This document shows, piece by piece, positions 1 to 64,000 of a stretch of 64,000 bases of DNA (its first letter is position 1; each line of letters begins with the position of its first letter). The notes under the pieces were generated by a model. The model saw only the letters and a program-made list of their open reading frames with translations. It searched no databases and was not told where the DNA came from. The translations under genes were made by a program, and so were the position numbers. The DNA lies in the NCBI GenBank assembly GCA_030704615.1, contig CM060733.1, positions 65,720,001 to 65,784,000 of the forward strand, read 5' to 3'. This stretch comes from Takakia lepidozioides. Taxonomy: Eukaryota; Plantae; Bryophyta.

Positions 1-2945
1 GTGCAAGCCTGGTAGCCCTAGAGAAGGGCAAAGAGGTGCATAGGGATATCGTCAAAGCTGGAATTGTACCAAATGTCATTCTAAACACTGCCCTGGCAGC
101 TCTGGAAAAGGGGAAAGAGGTCCATGGCGACATCTTCAGAGCTGGAATTGTACCAACTGTCATTTTGAACAATACCCTGGTGGACATGTTTGCAAAATGT
201 GGGTGCATCTAGGATGCAAAGGGAGTTTCGACACTATGGCTGAACGAGATGTGGTGTCGTGGAGTGCGATGCTTGCAGGGTATGCACAACAGGGACGTGG
301 GATGGAGGCTTTGGAGACCTATGAGCAAATGATGGGGGAAGCACATCATGTTGGTGTGCATTTGCAATGCTTGTGCAAGCCTGGCAGCCCTGGAGAAGGA
401 CAAAGAGGTGCATGGGGATACAAAGCTGGAATGGTACCAAATGTCATTCTAAACACTGCCCTGGCAGCTCTGGAAAAGGGGGAAGAGGTCCATGGCGACA
501 TCTTCAGAGCTGGAATTGTACCAGATGTCATTCCGAGCAATACCCTAGTGGACATGTTTGCAAAATGTGGGTGCATCTAGGATGCAAAGGGAATGTTCAA
601 CACTATGGCTGAACAGGATGTGGCGTCGTGCAAGCCTGGCAATCCTAGAGAAGGGCAAAGAGGTGCATGGGGATATCGTCAAAGCTAGAATTGTACAAAA
701 TGTCATTCTAAACACTACCCTGGCAGCTCTGGAAAAGGGGAAAGAGGTCTATGGCGACATCTTCAGAGCTGGAATTGTACCAAATGTCATTCTGAACAAT
801 ACCCTGGTGGACATGTTTGCAAAATGTGGGTGCATCTAGGATGCAAAGGGAGTGTTCGACACTATGGCTGAACGAGATGTGGTGTCGTGGAGTGTGATTC
901 TTGCAGGGTATGCACAGCAGGGACGTGGGATGGAGGCTCTAGAGACCTATGAGCGAATGATGGGGGAAGCACATCATGTTTGTGTGCATTTGCAATGCTT
1001 GTTTAAGCCTAACAGCCCTGGAGAAGGGCAAAGAGGTGCATGGGGATATCGTCAATGCTGGAATTGTACCAAATGTCATTCTAAACATTGCCCTGGCAGC
1101 TCTGGAAAAGGGAAAAGAGGTGCATGGCAACATCTTCAGAGCTGGAATTGTACCAGATGTCATTCTGAACAATACCCTGGTGGACATGTTTGCAAAATGT
1201 GGGTGCATTCTAGGATGCAAAGGGAGTGTTCAACACTATGGCTGAACAGGATGTGGCGTTGTGCAAGCCTGGTAGCCCTAGAGAAGGGCAAAGAGGCGCA
1301 TGGGGATATGGTCAAAGCTGGAATTGTACCAAATGTCATTCTAAACACTGCCCTGGCAGCTCTGGAAAAGGGGAAAGAGGTGCATGGCAACATCTTCAAA
1401 GCTGGAATTGTACCAGATGTCATTCTGAACAATACCCTCGTGGACATGTTTGCAAAATGTGGGTGCATCTAGGATGCAAAGGGAGTGTTCAACACTATGG
1501 CTGAACAGGATGTGGCGTTGTGCAAGTCTGACAGCCCTAGAGAAAGGCAAAGAGGTGCATGGGGATATGGTCAAAGCTGGAATTGTACCAAATGTCATTC
1601 TAAACACTGCCCTGGCAGCTCTGGAAAAGGGGAAAGAGGTGCATGGCGACATCTTCAGAGCTGGAATTGTACCAGATGTCATTCCGAACAATACCCTAGT
1701 GGACATGTTTGCAAAATGTGGGTGCATCTAGGATGCAAAGGGAGTGTTCAACACTATGGCTGAACAGGATGTGGCGTTGTGCAAGCCTGACAGCCCTAGA
1801 AAAAGGCAAAGAGGTGCATGGGGATATGGTCAAAGTTGGAATTGTACCAAATGTCATTCTAAACACTGCCTTGGGAAAAGAGGTCCATGGCGACATCTTC
1901 AGAGCTGGAATTGTACCAAATGTCATTCTGAACAATACCCTGGTGGACATGTTTGCAAAATGTGGGTGCATCTAGGATGCAAAGGGAGTGTTCAACACTA
2001 TGGCTGAACTAGATGTGGTGTCGTGGAGTGCGATGCTTGCAGGGTATGCACAACAGGGACGTGGGATGGAGGCTCTGGAGACCTATGAGCAAATGATGGG
2101 GGAAGCACATCATGTTTGTGTGCATTTGCAATGCTTGTGTAAGCCTGGCAGCCCTGGAGAAGGGCAAAGAGGTGCATGGGGATATCATCAAAGCTGGAAT
2201 TGTACCAAATGTTAATCTGAACACTACCCTGGCAGCTCTGGAAAATGGGAAAGAGGGTCCACGGCGACATCTTCAGAGCTGGAATTGTACCAGATGTCAT
2301 TCTGAACAATACCCTGGTGGACATGTTTGCAAAATGTGGGTGCATCTAGGATGCAAAGGGAGTGTTCGACACTACGGCTGAACGAGATGTGGTGTCATGG
2401 AGTGCGATGCTTGCAGGGTATGCACAGCAGGGACGTGGGATGGAGGCTTTGGAGACCTATGAGCAAATGATGGGGGAAGCACATCATGTTGGTGTGCATT
2501 TGTAATGCTTGTGCAAGCCTGGCTGCCCTGGAGAAGGGCAAAGAGGTGCATGAGGATATCATCAAAGCTGGAATTGTACCAAATGTCAATCTGAACATTG
2601 CCCTGGCAGCTCTGGAAAAGGGGAAAGAGGTGCATGGCGACATCTTCAGAGCTGGAATTGTACCAGATGTCATTCTGAACAAGACCCTGGTGGACATGTT
2701 TGCAAAATGTGGGTGTATCGAGGATGCAAAGGGAGTGTTCTGTGGCTGAACGAGATGTGGTGTTGTGGAGTGCGATGCTTGCAGGGTATTCACAGGGACA
2801 TGGGATGGAGGGTTTGGAGACCTATGAGAAAATGATGTGCGACGGGGTGAAGCCCGACCACATCGTGTTTGTGTGCGTTTGCAGTGTGTGTTCAAGCCTG
2901 ACAGCCCTGGAAAAGGGCGAAGAGGTGCATGGCGACATCATCAAT
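1..2945 (+). repeat. Tandem array of about 9 degenerate PLS-class PPR units (short ~259 bp and long ~373 bp types); probably continues left of the window
   Basis: Units begin with GTGCAAGCCTGG-like sequence at about 1, 374, 628, 1001, 1261, 1520, 1779, 2138 and 2511. They translate to PPR L/S/P motif pieces (LAALEKGKEVHGDI..AGIVPNVILN, TLVDMFAKCGCI, AERDVVSWSAMLAGYAQQGRGMEAL). TAG replaces GAG after CGCI in 8 copies. Confidence 0.95.
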
Positions 2946-3975
2946 GTAGGGGATATGCGTCCTGCGTTGGCGGAATAGAAGTCTGAAGAAGAATCTTAAT
3001 CTTAATCCAAAGGACGGTAGCAAACAAGATGCCTTGGATATCCGAAGGGCCGTGCAAAACTTCCTGAAGGAAGAACTTAAGTTAGACATGAACGAACGAA
3101 AAGAGCTGGAATTGTACCAAATGTGATCCTGAACACTGCCCTGGTGGACATATATGCCAAATGTAGGTGCATGGAGGATGCAAAGGGAGTGTTCGACAAT
3201 ATGGCTGAACGAGATGTGGTGTCGTGGAATGCGATGATCGCAGGATATGCACAACATGGTTGTCATAGGGAGGTCGTGCAACTATTTGAAGGAATGCAAA
3301 AGAACGGCTTGAAGCTGAGCAATATCACCTTTATATGTGTTCTCTTTGTATGCAGCCACGTTGGTCTACTGAATGAAGGAAGACGTTACTTTGAGTCCTT
3401 GAGTCAAGATCATGGTGTCACTTTGACAGTAAAGCACATTGGCTGCATGATGGACCTTCTTGGACGTGAGGGACAACCGGATGAGGCAGTGGACATGATT
3501 AATAAAATGCCCATAAATCCAGGCGTTGTGGTGTGGAATGCCTTGCTTGGTGCCTGTAGAATCCATGGCAATGTGGAGATGGCTGAACGTGCAGCAACAT
3601 CTATCCTCATGTGGGCTGAACAGGATGCCGCGACTTATGTGTTGCTCTCAAACATCTATGCTGCAGCTGGCAGGTGGGATGATACTGCAAAGGTGAGAAG
3701 AATGATGAAGGTCAAGGGGGTTAGAAACGAGCCAGGTTGCTGCTGCATTAAGGTTGGCAAACTGAGGGTGCACACATTTGTTGTAGATGACAAGTTGCAT
3801 CCCAGAATTAAGGAAATCCATGCTGAGTTAAGAAGATTGGCTAGGAATTAGATGAAGGAGGCAGGGTATGTGCTTGACAGGCGCTTTGTATTGCATGATG
3901 TGGGGGAGGAGGAAAAAGAATTTTCTCTTTGCCACCACAATGAGAAGCTGGCCATTGGTTTTGGCATATCCACGG
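1..3975 (+). pseudogene. PLS-E-DYW class PPR (organellar C-to-U editing factor) pseudogene with truncated DYW domain
   Basis: ORF 3123-3851 holds the last PPR motifs, E1/E2 (VVWNALLGACRIHGN..YVLLSNIYAAAGRW) and the PG box (EPGCCCI..HTFVVDDKLHP). After the TAG at 3849 the frame continues [31 protein letters not shown] and breaks at ~3975, before CxxC and the DYW end. Confidence 0.92.
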
Positions 3976-4124
3976 GAAATGATAGTGGGGTCTACCCAAC
4001 ATAGGTGGGAAGTTAGCCCATAATTGCACTTGACTGAAGGGGTGATATTGGACTGACTTTGGTGACAGTGGATGGAATCAGTGTGCTGTCCTAATTCTGG
4101 GTTTGGGTGGTATGGCTGATCTCG

Positions 4125-4700
4125 CACACATGTTGGCCATATCTGGCGATTAGCGTGTTCCATGAGACAATATCTCGTTCAGCCATGTTCTCAAACTCTC
4201 CCTTCGCAGCTTCGATGCTGCCACATTTGGCATACATGTCCATCAGGCCGGTATTGTTTGCAATGACATCTGGTTCAATTCCAGCTTTGATGATGTCACC
4301 ATGGACCTCTTTGCCCTTTCGCAGGGCTGCCAGGCTTGCACAGGCATCTGCTGAGGCGACATGCACCTGACAGGGCACTACCTTGCTTCCATCTTGCCAA
4401 CAGCTTCTTCCAGCTTCTTGATCTGAGTGTGGACTGCAGAGCAAGCAGGCGCTTCTCTTCTATGGCATGGCGGCAGGAGGACCACCGCCTTCACCATTGC
4501 TGCTTACACCCTCCTTGTGCTGCGAGCTGCGTCCCTCCTGTTACTGCGACCTCGATGTCACACACTTCTGAGAAGCCACTACCTGCACTCGCAGTATACA
4601 AAGGTCCTCCACAGTCTGGATTCGCATTCACCCGGCCAGGGCCGCATTCTTCCATCCCGCCATGTTCTCTCGCAGCACGGCCATCCATGTCACTTCCAGG
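4125..4700 (-). pseudogene. Inverted PPR gene fragment (N-terminal region plus one L-S-P motif set)
   Basis: Minus-strand translation ACASLAALRKGKEVHGDIIKAGIEPDV..MDMYAKCGSIEAAKGEFENMAERDIVSWNTLIARYGQH is the same family as 1-3975. Assignment of 4450-4700 as N-terminal region is tentative. Confidence 0.8.
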
Positions 4701-7586
4701 TGGAGCCAGTACATATTAAAATATGTATTCCCCGACGGACCTTCATTGTTCACCTCTTTTTGTGAAGCACACGTCAGCAAATGTGTCCCCCGAATCCGGG
4801 GTGCAATCAATGCGCAATGGTTTATGGAGTCGCCCACTCGACTGTATACTCATTTTAATGAATAAACATTTTTATTCCATTAAATCTAATAGGAATGTAA
4901 ATTTCTAGTCGCATGTGAAGTAATTAGAACCACTTGTAATTGCCACTTTTTAAATTTTTTCAGTTTACATAATTGAATTAAATAGCCGTGATTATTGCAA
5001 CAACTGCGGACTCATTCACGCAATTTCTATCCGGCATTAGAAATTCCCCCGTGGGCCTTCATTGTCCGTTGCGACTCTCTAGTAATAACATGGACTGTGA
5101 AGTTGTTCACACAGTGGTTTCGGACACGCAGTCGATTCGGAAAAGACACGAATGCTTGTTGTGAAGGACGACCCCAAAGGAAACATCCCGAAGAAGGAGC
5201 AGCAGGCACTCAAAAAATCTAGCTTGGCTCGACTGCAGGGGTTGGATGACAACCAGATGACAAAGGTTGCCACCATGATACCATGAAACAAAGTCTCAAT
5301 CCATGGACCATACACTGGGCCTGACACTGCTGTTTTGAGTTTGGATGGTTATTGCAAGTACAAGAAGTTGCGGAGGCATATAATTGATGACATCATGACT
5401 GCCTTTGGATATAAGGAGTCGACGAAGGACAACCGACATCCATACACAAAGACTGAGTGGCGGACCATCAAGCATAAGCATTTTAAGCAAGCTCTCGGGG
5501 ACACCTGCCTTGATGCGAAACTGAAAGCTACCTCGGGCAAACAGAAGCCTCCGATTGTTTTTATTTAATCTAAGTAAAGCCTGCAAAAAAGGCTTCAAGA
5601 AAATCCTGGTCCGGATTCAACCGGAAGTTCGCTTGACAAAGTTTACAGTGTGTGTGAGATTGGGAACATGGCTGGCGAGATTGGGACGCTCGCAATGTTC
5701 TCAACAAAAGCTTTTGAAGTTGTTTTGCTCATTATGATCAGCACATTGAATGAGCAACCAGACAAGATCGAGCCGTGGATGGAAACAGAGTTCGCGGACC
5801 TATTCAATGGGATAAGGTCAAGTAAAATCAGTCTTCTGTGTCATCACGGATACTAAAAGCACTCTTGAGCTTATGGCGTACATTCACTCAACAAATGGGA
5901 GATTCCACATAGAGACCAGCTTCTACATTCCATCGAAGAGGGAGACATTTTTCAGGGCAAAGAATTTTGAGACGCCAGTAATTCATTTTCATTTCTTTTT
6001 TCCGATGGCATAGATGGAGTGGGAGATATTGGACGAGGTTGTGCGGAGGTGCATCACATCCGCAGATCGATACATTCCAAGAGTGCTACATACAGAGGCA
6101 GATGAAGCGAAGAATCTTGTAAGAAGTCGGTACTACTCTAATGAGATCCGATCATCGGCAATCGACCAAGTCGTTAATCCCTTCCGTGCGGAGGGTTCTT
6201 GTGCTGTCAATGTGTACTGTAGTGGGATGGCCACATACTCACTTATGGTAAGCACATACCAACCCTTCCCAATCCTTAATTTGACTATTGGTTAACTTCA
6301 TTGACTTAATGTTGAACCCATGGACTTTGATAGGAGATCTAAGGGAGATCTCCCATCCTCCATTGGCGGGAGATCTGGTGTCCTCATTTTGACCATTCTT
6401 ATTTGTGACTTAAGATGAACCTCGCACAATACTAGTCTGGCAAGGCACACTAGTGATATCTAGGTGATTAGCCACATTCATTACATGAGTTTCTGAGTGC
6501 ATCCGCATACCTACAATGTGATACACAAGACTTTAGGTAACACACTGGCGATATTATCTAAGATCTTGTGTATCACTTTTCTACCAATATCCTAATTTCC
6601 CCCCTATTTTCTAAGGCCCTTTGTTCATTTAGAAATAGAATTCTTAAGGAAAAACTAGAAAAAATACTATTTACTTAGGGTTTCTAATTTAAAAATATAT
6701 AAATAAAAATCCTAAATTAAAATAATGCTATTCTTATTTTCTGGCGAATTTCTAAGCATAAACCCCCATTTAAACAATGCTGGAACATCACTAATTCTAG
6801 AAAAATATGCATGAGGAAGGGGTGATCCTAGCTTTCCAATAAACCATAGGAGAGTTGCCCTATGGGTCAAAAACCCCTCCCTAGGCCCCTAATACGTAAT
6901 CCCAACCTCTAGGTCCTAGGTTCAAACCCCCCCTAAGGGCTGACTATCATTTCATCCAGCGGATGAAAAACTGCATAATTCATCTACTGTTCATCCCCGT
7001 TCATCCAGAGTTCATTCATCCAGTGGATGAAATACTGCATACTTCATCCGTCAATCATCCATAAAAGATCCGCCTCAAATGACACATGTTGGTCATCCGA
7101 TCATCTCTCTCACTTGAAACCCCAAGTATCCTTGGCCCAAAAACTATGTACTTTTCTCCCTCTAAGCATTGTCGAGGTGTCTGGTATTGCCCTGAAAAGC
7201 CGAATCGGCTCCCTTACATCTTCTATGACTCTAAACAACAGTTTCCAAACCCCTAAGAGCCTTCCAAAGATCAACCTAAAGCCACTAAAATGGCCTAAGC
7301 CTTAACCATCCTAACCCACTAAGTCCTATTAACAACCCAAAATGATTAAATGGAGCCCCCCCACCTAAGCGGAAGACCGCTGGGTAATAGAGCTATAAAA
7401 TATGGTATCAACGGACCAGCGGTCCCTCAGCCTGACAACCCCGTGCTGCCGCGGCGCCATTGGCCGTTGCAGGAGGGTGGTTAGCAACCCATGGTTCCTT
7501 GGCTAGCGGTCCTTGGCATGGACCGCGGGCTAAAACCAATAAAAACAAAACCTAAAATTGGCTGCGCACATAAAGATTGCCACTAA

Positions 7587-10070
7587 AGGACCCTTCACAC
7601 TTGGTGATACGTTTCCAGCGTACATAGCAAAACTTATAAATTATCGCCACGATCTAAAATTTTTTCACCGTATCAGTAAGTAGTCATAACAGCATGCTAC
7701 CGCAGTTCATACTTGGTGATAAGTATATTGTATTTTAACTTGTCTATACCTACGATGCTATCGCTGTTCATGAATCGATATATGATATCGTGGTTGATAT
7801 GATCTTTATTGTGGCATGTCACAGCCCGTTACTTCAAGCATATTCTTGAATTCTCTCAGTGAAGCATCTTGGTTCTACGGTTCTCGTCATTACATTCCTA
7901 CATATATTTCATGATCTAGGGTGGCAGCTCCTACTCAACATGAGGCCATTGAATGTGATTCTGTTGGCACAATTTTTCCAGATTGTTTTACAAGCCCAGG
8001 AGTCTCTAATCACATGTTATGAAGCTGAAACGATGTCGCTCTCGGAATTTCCAGGTGAAGTAGCTTCAGAATCTTTAAGAGAGTGGAAAGCACTGTTTCA
8101 TACCATGATGAATTCGCTGATTCTCCACCAGCACAGAATGTCGTGCGTATATGAGCTTCTAATGAACAGAGAGCTTGGAGATTGGGTGAAGGCCAGATCT
8201 ACAACCTGGTACTCTCACTTCCTAATGACGCAATACAAGGACTCCAGATGGATTGAACACTGCAGGGTGAGCAGAGATTTTGTTGCTCTATTGACTAGAG
8301 AATTGAACCACTTGATGGAAAAAAAAGAACACTTGATACAGATGCGCGATACCTGTAGGAATACGTGTTGCTTGCTCGCTATATAAGCTTGCCCATGGAG
8401 CAGACTATCTGCAATGCTCTGAAATGTTTGCCATAGGCAAATCGACAGCCCATTTGTGTCTTCGAGAGTTCGTCTATTCCGTTAACATTGTGTTCAGATA
8501 TCAACTAAGATGGCCAGAAGGAGATGAATTAAGAGACGTAATAGATGGTTTTAAGGACTTTTGTGGTCTTCCCTCTGTGCACGGAGCTATCGACGTTACT
8601 CAGGTACACATGCAGAAACCTCGTGGTCCATTTGCCGGAGACTACTTTTCATATAAGAGCAAAGCTCACAGCATGCAGTTACAAGCAGTTGTCGACCATC
8701 AGAAAAGGTTAAGGATGTCTTCATCGGGATGCCTGGATCTATGAATGATTCACGCATACTTAGACTCTCGAGCTTATATCATAGAGCTGTACATGAAAAT
8801 TTGTTTCATCAGGACCATGGTGCCGAAGGAATCAAACCCTATTTACTCGCTGACAAAGGGTATCCTTTGTTATCGTGGGTAATGACTCCACACAAGCAAG
8901 GGGTCAATATTCACCACACTGTTTTGGAAGCACTTTATAATAAACATCTCTATCGAGGTTGCAACGTAGTGGAGAATTCATTCGGCATCTTAAAGAAGAG
9001 CTTCAGGGAACTGCTCATGAAGACCAATTTGCACGTTCTGTTTCTACCTGATGGGTAGTTGCAACTAAGAGTGGGCCAAAAAGTTGAAGATGTGGCCTAC
9101 ATAAAAGTACATAAGATAAAAAAACAAAAATCGTGAAAAAAAACCAAAACATGGATTCACTTGCACTATATCATGTGGAACGTCTATTGTTGGGATACTG
9201 TCATTTCAAATGGGAAAAAAAAGATGTTATGGAGGATATATGCCGTCACGTGTCGTCGATGACGTAATCTAAACTTAACCATAATCACAAAAATACATGT
9301 TTTTGAAAATTTGACCTTGGGCCACCCTTCTTCTATAATAAATATTTGTATTTAATGAAGACAACTCATGGGGTGTTTTGGTTTTCATATTGTAAAGGAC
9401 TTTATGAAACTGGTTGTTATTGGTAGGTTGATAAAGTACATAAAATTTAATTTAATGAGTAAAAATGCTAAAAAACTCTCACATTAGATTCTTTATCATA
9501 ATAGCAAGGGAGGGCCAAGTCCCTTATTTCAATTATGTTACAAAATCTAACAGATAATGAGTCCATAACAAGTTTTGTATGGACTGTAACAAAAGCTTAT
9601 GGACTTTTCATAAAGTCCATCACTTCTAGAGATAACGGTTTTTGGGGGCAAGTCTGAGAAGGTAGATACTACATGTAGATAGGTACAATGTTGTGAGTCC
9701 ATTTTAAGAAATTACATAGAAATGTAAGATTGTAGATCAAAACCAACAAACTATGTACAGGAAAAATGACGCATTTACGTCAAAAAATGGACACTGTAGG
9801 TTGCAATCACCCTGATGCAATCATCTGTTGTTGTATCTTGTATAATATGATCCTAGGAGGAAAGGCCGCTGACATTGAAAGCTTAATGATTCAATTACAC
9901 CTGGAAAACAATATCAATCGTGTGCCGAATGGCAATCCTGGTTGAAGAGAGGCTACGAACAATGAACATTATTGGATTCCAGGAGATAATGCAATGGACT
10001 ATGAAGCTGAACTGCAATTACAAGGTGTAGAGATTTCTGGATTGGAGCAACGTGTAGCTTTAGAGCAGTA
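7587..10070 (+). mobile_element. PIF/Harbinger element, left terminal repeat plus frameshifted DDE transposase pseudogene
   Basis: Terminal repeat AGGACCCTTCACACTTGGTGATAC follows TAA. ORF pieces carry HARBI1-type motifs (FAIGKSTA, GLPSVHGAIDVTQV, LQAVVD, PGSMNDSRIL, YLLADKGYP, VENSFGILK). The C-terminal IICCCILYN resumes at 9813 after an insertion. Confidence 0.9.
9053..9812. mobile_element. 760-bp non-autonomous TIR element with GGG termini and 4-bp TSD (Sola2-like signature)
   Basis: Left end GGGTAGTTGCAAC; right end reverse-complement GGGTGATTGCAAC. TGAT is duplicated at 9049-9052 and 9813-9816. Removing it restores the Harbinger frame (..LFLPDAIICCCILYNMIL..). Confidence 0.85.
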
Positions 10071-10460
10071 TCTCGGTAAGAGCCCACGTAGAGGACAGTG
10101 AACAGGCCGAACATGCAGAATGGATTTGTCAATTCAATGTCAATTTGAATGGAGTTCATTGACATAGAAGGCCTGAAATGGCTTCAGACTAGATTGTTTT
10201 GTCTCTATGGACCAAAATTTGTACCAAAAACTTAGCTGATTTCAATCAAGCTACTGTATCAATCTGTACAACATCAATTGAATTGTCATTCACTCAAGCT
10301 ACCATATCAATCTATAGAATGTTATCATTCAGATGAGTAATTCAATCAAGCTACTGGATCTTCAGATATCCTGGTGATCATCTTGAGTTGTTGGCACTTC
10401 TGGAACTTCATCGTCTGATGAGTCTTGACTGTTGGTTGGAGTCATATGACGTGGTACATG

Positions 10461-13400
10461 TGTTAAGGAGAAGGAAATTTCCTTAAAGGCTAAGAGTGAG
10501 AAGGACACTTAGGCCATAGATCCATAGGATCATATATATATTTCTTATTTGTTGTGGTTTTGAGTTTTTAAAGTGAAAAGGTTCCGGAAAGAGAGGACCA
10601 GCAAGGTGGTTAGTATCTAGGAGGGCCAGGGTGGCTGTACTAACTCACTAACCCCCCCTAAAAGACAGGGAAGATCTTAGAGTAAGGGGTGGGGTTTTGT
10701 TTTTTTTTTTTTTGTTGTTTATTCCCATTATGAGGCGCCATTGAGGCCCGCTCAAGCAGGGATAGAATCGCCATAAGCTTAAGAGGCGAAGGAACTTTGT
10801 GCGCTGGGCCCCGCAGCCACGTGCTGCGGGCGGGGGGCCTACGTTGACTGTCATACTTGAGGAAAGGACACACACACGCGGCAGAGCAGAAGCGTGCGGG
10901 CAGGCTGAGAGCCCCGCGCGTAGGACCGCCAGGCGGCCGCGATTGGCGGCGGACCGCTGGATGGCGAAGCAGACATACACTGGACGGACCGTGGGTAGAC
11001 CGCACGAGCGGCCGTGCCTGAGCGGGTTCCGCCACGTGTCCAGGGAGCCTTTACCCAGCGGACGACCCCCGTGGGGGTTTGTTTAAGGGGGTTTTTTTTA
11101 ACCCTTCTCTATTGTTTATTGGGGATAGCCCCTTAGCTTTGGTTTTGCTACATCAACAGATTTAATGGCAGGAAAAATTCGAGAGTCGGGGAGGAGATAG
11201 CCTAGAGAGTGGCCTCTCTTTTGGACTGGGTCTTTGAAAGTGAGGAGCCCCGAGCTACACGCCGAGACAGCGGCGAAGAGGTTTTGGGTACAAACTACTC
11301 TATCCTAGTTTTTAGGCTACAGCAGTGAATAGTGAAAGGGAGAGAGGCAGGGGACGACTTATTCTAAGGTAGGAAAGCGCTCTCGCTCCCTTATTTAATT
11401 ATATCATATAAGCGCCTTGAGGGAGAAAAGGCTGGGCCCACCAGGCAGGGTAGATCACGGCAGTACCAGGCACGTTTTGGCTGGCGGATGAACTGCGATT
11501 TCATCCACCTCTGTTGTTTTCATCCGTCAGGCAGGGGCGGTGGTTTCCCCCACGCGGGAACGGGTCCTCAGTGTTCCCAAAGAGCAGTTGCGTTCTCAGG
11601 GCGTTCCACATGGCCCCTGCAGGTAATTCCTAGATCCCTGGGATCTGGAGCAGATTCTCTGCTCATGGTAATTATTATTATTTTTCCATTTATTTATTTA
11701 TTTGTGGCTATTTGTTGGAAAGGGAAATAGGAGAAATTGGCTTATAGCTTTGGAGTTGATTTAAATCCTTCGGCCCCTAGATTTGGGAAGTTCGGAAGGG
11801 GTTTTGGGCCCGTCCTGAGAAGTGCTTGAATTCAACCACCCAGGAATTGGAGGGGCATCGGGAAAGGGAGGATCTCCCTTTCTCTCTAAATCCGGTAGGT
11901 GCTTTGTGAAGGGATGAAGGGAAGTCCTGGCTATAAGCGGCTCGGGGGTTTAGGCTAGTAGGACTTAGTAATAAACAAAGACTTAGAGGGCAATTAAAAA
12001 CTAAAATACATAAAATGACTGTAGGAACTAGAAATGCAACCTCGTCCTGGGAAGTAGAAATTGTATTCTATTTGCCGGTAGAATTAGAATTGTTTGAGGA
12101 TTCCCGCCACTAGCATTGCCGCGGACCCCTGCACTAACCACAGTCGGGTGGGCGGTTCCTTGAGCCCAACCCATTCCGCTACACACCTCGACCCCTCCTA
12201 GCTAGTATGCCGTCACCCTGACCGCGCACGTCCAGGGCTCGTCACCCGCGCCCTGCTCCCTCTTCTCCTCTCTCTCCGGTCCCCTACTGCGCTCCCCCGT
12301 GTACCGGCGCCCCGCTCCTTTTGCTCCCATGTGTCTCCGCGCCGCGCTCTTTCTGCTCCCCAGTTTCCGCTCTATTGTGCTCCCCCGTGTGCCCGCGCCC
12401 CGCTCCCTCTGCTCCCCTATTTCCGCTTCTCTGTTGCGCTCCCTTGTGTGCCCACGCCCCGCTCCTTCTTCTCCCCCTGTTCCGTCCCACTGCTGCTCTC
12501 CCCCGCTCTCTGCTCCCATGTCTCTCTGCTCCCCTGTTGCGGTCCCTCATGTCTCCGCGCCTGCTGTCCGCTCCCCTCATTCGCTCCCCTGTATCTATGC
12601 TCCCCTGTTGTCTCCGCTCCCTAGTTCCCCCACCCCCCCCGCGGCGCTCTCCGCTCCCCCCACGGCGCTCTCCACTCTCATTCGCTCCCTTGTAGATATG
12701 ATCCTTATTCGCTCCCCGGTTTCGCTCCCGCCGTGGTGCTCTCCGCATGCCTCATCCGACTCTCCGATTGTTTGGGATGGTGTGGCCAACAACCTACTAG
12801 GATATCTTGTGGCTATCGTGCGAAAATATTCTCATTCCATGTTGGATCCATGTTCCAGTGACCTCCCAAGCGACCTATGAGCACAACACATGCAGTTCCA
12901 TTTGTTCTAACCGTATTCCATGTAGGTATGTCTCTGTTGGTGTGACAGAACACGTGGTATCTTCAATATGCTGGCTACAAGGTGATATGACCAACAATCC
13001 TCTTCTTTCCAGTATAGTTCATTTTAGATACATTCTTGATAACATATTCATGTTCTCTTCATGTGCTGGTCATGTGTTCCACTTGTGCATGTAACGGTTC
13101 TCACCTCAACATCCTATTGCTATCAATCGGATGTTGTTGTTGACAACAACATCTGTTGTTGTTGACAACAGTCTCACAATTTGCCAGATATCAATTTTCA
13201 CGTTGCTCCAATGCAGTTTCAAAGATAATGCTGGAGGCGTGGAGCACACATGCTCTTGTTCATGATTTCATTTCATGCTCAAACACGCTATTGACAAGGA
13301 TCAAGCATGGGTTCCCCTGTGTTTTAATTCATCAAAGCAAAACAGACACTGCAGTATCGCAAGTCGTAAACTCCCTGCAGTGTATCTTTTTTCCCAGGAG

Positions 13401-15400
13401 GACATCTAAGTATTTGTGTATGAATTCAATTCAATGAGCTTCCAAGGTGTTGGTCTTCTACTAAAAATCCAAAAGAGGTTTTATCCAGCGGTACTTGTCG
13501 GCTGGGATTTTGTTGTGTGAATGTCCTCCAATTGACAGGATGAAGCCGTTATCGAGCGCTGTTTGGGGAGGATTTTTTTTTGTGTGTCTAATGGTGGTGT
13601 AAGATGGCGTGGAAGGAGTTTCAATCCCAAGCGTCGATCTGCCCATAACCAACAAATATGCTCCACGTTGAAAACTATGTTTTCACGTGGATTTGCGGCT
13701 TGGTGATTTTCCAAGGTTGATGGTAGAACCCATTGGAGCTGAAGTTTGGTAGGAGGGCCTTGAAATACCACTACCTCCGCAAACACTCATTGGTAACGAC
13801 TCTACTCACAACTGCTAGAGATGCTTCCTCCTTCCATCTACCTTCATCATCGACAGACTCTGCTCCGCCCACCTCCCTAGACAACCCCAAATTGAATTCA
13901 AACCGCACTCAAGAATAACTACTGATCCAAGTCATTACAAGGGTACCCCAAGAGATTTTGTGGCAATGTTTGAGGAATTTTGGAAGGGATTTGCAACAAT
14001 CCATCATTTTTGAGTTTTTCGGGCGTTCGTAGCCACATGAATTAATTTGAAGGGGTTTTCTTGGGCTAAAATATCTAAGAGCACCCTAGGACAGCTGGTA
14101 GGATGAGAAGTGACACCCACCAACCATGAATGGTTGAAATGTTTCTTCATCCCTCATCATAGGATATTCCATCCAATCTTTTTTTATAGTATTTCTAGTA
14201 TAAAGGGCTTAGGAGGTGAGCTTGCTCACCACTTCACTTCTACTTTTTTGCTTGCTTAGTTGTTTAGTTAGTTAATTTCTTAGAAGCTTGCTTGAGAGAG
14301 ATAAGCTTTGTTGGAAGCAACTTATAAACACACCATACCCTAATGGGGATGGTTCCCCATACTCCCAAGGAGCTATGGGGACCATATATCAATGAAAATT
14401 CAAGCTGTAAATTTCTTTGGAGTCTTTGCAAAAATCCAAAGCCAAATTAAAGAAAAAAAATAACTTGGAAAAAATATTCTTACTCGCTAACCTTCTCTCT
14501 CTCTCTCCTATGGGGGGGGGGGGCGGGGGGATTGGTTAGTCAAGTAGGCGAACAAAGGTTGAACCTAGTTGCTCTAGGCTCTTCTCATGTCAACTTTCAA
14601 TAACAAAAATCGACACCCAAACTTGACTTGGAGCTCGAACTAAGCTAACCCTTGCATAGTTAGTCTCTCAAGTCAAGGCGTTAGTACTTTACACCAAAAA
14701 AAAACAACAACAAAGCCTAGTGGCCCACAACAAGGCCTAATGGTCAACAACAAAAAGACCTCCTACCTTGTTAGCAACCCTCTAGCTAGGTTTGTTAGAG
14801 GCCTCTCAAGGTTAGTATCTCAACTTCAACAAAACAAAACAAAGCAAACCCTTGGGCCTCTTGGCCACTAAGGGGGTTAGCACTCCCATTTCCCCAAGCC
14901 TTACACACTCTCCTTTGGGTTAGTAAGCTTGACAAGGTTAGTACACACTAAAAACAACAACCAAGAACAACACAAGCAAGAAAAGAACATAAAAGAACAA
15001 GGAACAAGAACCTATCCTTTGCTAGGGTGTCTCAACTCTCAACTTGCTAAGGGGCTACCAAAACCTAGGGGATGGGGTAGTGTGGCTCACCTCTCCTATG
15101 AGGTTTGTTGCTTACTACCTCCACTCTCTCTTCTAGGGGCTCCACACTCCAAGTTGCAAATCCACTCAAAGCTCCTTGGAAATAGGTCTCATTTTCTTTC
15201 ACTTTTCAAAGTAAGGCTCTTGACCACAAAAACTTGAGCACCTAGATGCCTATCTAGTCTTCCCAAGCTCCACTAGTTGCCTCCTTCGAGCTAGCTAATA
15301 CTTCTAGCTAATACTTCTAGCTAAGCTCTAAGCCTCAAGCAAACTAGGACTTTTTGCTAACCCATAAGGGGTTAAACCCCATGGGAAGGTGGTGTATATG
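10461..15400. mobile_element. Composite non-coding LTR-retrotransposon-like relic with GC-skewed CGCTCCCC/CTGCTCCCC repeats (12200-12750)
   Basis: Starts TGTT. Contains a TATA box followed by a pyrimidine-rich leader at ~14200 and CpG-depleted decayed sequence. A related repeat block lies inverted at 19030-19500. Boundaries are approximate. Confidence 0.45.
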
Positions 15401-15748
15401 CATGGGCGTCATGATTTATTTGCAGGTTTAATGGAATCTGGACCCGCCTTTAATTAAGGCCTCATCATCATTGAATAGCTACTCTATCGCTAAACCATGG
15501 GGGCGAACCTCAAGCACGTACCCCCAAGCACGGCCCACCAAGAGCGACCAGTGTGGGAGCAAGGTGCGATATTCGCAATATTGTCAAATGTACCCCCTTG
15601 GTGCGGATCTTTGATCCATACCACAACAAACAAATCTAGCCTTTTGGAGTATCGTATCCAAGACTAAAAAATATTTCCCCCCAGGGTATGATACCCACCT
15701 TTTGGTAAGGCCTTAAAGTTCTCCCAAGGTTATTTAATATGAGTTCCG

Positions 15749-15779
<31 letters not shown>

Positions 15780-16065
15780 AAAAATCAACCTTGTCGGGTG
15801 TGGTATGATTCTCCCCCCACAACCCCCAGGGTCCAATGAGCCTTGTGCTTGGGTAGTGATCTTGGGTTCAATCCTTCAACATGTGTCTCGATGGGCTGTG
15901 TTGAGCAGTAGGCTCTGTAAATTCATTGGACATTAAAAAACAATTACCTTTATCTTGATCAAAGAGGTTATTTTGATTTGTGAGAAGTAGCTTTCCGTTT
16001 TCTTTTCTTTTCTTTTCTTTTTGAAAGCCTTAGGTGTCTACCTATGGTAATGCAGCTTAGTCTTA

Positions 16066-17510
16066 AGGACCGTTCACACTTAGTGATACACAGGTAAGTA
16101 GTCCACGTGGCAGCCACTATCACCTGAGCTACCACCGATAATAAATTTGTTGATAACTTATTTACAAGCCCGCCATAACCTTTGCAATTTCAAGATTTGC
16201 GCGACTATTATTAGCGGTAAGTTATCTGTTTGAAACCACAGCACCTAAGTTACCATTTTCCATTGAGTCTCCTTCCCCGATCGATGCTCGAGCTTGAGCT
16301 TTCGTGCATAACGGAGCTTCAGTGTGCTGCGACAATAGTCAAACCAGCGCGATGGCGATGATACAACCTGCACTGGCAGCTGCTTCAGGTGATAGCGAAT
16401 CTGTAGAGACGGCAGGAAGAGAGAGAGGGAGAGGGAGAGGGAGAGGGAGAGGAGGGGGAAGGAGAGGAGGAAGAGTAGTGGGGAGGGGAGTTGGTGCAAC
16501 ACCACAGCGTCAAAGACAAGGAAATTGGAAGCATAATGAGGTGCTTGTTCTCATCAAATGTAAACATGAGAGCATGTGGCACAGAAGGCGTTGGTGGATC
16601 CCCGAGCACATATGGTGTCTGCTGCAATCAAGTGGACCAGAATTTCGGAAGAGCTGCAGAAGGTTATGAAAACTATGATTCCTCGAAATGGGAAGATGTG
16701 CAAAGAGAAATGGAATTGTCTTAATTCAGACTACAAGAAGGTTTCAGACTATCACAAAAGAACCGGCCATAATACATCATATTGGGAGTTGACCACTGAT
16801 GAGCGCGATAAATATCACCTGCCTCGCCAATTCAATAGAGACTACTATGAAGCGATTGAAGCATTCCAGGGGGAACACATAATTAATGCACATGTTCATG
16901 TGAGGGATCTGAACGCCCCTGGGGATGGAAACTATGTTGCACCCACGCCAGAAATTGAGATATAAGAGGAACAAGGGGAATCAACAACACAATCTCGTTC
17001 ATATATGGCAGGTTTTCTTGGCCAAGACTTCATACCAGAAGCACAAGGTGTAGTTCTAGAACGGGAACAGGGTAACCCAATACGTGTAAACATTGTCAAC
17101 CTCGATGATTACTCTGAGTGTACTCAGCGAGCCTTTCCTAATGTGGTCAATTTGTCGGATGTTCCCAGTCAGGCTATGCCTGCACCATCAATCGGCCAAC
17201 CAACAACCCCTGGAGTACCGGCGTTAAGCGCAAGCGCACAAGCATATTCTCACCAGTAATTGAAGCTAATGACAAGGGGAACAAAGTAATTGTAGAGGCA
17301 ATGGATCGCATAAACCTAACGCAGCTGGAAATTGAGGAGCGGCGTAGTAAGGTTCAGGAACGTACTGCAAAAGATCAGCTAGTATACCTCAAGCAAAGAG
17401 ACAAGAAACTTCGGAAAAGAAGCAAAGAAATGGTGACTGTGCTCTCTAATTTGAGCATGGCAATGTGCCACGCATTCATACAGGATAAACGACTAATGCC
17501 TCCCCCCATG
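16066..17510 (+). mobile_element. PIF/Harbinger terminal repeat plus Myb/SANT (trihelix-type) accessory ORF pseudogene
   Basis: AGGACCGTTCACACTTAGTGATAC follows TTA and matches the 7587 repeat at 22 of 24 positions. ORF pieces WKHNEVLVLIKCK / KWTRISEEL..RNGKMCKEKWNCLNSDYKKV and a coiled-coil tail (17301-17500) follow, with a frameshift and stops. Confidence 0.85.
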
Positions 17511-19500
17511 ACAATGGAGTCCTTGCTCATTTACCAAATGAACCTTTCTCTCTCAACTAAGCTCTCCTCTTTCTTTAGAGGGTTAGTTTTTTCACATATA
17601 GAGACAGCCTCTCATGGACTTGTCTTGCAAACTCAAATGAAATAGCAAAGCAAACATCAAAGCAAAGTAAGGTAAGTGGTTTATCAACCTTAGGAGCAAT
17701 GTGAGCTTGGGATGCTCTAATGGCTCGATGGTGTGGCTCTTGTGAGGCCCTTTCTCTAGGTGCATGTCAACATTGTCCACCCATAGCTCTCTACTCGTCC
17801 CAAGTCTCTCCAATCTACTCTCTAGTGATCACGAACTTCCTCCTTTATCAAAGCAAATGGCCTCAAGGCCCACAATGAGCTAGCTTCCTCGCCTTAGCTC
17901 TAAATAAAAACACTCATTTCTAACTAGGGAGCTTCAAGCTCCACTCCCTAGGACATAGGCTCCCTCTAGCAAACTAAACTACAACAAAGCAGCAAAACAA
18001 AGAATTGAACTAGGTGAAGAAACAAGGAAGCCTTGCCCTTCTTTTATACTGTTTTTGGGACTCTTAAAATATTGTAGGATAGTCTTAAACTAATATAAAC
18101 TAGAGGGAGATATAATAAAAAAAACTACTAAAGTTCAATAAACAAATATTTGGATGGAACTCATCCGGGAAACCGGTCAAAGGGATTTTCCTCATCCTGT
18201 TTGACCGCCAGATAGCGGTTATCATCCGCACAACCCCTAAGGCGAATTTGAGCATTTTCCTCCAATGAAATCCCTAGAAAATCATTTAAATCGGTCGCCG
18301 CAAGTGCCGTAGCCTTGTAATTCGGTGCCGTTGATAACCTTAACCATAAATCACAAAACTTGGTGATAAATTATGATTAGGTGCTCCGTAATTTCTTGTA
18401 AATCCTCAAGTCAATCGGAGTTAAAAACCAATTCCAAACGCCGTTATTTGTGGATCCACCGCGTAGGAAGTCTACTGCTTCCTTGGAAATTCTCCTAATG
18501 GTAATGCTCCTGGAGTCTTGGATCCTGCCACTTGATCTTGAATACTCGGAAGTCACCTCCAACTACCCATTCGCACCATGGGCTGGCCACACTCCGCTCC
18601 GAAGTCGTCCGTTCCGCCGTTGTTCCTATGCAACGTCCTACTGTTGTTGCGATATTTCATCGCTATACAATATCCTACTTCTAATTTGCCAAGTGCTGTC
18701 ACTGTGTGGACCTACTGGATAAGTGAAGGGGGAGAAAAGACAGATCGCAACCCGTCCTTACAGTCGCCCTTGTACAGTTCAAACAATTCCAAGTTGCTGC
18801 TAGTTGTACCGTGTTGGTAGCCTACTATGCTGTCTTTGCAGCTTTCCTACTCTCGTTTTGACGCCAGAGGCCACTCAATGCTCGTCTCAAATTTAATCTA
18901 ATTCCTAAATGCTTCACCAGCGGTTCCTAAATAACTAACAACTTGTGATAATTTGGCAGTACAATGCCGAAATTGCCTGGCTAAGGATACAAAACGATCC
19001 GAAAATAAAATTGTACCCATTTATGCATCTACAGCGGGCACACGGGGGAGCGCAACAGGGGAGCAAAGGGAGCGGGGTGCGGGCACACGGGGGAGCGCAG
19101 CAGGGGAGCGGCAATAGGTAAGTAGAAAGAGGGGGCGCGGGGACATGAGGAAGCGGCAACAGGGGGGCAGAGAGAGTGGAACAGGGGAGCAGAGAGAGCG
19201 GGGTGTGGAGACGCGGGGGAGTTGTACAGGGGAGCGGAGAGAGCAGGTGCGGGGACACGGGGGAGCGGAAGAGGGGAGCAGAGAGCAGGGGAGTAGAGGG
19301 AGCAGGGAGCTGAGGGGGGGAGGCGGGCAGGCCGGGCGGGGGGGGACGGGGTGGGGCGGGTCTCGGGGGCGGGAGGGGGGCGCTCCCGGGTAGGGGCCAG
19401 CACGTGGGCGGGCCCAAGCGGGGGTGGGATTTGACAGGGATGCTCCGGCAGCGCGCAGGAGGCCGCACGGCTTCGGCGGGGCCCACGTTCTCACACGCGC
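17510..19500 (-). mobile_element. LTR-retrotransposon-like relic, inverted relative to 10461-15400
   Basis: 19030-19300 is the reverse-complement type of the 12200-12700 repeats. 17960-18060 resembles the reverse complement of the TATA/leader at 14190-14280. Confidence 0.45.
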
Positions 19501-20559
19501 GCATTCAACTCCATGGCTAGTGTAAACCGGGTTCAGTACAGTGGTTAGGATACTGGATTGAAAATTTTGATAAGTCAGAAACAGTACTGAATATTTTTTT
19601 ATGATTGATACTTTTCTTTATTCAAAACCCTATTTCCCTAAAACCTCATATCCAAGTTTGGAGCTCATTAAGAAAAACAAATTCTAGCTTTGGGATACAA
19701 TAGATTGGTTGAGATATTTGACTGAAAGTTTTTATAGGAAGGGAGCCAAGTAACCTAAGTGTGGTGGAAAACCACCCCATCCAAGACTTCCATTTGTTTT
19801 GGTCATTTTATTTTATTTTTTTCATTGATACTTTTTCTTATCCAAAACCCTATACCCTAAAACCTCAAATTCGTGTTTGAACCAAGAAAAATAGATTCCA
19901 ACTTTAGAGTACGATAGATTGGTTGGGTGATTCCATTGTAAATTTTTATAGGTTCTATACCTCTATACCTACATACACTGTTATATTTTTCTATTTTATT
20001 GATACTTGTCCTTATCCTATGCATTATCCATTGTATGTCGTTTGATTTTGATGTCAACGTTTAATGAATTAAGTTATGCACTTCACATAATTAATTAATT
20101 CATTATAATGTTATTTGAGCTAATGTGTAATATTATATTATATTTTTGTCTGTATTTAGGCCAAAAATCCGGAATTAGTTAAAAATTGAGTTCATGGCTG
20201 TCCCCGGGGAATGTGCTAGGGACATTGTCAAAGAAGCTCCCATAGTTGTGGATGTCCCAAATGACTTAGTAAGGGCCATCCTGGAGTCCATTACTTGCTC
20301 GCCAGCTGTTGTAGCCTCCGCTGCAACTCCTGCCTGGTCACCAAATCACCTCGCTACGTTATTTGAGGCATAATTTGCATTAAGGAAAAAGTACGTCTTC
20401 AGCTGTGCCCAGAGTCTACAATACACAATTACAAAACCTGGAAATTAAGTAAATCGAATGGTCACGGTTGCTGAATCACAGCCTACTTGAAAAATGAACA
20501 AAAGTACCCGTGACTGATAGCATACAGGCCTTTTCTGAGACAGAAACCTGAACTCGAAA

Positions 20560-21594
20560 GATTCTCTCAAGATTCTAGACCTACAACTTATGATTTCATA
20601 GGCTTCAACTACTGCAGCAAGATCCGAAATGGCCTCTTTGAGAATACTTAGGTACCTCACTTCTGAAGTTTGCTACTGGACATAGTCCATTGCATGGTAA
20701 TGATTCAAGAGTCAGCCAATCATACATGTCAGGTAGACAAAAATACCTAATACACGTGCGCTCTACAACAGTGTTGCCGAGCAGACCAAGATTCTCCTCC
20801 ACACGTTTCACCAGGTAAGGGACCACCTGGGATATTGGCCCGAAAGGAAGATACTTGCTCACTCGGAAACCGGCATGTACTAACGCGAATGACAATACAT
20901 CAGCCATACCCTTCAGTTGTGCAAATTGCAGTCTTCGATCCCCCTTTGTGGCCATCCCAGTTCTTCTGCCTTTATTGCTGGTGCCCTCCCTGCGCTCCCA
21001 AGGTTGTCAACTTCATCTTCAATCCTCAAAGTGCAACTATCGCTAAACAAACAAGCCTCAAACGGCAATTGGCTCTCTTGCTTTGCTTTGGCACAACATA
21101 AGAGGAAGGTAAGACGAGCATGACTCAGCACAACACACCAATCAGTGCCTTGACACGGTGTAAGGTACTTTGACCACATTTTCTCCATTGACCTACATGT
21201 CTCCGCAAAAGGCTCTCTCTACAAGAGAGCCAACAAAACAAGGTGACGCTTCAAGAATGACATAGTATGGGCGCACAAGAAATGATCTAGAAACGTTGAA
21301 ATCCGAAAAAACCATGTCACGTTCTTGACCGCTAAGTGAGAAACAAAGTATATACCAGAGTCCGTATTATGAGTTGCAAGCACCTAGGGAATTCCAAAAA
21401 GGCCTTGATGTGAAATGCATCGCAATTCACTTGATCACCCCCCTAAAAGTGCGCAATTCAATTGAATTGCAAGGGCAATTCAATTGAACTAACCCTAATT
21501 TGCAATTCAATTGAATTGTCAACTCGCAATTCAATTGAATCGCTAGTTGGCAATTCAATTGAATTGTAATCTATAATTTTTTAACTTATTTTTG

Positions 21595-21631
<37 letters not shown>

Positions 21632-23705
21632 TATACATATATACATACACAGGTATAAGCTAAAAATACATGTTGCCCGTCTATTCTTGATGTCCGTCTG
21701 TCAATCCTTTGCCTGTGGTAAGGCTTGAGCGCAAGATAAAGCCTAAGGGAGAGGGAGAGAGAGAGAGAGGGGAAGTCACGAAGCGCTTGTAAAAGCGGGA
21801 TTGTCTCTCTTTGTGGATGTTGGTGCCAATATATGGCTATGTACATATACCAAACATGATACCAATGTAAGAGTATCAACGTGTAAGAGTTTGATATATT
21901 AAACTTATATAGAACACACATCCCAACTTCAACATGATACCTTTGTAAGGGTATCGAAATTTTGATAATTCTCAAGATGAACATATTTTTTTGTTTTCTT
22001 TGTCCTGGGCCAGATACTAGTGTTAGGGGACTACATGGTGATGCAGGGGAAGCCTTTCATCAATTGTCAGGTTTGATTTTGTCTGTTTTTTTCGAAGCCA
22101 GCCATGTTTCTTTTGCCAGTGAATCACAGGAAGCTGCTGATCTGTCTCCGTCTCTGGCTCTCCCTTTCTCGCTGAGGCTGAGGGTGGTTTCACAACTCCA
22201 CAATTTCCTCAAGGGCACAAGAAAGAGGGCCAGCAAGAATAGACGGCAACATGTATTTTTAGCTTATACTCTTATATGTGTATAAATATAATTTGAATAT
22301 ATACATGTACATATATATTATACATTATATACAAAAATAAGTTAAAAATTATAGATTTCAATTCAATTGAATTGAGAGATCACAATTCAATTGATTCGTG
22401 TGCCGACAATTCAATTGAATTGCAAATTAGGGTTATTTCAATTGAATTGCCCTTGCAATTCAATTGAATTGCGCACTTTTAGGGGGTGATCAAGTGAATT
22501 GCCATGCATTTCACATCAAGGCCTTTTTGGAATTCCCTAAGCACCACATAGACATCTCCAGATGCAGCTTGTTCCAGCATAAATGCAGCACACGCGTCAT
22601 AACAGCGGTGCGTTTCTTCAATGTTCGAGTGTATGGGAGAAGGGGCACCTAAAGAGGCAGCCAATGCAGTTTCTCTGGTAAGGTATGCTTAGCAGTGGCA
22701 AGCCCTCGCGTTCACATGACTCGCACAACTTCCACAGCCGCTGATGGGCAAGCGTCCAGTCACGTTCTTCATCTGTCGTCAGCGGCTCCGGCTCTGCTTG
22801 CACATGGTACGTGGGACTGCACTCTGCTAACACTGGTAATCCGTCCTGCTTCCAGGGAAGCTTGTATCCATGCACCTTATGTTGCCACCTCAGGAGGTCA
22901 CTAACGCGCTCCAGAAGTTGAATTGGACAAATTGCGGTGATCTTGATACAAGAAAAGCTTACCTGCAGCAGGGTGTGTCCATACGCACGAGTTGGACGGA
23001 AACGTTGCAACAATTGAGCCAACAACTCAAAAACAAAGAGTAGACAGCAAAAATCAGCACAATGATTGTACCCTCCACAAGTCAACAATGCCTCAAGCTC
23101 TAGACGAGGAATTTAACAACCGTGACCAGAGAAGACATGTCAAATGTTACTTACTGATCCAGGCGGCATCTGGCTAGTCTGATGAACAACGTGCAGAAAG
23201 TCAGTAAGATTCTTATCGCAAGACCGGTTGTCGATGGCGTCCTCCAAGCCGTAGTTCATGATGCCGCAGAGTCCAAGCTCCCACTATTCAGAGTGACTGA
23301 GGCTTCCCCGACATCCTCTCCCGCACAGAAGTGAGAGTATGCAGTCCTCTTTACAACCTGAAGGACCGGTACTCGGAAGATTGCATACTGCATCAAAGGA
23401 GAGGTGAGAACTTTGACGCTCAAATCGACAACGGGCTCATATGCGACCAAATTTAGATTGGACAGTGTTGTGAGAAGCTCCTTGGTGGTCACCCCCGAGT
23501 AAACAACCTCCCCGTTCCTGGTTTGTAAGATATCACCAGTTAGCTGCGGCTCAACATTATTGTTATACAGTTGAGCCTTCGTTGTGAGAGCCTTCGTTGC
23601 CGTGCCTCTAACATCGAATTTCTCTTGAGCGAAGCTCTTGACGGAGAATCAACTCGCTGCAGTGAAAACCTTAGGGATGTCCCGGGTAGCACGCCATGCC
23701 ATTTC
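20560..23705 (-). pseudogene. PRODH: Proline dehydrogenase (ProDH/POX) pseudogene
   Basis: Motifs present: YSHFCAGED, CIKITAICPIQLLERVSDLLRWQ, SPIHSNIEETHRCY, ATHN, QFAQLKGMADVLSFAL..GFRVSKYLPFGP..VVPYLVKRVEEN. Lesions: early stop, frameshift near 23280, deletion of the DAE..KLVRG segment at ~22690, and a 1155-bp exon insertion. Confidence 0.9.
21385..22539. mobile_element. Foldback/MITE-like element with ~300-bp TIRs starting TAGGGAATTCC and 6-bp TSD AGCACC
   Basis: 21385-~21700 is the reverse complement of ~22235-22539. AGCACC occurs at 21379-21384 and 22540-22545. The arms contain repeated AATTCAATTGAATT palindromes. Removal restores VYVVL-ATHNTDS. Confidence 0.9.
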
Positions 23706-23780
23706 CAAGGGAAATTGCCTGCCCTGAGCAAACACATCAGGCAGCATAAACTCCCCTCATAAAAGTCTCTACTAGCTCCC

Positions 23781-23974
23781 CGTAGCGCACTGGTAAAGGG
23801 ATCTCGCCGTCGTGTCACTCTCCCACAGGCTGAGAGGACGCCCTGCTAATCCCGTAGAGAACTACCTCCTCCCGCTGTTCCTAACATATTGTGGCACGAC
23901 CTAAAATAACAGGTAGGTAGTACCGGAAGACGATCAAAGGGTGACCGGCTCGATCCCTTTACCAGTGCGCTACG
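23781..23974. repeat. Perfect 23-bp inverted repeat pair, 148 bp apart
   Basis: CGTAGCGCACTGGTAAAGGGATC at 23781-23803 and its exact reverse complement at 23952-23974. Confidence 0.85.
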
Positions 23975-24901
23975 CTAGGTAGCGCCTTCGCCGATGGGCT
24001 ACGACCGGGCTGTAGCCGGTTCCTACCTACCAGTTCGTAATGTTGTCAAGATTTGATGCCAGGTGAGCGTATGATGAATCCATAGCAGCGTCGCAGCAAG
24101 TCGCGAGTGTAATCAGCGGATGCTGGCCGCCCTCCACAATAGACAGGCATCCTGGCGGCTCTGCCGAGCAGCCGCCTTCTTTCCACGTGGATCAGTGGAT
24201 CGCGCCACGTGCGCTGCAACCGACCCTTTCCAGCTACCCTACCCTGCTAGGAAAAGGCGAAAATGAAATGAAATGAACGATACTAGTTAATTTATAGAAA
24301 GCTTGAAGAGCTCACTACTAGAGCATGAAACAGTAAAAAGAGAGAGGGGGCCCTCAACAAGCAGCCCAAAAACAATTATTGATCAAGGGACTGTCTAAGA
24401 GTGAACAGTGCACGTCTGTCTTGATACTAAAGAAGACATGATAGATTCACTTTCGATTTCCTTACCGCTATATTTGGTGGAAGCGAGGCATTCACACAAG
24501 CATCAACCTGCTGTGTGGATCGAGCACACTCTGGCATTGGTTCAATATTTGATGTGCACTATGGAGGTCCAGATCAAGAATAAGTGGTGTTGCTTTGTGG
24601 ATGATAACTCAACAGTTCTACGTCAGAGACGAAATTGCAACGGTTTCTTCTCAGAGAAGATGGATTTCAGTAGTTCTGGAATACTGTTGATTATTAACAA
24701 CAAGCCAGGGATCTTACTTGTAGTAATCGGGAGCACATACTGTCAAACAATTTTCTCATACTAGAGATTGAGTCGTGCAGGATAACAGGGGTGGAATCAT
24801 ACACGATTTCTCGTTGCACATCAAAATAGCGACAGTGATAGCACCGTTGTCACCACTGCTTTTGAACCGGTCAATCACAGGTATTCTAGCGCTGATGTGG
24901 A

Positions 24902-26350
24902 TTGAGATCATTATGTAAGGAGGGACAACTGAAAGAGGCGCTGCACATTTTCAACCAACCAGCATTCGGGCAGACTGCAACACTTATGTCTGTCTCAAGA
25001 TTGCAGGGTTGCATCAGGAGGGAAGTCCTAGCAGAGGGAAAGCGGGTGCACTCCCATATTGTCCTAAGTGGTTTCAGTCCATGCATCACCCTAGACCACC
25101 TTATCAACATGTATGCCAAGTGCGGGAGCCACTGCGGCGCACCAAGGACTAGGTAGCATTCGAGAGGAGCCCCTGCTACCGGATATAGCAAGGAGCCAGG
25201 ACCTACCGAGCCGCGTTAGCGGCGAGATGTCATGGCGACCTGCTATATCCGGTAGCAGGGGCTCCTCTCGAGCACTACCGGACATAACCGGTTTTTAGGG
25301 CAGCGAGCCAATTATTTTAAGACAGCGAACCAGTCAGTTTACCCTTGTACGTACCTACCACATCATTTTCTATCCATTTGGAGCTGTGATATGAAGTTTT
25401 CATCCCCGCAGCAGGTAGGCAAGTAGTTAAAATCTAGTAGGTCGTAGGATACCACATATAGCACCCCTCCTCAAATCCAGTAGAAACATGCCACGTCAGC
25501 GAGTCTGCTCTAAAAATCGGTTATGAGTTTGACAAAATGCCTGAACGAAATATGTTTACGTGGAGTATGATGATTGCAGAATTCGCTAAGCTTGGGCTTG
25601 CTGAGGAGGCTTTCAAACTCTATGAGAAAATGCAAGGGGAAGGGATAACACCCGACAAGGTCACATTCACTTTTGTTCTCAACGCATGTGCCACGCTAGG
25701 AAGACTGGAAAGAGGGCAGCGAGTCCATGCTAAATGTGGTCTCATGGAATGCCATGATTGCAGGACATGCTGAGCATGGCCATGGCGAAGAGGCTTTGAA
25801 AATGTCTGAGCACATGCAAGGGGAAGGGCTTATGCCTAATGTGATCACTGCTCTGAACGCGTGTACCAGCCTAGGAGCACTGGAAATGGGCAAGCAGGTC
25901 CATAGTAACATCATCAAATCTGGAATTTAGGTCACCAATTAATTTGGAGAATACTCTGATAGACGTACAGCAAATGCGGGAGCGTGATGGAATCACTTGA
26001 AGTCTGTGATATAATACCTGAAGTTAATGTGGTGTCATGGAGTGCTATGTATTCCAAGCAGGGGCATGGTGAACAGGCTTTCCAGATGTATGAGCAAATG
26101 CAACGCAAAGGGGTGATGCCTGATGGGGTCACATTCATATGTGTTCTGAATGCGTGTGCCAGCCTAGGGGCTCTGGAAAAGGGTAAACGTGTCCATGCTG
26201 ACATCCTCAATGCAGGAATTGCCCCATGTATAAATTTGCAGACCTCCCTCGTCACATGTTTGCAAAATGCGAGAGCCTAAAGGATACACGTCAAGTATTT
26301 GACACAACGACTAACAGAGATGTGGTCTCATGAAATGCCATGATTGCAGG
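24902..26350 (+). pseudogene. Second PLS-class PPR pseudogene with insertion at ~25130-25525
   Basis: Motifs LCKEGQLKEAL, LINMYAKCGS, FDKMPERNMFTWSMMI, PDKVTFTFVLNACA, PDGVTFICVLNACASLGALEKGKRVH, with several frameshifts and stops. Confidence 0.88.
25283..25525. mobile_element. MITE-like element with CATAACCG.. terminal repeats, next to a ~39-bp-arm hairpin (25152-25280)
   Basis: Left CATAACCGGTTTTTAGGGCAG versus reverse-complemented right end CATAACCGATTTTTAGAGCAG. No TSD seen. Confidence 0.6.
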
Positions 26351-26737
26351 CTACTCCCAGCATGAGCAAATGCTACACTAAAGCTTGAAAGCCAGATGTC
26401 ATGTCTTTCTCTTTGCTTGTAGCCATGTAGGCCTTGCGGACTAAGGCAATTTTCATGAGTCAAATTCATGGGAGAGAAAAAAACAAATGTGGGCTGCCTT
26501 CCGTTGGGAAGGTGGACACTTTTATGACATCCAACATGCTGGTGAAACAACTTGTGCCCCTATCTATTCCACCTCGACTTGCCGCACTCGGTGTCCGAAA
26601 CCACTTCGGGAAATACTCGAAAGTGTACTTTACTAATGGGGAGTAGCTAAAGACAATTTCATGCCATGGTGGCATAATTTGGATTACAACTTATGAGCGT
26701 CGAAGTCAACTTTTTTGCAATTGGCTAAACGTTAGAT

Positions 26738-26924
26738 TTTATATATATATATATGTAGACGCCTCCCCAAGGGAGCGTAAATTATGGTGTCTCCTCACCA
26801 ACAGGGGCTACTGCCTTCCAGCTGAAAGGTGGACACCTTCATGACACACCAGACCGTGGTTTGAACCCACAACCACATCAAACATGGTATGTGCCCATTA
26901 CCACTGGGCTACATGCCGGTTGTC
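26738..26924 (-). mobile_element. tRNA-derived SINE
   Basis: Minus-strand A box TAGCCCAGTGG (26901-26911), B box GGTTCAAACC (26858-26867) and (AT)n tail. Flanking near-duplication AACGTTAGAT / AACATTAGAT. A partial related body lies at ~26490-26530. Confidence 0.75.
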
Positions 26925-28099
26925 AACATTAGATAATATTGTATGCATAGATAGTTGATACTGGATACCCTACTATTAATCAGCCGGGGTATCAGGGGTT
27001 TCAGAACCAATACCCGCCCAACACTCATAAACACCATTATGGAAAAAGAGAAATTTTATTTGGTTTAAGTGACCGATGTATATTTTTCAGCTTTGGGCTC
27101 ATTCAAAAATTGTAGCGAGTTTTACTAAATTTACATGTCCATGAATTTTTCAAAGCTAAGTCATAATGGCGTTGGCTCCCTTATGCCCACAACCTGCCCT
27201 CCCATACTCCCATGTGGGCTCGGCCCACTTTGCACCTCTGGAACAAAGCTTACATCTGGGGCCGGACCCACAACAAGTTGCACTTGACTAAGTTCCAAAA
27301 TGAAGGTCCCGCCTAGAAATTTCCTTTGTTAAAATGGTTACCTTCTCGGGAAGTTTCATCCTGACAGGAGGAGGTACCTTACACGGAGTAAGACCCCTAG
27401 GGCCTTAAGAAATTCGAACTTAGGTGAAGATATTGGGGGGGCCATGAAGGGACACATTGGTTTTTTATGCCGGTGAAGGGCAGTTGATGAACCGCCTTTG
27501 TTCACGCATTCTTAAACGGTGGAAGGGCCTCATCAGCTGCCCTTCTACTATACAAAACGTGTCCCCTTCTCCCTCCCTAGCTAGCTACATACCCCGTGAG
27601 TAGCTCTCTAGGAGCTTAAGGGTATTTTTGCACAACGAGCTTAAGTAGTAGAGGGTATCTTCCATAAGGTTGCTCCTATCAATTCTTAACTTGCACAAAC
27701 TTGTTGATTTATCCTTCGAAAGTTTGTTCCTCTCATTTTCTAGATTGCATGAAATCTAAATATGTATTTTTACCCTATGGAATGTTGTTTTTGTCTTTTT
27801 GAGAATGTTGTGTAATATACTTTTCATATTCAAGGACTACTGGAGCTCTTTGCAGATGCTCTCAAGACAAAGGAGTTTCCCTCATTAAGCAATTGGATGC
27901 CTCATGGGTTTGGAGAAGGACCATATGCTCCGACTACTTTGACGACAACACAATTTGGACCACTTGCATTCAAGACTCTTGACGGCTCACCCGATCCTTG
28001 GTCTCCTCGAGCTCCTCTTGAGAGAGAGAAGACTTTGGCCAAAGCCGGCGTAACAAAAGAGCCACTTCACTTGCGGCCACTTCCCCCTTTGGGGGATGG

Positions 28100-28920
28100 G
28101 CTCTATACCAAGTAGAAGTAGGACCGGTTGTTTTAGGTGGGTTGAGTATTTCAAATTTGCGTTTGTTGGTAGTGAGAGAATGGATGGCAGTTAGGTGAAT
28201 ATGTTTGAAGCATGTGGAGATGTTTGTATATAGGAATTTGAGATTTGAGTGTAGTGAGTTGGCGCTTCGTGTATGGATGTCACCTCGGACACCGGCTGTA
28301 ATCATTATAAGTGGGCCCACTATCTAGCCTCGTGGACGTAGGGCAAGTATGAGTGGAGCATATTTTTCATGTTTTGTTATTATAGCTTGTGATAGATATA
28401 GATCATGATAGAATGTGAATTCGATGAAGTGGATAGTTTGAAGAGCTTGGGTGGGAGCGAGTGGGGGTGGTGCGGAGGTGGGCAAGCCGTATGCCAGCAA
28501 AATGTCCGGACAAAGGCGCACGGGGCAAGATCGTAGGGGCGTCGAGCATAAGCAAGGGAGAAGCCATGGTGGGACAGTGTGGTGAGGAGGACGACCCTGG
28601 TATGTGCCAGCATTTATAAAGATAAATCACATTGTTTCCTGATGTTTGAGGAGTAGTTTGTGGAGGTGCAAAACTGCTTGGTTATGTCTAATAATGCGCA
28701 ATATTCCATGGATGACTGCATGTGTGTATAAGCTTAGTAGATGTGGCCAAGTGTCCCTGGCAGGGGGGTTGGAGTGACAAAGAAGACAATAGGGTGAAGG
28801 ATAGAGGGGAGGCCAAAATATGTGTTTGCGTTGGTTACTCATATATTGGGCATAGCGGAAGCGTAGAGTTTGTTTGATTTGGGCATATGTGGTTGTGCTG
28901 GTGGTCTATAAATAATTGGA
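28100..28920 (-). mobile_element. 3' fragment of an RLE-type (R2/CRE/NeSL-like) non-LTR retrotransposon
   Basis: CLLC..DTWPHLL..RHNQAV zinc-knuckle/RHN motif, then PDILL..IHFIEFT..KHEKYAPL restriction-like endonuclease motif, then ITAGVRG; frameshifted. The C-rich decayed segment at ~32400-33500 may be an upstream part of the same family. Confidence 0.75.
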
Positions 28921-28953
28921 GAGCTTATGGTCTAGGACTTTGGAAAGTCCTAG

Positions 28954-30175
28954 TTGTCATTTCGGACGTGACGTAGCGCAGACACATCAGCGTCACGTCG
29001 GACGTGCGTCAAATCACGTCCAATCCGGACGTCGCGCCAAGTATTTTTTTTTACTTTTAATTTTTACAGTCTACTTCCACTCTATATAATGACATGGCAG
29101 CCACAGTGTAAAACACACGTGGACAATGTTGTCATTTTTATGATTCACCAAAATAAAGGTCCCAAATTTTGGTGGGTGTTAATTATTAAGGTTAAAAACA
29201 AAGAACAAAACGGAGCAGCCAAAACAAGCGACCACCGATATTGGCGGTCGCTGCTTTTGTTTATTTAAAAAAATAAAGCGACCGCCATGGCAGTCGCTTC
29301 ATTTTTTATTTATTTTTTAAATAGTGACCGCCAATAGCAGTCGCTTCATTTTATTTTATTTTTTTAAAAAAAAAACGACCGCCAATATTGGTGGTTGCTT
29401 CATTTTTTAAAATAAAAAAAACAACGACCGCCAATATTGGCGGTCGCTGCTTTTTTTATTCTTGCAAATGAATAAATCAGGGGCAGGGGCAGGACACCGG
29501 GTTCGAACCCCAAACCTCTCGAGAAGTGCCTCGTCACGTGGAGAGGCGCGACTGGTCCGAACAATCCACACACGGACACGGGCAGGGCAGGGCAAGGCAG
29601 GGCAGCGGGTTTGAGCCCCCGACCTCTCAACAGGCGCGAAACACGTGGCAAGGCGTGACTAGTCAGTCACGCGACACGTGGCGAGGCACGATTTGGCCAG
29701 TCACCCCTCTTCATGCACAAGGTTCTTGGGGGGCTATATAAACCCCCTCCCAAGCCCCTCCCCTCTATGATCATTTTTGCTCCTCCGTGAGTGCAGTTCC
29801 TTGGCTTTTTGTAGTCTTCGGACTTCATTGCTTGGCACTGCTATCGCGAGGTGCAAAAATGTTTGTTAGGGGAGGGAGAGGTTTTGTCGGTTTTTTATTT
29901 GGTCAGTCTCACAGTTCAGCCCTTCTTCATCGTTTTACCGTTTTAGCATCCCTTCTTTACCGTTTTACCGTTTTAAGATCTCTTGTGGCCTTTTTTCTAG
30001 AATACATAAAGATACCCTCCACACGTCCATTACCATTTTTTTTTTCCATCGCTTATAGTGGGCAAATGGTTTATATAATGTCGGGGAATGTGAGCTCAAA
30101 TACTGGGCCGGGGTCGTAGTTTGGGGGTCGGGGTAAAAACAGGAAGAGAAAACATGCCCACGAGCGACCACCAAT
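28954..30175 (+). mobile_element. DNA-transposon-like terminal region, copy 1 (ACGT-rich end, GCGACCGCC palindrome array, TATA, start of an NLS-bearing ORF)
   Basis: Collinear with 34064-35600. Preceded by the perfect hairpin CTAGGACTTT-GG-AAAGTCCTAG (28932-28953). Confidence 0.65.
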
Positions 30176-31390
30176 ATCGCCTATAAAAGATGAACTGTTC
30201 TCTGTCATTTATGGAGTTGGGGCGCATTCGAAGGTGGTCTCGGAGTGGGGTGTACCTAAGATGGACCGACATTAGAAGGTTCGGCATGTGAGGAACCATG
30301 GTTTTGGTGGGCAGCACGTCGGTTACAGTGGAATAGTAGTGGCTGGTTGTCGCCATCCGATGGTTTAATTTCCGCATCTGCCAAAGTACATGCAGCAGCA
30401 GAATGTTGCATGTGTGTGGAAAATAGATTGATCCTGTTGGGGGATGCCTCCGCGTGAGCCTGGCCACGTGAGCGTGTGAGCACGTGAGCGCATTCAGGCT
30501 CATACCACGTCAGCAGTTCTCGCCACGTTGGTTCACGGGTGTCACGGCACGTCAGGAGTCCTCGCTAGCGTGGTTGACGCCACGTCACGTCACGCCACGT
30601 CATTTCCATAGGCACGGACCTATGACCGTGGACAGAACAGGCGGAAGGGGGGGAATGCTAGATCGTGAGCCCAGAGGCGTGAGGTAGGTGCCTATTTCCT
30701 CAGAATGATTTACCCTTTCCAGTCATTGCAGACTACATCTTTAACATCCATGCCACTGCCGGGCCTCGTGTCATAAACTGCGATTTGATAAGTTTGCGAT
30801 TGCCGAAGTGAAACCTTTATCACTCCCATGAAAGGGAGAATGAGCGTGCTAGTTACAACAAGCTTTTGTATCAGTCGATAACAAGGTGTGCAGTAGCAGT
30901 TCCCAGTGCAGATCCCCAACCCTCAAAGTTAGCCGGAGTGGAATTGAAGCTTTCCTACGTAAAAATCGCCCAGATGCAATAGACTGATTTAGTAATGGTC
31001 TATATACTAAGCCCTTGCATGTTTGGAAATGGTTGTGTTTGAATAAAACATTCTCCGGGATGGTCGAGAAGAAAGTCTATGTATCAGTTTGTCTTGACAC
31101 AAGCGAATGCACTTCTTATGGATGAATGTTTGTGGATCTGGATGCATAGTTCTCTGCATAGATTAATGTGTCTAGCTCGTGTGTATACGTACGTACGTAT
31201 TTGCGGCAGATATACATACATAGTCGCAATATGTATATGTTATCGTAGAGGAAAACTAACCGATACAGGGAGGTAGACAGGCAGGGAGGGAGAGGTGATG
31301 GCGGGCGTGACAGAGATGGAGGAGAGACGGCGCGAGGCAGACTTCGCGATTAGCATAGCATCAAACTGTGTGTTCAATCATGTTCAAATC

Positions 31391-31730
31391 CTAAACCCTA
31401 ACCCTGACCCTAAATCATAACCCTAAACTCCATCTAGCAGAGGTGATGATCGTTGACGATCATCACAACTACCCAAATGCCAAAACAGAGCAGAAGTGAT
31501 GATCGGCACCGATCATCATTTTTTTTTTCCCAAAAAAAACAAAAAACAAAAAACAAAAAAAAGAATGATCGGTGCCGATCATCAATTTTATTTTTATTTT
31601 TATTTTTTTTCCCGTATTTTTCCACCAAAAAAAAAAAAAACATGGTAGTTGTGATGATTGTTAACGATCATCACTTCTGCTAGATGGAGTTTAGGGTTTA
31701 TGACTTAGGATTAGGGTTTGCGGTTTAGGG
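31391..31730. repeat. Long inverted repeat with telomere-like (CCCTAAA/TTTAGGG) outer arms and nested GATGATCG..CGATCATC palindromes
   Basis: 31391-31475 is the near reverse complement of 31641-31730. The centre holds A/T tracts and two more palindromes. Confidence 0.85.
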
Positions 31731-34063
31731 CTTCTTTCCTCTCTTGAACATCGATTCAAATACAACGTGACTTAACGTTCAGAGATCCGTTCCATAATCA
31801 AATCTGCTGCTGCTACAAAAGATGACGTGGTGATGTCAGTCGGAGTGCCACGTCAGCATACCCGCTCCATCTCAACATGCTCACGTCACGTGGCATGACC
31901 TTACGCTCACGCCACGTACGCTGCTGTGAGCATAGGCTCCCGCCACATCACCGTTGTGTGAGCGTGTGCTCACACGCTCACGCGTGGGGCTCACGCCGTT
32001 GCGTCGTTGGATCCTGTTGTTCCTTAATGCCCGCTGAGTTGATGGGGAGCTGGATTGGTTTTGAGATTGTGGTGGAGCTGGTCATATCGATGTGGCATGT
32101 TCTTGGTCCGTTAACTGCACAATTCGTTCGGCATCATCGTTTGTATGAACAGGGTTGCGTACGTGGCTCGGTCCTGGTAGTTGACCATCCCCGAGATCCA
32201 TTGGGCCACTACCGGTGGCTTCAGTGTCTAGTGGTACAACGCAAGAGTCGACCCCAACTTCGATCTCAAGACCATGTTCTGGGGATGACATAATTGCAGC
32301 ATGGCCCTCATCTGCAATACGTACATCATCAAGAAGGTCATCAAAGGTTGGATGGATATAGGCATCGTCCCCTATAAACATAAATAGGTCATCCCCATTG
32401 TTGTGAGCATCATCGGGTGGGGGTAAGGAGGGGGTGGTGTGGGGTTTAGTTTAAGGGTGACGCGGAAGGTTTTGAATTTGGGTGGAGAAAAAGTAAAGAA
32501 GGGGGTAGAACAGGTGTCACGAATGTACGGCTGCGGCCACGAGGTGGCGGGCAGTGTTTGGTATTGGGTTATAGCCGGTGGGTAACACCCAGGTAGTAGT
32601 ATGAATTTATGTAGATTGGGGCTTGGGTTAATATGGGAAGGTCGATTTTTGAATTTCGGGGAGGGAGGTAGCGAATGGGGGAGGTATAAGAGATGATGGG
32701 GGAGTGTATGGGACGGGTATATGTGGGGTAGTTCGGTTGGGAGTGGGTGTCGTGTAAGGAGGGTAGATGTCGTGTTTTGTTTTTTTTCATTAGTAAGAGT
32801 GGGTAAATAAAACCCATTGACGTCAGAGGGGGGGGTATAAAAGGTGTCGTTGGGCAGGCAATGATATGGATAACTGCGTGACGGGTTTGATTTGACAGTG
32901 ACGGGGTGGGTTTTCAAGTTGATTGAGGGGAGGTGGATCAGTGATGAGATGGGACAAATGTCAAGTGTATGGTACTTGAGAAGCAAGGTGGGGGGGTTCG
33001 ATTGGCTTAGGTTTAGACCAGGTGTACAATACCATTGCGTCCTTTTCGTGCTACGCGGGTTGCTGCCGTGATGGAGGTGGTGTGCTTGTAGTAGCAAGCA
33101 TGTAAGGGGGAGCAGCAAGGTGATTGGGGGGCCACCACACTGCAGAGGGGCCAGAGTAATGTTGCGGGCGTAGCGTCTGATAGTGTAGTTGCAATAGTAG
33201 GCAATGCTGGTGTATAGATGGACGTGGGTAATCGCTAGAACGTTGCAGATGTTGCTTTATTGAGGATGAGATTACAGAGCGGCCGCAGCCAGCAGAGAGG
33301 AGAAGGAGTAGATAGAGTATATTAGAGAAAGATGAGCAGGGCGAAGATGGGGGGGTGGCAAAGCCCACTGAGCAACCCTGGAACTTGGGGGTCGCATCTG
33401 TTGTTTACGCATGGGTATCTTTGGTAATCATGGTGTTGGTACCTTCGACAGAGGTGTTTGTTGTGCAATTTGCTGGTGGCCAGTTCTTCATGGGCTCGGA
33501 TATTGCAGGTTTAACCCCTAAGCGCCGGGAGCCAAATTGGAAAACACCCCCAAAATGGGACCCATTATCATGAATAACCCCGTATCTGCCAGTATGAGTT
33601 CATCCAGGGAATTGACCCGTACTAACTGGTTCTTACCTACTCCACTAAGGTACTGATCAAATTTCAGAATAAATGACCGTCAATTTAGGGAGATTATAAC
33701 GAATCACCATGGTGGATTTATCAAATCCAAGCAAATGTGGACAGAAAAAATCACTTTGACTAAGGAAATTTACAATCACAATTTTTTTTCCAAAAAAATC
33801 TACTAGCTGGTTTGTATGTGCAATTAGGGGGGTGCACTTGGTGTGAAACAATAGTGACATAGAAAATACTGCATAGATCCTGCACATTGTAACCAAATGC
33901 ACTTTCCTTTGGTGCAATCCCGCAGTGCCCAAAGGTGAACAAGAATGTGAAATTGTTTTTAGAAAAATCCAAAAGCACAAGTGTAGATGGGTGCACATAT
34001 TTACCTACCACGTGGCAAGTCAACTGTGCTGGCAGATGGATTCCAGGGCTTAGAATAATCCTT

Positions 34064-34237
34064 AGTTATCATTCCTGACGTGACGTGGCGCTGACACATT
34101 GGTCGTCACGTCCGACGTGCGTCACGTCGCGTCGAATCCGGACGTTTATCCATGTAATTTTTTTTACATTTGTTTCTTACGATTTACTTTGATCCTTTGT
34201 AATGACATGGCAACCACGATGTAAAACAGACGTGGCC

Positions 34238-34290
<53 letters not shown>

Positions 34291-35900
34291 GTGTCCGCCT
34301 ATATTGGCGGTTGTCGGTAATTTATTTATTTTTAAATGAATTGACCGCCCATATTGGCGGTCGTTTGTATTGTATTATATCTTAAAATAAGCGACCGCCC
34401 AGATTGGCGGTCGCTCGCACTTTATTATATTATTATTAATATATCTTTGATATATTCTGTAAAAATGTGGCGGTCGCTATATATATATTTTAAATTTAGC
34501 GACCGCCATTTAGCAGCGGTCGCTTATTTTTATTTGTATTCTTAAATAAAGCGATCGCCGTTTGGCGGTCGCTTCTTCAGTTAATTTTTGAAAAATGCAG
34601 CGACCGCCATTTGGCGGCGGTCGCTATTTTTGTTAATAAAGAATACAACGACTGCCATTTGGAGGCGGTCGCTCGATTTGGTTGTGATTCTTAAATTAAG
34701 CGACCGCCATTTGGCGGTCGCTTACTTAATATTTTTTTTTAAATGAAGCGACCGTCATTTAGCGGCGGTCGCTTATTTATGTTTTGAATCTTGAATTAAG
34801 CGACCGCCAGTAGGCGGTCGCTTATTTAATATTTTTAAAAAAAAGCAGTGACCGCCATGTGGCAGTCACTCTTCTTGTTTTTATAAATATAGCGACCGCC
34901 ATGCGGCGGTCGCGTGTTTTTTTTTTTCTTAGAAATCTAGGGACCCGCCGTGTGGCGTTTTGTTTTTAATTTTTTAATCATGAAGCGGCGCCTGGCCAGC
35001 CACGTGACGAGGTGCCACGGGTCAGGAAAAACGAAACAAATGGGATGGGGGGAGGTGGTTTTGAACCCTTGACCTCTCCGATGTGGGTGCGCGTGACAAG
35101 GTACGACTGGCCAGTCGCGCCACGCTGACACGTGGCGAGGCGTCACTAACATGTCGTGCCTTTTCAAGCATAATGTCATTTGGGGGGAGGGGGGCTGGTG
35201 GGCGCCTATATAAACCATCCCCCCTCCTTTTCTGATCACTTTTGCCCCTCTTGTGGTGCGGTTCCTTGGCATTCTGTAGTCCTTTCGGACTTCGTTGCTT
35301 GCAGTGCCAACGGGAGGTGCAAAGGTGATTATTTGGGGGGGGGGGGGGGGGGTTTCTATCGGTCAGTCCCACACACTTGTTCACAGTTATCATCGTATCA
35401 CTATTTTGCCATTTTCGAATCTTCGACGGCTTGTTTTTTTACAGAAAACTACGAAGACACCATCCACACGCGTTCATTGCCGTTTTCTGAGGTTTTGGAC
35501 CCTGTAGTGGGCAAAGGTTTATACAATGTCGAGGGTTGTGAATTCAAGTTCTGGGGCGGGGTCATCTGGGGGTCGGAGGAAGAGAAAACGTGCCCACGAG
35601 CGGGATAGCCAGGTCAACAAGCCAGACTACCCGGGACCGGATGCCTTGGATAGGGTGAAAGAAGTGGTAGTGGATTATTTCAAGGGTAGGGACATGATGA
35701 GGCTAGAGAGTGCTTATGTCAGGCATGGATGGGAGGGGTTTCAGATTTTCCAGCAAAACATGGAGAGAAAAATGACAAACACTTTGGCGGGGGCTAAGTG
35801 GACGGCGGACAGGGACAAGCCGAAGTTCAATCGGTGGATCCAAAGCAGGGCGAAAAACGCCATGTGGAATTTGAGGCAGCTAATGAAGACATGGAAGGGT
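34064..35900 (+). mobile_element. DNA-transposon-like terminal region, copy 2, with ~12 AGCGACCGCC-N-GGCGGTCGCT palindromes and a truncated ORF from 35526
   Basis: Palindromes recur at ~50-bp period over 34305-34915. TATAAA at ~35209. ORF start MSRVVNSSSGAGSSGGRRKRKRAHER matches the decayed start in copy 1. Confidence 0.7.
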
Positions 35901-37140
35901 AGAGCAACTCCTGAGCTGGGGTTTGCTCCTGCACCTGCTGCCGACGAGCTATGGCTTCTGCGAAGCCACCAGACCTGCTGCCATGCTCTCTCTTGGGCTC
36001 TCACAACCCACCAGAGGCACCCTAAACTCAACCAGCAAGCATTATGCTGCCCAACAAGCTCCATTTCTTCACGAAGCCCATAAAAATGAATTTGAAAATA
36101 CACACCTTTACAACCTTGGTGTACCTGCAGTTCTACTGCACATCCCCTGGCTCTAGGACGCCTCGCTGCTGCCCTTCCAGCCCCGCTTTTGCCACTCCAA
36201 GAGCCCTTACACTGCTCAGTTTCAGATTGAAACTCCAACTCAGCACATGCTTCACAAGTGCACTGCTTTGCACACAAAAGGGACCAGCCCCCTCTCTTCA
36301 CGTACTCATACCTCTTTATGAGCTTGGAGTTGAAGCTCCCAACGGGCTGCGATGCATCCCCTCGCAGCTCCACCATTTGGCTGCTCCTCATCTACCCGCA
36401 ATAACTAGTTTCGGGCATAAATACTTGGAGCTGATCATATCATCTCCAACCTGCAACATGCTAGCTTCCCATGCGCAGCCCACATTTTTGCAGCTCCTTA
36501 ACTCGGCCTGCAGCTGAAGAAGATGACCACCAGTTCGCCCACTCGTGGCCAGCATCTCCTCCGCTTCACACTAGAAGCCCAAACTTGGTTGCCATAGTAT
36601 TGAGCTATGCAACACTGACCGCCTCTCTATCCATTGCAAACCTGCAACCTGTTCGCCTTTGCACTCTATCCGCTTTGGATAGGCTCATGCATGGATCCAT
36701 GCACTCTAGGCTGAACCGCTTCTCATGATCTGAAAACACAAGTGTTAAAACTAACTCGAACCTGGCACTCATAGACTCGAACTCATCTTTCTCGAGTGAT
36801 AAGGAAATGAATGATACAGGCACACAAGCTCTCTCAAACTTACATACTTGCATATGAAAACATCACTCATATATTAAGTCGAGCCAAGTGCACCCCACGC
36901 CATGGGGAATCCACACTACGGCGCCATAGCTAGACGCGGTGAGGCTCAACTCGAGAAAGATGAGCCCACCGCGATCTGCCGTGAAGATAACAACGTCAGG
37001 TGCCCAAACATGTATTGGCCCCTGGATTGACACTTGGGTCAATCCCAAATATCAATATATAAAAGCTAGCTATTTCCTAGCTAACTTCACACTAGTGGTA
37101 GAATAACTTGACATCTCCAACTTCCGCCTAGCCCATGGGG

Positions 37141-37775
37141 CTAGTCCCCCACAAAGTTGAAGACCATTTCTGAATCTGCCATGTCCGCGACTTCGAGCAA
37201 CAACACATTGAAAGCCTGAACATATCCCCGAATATCATCCGTTTGCTTCAAATTCCTCATCTTGTCCCGGGCAAGCCAGGACGCGTTGAGGGGCACAAAC
37301 TGTCTCTTCATAAGTTCCTTGAACCCACTCCAACTCAAGGTTTTTGGGTTTGGACCTTGATCGTGTAGGCGTTTTTGCCACCAACACGTCTTTCAACGTC
37401 CGGCCAAACTGCGCCAACAACCCTTCCCAAAAGGCTGCTGGCATGGGAGGCATCTGTTGGTCTGGCGGAGCCTCCGGGAAGTCCTCGGGCTCCGACTCTC
37501 TAGATTCCTCCCGTTCTTGAGTGGCCTCGCTTTCAAAAGCATGAATCGCCTCCTCAAATTGCCGCTTCGATGACACGTTGCCCCCATCGGGCTCACCAGG
37601 ATCATCATATTTCGGGCCGTTCCGCTTTCGTTTGGCTTGCCCGACCCCATGATGAGGCCGATCCCAAGGACAATCGCGTACTGAACTCTAAGCTCTGATA
37701 CCAAGTGTCACGCACCTCACTTCGGTACTCGCTTTAATGCGCGCGCCTAACTCCCAAACTGGCCGTTGGGCCAAC
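37141..37775 (-). mobile_element. Ty3/gypsy relic: 5' LTR end, tRNA-iMet primer binding site and gag fragment
   Basis: Minus strand ..TGACA-CT-TGGTATCAGAGC (PBS at 37692-37703). Retrotransposon gag motif WSGFKELMKRQFVP..RDKMRNLKQTDDIRGYVQAF. Confidence 0.85.
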
Positions 37776-37791
37776 TTGGAGCTTCGGCTGC

Positions 37792-38410
37792 TCACCGGGA
37801 TATAACGGTCCCCTTTACTCCTCCACAAGACCCTCTCTCAATTTGGGCTCTTGCCATCTCCGATATATATGGCCACACTGCCTTTGTCAGATCATCCTGG
37901 TCACACAAGCCCTTTGGAGATGGCTTGAATGAAAAAGGGAATAATCCAGTATTTGGTGGGTTTCGGAGGCCCATTGATGGCTCATCATCGACAATGAGTA
38001 TTTGCCCTTGCGTTGCAAACGGTCTACCAGGGTACCTGGCAAGAACACTACGAATATCCTTAACCAGATATTTAATCTCAGGCATGATGTAAGCGGTAGT
38101 ATCATTGCAATTCTCAATTGACCAGATGAAACGGAATTTTTTTGCAATTTTCGTCGGAACGAAGCACTCGAGCATCCTACAAAGAACACCTCGTTTAGCA
38201 CACAACCAAATCGCGACGTGAAAATGCTTCAAGGCAAGGTCGAGAAACTCCAAGACTTAGGGCCGGGGTACCACTAACGGTCTGTCGGGAACTTGAACTG
38301 TAATTTTCCTGAAACGAAATCTCTCCTTAAACAATTCACCGCCGGTTGGGGGTGGCCGGTAGCAGAGAAGTCCGTTGATACTCAATATTAACAACATCCG
38401 TTTTATCTTC
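37792..38410 (-). pseudogene. FCP1/NIF (HAD-like) domain segment A with degenerate catalytic motif
   Basis: LLILSINGLL..PRP*VLEFL..FHVAIW..FIWSIENC..YLVKDI..ILIVDDEP..RNPPNTGLF, with one in-frame stop. Confidence 0.8.
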
Positions 38411-39539
38411 CCCGATGTGGCAGATGAAGGTTGAGGGACAAAGCCATCCTGAGGAATGTCATGACAACCACATCACAGTTTATGCCCTAAGAAATCAAAT
38501 GACCCAAAAAGACTGAGTCTCTACCAATTTCAGAATGACATCCACATTGGCGGGAATGGATTTTTTTCCCGAGGGGAGACGATATATGGAAGAGGAGATC
38601 ACGAAAAGATGAACATCGGTTGTCAAGTGGAGGTTCATGAAAAACTAACACCAGACAAAACGGGAGAAACGATTTTGAGTTTTACCATTGAAGCCTTCTT
38701 GGATTGTGTTGCAAACGAACAGTGAATTCCAATGGACATGTTTTGATGAGACGCCACAAAAGCGGAGGTAGTCCTCTTCTTCTTTGAGTCCGCTCTCTTT
38801 TCTCTGGTAGAAATGATTCCGGTAGAAGAAGTAAATGGCTCGGGGGCTCTATTGCGTTTTTTTGGTGCAGAACATTGTTCGAACAGTGTAGGGTCGGGCT
38901 GTCTTGATGTTGGAGTTGTTTCGTCATGAGGGAGAGAGGAGAAGGGGAACCTTGAGCACTCCAGATCCTGGATTGGATGCAACCGTAATGAAGGGATTAC
39001 CCGGGAAATGGATTCCAATGCAGACGTCGTTTGACAGGAAGGTTATAATCTGCAGATTTTCTGACCTGGAGTGAAACATGAACATCAGACCCTAAACTAA
39101 GTGAAACCAGGAGACTGAGTAAGAAATCAGAATAGAGTTTAGGTCACCTAACTCTTACGGATTTGGGCTGTCCAACCCTGGTGCTGGGGAGAGATTCGAG
39201 GAAGAGACACAACCACGTCTTCATCGGTTGCCCTTCTGGATGTAGAATCAACACCCCTGGTACGTAGTGGGGAGGGTGAGGATTGTTGGGTGAGGTCAAT
39301 CAGATCCTCTGCAAAATTCCCCGTATGAAGGCATGCATCCTCTGGGCATGGGAAGGACTAGAATGTGCGTCGCAAAATTAAACAACAAATGTGTGAAATG
39401 AGAGTATAGGGTATGAAATATTTTCGTCCGAACACAAAGCGTGAACGCCATGGGAAAGTACCATTTCTAACATGTAGAAAACTAGACAAGATGAAGATAT
39501 TCAAAAGTTCGAGAGTGAGGGTATTGATCAATAAGATTT

Positions 39540-40400
39540 TTATTTTAAAGCATCATATCTGAAATTCGTTAAACCATTGTCCTCAATATAATCCAAGAGT
39601 GGCCTAAACTTAGGATCTTTTGAAACATTGGGATAAGGCGGATAACCTATCATCTTTTTCCTGAGATAGCTTGAAACAGTGGGATGTTTTCTCATTCCAA
39701 GCAAATAGTCCAGAAGAACCTTATGAAGATAGCAACCATCAGTCTCCACGGTCTCGAACGGTTTAAGAATCAGACACGAGTCGGGCGGGTTCAATACACA
39801 CTTGATGGCCGTGTTGTCAATGAGCAGAGTGTTACTCTTGGTGTACTGACCACCAAATCTCTGCCAGACCTTCATCAGCTGTATGTCCCTGCTACCTCAC
39901 AGAAGCAAAAGTACGTGCCAAAGCAAGTAAGAGATTAGAATCGCATGAAATGATGGATTGTGCCTTTTTCCTAATCTTGAGTTGACTTGGTTGATTAATA
40001 TATCTTGTGATTTTCAGTTTTGTTCTGATATCCACGTGAGTGATCAAGAACGTCCACTGGACAGTCGAGGTTAATTAAAAATTAGACACAAATTTATTCT
40101 ATCAAGATATCTTGTGTCCCAATGTAGCGACACGTAACTCTTCACTGCACAAGTACTTCTGCCAAGTAAGCTCCCAGGTTCTAAGGAACTGGGTCATTCT
40201 CGAAAACGTCATCCCTAGCTCCGAACGGATGTTGCAAGTTGAATTGCATGGCATCCATACCGGACAACCGGAACATGTTAAGGTGAGGCTTGAGTTCATC
40301 CAGAATAAACCTATCCTTGTAAGGGTCCACAAGTGTTTTATATTTTGGAAGAAAGATGGTATTCCTATAGGGTTTAGGAAGGACTTGTACTTTTGGTCGC
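39540..40400 (-). pseudogene. Two FCP1/NIF C-terminal half segments
   Basis: 39540-39875 reads KVW..YTKSNTLLIDNTAIKCVLNP..YLHKVLLDYL. About 40200-40400 reads DQKYKSFLNP then, frameshifted, DRFILDELKPHL..QHPFG. Confidence 0.72.
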
Positions 40401-40517
40401 TAAAAATTCACGAAAAATAGCAAAGTGGATATATCAATATATGAAGCCTCGACAGGGGAGATTGCAAGCTATTCCGTATTCTACCCTCCTAAGTATATGT
40501 ACATGACTCTATGGCAG

Positions 40518-40912
40518 ATTGGAATACCTGTTTCTCCACCTGCGCAAGGGTTGCGTTTGCTAATTTTTGACGTGAATGGAGTCTTGTGCAAAATCTTGAA
40601 GCACCAGAAGAGCTACAATGTCCCTCGCTGTCAGAAACAGACTACAAAATACCAACTCTTGTTGGAATTCGAATAGACGGGAGAAATATTACGAAATGTG
40701 GACAGAGTTGCACAAACATTTCCGGTTGGGAATTTGGAGCTATATGATGCACAAGAACTTGCAGCCCATCCTGGATTTCTTGCTTTATGGTCTCCCTCAA
40801 CCCGCATTCGTTATGTCTCAAAAATATTGCATTTCATGTCCTACTTCTGTGCACCCTCAATTTAAATCATGACTTGACCCTTCGAGTTTGTTCTTGAAGC
40901 CAATAGCAAAGT
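40518..40912 (+). pseudogene. FCP1/NIF N-terminal half, opposite in orientation to its neighbours
   Basis: LLIFDVNGVLC..HFRLGIWSYMMHKNL..PAFVMSQKYC..LFLKP, with a frameshift and stop. Confidence 0.78.
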
Positions 40913-41327
40913 GGGCTTTGTTGGAATAATGACGTGGAGATATCCTAAACTGCAGGGTCTTTGGATGCCTAGGGGAGTGCATTTGGACTTAGATGATGTG
41001 AAGAATTGAAATCTAAGACCAAGTGCAATCTCCTATGTATCCAAGTGCGTCTCCTATGTTGAGGCCCATCGAAGCCCAAGTGCAATTTTCTATGTATCCA
41101 AGTGTTTTTCCCATGTAGAGGCCCAAGTGTGACCTAGTTTGCTTCAATGTACTGGGCCGGGCGCGAGTCTAGTCGGCATGTCTTCGCATTTGAAGGAAAA
41201 ACAGCCTTCTACGACTCCCATGTGGGGGCTGCTATTTCATGAGCCATGAGCCATGAGCGGCATGAGCCATGAGCAGAGTCGTAAGTGTGGAAAAAAACAT
41301 GAGCAGCACTATTTTCCGGAAATGAGT

Positions 41328-41351
41328 GTCCGCGGGAATAGGGTTTAGGGT
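41328..41351. promoter_or_regulatory. E2F-like site (GCGGGAAT) directly followed by a telo-box (TAGGGTTT)
   Basis: Sequence GTCCGCGGGAATAGGGTTTAGGGT; the first 15 bp recur exactly at 57111-57125. Confidence 0.45.
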
Positions 41352-41685
41352 GCAACGGTCATAGGGGGAGAAGGACCTCCCGATGAAGGAGGTTCGGCAA
41401 TGTTATTTAGAATTATATATTGAAAGGCAATGTTTCGCGAATGGAAGGGTGGTACTGCTCTGTACAATAGGGGCCCATTTTAGCCTACCAGCCACTTGCA
41501 AAATCCACCCACACTCCCAATCCCAAACGAAATGAGCAATGACGCATTCTCGGAACGATGGACACAGAATAGAATAAAAAGAGGGCACAATGAGGTTTTA
41601 TTGATCCACATGAATTGCATTTGAAGCACGTCTACTGTGCTGATTGTGCAATCAAATCTTTAGCCCTGTGCCTACTGAATACAAG

Positions 41686-42249
41686 TCACGTTGTCAATGG
41701 GACTTCGACTGCTCTCAGAACTAGCTCATGAGTCATGGGGCTCCTCCAGGTAAAGTCGATTGCAGCCGTTGTACCGTCCCTAGTGATGTTCACCACAATG
41801 TCCTGCCCTTCAATCATACCACTATCGAATATGGAAATCTTCACGTTTTCGTCGTCCACACCAATGCGAATGTCCCCATACAATGGAGAAGAGGAGCGCA
41901 CTCCTTCAGGAGAATAGGTCTCTCCGATGGAGTCCACCCACGTCCAGTGGCAGCAGTTCCACCGCAACAGCATAGCAGTGCGCCTTCTTCTGTATGGGTG
42001 ACCGTCGTAGCTGGGAAAATCGGAATCGAGGATGCGCAGGAGCCACGGACTCCTCAGACCAAGATCGTCACCCCGCTCGAAGGCGTAGTGGCCTAGGATA
42101 TACTCAAAAGCCACCAATGTTTCCACAATCGAACCAGTATCTTCTCTGTAATCTGTGTACCAGATAACAATGTCTCCCGATGTGGCCGAATACATTGCAT
42201 AATCGATGCCTCCAAATGGGCAGTCGTCCCGGTTCCGGAAGCACGGCAT
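41686..42249 (-). CDS. Unknown ~187-aa protein, paralog 1 (MPCFRNRDDCP...)
   Basis: Intact ORF collinear end to end with 42806-43381. CAAGG precedes the ATG. AATAAA lies ~85 bp downstream. Confidence 0.75.
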   Translation of the reverse strand: MPCFRNRDDCPFGGIDYAMYSATSGDIVIWYTDYREDTGSIVETLVAFEYILGHYAFERGDDLGLRSPWLLRILDSDFPSYDGHPYRRRRTAMLLRWNCCHWTWVDSIGETYSPEGVRSSSPLYGDIRIGVDDENVKISIFDSGMIEGQDIVVNITRDGTTAAIDFTWRSPMTHELVLRAVEVPLTT

Positions 42250-42805
42250 CCTTGCAAAGGAGGACCTGAGGACGACTTGGATGCCGATGACAATGACCTT
42301 GCGGACAGCTACGAAGCCCTTAGATTTTGGAAATGATGCGAAGCGGAAGAGCAGTCCGGCCTCCAATAATGGAGCATCTGGGTCCCACGTACCCACCGAC
42401 GGAGGTGGAACGTGTTCATCACGCCAGCGGTGGATGAACCCATACATCTTTCTCATCAACAAGTTATAGTTTGAGATCTGCCACCGAAGTCCATCCCCCC
42501 GGATGGAAATTCGGCGCCGCATTTACATCGAAGAGGGGATGGACTTCGTCGTGTCCAGTGGCTATCGGCCCACCTGGCAGTGACTGCCCATAGTTTGCAT
42601 GGCAGGGTAGGAAACTGAAACGACTACATTCATGCAGCAGCCAATCTTCATCGGTCCAGGATCCTGTAGGGGGGAAATTTAAATGTGCCCTGGAGTGTTT
42701 GTGAGGAATTGCAGCGTTAGCTTGAACTTTTTCCAGCCACCGCGCTGCTCCTCCTCCATCCGGGAGCTGCTGTCATTGAGCGTACTCCGCTACTCTTTTT
42801 CAAGG

Positions 42806-43381
42806 ATGCCGTGCCGCCGAAATCCAGCCGACTGCCCTTATCATGGCCACGATTATGCTATGTTCAAACCAGAATCAGGAGACATCATTGTCTGGCTTTC
42901 TGTTTTCACAGACGCTGCTGGAATCAAGCAAGAGTCTTTGCGCGCAATGGAGTATCTGGAGGGCTATTACCGCTTTGAGCGAGGTGAGGGCGAGGGTCAA
43001 TGCGGTCCGTGGGTCCTGAAAATTGTTGACCTCGATATACCAAGCTGGAAAGGGATGCCGGACAGATCACGCACGGCCTCGCTTTGGCACTGGAACTGCT
43101 GCCAGTGGACCAGGGAGGACGGCACCGGGGAAAACTATATACGTGCAGATCACTCCGCTCTTCCAGTGTATGGAGACATTCGGCTGAGTTGCGAAGACGA
43201 ATCGCACGGGCACATGAGGCCCACAGTGACCTTGTCAATGTATGATGGTGGTATCATTGATGGACATGACATTGTCGTCGGCTCCAGCAAGGGCAGCAGA
43301 ACGACCGAATTGCAGTTTACCTCGAGGTGCCGCAGCAGTAATGAGCTTGTTTTGAGGGGTATCGAAGTTCCGTCGACTTGA
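42806..43381 (+). CDS. Unknown ~191-aa protein, paralog 2 (MPCRRNPADCP...)
   Basis: Intact ORF sharing DYAM, SGDI.W, FERG, PW.L.I.D.D.PS, WNCC.WT, P.YGDIR, D.G.I.G.DIVV and ELVLR..EVP with paralog 1. AATAAA at ~43454. Confidence 0.75.
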   Translation: MPCRRNPADCPYHGHDYAMFKPESGDIIVWLSVFTDAAGIKQESLRAMEYLEGYYRFERGEGEGQCGPWVLKIVDLDIPSWKGMPDRSRTASLWHWNCCQWTREDGTGENYIRADHSALPVYGDIRLSCEDESHGHMRPTVTLSMYDGGIIDGHDIVVGSSKGSRTTELQFTSRCRSSNELVLRGIEVPST

Positions 43382-43799
43382 TGAAGCCCATGTAGAAGGA
43401 GGAAGGGCTTAGTTTTGTCTGCAGTTGGTAAATGTGAGACATCGTGTCCGATCAATAAACCCATCGTACCTCACTTCTGTATGATTGTGCTTCATTCTGT
43501 TGAATAACTGTCGGAATTGGCCCACTGTTTACAATTTGATGTCTCATTTCTACAATTTGTCTGTCCGGATGAATATACCAGAGTAACCGGTATGAGAGTC
43601 ATGTGTCAAGAATATACCAGAGTAACGCCATGTCGGACATTGAAATGTATGAACCGCATTTCAGTGTCGGACAATGGAATGCGGTGCATCATTTCCGTCC
43701 AGGTACACGAAATACCAACACGGGTCTATAAATTGGACAGACAACGAGGTTGGCATTGCAAATGCGGCGACGCATTTCCAGCTTGGCAATGGGTCCACA

Positions 43800-44215
43800 A
43801 TGTCGATTAAGAGAGTATTGGATTTGTAAGCTGTCGGATCTTTTTCGGCAAAAATGTAATAAAGTCGTTTAAGGTATATTGGATTTTTGGAGGCTTTCGG
43901 CCACCGATCATTGAATGTCGTCATATGCTTGACGCAGTTCTCACTGCTATACGTCCTAACCTTGTGAAAGTAATTCCCGAATAAGGCCTTTGTGATGGTC
44001 AGGACATTTGTTTCAGGTCTCGTGTTCCAAAGACAAACGAAAAACTTTTTGACGACCCATTTCAGGAAGTCGTCAAGACCATTTCGTGTAGGTAACTTGA
44101 ATTTCCCTGCGGAAATACAAGGCTAGGTAGCGGGAGGGGATTTCGGCCCATCTGTTAGGTAAACCTCACAAATGTAACCGATGTCCAGAACCAGGACGTA
44201 GTATCCTGGCCGACA
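43800..44215 (-). pseudogene. FCP1/NIF domain segment D, truncated after NTLLID
   Basis: YYVLVLDIG..RNGLDDFLKWVVKKFFVCLWNT..SENC..IYLKRL..YKSNTLLID. Confidence 0.72.
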
Positions 44216-44702
44216 TCCTTTCGGTCCCCAGGAAGTACTCTGGACGGACAGCAATGGAGTCGAACGGAGGGTAAATCTTGTCATCCTGTGGAATAACAAA
44301 AGAGTTATTTATTAATTATAACTACACAAAGCGCAATGTAGAAAAATGGAAAAAATAGCTGTTAAAGGATTACCGTTCTGGGAGGCGGCTGCTGCGTTCC
44401 TTGATTGGGCTGCTCGATATTTTTTCTTTTTCTCTGCGGAACGACCTCCTAAGACTGTATCTTTGGAGATGGCAACGTCGGCTGTACAGTGGAGGCCGGC
44501 TCAGATGATGTGACCTTGATTGTCAGATCCACCTGCCTCTTCACCGTTTGAGTCTCGATGGAGTTAGTTCGTGTGTGTGTGATTTCCTCTGATTTCGATT
44601 CACGAATCTACAGGAAATTGAAGAATCCGTTAGTGGACAAGAAATTGCAATAACCATGGTTAAGAATGTAGTTAAACCACTAAGGGTCCCCCATCGCGAT
44701 TC

Positions 44703-44935
44703 TTGTTCTACGCATGTGCGAACTTTGTTCATATGGTAGAGCCGGCCTTGCGGGAATTTGATGGAAAGCAACCAATAATGGGTAAGACATGGTTATTACT
44801 GCAAAATCTTAAGAAGCGTGTCCAATCCTTGAGGCATCTACCCTTCTCTTTTGAACCTAAACTTGCGGACAAGGCTGAGGATGTATTTTACGAATATCGG
44901 TCGATGGTTCGAACGGACTCGCATTATGCGGGGTC
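44703..44935 (+). mobile_element. hAT-family transposase fragment
   Basis: EPALREFDGKQPIMGKTW..RSMVRTDSHYAG resembles the insertion-domain region of plant hAT transposases. Confidence 0.6.
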
Positions 44936-45349
44936 ATGGCAGAGAGAATTATATCCGAGTACTAGTGCTTCTCAGATCACCGCGACCCTTTCGAAGACAA
45001 GCCGGATCCGAAAGAACTCAACATGTTGTCACATGAATGGTAAGATTTGATTGGAACAGTAGCAAGAACATTGACACACTCGAGAGACTCACGAGGGGGC
45101 GGATGTCCAACTTAAAAAATTGACGAGGTCCTATTTTCCTTTTCTTTTTTAAAAGGAAAAAAGGTCCACATCAGCAGTGTCACCGTTTAAAAGCCCAAGA
45201 ATGGGAGTCTGAAGTGTGCGGGCAGTTGAAAGAGTGGAAGGGGGAAGGCAATGCGGTGGAGGGGAGGGAAGGATTGTTGTGGGGGGAAGGGTGATTGGAG
45301 AGGGCGTGGGGAGTGCGGTGTGCTTTGCTGTTATGAGGGCTTTAATTCC

Positions 45350-48300
45350 ATGGATTTCGCACAGAGAGTTGTGCTGTCCGTCTTGTTGGTGGTGCTGACA
45401 GTTAGTGCGGCGACATCAAGGATGGAAAAATGGGATGGAAAAATTGCGATGCTCACGAGTGATACAGATGACGGTGCCGAAGGCGGCGTGCGGTGGGCCG
45501 TCCTCGTTGCGGGGTCAGCTGGTTATGGCAATTATCGCCATCAGGTTGTTTGAATTCCAACTTCTTGGGAGCACTGCCTTTCTCGTATTAATTTGGACTT
45601 GAATTTTTCCTGTGTTCACTTGTATGTGTGACTTGTAATGGATCGACTGGAAAATTCCTTTATCCGCCCCCCGTCCCTCTTTGTGATGCTATTCTGACCG
45701 TCGCTTGCAGTATGTTCTTGAATCGCAAATGTGGTCAAATCCATCTCTTCTTGTGGTTCTGTGTACACGCTCTAACTTCTTGGAATGTGCTCGTGGTCGA
45801 TGCGTAGGAGGAGCTGTAAAAGATGTCACTTGATAGTTAACTTCCTCAATAGCGTATGACTAGATTATTGAATTATATACACTACGCATGCTGCACGCAG
45901 AATTGCACCTTCCTTCCCAAATTGTGGCTCCCGTTCTTCGCATTTGACCTCAATGTGTTACTGTTGGTGTACAACTGAAAAGTAAGCTTCACTTTCGAAG
46001 CTTCTCTACACAAAGTTAGCAACTTAGGGGACTTCGCTAAAATATCAGAGCCATCCACTCCATTTCATAGGGCTCTTGCGAATTGATAGGGGTTTTTCTT
46101 GATTTCCTTCGCACATAGCGGTGTTGAATTGATGTGACGTCCAGGCGTTGAGTCAGAGTAGTATTTACATTTTATGGTTATCTGCATTCTGAGTGAGAAT
46201 CCTCTTGAAATGTACAATATTGTAAGGACAAAGATAGTCCTCAAATTTGGCTTCTGATGTGCCCTTTTTTGGTGAGAGTCATTTCCTCTTTTCTGTTTGT
46301 TTGATTTGTGATTTCTTGTGACAGGGATAGGCGTCAGATTAGGCCCAAATTTGTGGACCTTCGTTGGTGAGAGTCACTTCTTCTTTTCTGTTTGCATTGT
46401 TTTATGATTTCGTGTTTGCTTCTCTATAGGAGAACCCTGTTGTGGTCCTAGTGATTGCCACCCCATGCCAACATCATTTTGTTGAAGAAACAGAAGTGTA
46501 GATCTGATCAGGTGGATGTTTAGATTGCTGGAATTAGTTTGAAGAGGAGGCCGACGGTAATATGGTTGGTTAGTACCTCGGATCTTAAGCGAGAGTATTC
46601 CTGACCACTGTTCTTATTTTTATCATTTCTGAGTAAATTTCTGACAGTCATCTTTGAATTTGACCAGGCTGATGTGTGCCATGCGTATCAAGTTTTGAGG
46701 AGGGGAAGGTTGAAACATGAGAATATTGTAGTGTTCATGTATGATGATATTGCAACCAGTCATGACAACCCTTATCCAGGTATCATCATCAACCATCCGC
46801 AAGGCAGCGACGTCTACCAAGGAGTTCCGAAGGTTTGTATTCTTGCTTTGACACAGAGTTCTTGTGTTTCTTCACCTGCTTTGGCAATCTGTTCAGTTAC
46901 ATCTTCAGAAGGAAAAAATAGCTGCAAAACCATTGTCATGAGGTCTCCTTATTGTGTTAATTGGGGTTGCTTGTAGCGTTAAGGGCTGTCTTTAGTTGGT
47001 CACTCCAGTTGTCTTTATGTTGCAATTAACTTTTTCTACCCTGTTAGATAGGCAAAAATGATCTTCAGCGAGGAGTGCTGTGAGACTAGGTGTTGGTTAC
47101 AAAATCTTACTAAGAGCTACCAATAACTTTAGCATGAGATTGCAAAACAAATCATGAGTGAGTTGAAAAATGTTCCACTGAGGACAATGCCATAAGTCTC
47201 GTCACAAGCTGGCAAGTCCAACTAAAGGGTCATATACTGATGATACAGCAGGTGCACTACATACACCTTCGCCAGGTTGACTATACTAGGGCATATTGTA
47301 AGAGTAGGTTTGCTTGATCTGTTTGAATTTTGGTCATGTCTGCTGGGGATGGGGTATTCAGGACTACACAGGTAAGGCTGTAACAGTGAGCAACTTCTTT
47401 GCAGCAATTTTGGGTGACAGAGATGCCATCAAGGGTGGTAGTGGCAAGGTGGTTAACAGTGGCCCCGATGACCATATCTTCATCTACTACTCTGACCATG
47501 GAGGCCCTGGTGTTCTCGGTGTGCTGCCACATCCCTTTTTTTTAAATTTAATAGCTCTTGACTGCCAGGAGGAGCTTGTTCCACTCCTGCAGTATTAAAG
47601 GAAATTGCCCTAAATGGAGATGGGGTGAACATTCCAGATCAGGGTGTAGAAGAGAGGGTCCATTTACTATAGTATAGAGAGCTTAAATCTGCAAATAGAC
47701 TTCATCTACATTTGGGGTAAGTTCATTGACATTTGGTAGCTGGGCTCTCTCTCCCGCAGGTATGCCCACCCCACCAAATCTGTATGCCTATGATTTTGTG
47801 GAGACGCTGAAGAAAAAGCATGCAGCTGGCACCTTCAAAGAAATGGTTCTCTTATTTTCCTCTTTATGACCCTTCTGCCTAATTTAATCATTGCACTCAC
47901 CATGGCACAAATGTTCAGGGCAAAGGAGTGCATTTGCATTTAGCTTTTATTGTCCTAGAAGTCAGATTTTCAGCTCGGCATATCCTGACTTCTCAAAGTG
48001 GCTTTGATGTAAAACATGAAAGTCTTTTTTATGTCCAAGCCAAGGACCATCAATCAAAATCTTGGAACTCCCTGCAAGTACCTGCAACCTCCATGTGAAT
48101 GGGATGCAGGTGATTTATTTGGAGGCATGTGAAAGTGGAAGTATATTTGAGGGGCTTTTGCCAGAGGGTCTCAATATTTATGTCACAACTGCATCAAATG
48201 CGGAAGAGAGCAGTTGGGGGACATACTGTCCTGGCATGTTCCCGCCACCACCAGACGAATACAACACCTGTTTGGGGGATCTCTACAGTGTTGCATGGAT

Positions 48301-49763
48301 GGAAGACTCGTAAGTATAAAAGTGTGTAGGCATACCTTCTGGTTATTTCCTGTGGTTTTGTTGCTGTATTTTTGTGAGATGCTGCTGCCCTCACAGGATC
48401 ATGTCTTTGGCCATAGTAGGCAGCATTTTGCAGTCTGTGTGGTACAAAGGGTATTTTGGAGACTGCCTCTATCATACAATATTTCAGCATTCCACTATGG
48501 CGGTCTTCTGGACAGGACAGATCCTTGAATGCAACTGCCAGGTGCCACAATATTCATGGCAGAGTTCTGAGAGGTCTCTCCCATGTGGTCTTTGGGTGGC
48601 AGTGAGATACAGAATCTGAAGAAAGAGACACTGGAAGATCAGTATCTCATTGTGAGTTTCTGCTTTAGTCACCATTTGCTCACTTTATTAAATGTTTCTA
48701 GAAAACAGTAGAAGCATCTTGGTGATGAATCATCCGAGAAAGGGATGAAGGGAATTTATGCTGAGACTGTCATTCCAGTCAGATCTTGTGAGGTGTATGG
48801 TGGTTGGGACATCCGCAGGGGTAGTATATTCTGTCTTTCTTCTCATCTTGGCAGATTTCTTATGCAGGTGAAATCAAGGACCTCAAATCACAACACGTAC
48901 AAGACTGGGTCGCACGTTATGCAGTATGGGGATATGGGCATCAATGTAGAGGAGCTGGACCTGTACTTGGGCTTTGACCCTGCTTATGAGAATGTCAGCA
49001 GACCTGTGACACCCAACGCCAGCTGGGCCAACACCCTGGTAGAGGCGGAGGTGGCCATCAACCAGCGTGATGCTGACCTGCTCCATCTCTGGCTAAAGGT
49101 TTACTCTCTGCCTTCCCCTCGTCAAGTTGGTTGTCTCACCAGGACATTTGTGTAGTTACCTTGAGACAACATGTTCAGGGTGATTGAATGGTAGGTCAAA
49201 TGTTAGAACAGGTGGCCTGATCTAAACTGGAGTTTCCTGGATGTCAACAGTATCACAAGTCAGCAGAAGGATCAAAACACAGGGCAGAAGCAGGCGTAGA
49301 GTTGATGGGCACTATGAGCCATCGGATGCACCTTGACAACAGTATGAAGCTTGTGGGCAAGCTTCTCTTTGGTGCAGAAGAGGGACCTTCCAAATTGAAT
49401 GCCGTGCGTCCTCATGGGCAACCTCTCGTGGATAACTGGGCCTGCCTTAAAGCCATGGTAAGGTCAGAGAGAGGGCGATATATCCACTGGATAACATGAT
49501 TAATGATTAATTCAGATATGAGTGGAGCAATATGTCTATTGCATAAGATGTATCTCTGTTTCTCACACTCATTTGTTTGTAACTGGATGTAGGTGCTCAC
49601 ATTTGAATCAAGCTGCGGAGCATTGATGCAGTACGGGATGAGACACATGCGGGCTTTTGCCAATGTATGCAATGCTGGCATTGACTCCATCAAAATGGCA
49701 ACGGCAGCTGCCGAGGTCTGCCCAGCAGCATCTTTGGCCCAGCAATGTGGCGGCCCGTATTGA
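45350..49763 (+). CDS. VPE: Vacuolar processing enzyme / legumain (asparaginyl endopeptidase, peptidase C13), 9 exons, ~486 aa
   Basis: GT-AG exons: 45350-45544, 46668-46832, 47362-47518, 47760-47845, 48110-48309, 48603-48651, 48868-49098, 49251-49457, 49593-49763. Signal peptide, [26 protein letters not shown], catalytic SDHGG and [30 protein letters not shown]. Confidence 0.96.
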
Positions 49764-50492
49764 TTGGTTTTAGTGCTTAGAAATATGATGATCCTTGCAC
49801 AAGTTCTACAACCCTCAGGGTAGTGGAAGGCAAGCCTAAATCTGGTGTACGGAGAGCTCACCCCAATCAACTATGGGTGGAGTGTCACTTATATAGTGCA
49901 GTTATTAGGTGGGGAAATTGATGTGAATTTGAAATTGATTCTAACTCTACAGTTGAGCAGGTTGACTAGGAAGTCTCTCTTACAAGAGGTGTATACGATA
50001 AGGTATCTACAGTAGGGTGGTAGTGTGTAACACATTTAGATTCTGTACTACAGGATAGCAGATTAGTCTTCCAACATTGGGATTGTGAGATAGTGATGAA
50101 TGTGAGATATATCCCTCTCTGGAAACACCATTGACCTTGCTGCAAGATAATTATGAAATTTAAGTGCTCTTGCCAACATCTTGTTGCTTGTCAGGTCCAG
50201 TAATTCCACAGCCCAGTCTTGTGCTTGGATGCAATGTAGCCTCAATCATATCACTCACTCAAGCATCACCAACTTAAAAAATCAATCAGAACCACTTTTG
50301 CAGCCCACTAGATAAACTCGATACTCTCAGACACTCTTTTCACTCTCAGACAGATTGCAATTGAATCAAACATTGGAAAAAGCAAACCATGCAACGCATT
50401 ACATGTAAGTTATAGGACTGGTACACGCTCCTCACTGAGGGAGAGGAGGGGGTGTGAGATCACACGCAGGTACAGCAGAATGCATTGGAGTA

Positions 50493-51923
50493 TCAACCAT
50501 ATGTGTTTACAGCCTCCCAGAGAAGGCTCTGGGAAAGTGGTGGAATCGGCTTGGAACAATCACGTGCCTGCAACGCAGCAGCCCGGAGAGTCCGGATGAT
50601 CATTGCGTTGGCCTCCCAAAAGCTTACAGTCTGATAAGGCATGCCATATTTCTCACACAGAGGCCTCACAAATTTCACGATCTTCCTGAGATTATGGCGT
50701 GGCAATGTCGGGAACAGATGGTGTTCGATCTGGAACTGCAGACCACCATGGAACCAGTCCATACAAGGAGGAGTAGAAAGATTGAGGGTCCCTCTCGCCT
50801 GTGATTCAACCCAGGCCTTGCTCTTTGGCTGGCCCTGATAGATCGGGGAAGAGAAATGGTTCAAGCAGAATTGAACATGTTGAATGCCAGTTACTGCAAA
50901 ACTTACCAGCACGAACGCTACTCTGGTTTGTAGATTTGGCAAATATGATAGAAGGGAAGAGAACCAGACCCAGAAGAACGAAATGGCCAAAATCTCCACT
51001 CCCCTGTTTGGGACTTTTCTTTTGGAGACAAGCAGCAGAATGGACTGGGCAAAAAGATTAAGTCGCGCCAATGCCATTACAGGATAGAAGGTCCAATGCT
51101 GGTAGCTCACAAGGAAGCGCGCAAATCCATCAAATGGCATTTTCCTGTCGTAGAAATAAGAGTAGAGATTCCCAAAAAACCTGGAGGATACTGCAAAGAG
51201 AGGGATGTACTGGAGGTCTGGATCATACTCCACACTGTTGCAAGCAATGTGATGTGCATTGTGGTTCCTTTTCCACCATCCCATGCTAATACCGGTCAAG
51301 CAGTCCCCCACCAGAAGCGCAATCCACGCGTCTATCTTACGGTCTCCAAGCATCCCACAGTGGCCAGTGTCGTGCCCAATCCACCCACTCTGATTCCATA
51401 CCACTCCTAACAAAAACGCACTTAATAGGTGCATCAAGAAACTTTCAGAATACACCACCCCCAGCACAGAGAAGATGAACATAGGAATCATTACCGCTGC
51501 ATACTTGCAATACACATCCACAGGGTTTTTGTACAGACCAGCCTTTTTAAGGTTCTGCAGAAGCTCTCTGTGCTCTGCGGCAATAGAGGGGACTTCATAA
51601 TCGCACAGGTTTCCCACCAGAAACTTCGGGAGAAGTAGCCAGGCTGTTCCAGGGTGAAAGGCGAGAAACGCATCCGTCACGTCTTGGCCCGCTAAGTGCA
51701 AAAGAGGAATGTCGCCCCCGGGGTGCCTTCCCACCCACTCTGTCACATTGTATACCTTGCCTTGGATGGAGATCCACAGATCGTCCACCTTATTGTGCAG
51801 TGCGAGCTCCTTACTGCTTATGAGTCGTGAGCCCAATCCTTCCCGGGCGTCCTTCGTCGCACCCTCCACCTCTAGCTCTTGCTCTTGCAGAAGCGTCTGA
51901 TCACAATCCATGGAAGGCTGCAT
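50493..51923 (-). CDS. SLD: Cytochrome-b5-fused sphingolipid delta-8 (front-end-type) desaturase, single exon
   Basis: HPGG heme motif; His boxes HDTGH, HNAHH and QIEHH; plant SLD-type YDPDLQ, WWKRNHNAHH and C-terminal LWEAVNTYG. First ATG at 51923. Confidence 0.93.
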   Translation of the reverse strand: MQPSMDCDQTLLQEQELEVEGATKDAREGLGSRLISSKELALHNKVDDLWISIQGKVYNVTEWVGRHPGGDIPLLHLAGQDVTDAFLAFHPGTAWLLLPKFLVGNLCDYEVPSIAAEHRELLQNLKKAGLYKNPVDVYCKYAAVMIPMFIFSVLGVVYSESFLMHLLSAFLLGVVWNQSGWIGHDTGHCGMLGDRKIDAWIALLVGDCLTGISMGWWKRNHNAHHIACNSVEYDPDLQYIPLFAVSSRFFGNLYSYFYDRKMPFDGFARFLVSYQHWTFYPVMALARLNLFAQSILLLVSKRKVPNRGVEILAISFFWVWFSSLLSYLPNLQTRVAFVLVSFAVTGIQHVQFCLNHFSSPIYQGQPKSKAWVESQARGTLNLSTPPCMDWFHGGLQFQIEHHLFPTLPRHNLRKIVKFVRPLCEKYGMPYQTVSFWEANAMIIRTLRAAALQARDCSKPIPPLSQSLLWEAVNTYG

Positions 51924-52115
51924 TGTAAAGAGCAATACAGATTTCTTCACCCGAGCTCAGCAAGCTCTTCAATGGCGATTGCGATGGCGGCCTCACATTC
52001 CGCTTCCCCCTCGTCCCACCCTCGTCCCACGGGCCGGGTCACTCCATACCCTACCCGATCCGACCCGACCCGGGATACAAATAGACCACCAAGTAGTGGG
52101 CTCATTTGTATTTTA

Positions 52116-52330
52116 CTAGGGTAGCCTGTGCCGTTGGCCCAAGTGTCCAGTGTCAACTAAGTCCAAGTGCAATCCTTATGTATCAAAGTGCGTCTCCTAT
52201 ATCAGGCCCAAATGCAACCTCTAGGGTAGCCTGTGCCGTTGGCCCAAGTGTCCAATGTCATCTAAGTATGTATCCAAATGCAACCTCTAGGGTAGCCTGT
52301 GCCGTTGGCCCAAGTGTCCAGTGTCATCTA
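52116..52330. repeat. Three tandem copies of CTAGGGTAGCCTGTGCCGTTGGCCCAAGTGTCCA; related CCAAGTGC repeats at 41020-41130
   Basis: Copies at about 52116, 52222 and 52287. Confidence 0.85.
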
Positions 52331-52344
52331 AGTAAGTTTTTTTC

Positions 52345-52425
52345 CACAGAGCCTACGACCGGATTTGAACCGGAGACCTTTCCCTTGATATCTCTCCCGT
52401 CGAGGCTCCAACCATTGTCCTAGGA
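52345..52425 (-). mobile_element. tRNA-like SINE head within a dispersed repeat
   Basis: Minus-strand B box with T-arm stem CCGGTTCAAATCCGG and a weak A box; no full cloverleaf. Confidence 0.45.
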
Positions 52426-52801
52426 ATGCCCACTTTGCCATTTTTGCTATTTTTTGTGAATTTCCAGCGACCCAAAGCACTTGGAATTCCACATCTCCTA
52501 CACCGCAGGTCCAAAAATCGTGAGACCAAGCCCGTGCACCCCTCCTCGTCGAGGGCTTTCCAACGGTACCAAGCACCGGCGCCGGGGCCTCGTGGTTTGG
52601 GACATCTCAACGTGACAAACAAAACAAAACAAACGTCTTGCTTCATAGATTGATTTTTCCCCTACCTACTTTTGGCAATCTGCCAAACTAGCCGTATCCC
52701 TAATTGCAGAGCATCGACGGCACCATTTGTAGAAATCAACTTTTGTGGGAAGCTCTCCGAGAGGGCCTCTTTACCCTACACCCGATGTGAGGTGGAAGGC
52801 C

Positions 52802-53380
52802 CTATTGCGCGAAACACTTCAAGTCGGGCCGCATGAAAGCCATTTTTAATACACTACAAAATTGGTTGTTGATATTGAAAGTCTTAGTCCGACACCAAGG
52901 GTGTCCATCGTGCTTCTTGTCCATTCCAAACATAAGACCAGCCAAACCTCCAGAAGCCACTGGCGGTGGCAACTCGAAGAGGATGTCGCCATCGAAAGCA
53001 GGCGGAAGAAATTTGGTTAATTGAATCCGGAGTTTTCCCACAGTATGCCTCGAACATCGCTCTTGCTTTCTTGCAACCCCCTCAAAGATTGCAATATCGG
53101 AATGACAGTTTCAATCTCTTGGACGTCAAGGTTAGGAAGAACCTGGGGGTTGTTGGCAAGGGGAGGAATTTCGGAGATGTCCTCCCCCGAACTATCAGAC
53201 AGCTCCACGAAAGTGGAGAAGGTACTCACTTCCTTTTTAATTGCAACATCTTGGGGACACTGAGCCACCAAAGCTGCTAGATGCCTGGCGTGACGATAGA
53301 ACCCGCAGACTGGTGTCTTTGATCTCCAAGTACTGCTGGCAGAGCTGATAGAGCTCAATATGGTGGATGAGCGAGTGGTC
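52802..53380 (-). mobile_element. Fragment of a transposon-associated ORF (possibly MULE/GCM-like N-terminal domain)
   Basis: FLPPAFDGDILFELPP..GMDKKHDGHPW..T.NI.N motif, truncated. Family assignment is from memory. Confidence 0.4.
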
Positions 53381-53399
53381 ATGGTGGGGTTTGGTAAGG

Positions 53400-56300
53400 A
53401 GACACAATGAAGTGGGGCTCCTAGCTAACAACAACCACTACTCCCAACGTGCTCAAGGCAACAAAGGGGCTCAGGTGAAGCCCAGGGAAGGACAGAGAGG
53501 ATCTCAATTGCAGAGATCGCTTCCTTCATTCTCAGGCCAACAACAGTCGGGAGTGACATGTTGGGATTGTGGAGGACCCCATATTAAGAGAGATTGCCCG
53601 GAGAGAGGCAAAGGGCCGGCACAGGCACAGCCTATACAACCACAGTGTAGGCATTGTGGCAAGTATGAAGAGATCCATTGTTATGACTTGCATCTTAAGC
53701 TACGGCCAGGCCAGTTCCAAGGGAACAATGGTGGCACACGTTTGGAAAGCTGTCATTGGTATAAGTTTGATCCACAAGATATCCTTGGGAATCCAATTCT
53801 TTACCAGTACAAGTTCTTCATGCATATGAGTGTAAACATTCACTTTCCGTTCCTCCCAGCCTTCAAATTCCACTCGTTTAATGGATAGCAACGCTATCAC
53901 ATAACCAGTGTTGGTAACCAGCTTGCTCTCCCTCTACAGGCCACCTGATAAATCTTTATCACTCCTTTCTTCAGACCCCACTCAAGATCTGCATCATGCA
54001 CTCTTTTAAGAATGTTTTCTTTACAACCATCTGGCAATTCCAAGAATCTCTGAAAGAATTGCTTGGACAACCTTTCTTTCTCAGTTCCACAGGGAATTTG
54101 ATTCACATCAAATTCTTACTTCTCCAACCACCATGATCCCACCAGATGCCTGTCACATCTGGTTGTTATTGACTTAGTTCCCCAGTATGGTCGCCAAATG
54201 TCGAGCGGCTTTTACTCACCCATCCCTTCGCTATCCGAGGAGGGAACTCCAAAATAGAAGACTTGGATATCTCTAAGCACTCAGCCCGCTCAGAACAATC
54301 AGTCATGACCTACATCTGGTGTATCATGGTAGTGCTTCTTGTTTGTATTCCTTCTTGCCTTCATATCAACATATTACCTTACTGTTTATATTTGAGAAAC
54401 AGTTTACTTCAGCAATCTACCAGGTTTCGATTGCTCAACCATTCATTCCACAACTTCACTCAGTTCTCTCTACACGGTGTGGGTAAAGAATGTGTATCAT
54501 ATTAATCTTTGTTCAGTATCAGGCCGTAGCCATAGTGTCTCTAATCTGTTCTACAGTACGACTCTACAGCTTGCATGAATCAAGCATTGATCCAATCATC
54601 TTCCCATCTTCGCCGTGTTCTTCATCCTTGGTTCCATTCCTGCTCTCCACTTCATCTCCTCCACTCATGACCAAGAAAATATCCCCCCCCCCCGTTGCTG
54701 CTCTGCCTCATCTACATGCAAGCTGTTCTAACCGCCTAACTAACTAACCGTCACCCCAAGAAGTAACACGTTCCCTCTGCAGATGTCGTTCCCACACAGT
54801 CGTTCCTTACCAATGATAACCGTTCCCTATGTACGATGTGACGGCCTGTGCCAAGCTGTGTCGGGCTGTGACTGTGCCAAGCTGTGACTGGCTGTGTAAA
54901 GCTGTGTCGGGCTGTGTGGCGCTGTGACTGGCTGTGCGAAGCTGTGTCAAGCTGTGATAGACTGTGACTAACTGTGATAGGCTGTGATTGACTGTGACAG
55001 ACTGTGTAAGGTTGTGTCGGGCTGTGTAAGACTGTGTATGGCCGTGACAGACTATGATAGGCTGTGTACGACTGTCTACCACCCCTAAAGCCTGTGCTGT
55101 CACCCCTAAGGCCTCTGTTGGTCTAAGTCTATCATCTGTAAGTTTGCGCAAAAATTAAGGGTACCCCATAGAGCCCATAAAAGTGTCTAAGTCCCAGATA
55201 ACCCTCTAACACTCTCCTACGCTCTTGGGCTATTGTGAAATAGGGGGTTGGTCTTCTCCTATGGCGCAACAAGACACCTCTCTCTATGCCAAGCGCCTCC
55301 AGCTTACTCCCCACCTAGTACGTTTTGCGTTTCTGTAACGTGGATTGACGGTATGTGACCTCTTTTTGTGGAGGGCTGCAACTTGTACACACATGTGTAC
55401 ATAACCAGGAAACGACAGGGTGACATGTCGACATGCCCAGCTACCCACGTGCCCTCTTCCTACCATGTGCACTTCCGGTCATTTTTTTCACGTCGCTTTT
55501 CAATACCACATAATCGGCGCCGCCAATTCAAATCGAGGACATGCACTGCAAGTCTTTACATATGATATGGCCTGCACTTCCTGTCATTATGTGCATGCAG
55601 AGCTTTGGATACCTGTTCAGTCAGCTAGTAAATGTAACGGTGCTATCCACCATCTAATTTGGGTTGTGCGGTATGGGCGGTTACCAATGGAAGAATGTAA
55701 TGAACGTACATGTCAGGCAAACATTCCGATTCAAATGTACAAAAGTTGGTGTGGGTGGAATTTGAAGTGTCAAACCAAGGGAATCAGTACAAAGATATGA
55801 ACTTTCGCACTGAATCGTTGCCGTCATTTGTAATGTCCACATGTTTGGGCGCAGGGCCCCTCCTGTGTCATATTTCCGCAACATTCTCCTAGAGCACGTG
55901 CCAGTTCAATTCATCCACCCACGAATCTTCCATCATCGGTTTGTTCCTGACTATGCACACATGTTGTGCAGAGCAACGTCATTCCATTATCCTGTCATCC
56001 TCACATCGGAGTGAGCACTGTTCGTGTGCATAGACTATCACTATCTCCTTGCCTCCGTACAATGCATCTGCAGGCAATCTAGTTCGATTCCACTCCAGTA
56101 GCCACTCTCTGCCTTTCAACACCTTTGCGGACGACAATGGATTGGCCGTTGTAGAGGAGGACGTGCTATGTACAAGATTCCAATTTGAAGCCGAAACTGT
56201 TCTTGTGGAGAAAGAATTGTACGATGAATCAGGTAATGTGGAGAGTGCACACTATTTCAGAAACCATTTACGTTGAACAAGTGGAGGGAGTGGAGAGTTT

Positions 56301-56990
56301 CTGCAGGGAACTAGTTTGCCATATGGTTATATGGTAACAAAGACTTCTAGTATAGCCAATGGTGCATTGAAGCTTGAAAGAAACCCAGGCATATACGAGA
56401 GATATTATAGGAGAGAGTTTTGGTTATTGCCTCATTGAAGATATGAAAGACATGGGACATGAGTGATGAAAGAGAAGCTAGACTTCACAGATATTCAGCA
56501 AAAAGAGAGAGTTATTTGAAAGCTAATTATCCATATCTTTGGGAGAGAGGATAGACATAGGAGAATCATCTGGACCTCTCACACCATTAAGGTCGAAGAG
56601 TACATCACCCATACCGGAGGAACCAGAGTTGGATGCCACTCCTTCTTATTCTTTACAAGAAAGATTAAGGGATTTGGTACAGGAAGAGGATCAGCCACGA
56701 GGAGAGAGATCTGAGGTACATCCCTGGATAAAAGATTTGACAGAAATCTTTGATAAGAGTTGGCATGGAACACCAAAAGCAGGAACTCCAGTTTCTGAAG
56801 TAGAAGACAAAGAAGGAGAGGAAGATGTGGGGGTGTGTACTTTGCATAAGCATGAGCATGAGCATAATTAAGCATGAGAAGCCGAATATCCAAGGAATAT
56901 TCCTCCATATTTGGATTTCCAACCGCAATTCCGACAGCATTTGAAGTTGAAAAAGGGCAGGAGCACCATCAGTAAGTGCAACATTCTGTA
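53400..56990. mobile_element. Decayed LTR-retrotransposon pieces: gag zinc knuckles, 10-bp GCTGTG-type tandem repeat (54840-55070) and gag-like fragments
   Basis: CWDCGGPHIKRDC and a degenerate second knuckle at 53557-53685; many stops; boundaries unclear. Confidence 0.55.
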
Positions 56991-57803
56991 GGTTCGGTTA
57001 CTCAAAATTAGGTTCGGTAGTTGCCGAACCTATGTAGTCGTTGCCGATTACAGACTCTGGGCCGAGAGGTCTGGGGGCAAATACCCACGAGAATATGGGC
57101 ACGGTAGAAAGTCCGCGGGAATAGGTACACTATAAAAAAATTCTATAAAAAATAATGGAAGGCATGAAGTGTAGTTAGTATGAGCAGGTAATTCAAATGA
57201 GTGAGATCGCATATTGTTAATTAATAAAAATGGCGGGAATGAGATTTGAGCCCTGAATCAGCACTGTAACATGCAAGCACCCTTGTTTATGGCATGCACA
57301 GGAAGTTGAACTCGAGACCTAAAGAGAACGAAATTGATCATGCAGAGGATGTCATCCATTACAGAAGATTCTTCTGGCACGTCCCACGATGATATTGGAA
57401 GTGCAAACGGCTAAAAACAAAATAGAAGGAAAAAATATCGGCCAGGTGGAAAGTGGACGGTGGCATGGTAGGTACAGCGGCATTAAAAAACTTATTTTGA
57501 AACAACCGAAAGTTCCAAAATAGTATAGGATATGTTGTTCAACATCTACCAGGTTTCGTCTCGAGCGAAAGCGACAAAGCGTACATGGCTACTTGTAGTC
57601 TACACTGACTACAAGCACATTGCTCTCTGCCACTTTCTCTTTCAACAGCAGGGCTGCTATTTCAACACCTACTTTCTTTTGTCAAAGACAGCAGCTTTTT
57701 CGGCTGGTTGTCACTCGTAGTCTGCAACGACTACAAGCACACTGTTTGGGGTTACTTTCTATACCAATCAGTTGTGTTTTTGGATAGTCCGTTCTTAGAT
57801 AAG

Positions 57804-58334
57804 ATGGACGGGAGCTCTTCCAATGCAGGCGCAAGCAGTAGTGGTGTCAGTGGAAATGGGGAGGACAGGCCTGCATCGACTTCATGGTGGACTCCCTTTA
57901 CGGACGATATCGCCGAGTGCCTTGCCAAGTACGAAAATGATAAGGCAATGGTGGTTCAGCAGACTGTCAATGGGAACGGCCCTTCAGCAGGGGACTCCAC
58001 TGCGGATTCTGACGACGACGACGACGACGACGATGATGAAGATGAGCACATGGACATTAATGGGGAAGGTGAGGAGATGGAGGTACATGAAGAGGATGAC
58101 TTGCGATGGACAGGGGCAAGCATGGAAATCATTGAAATGCATTCAATGGAGTTTGTTATCGTAGGAAATACATGTCCAACAACAAAAGAACGATGCATTG
58201 TTTGCCAAGACTGTCCAGTAGAGGGCTTGTCAGTCCGTATTATCAGTGGGTGCGGCCATTCCTTTCACTCTATATGCATTGAAGGGTGGTTGCTTCGAAA
58301 CGGGTCATGCCCTGTTTGCCGCAATAAGATTTGA
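57804..58334 (+). CDS. RING-H2 finger protein with acidic poly-Asp/Glu tract (putative E3 ligase), single exon
   Basis: CIVC..CGHSFHSICIEGWLLRNGSCPVCR (C3H2C3) in an intact ORF. Confidence 0.85.
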   Translation: MDGSSSNAGASSSGVSGNGEDRPASTSWWTPFTDDIAECLAKYENDKAMVVQQTVNGNGPSAGDSTADSDDDDDDDDDEDEHMDINGEGEEMEVHEEDDLRWTGASMEIIEMHSMEFVIVGNTCPTTKERCIVCQDCPVEGLSVRIISGCGHSFHSICIEGWLLRNGSCPVCRNKI

Positions 58335-58539
58335 GACATTGTAGTCGCTGCAGAAAAAAAAACTTATATGTACGTCATGATATAGAAGTGGATAAAGGAG
58401 GCAATGATCATTGAGGTCGGCAACGACCATCAAGAATAAAAAGAAATTGTACCTCTTTGACGTTTTGTACTTTAGCTACTATTTTCAAAATTTTGAATGG
58501 AGTGTTGTGCTTAAACTGTTTTGTTCAACCCATGTCTTG

Positions 58540-59670
58540 TAGTCGGCACAGACTACAAAAATTAAGTGAAAGAAGATGGATATGGAGTCATATTTGATTG
58601 CAAAAAAGTGGTAGTTGAAATATGAGCTAATCTGAGCAAAGAGTTGGAATTAATAATTTATCCAAATGGTCATACATTTTATAGTCGGCACAGACTACAA
58701 GAATTAAGTGAAAGAAGATGGATATGGAGTCATATTTGATTTCAAAAAAGTGGTGGTTGAAAAATGAGCTCATCTGAGCACTGAGTTGGAGTTAATAATT
58801 TATCCGAATGGTAATACACTATATAGTCGGCACAGACTATAAGAATTAAGTGAAAGAAGATGGATATGGAGTCATATTTGATTGCAAAAAAGTGGTGGTT
58901 GAAAAACGAGCTCATCTGAGCAAAGAGTTGGAGTCAATAAATTATCCAAATGGTCATACACTTTATAGTCGGCACAGACTAGAAGAATTAAGTGAAAGAA
59001 GATGGATATGGAGTCATATTTGATTTCAAAAAAGTGGTGGTTGAAAATGAGCTCATCTAAAAACTGAGTTGGAGTTAATAATTTATCCGAATGGTCATAC
59101 AATTTATAGTCGGCACAGACTATAAGAATTAAGTGAAAGAAGATGGATATGGAGTCATATTTGATTTCAAAAAAGTGGTGGTCGAAAAATGAGCTCATCT
59201 GAGCAAAGAGTTGGAGTTAATAATTTATCCAAATGGTCATACACTTTATAGTCGGCACAGACTATAAGAATTAAGTGAAAGAAGATGGATATGGAGTCAT
59301 ATTTGATTGCAAAAAAGTGGTAGTTGAAAAATGAGCTCATCTGAGCAAGAGTTGGAGTTAACTAATTTATCCAAATGGTCTTACACTTTATAGTCGGCAC
59401 AGACTACAAGAATTAAGTGAAAGAAGATGGATATGGAGTCATATTTGATTGCAAAAAAGTGGTAGTTGAAAAATGGGCTCATCTGAGCAAAGAGTTGGAG
59501 TTAACTAATTCATCCAAATGGTCATACACTTTGTAATCGGCACAGACTATGAATATTTCAAGCAAGTCCATGTTTCGAAACCTGTTAAAAGAAGACCTTA
59601 TCCGTGGAAAGAGTTGGAGTTCACAAGATAATCCAAGTTGTCACGCACTTTGTAGTCGGCACAGACTACA
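58540..59670. repeat. Tandem array of seven ~142-bp units plus one degenerate unit
   Basis: AGTCGGCACAGACTA-type anchor at 58541, 58683, 58825, 58967, 59108, 59250, 59392, 59535 and 59654. Confidence 0.95.
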
Positions 59671-59704
59671 AGGATACCAAACATGCAGGATATCCACTGC
59701 GTCT

Positions 59705-60112
59705 CTATGGGACCCAAGGACAGGGATCATGAACTAACATACCCCTGACTTCAGATACTGTCAAAGTTGCGTGATCGATGACCTCCTGGTTTTCCCGCAT
59801 CTTCAAACGTCGTAGCATAATATAGTATAAGTGCTTGCAGTGGGTGTAGGGTCCTTTTGCTTTCTTCATTTTGTCAAAATCAGGGCATGTGCACTCCAGA
59901 CTTCTAGAGATGCAAATATTGTATACCTCCCTTGCTTTTGCTGATCCCGGTGTGCACAGTGTGTACACACGTCCAATTCCCGGGCGAGGAACATCCTTGA
60001 ATGATTGCACTGTGGCCTGCAAAGACTGAGCTAACTCCATCTTCTTACGAGCGATTACTGACCGTTTCTTCCGCCGGTATACTCTGTCCCTTTCAATTTC
60101 AATGTTGTGCAT
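59705..60112 (-). CDS. SWIM zinc-finger ORF, probably a 3' fragment of a transposon-borne gene
   Basis: YNICIS..ECTCPDF..CKHLYYIM matches the SWIM pattern CxC-n-CxH. Confidence 0.75.
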   Translation of the reverse strand: MHNIEIERDRVYRRKKRSVIARKKMELAQSLQATVQSFKDVPRPGIGRVYTLCTPGSAKAREVYNICISRSLECTCPDFDKMKKAKGPYTHCKHLYYIMLRRLKMRENQEVIDHATLTVSEVRGMLVHDPCPWVP

Positions 60113-60232
60113 GCAATTTACTGAATAAGGACTGAGCTGATTCTAGGGCTAATCGAGCAAGAGGTCGTCGAGAAAGACTTCTCCAAAGCCTCTCTCAGTT
60201 GCAGCTCTTTACACACATCCGAATGTGACGGT

Positions 60233-60703
60233 GTGACGGTTTTCGAGACATTGAAGATTTCACGCAAGAGAACAGCCAGTAGAAAGATGAAAGAGGCAAG
60301 CGAACTATCATCTGGGTCAAGAAAACAGATGGAGACAGCACTTGAAGTATCATCTGGCCAAAAAAGTCGAAAGGAAGCACCTGAACTCTCTTTTGGTATG
60401 CAATTCGTCCGCTCTGGCCAGCCCATTACAGAGGAGCAATTAGCTCACATTTTGGAAGAGCAAATTGCTGCCAGAGAAGTCAAGAAGGGGATGATCAAGA
60501 AGACCAAGAAGACTCTAGTGGGCAAAACTCATAAGGCACCAAAGCCCCGATCCCCTTTGCCAACTTCCGTCAGTGTGGATAAGAGCCCCCCTTCTACACC
60601 AGAGGGGTCTCCTATGCCCAAGAAGCTGAAAAAGGTTTTAGAGTTAGCTCCCAGTCCAGCCAGCAACACCCGAAGCAAAAAAAAAGTAACACTGACAATG
60701 TGA
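60233..60703 (+). CDS. Lys/Ser/Pro-rich basic ORF fragment with NLS-like clusters; function unknown
   Basis: Open frame with coding-like composition; no recognisable domain or clear ATG. Confidence 0.35.
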   Translation: MTVFETLKISRKRTASRKMKEASELSSGSRKQMETALEVSSGQKSRKEAPELSFGMQFVRSGQPITEEQLAHILEEQIAAREVKKGMIKKTKKTLVGKTHKAPKPRSPLPTSVSVDKSPPSTPEGSPMPKKLKKVLELAPSPASNTRSKKKVTLTM

Positions 60704-61159
60704 CAATGTGACACTATGACTGTGGCAATTCAGTGACAATTTCAGTTCAGTTCAGTGACAATTTTAGGTCAATTTCAATTCAATTCAGTTTCAATTCAGT
60801 GACAATTCAGTGAAACAGTAAAGCCAGATTACTTCAATTCCTTGAAGTTATTATATAGCCCCGCGGAAGGTTCTTGCATATGCAGATTTCATCAAGGAGA
60901 GTTTTGTGCGCTGCTTGGATCTCTATCTGTGTCCTTGGACAAGGAAAAAAGAGTGAGTCTTCTTTTGGCTACATCATGCTCTTTCTTTGCAGTGCTTTCG
61001 ATTGTCACTTACGATTAAAGCATGGTTTTCCTGAGCTGCTAATGTGAATGCTGAAAACCTTGGCAGTCTTGTGGGTGAATTCTGATGTCTGATGTCTTAT
61101 CTATGTCTTTTCCAGAAGTGTTTTGTAATCACTAGCTGTGGCCAAGTAGTCTGTTTTAT

Positions 61160-63720
61160 TATACCCTGGGCTTGTGCTCGATTCTGGTAACCTCAATGTC
61201 TAAGCTTTTAGATGTGATACAACTGCATCTAGAACTACATGAAAGAGCCACATGGATGCTGGAGTATGGATACTGTTTAAGCAATAATGAGTACATCCTC
61301 TTCAAATGACAATGTAGTAACGATGGACAAATAAGAGGTCCCATGCCTTCTGAACTGTGAGAATTGATGGGCACACATCTGCCAGTGACACGTTTGCAGC
61401 TCAGACTCCTTAAATTAACTTACATAACCTGCAGAACACAAACATGTTTAAAGAAAAAGCCAGATGGTATGATGGACAAGAGGAGAGCAGGAGACCGTCA
61501 CACAAAGAAAGAAGAGAAAAATGATGAATGTTGAGGATGTTGCTTGTCCTCCCGTGTAACTCTGCCTCGGACATAGTTTTCATAACACATTAACAATCGA
61601 CAGTTCACTGAACAAGCCAGACCTGTCTCTCATGGCTCAATACTACACATGTTGTGTTCTAGCTTGGAATACACATATCTTTGCTTGTCAAGACAAGACA
61701 AGCTCAGGCCCGGGAAGCTCTTGATGTTGTACTGAATTTCCATAACACTGAGCACACCAGTCTTGAAGAGACAACCGAAGTTGCCAACAAATCACCTTCA
61801 TGAATAATAGTCCCTAAAGTTGGTGACACACTTACTTAACACTCAGTTAAGTTAAGTTAGCAGTTACTTAAGGTGAGGATAAATTCACAAACCCAAATTG
61901 CCTGCCACATTAACCTCTACTTGGATAGTCTCTTTTTGCCAAAGCATTCAGTTGCAGGTACTTGGCAAATAGCTGTGAGCTATAAGCAGTGACAATATAC
62001 AGCTCATGGCTGCCTGCTACCCAAATTCACCATGGCTGTACCCACTGCTTCTCAAAAGGCAGAAGCAGTGAGCTAAAGGCACCAGTGGCAAGATGTCTTT
62101 ACGTATCTCAAGGGGTAGTGGCTCTCCTCAAGGGGTAGTGGTCCACACCAGTATTGCAAGGCAATTAAAAGCATTGGATCTGTCCACATCTCCTAGCATT
62201 ACCTCCCAGTATAGCCTTGAGACCTGATCCGTATGCTCTTCTCTACCACGGGAGCCCTCTCCAGAGAAGTTCGAAGACAACCACGTAACTGCATCGGAAT
62301 CATTTTGGAGTTTTGCACCATCCTTCAATTGCTCTCGTGTCAAAGCACTCTTGACCACAGCACCCTGTCCATCGTGTTCACCTTCCCATGACCACAGCCA
62401 AAGAAACTCCATAGCATTGTAGCACCACCCGAAATTGAGGGATATCTATGGCCACCAAACAACCCCATTAAACACACATGGACACAAAATTCATAATACA
62501 ATTACAATGATCCCAATGTTTCGACTGGTACCCGTATAATTCATTTGAACTGAAAGTCTTCTAGTTTATGACCTTATACGTGTGCTCAATGAAGAAAAAT
62601 ATACACGATTACCTGGCCACAAAATAAAATGCCCGTCTCGACTTGAATTGTGATGATGCTCCGTCTGACCACACCCAATGTTGAGAGAAAGAAACATGGT
62701 TTTCGGCACACCAGTTTAGATGCAACCTAGTCACATCCAAGAAATTGTCAAAATCAAAGAGAAAAAATATTATATAGCTCTACCAAATCCAGTAATATTC
62801 AACATCATTAGATGAACAAGCTGAAAAGCTACCTGAAAGCATGTTGAACAAATAGCGTGTCATGCAGTCGATCGTCTGAGAGATAAAAATGCACATCTTT
62901 GATGTTAATCCTCTCCCCTCCTTGCAAACAACTGTTAGACGCATGTCGGTATGTGATATGAACCAAAATGGTCATTTGGTCCGAATGCCAGTACATGCTT
63001 TGAATCTCTTTTTGCTCCTTAAAAGTATAGTTCTCTGCAAAATCGATTACAAAGACACAAGTATCCAAGGGAAAATGTTTCATACATTCCCGGGATTGGT
63101 GGTCTTCCCACCTCGCGGTAAAGCTATGCTTTACAAACTCTTTCAGCTTCACCTTTAAGTACTGAATGATATGACTCGGAGGACTCCCTCCTATATTGAG
63201 TTTCACTCTTTTTTTCTCATCCCCTTGTTCATCAAATCCAACTATCTCTCGGCTGAAATGTTTCCACCCCACCAGGGAAAAATCAGTCCCCGATTCCTCG
63301 AGCGGACACAACGGCAATTTATGAACGCCACAATTCTCACTGGCCCATTATACAACTGTACTTATGCCACTCGGCTTCTTCAGATTTGCTACATAGGATC
63401 GCATCACACATATCTCTCACTGAATTGAACGCTTTCTCTTTCGCGACACAACCTACAACGTGTGGATGGATTTGCTGAAGACGGCTTACAAATTTCTTCA
63501 CAATCACACCACATAATGGACCGTGCACTATGGATGCCTCAGACCTCATAGAATTGAGTGTCGATTTTAGATAATCCATCTCTACATGGTACACACAACA
63601 ACAAACCAACCGATCTTTTAACTTTTTGACGTAGTATGGCCTCAACGCAAGAAAGCTTGTTCTTCCAATGTGAACGTCCGGATACCTCTCCTGGAACTCC
63701 ATGAAAAATTGGCTCTGAAA
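61160..63720 (-). mobile_element. Intron-containing Sola2-like DDD transposase pseudogene
   Basis: VIDFAENYTF..EIQSMYWHSDQMT (D1); WVWSDGASSQFKSR at ~62635-62680 (D2); GHGKGEHDGQGAVVK at ~62350-62395, frameshifted (D3). Upstream RTSFLALRPYYV..CCCVYH. GT-AG introns at about 62728-62833 and 62450-62612. The 3' boundary is approximate. Confidence 0.75.
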
Positions 63721-64000
63721 AAAAAAAAAACGAATCAATCCATCATTACATGTCATACGTCATATATGAGTATATGAGTATATGAGTATATGAGTATGAG
63801 TATATGGGTATACTCACTAACTCAGGCAATAGTGACATATTCCTTTGTTACTTTGGTATACTCATTATTTCATGCAATGGTGACATATTCCTTTGTTACT
63901 TTGGTATACTCACTAATTCATAAAGTATTACTCACTATTTTGTAGTAGAGCAAACTATGTAATATATCCGATCATTGCAATCAACATAGTGTTCTTAAAT

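Follow-up and report, generated by a model that had tools for sequence, protein, structure and literature searches.

The question raised by this locus of the moss Takakia lepidozioides is why two adjacent genes stay intact among broken neighbors, and whether they serve the host or a mobile element. The window, i.e., the whole stretch of 64,000 nucleotides that was analyzed, contains a block of ~18 kb of transposon debris (from ~26.7 to 45.1 kb) that is bordered by host genes, namely a PPR gene at ~26 kb and a legumain gene from 45.25 kb. Within this block are two intact, divergent, head-to-head ORFs of ~190 residues, here denoted gene A and gene B (WNCC-A and WNCC-B).

Layout of the gene pair

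Gene A occupies positions 41686–42249 on the minus strand (187 codons and a stop) and starts with MPCFRN at the ATG at 42249; gene B occupies positions 42806–43381 on the plus strand (191 codons and a stop) and starts with MPCRRN at the ATG at 42806. Both reading frames stay open 5' of these MPC start codons, to 42522 in gene A and to 42683 in gene B, and the ORF listing gives the respective long forms, 41686–42522 on the minus strand (278 aa) and 42683–43381 on the plus strand (232 aa). The alignment of the two proteins runs from the internal Met-Pro-Cys to both protein ends. The start codons are separated by a spacer of 556 bp (42250–42805), an exact match to the head-to-head arrangement described in the initial annotation of this DNA. 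A BLASTP comparison of A with B yields 43% identity over 221 aa (E-value 3e-61), and the cores are 48% identical, in keeping with the earlier estimate of roughly 40%. A tblastn search detects no third copy of the WNCC genes in the 64-kb window. The contrast between the uninterrupted pair and its broken neighbors, also pointed out originally, is apparent throughout the surrounding block, where the pair is the sole intact coding unit.

Evolution of the two coding regions

In the codon alignment of A and B, identity is 0.70, 0.68 and 0.53 at the first, second and third positions, respectively, so that the third positions are the least conserved. The Nei-Gojobori method (NG86) gives a dN of 0.425 and a dS of 0.83, that is, a ratio of ~0.5, which corresponds to moderate rather than strong constraint; given that pS is already 0.50, the true dN/dS is probably below ~0.5. 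All three indels between the two genes (1, 1 and 7 codons) are in frame, and the remaining five frames contain 2 to 9 stops each. In substitution-only neutral simulations run at the observed A/B divergence, 187 codons remain open in one lineage in 1–4% of the runs, and both ORFs remain open in about 0.01–0.14% of the runs.

The codon-position bias, the dN/dS value, the in-frame indels and the simulations, taken together, indicate that A and B are true paralogs and that purifying selection has acted on their sense frames ever since they were duplicated. The purifying selection proposed in the initial annotation is borne out by the same evidence, with a probability of about 1e-3 to 1e-4 that both frames stay open by chance, and the comparison of dN with dS that it recommended, run here on A versus B, yields ~0.5 at a dS of ~0.8. 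The accompanying description of the pair as deeply diverged is too strong because identity at the third positions still amounts to 53%, short of saturation; the divergence is moderate.

Non-coding elements of the pair

Within the 556-bp spacer, one half is mostly unalignable to the other, the exceptions being the center and the two leaders. The center is occupied by an imperfect palindrome of 64 nt (42485–42548). The outer stem is a perfect 14 bp (CGAAGTCCATCCCC / GGGGATGGACTTCG), with GGCGCC at the axis, and the folding energy of the palindrome as single-stranded DNA is -21.3 kcal/mol (z -4.4).

The leaders are the stretches of 27 nt ahead of the ATG, at 42250–42276 (minus strand) in gene A and at 42779–42805 (plus strand) in gene B, and they are 70% identical over this length. 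The leader of gene A is pyrimidine-rich and has CAAGG at its end; as stated in the initial annotation, CAAGG is present ahead of the ATG in both genes. When translated, the leader would read VLRSSFAR in gene A and VLRYSFSR in gene B, with the consensus VLR(S/Y)SF(A/S)R and different codons at three of the six identical residues. Thus, the eight codons ahead of both ATGs (42250–42276 and 42779–42805) are kept as protein with synonymous differences. The similarity stops at a common TGTCAT(T/C)G...AG. Given this codon-varied conservation of the protein sequence and the end of similarity at a shared ...AG, the leader may be the start of an exon that follows a 3' splice site, in which case an upstream exon is possible. 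A shared region of 556 bp with conserved elements fits divergent co-expression from a bidirectional promoter, as suggested earlier.

On the 3' side of A and B, similarity is confined to a mirrored 13-nt motif, GATCAATAAA(A)CC. The copy of gene A (GATCAATAAAACC, 41594–41606, minus strand) includes AATAAA at 41597–41602, 83 nt past the stop, and the copy of gene B (GATCAATAAACCC, 43450–43462, plus strand) includes AATAAA at 43454–43459, 72 nt past the stop. Both motifs are likely poly(A) signals, and the AATAAA reported originally is accounted for in each gene.

An additional element is the 18-bp palindrome AAATGCGGCGCCGCATTT, which is matched twice across the window, each time with a single mismatch, compared to 0.01 expected matches. 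Site 1 (42507–42524) is at the center of the pair, and site 2 (AAATGCGGCGACGCATTT, 43760–43777) is 378 nt past the stop of gene B. A hairpin 3' of gene B (43642–43695) consists of the half-sites of the 18-bp palindrome in everted order (CCGCATTT, 14 nt, GAATGCGG) and so represents a third, everted site; 3' of gene A, there is no 18-bp palindromic site. With these conserved non-coding elements amid flanks that do not otherwise align, the pair forms a module.

Protein features and the search for relatives

The A and B proteins are hydrophilic and acidic in composition (17–20 K+R versus 28–29 D+E residues), and no transmembrane segments or internal repeats are detected in either of them. The four cysteines present in A are each conserved in B, namely C3 and C10 of the N-terminal motif MPCxRNxxDCP, with the spacing C-x6-C, and the CC of the motif WNCC. 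Perhaps these four invariant cysteines constitute a metal site.

A Pfam search identifies no family at E ≤ 1 for either A or B, NCBIfam and PHROGs yield no matches, and a PDB sequence profile search reveals no significant similarity (the best E-value is 1.4). The initial annotation had recognized no domain in these proteins, which agrees with all these searches, and the Pfam scan lacks the clear match to a known family that it had named as potential counter-evidence. Relatives of A and B are likewise not detected in a word search of 5.8 billion proteins, in a feature search of the ESM Atlas with each protein as the query, or in scans of metagenome contigs and IMG/VR viral contigs, and an exact look-up of four ORF variants gives no match. 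No homolog of A or B is found in other moss or plant proteomes or in the assembly-derived protein sets that were searched, whereas the neighboring desaturase used as the query produces hundreds of matches. The exact protein of this desaturase is itself absent from the protein collections searched, which suggests that the moss genome's own proteins are not included in them; therefore, the blank searches bear on relatives in other organisms only. By these sequence comparisons, the WNCC family is unrecognized by all the collections searched.

A HMMER search with the A/B profile against 1.84 billion representatives has a sole match, to an archaeal surface protein (P0001; E-value 2.1e-5). The aligned part of the profile is its C-terminal ~65 residues, which are placed on four repeats of P0001 that resemble CARDB-type beta-sandwich repeats, and the score is boosted by the repetition. 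Homology to CARDB through P0001 was considered and dropped: the hhalign probability is 21%, and A and B have no Pfam CARDB match. No further CARDB proteins are found in the HMMER profile search of the 1.84 billion representatives. The similarity to P0001 probably reflects either chance or a distant resemblance at the level of the fold.

Structure prediction with AF2 from the two-sequence alignment results in mean pLDDT values of 34.6 and 32.4 in two runs. The weak models of A and B consist mostly of strands, at pLDDT values too low to count as evidence, and the beta-rich fold that had been proposed for these proteins is not substantiated, given that it would depend solely on models with pLDDT of 32–35. 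The prediction of an A+B complex (ESMFold2-based) gives an ipSAE of 0.00 with chain pLDDT below 50, too weak to speak either for or against the heterodimer suggested in the initial annotation.

Genomic context

The host genes in the window include PPR genes of the PLS class (E/E+), a multi-exon legumain gene, a proline dehydrogenase exon and the desaturase gene. Tandem PLS-class PPR units that are 84–93% identical to each other occupy positions 1–4400, with the E and E+ motifs at 3123–3851. Pieces of a PIF/Harbinger-type DDE_Tnp_4 transposase together with a Myb/SANT-like (Myb_DNA-bind_4) ORF are located at 8424–9058 and 16576–16965, ~8 kb apart. On the other side of the block, the gene at 50493–51950 (minus strand) encodes, without introns, a cytochrome-b5-fused front-end desaturase that is 77–78% identical to the desaturases of Sphagnum and Physcomitrium/Ceratodon and 66% or less identical to those of vascular plants; these values put the genome with the early-diverging mosses, outside the groups of Sphagnum and Physcomitrium/Ceratodon. 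Just after a RING-H2 ORF (57708–58334), a unit of ~142 bp is repeated in tandem (58537–59675, copies 83–93% identical). The GC3 of the pair is 0.58–0.59, and that of the desaturase is 0.57. The observed/expected ratio of CpG is 0.81 in the pair (41600–43500) versus 0.39–0.52 in the neighboring host genes (45200–51923).

The block itself contains two palindrome arrays with ~50-nt spacing. Array 1 (29221–29469), with the half-site GCGACCGCC, is ~12 kb from the pair, and array 2 (34321–34945; GCGACCGCC-ATTT-GGCGGTCGC) is 6.7 kb to the left of it; the spacers in the arrays are AATATT and ATTT. The array flanks (28931–30166 and 34042–35602) are 70–78% identical, so that a single region of one element is represented here by two old, incomplete copies in tandem. 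In addition, there is a cluster of inverted repeats at 31390–31730 that is built on TGATGATCG...CGATCATCA and has arms of 55 nt with 95% complementarity.

When 103 stop-free segments of the block (26.5–45.4 kb, excluding the pair at 41.6–43.5 kb) are scanned with Pfam, the only matches are weak, namely a retrotransposon gag fragment and four NIF/FCP1-like (pseudo-phosphatase) segments, the latter on both strands and below the Pfam cut-off; no transposase, ParB or methyltransferase domains are detected in these segments. One of the NIF/FCP1-like segments (43664–44308, minus strand) is convergent on gene B; its 215 codons are interrupted by a single stop, and the catalytic motif DxDxT is degenerate (LDIGY). 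An extension of the mirror symmetry of the pair to the flanking NIF-like genes was considered as well and dropped, given that tblastx, blastn and BLASTP comparisons are all blank. No terminal inverted repeats or long-range inverted repeats flanking the block are found in the window, where the putative element is fragmentary, and no terminal repeats or target-site duplication are seen around the 1.9-kb unit of the pair itself.

Origin and possible functions of the pair

Considering the paralogy of A and B, the selection on their frames, the conserved non-coding elements, the palindromes, the lack of relatives and the transposon-rich surroundings, it seems somewhat probable that the pair represents lineage-specific accessory genes of a large DNA transposon family of this moss. 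The lack of relatives would be what is expected of a fast-evolving, lineage-restricted transposon gene. The evidence against this reading includes the lack of terminal inverted repeats in the window and of transposase, ParB and methyltransferase domains among the 103 segments scanned. Moreover, the pair alone has stayed intact as a coding unit while the block around it is degenerate, a situation that could equally point to host selection or a separate origin. Furthermore, prolonged methylation of an old transposon copy would not predict the CpG ratio of 0.81 in the pair, which exceeds that of the neighboring host genes.

Three other explanations of the locus have to be weighed. The pair might be a dead relic of a family that was once functional in an active master element, with the ORFs open only by virtue of a young or lucky copy and nothing expressed or selected now. 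The degenerate surroundings, with NIF pieces below the Pfam cut-off and no transposase, ParB or methyltransferase domain, fit such a history, and short ORFs fairly often outlast a few percent of divergence (our own estimate from the rate of stop creation in the simulations). However, not just the two ORFs but also both leaders, both poly(A) motifs and the central palindrome have remained intact, and the array flanks, at just 70–78% identity, suggest old copies in which ORFs of 190 codons should have been broken, so that a relic is a rather unlikely explanation. Persistence of A and B amid broken neighbors, clear purifying selection and a GC3 value close to that of the desaturase would also be expected of genes kept for the moss, that is, a lineage-specific orphan family or domesticated transposon genes located in repeat-rich DNA. 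The proteomes of other mosses and plants that were searched lack a homolog, even though the desaturase has hundreds of matches, and the private palindromic sites are of the same kind as those of a transposon; accordingly, a host gene pair is considered distinctly unlikely.

The remaining alternative is a self-contained selfish unit of ~1.9–2.2 kb, either a non-autonomous element or the remains of an ambisense virus or DNA replicon, that would have been inserted into older debris. The mirror symmetry ends at the poly(A) motifs, which would delimit a unit at 41594–43462 with flanks devoid of mirrored similarity, and the combination of two outward genes, a central stem-loop (with the hairpin z of -4.4) and converging poly(A) signals resembles the layout of small ambisense ssDNA viruses. 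Yet, Pfam, PHROGs and NCBIfam searches show no Rep/HUH, helicase, capsid or transposase signature, the IMG/VR scan is blank, the unit has neither terminal repeats nor a target-site duplication, and A and B are paralogs of each other, unlike Rep and Cap. Such an origin is very improbable.

Under the interpretation of the pair as transposon accessory genes, an old inverted duplication would have produced the two paralogs, and selection would then have held both frames open. Each gene would have one coding exon of ~190 codons and a separate poly(A) signal, with transcription directed outward from the common 556-bp region with the palindrome at its center. The predicted products are soluble acidic proteins of ~21 kDa with the four invariant cysteines. 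From these features, we infer that the pair is expressed and belongs to the element, and that the proteins serve the transposon, e.g., in regulation or anti-silencing, being selected for the benefit of the element. The 18-bp palindrome, at the center and behind gene B, is a candidate target of a dimeric DNA-binding factor, and it is speculation that this factor consists of the WNCC proteins themselves. A more elaborate scheme would have WNCC-A and WNCC-B form a hetero-oligomeric, Cys/metal-stabilized DNA-binding factor of novel fold that reads AAATGCGGCGCCGCATTT and, together with a ParB/methyltransferase-like gene and the phased arrays, makes up a system of transposon self-recognition or anti-silencing in an early lineage of land plants. 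This scheme is highly doubtful.

The initial annotation singled out the pair as the best novel-gene candidate of this DNA. What stands is that these are unrecognized genes under selection; what does not is the implied lone cellular novelty, given the position of the pair in transposon debris. The pair is best read as an accessory module of a transposon, of a kind that is new, and not as a free-standing cellular novelty.

Comparison with known transposon accessory genes

In maize, MuDR carries mudrB (MURB, ~207 aa), a small accessory protein encoded near one end of this Mutator element by a single gene that is convergent with the transposase gene and is driven from the terminal repeat. To our knowledge, mudrB has no relatives outside its own lineage. 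The resemblance to the WNCC proteins is one of description, namely an accessory protein of ~200 residues that is confined to its lineage; in contrast to the single mudrB gene, the moss locus contains two paralogs.

The VANDAL elements of Arabidopsis, which are Mutator-like, carry the accessory genes VANB and VANC beside the transposase, and these genes are fast-evolving and lineage-restricted (Hosaka et al. 2017, PMC5735166). The VANC protein relieves silencing and binds short element-specific motifs that are located in the non-coding DNA of its own family (PMC5735166). The moss pair is similar in that orphan genes in a transposon setting are accompanied by a private DNA motif. The differences are that the pair consists of two head-to-head paralogs and that it has a palindrome of 18 bp in place of the tandem short motifs of VANDAL. 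Pfam domains of the VANC (DUF1985) or VANB type are absent from A and B, which match no Pfam family at E ≤ 1.

Large multi-gene elements of algae provide another comparison. The giant Plavaka/Mutator transposons of red algae carry the accessory genes PAG1-3 (bioRxiv 10.1101/2025.02.11.637652), and Sola1 of Ectocarpus carries a ParB-methyltransferase gene (PMC12477816). In these giant algal transposons, tandem arrays of inverted repeats adjoin ParB-type genes, and several transcribed genes have no assigned function (PMC12477816; bioRxiv 10.1101/2025.02.11.637652). Arrays of the same kind are found 6.7 and 12 kb from the moss pair. Unlike in the algal elements, however, ParB and methyltransferase domains are not detectable in the moss window, and paired paralogs similar to the WNCC genes are not described in these studies of algae (PMC12477816; bioRxiv 10.1101/2025.02.11.637652).

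Large multi-gene DNA transposons with private DNA motifs have been noticed, in algae, only recently. To a moss element, the pair would add a sequence-orphan component, that is, selected paralogs tied to their own palindrome, and it bears on how such transposons escape or manage host silencing. The two small intronless proteins and the 18-bp site are reagents with which to ask whether transposons encode self-recognition factors. If the pair is instead selected by the host, it would illustrate how a transposon can give rise to a young gene family.
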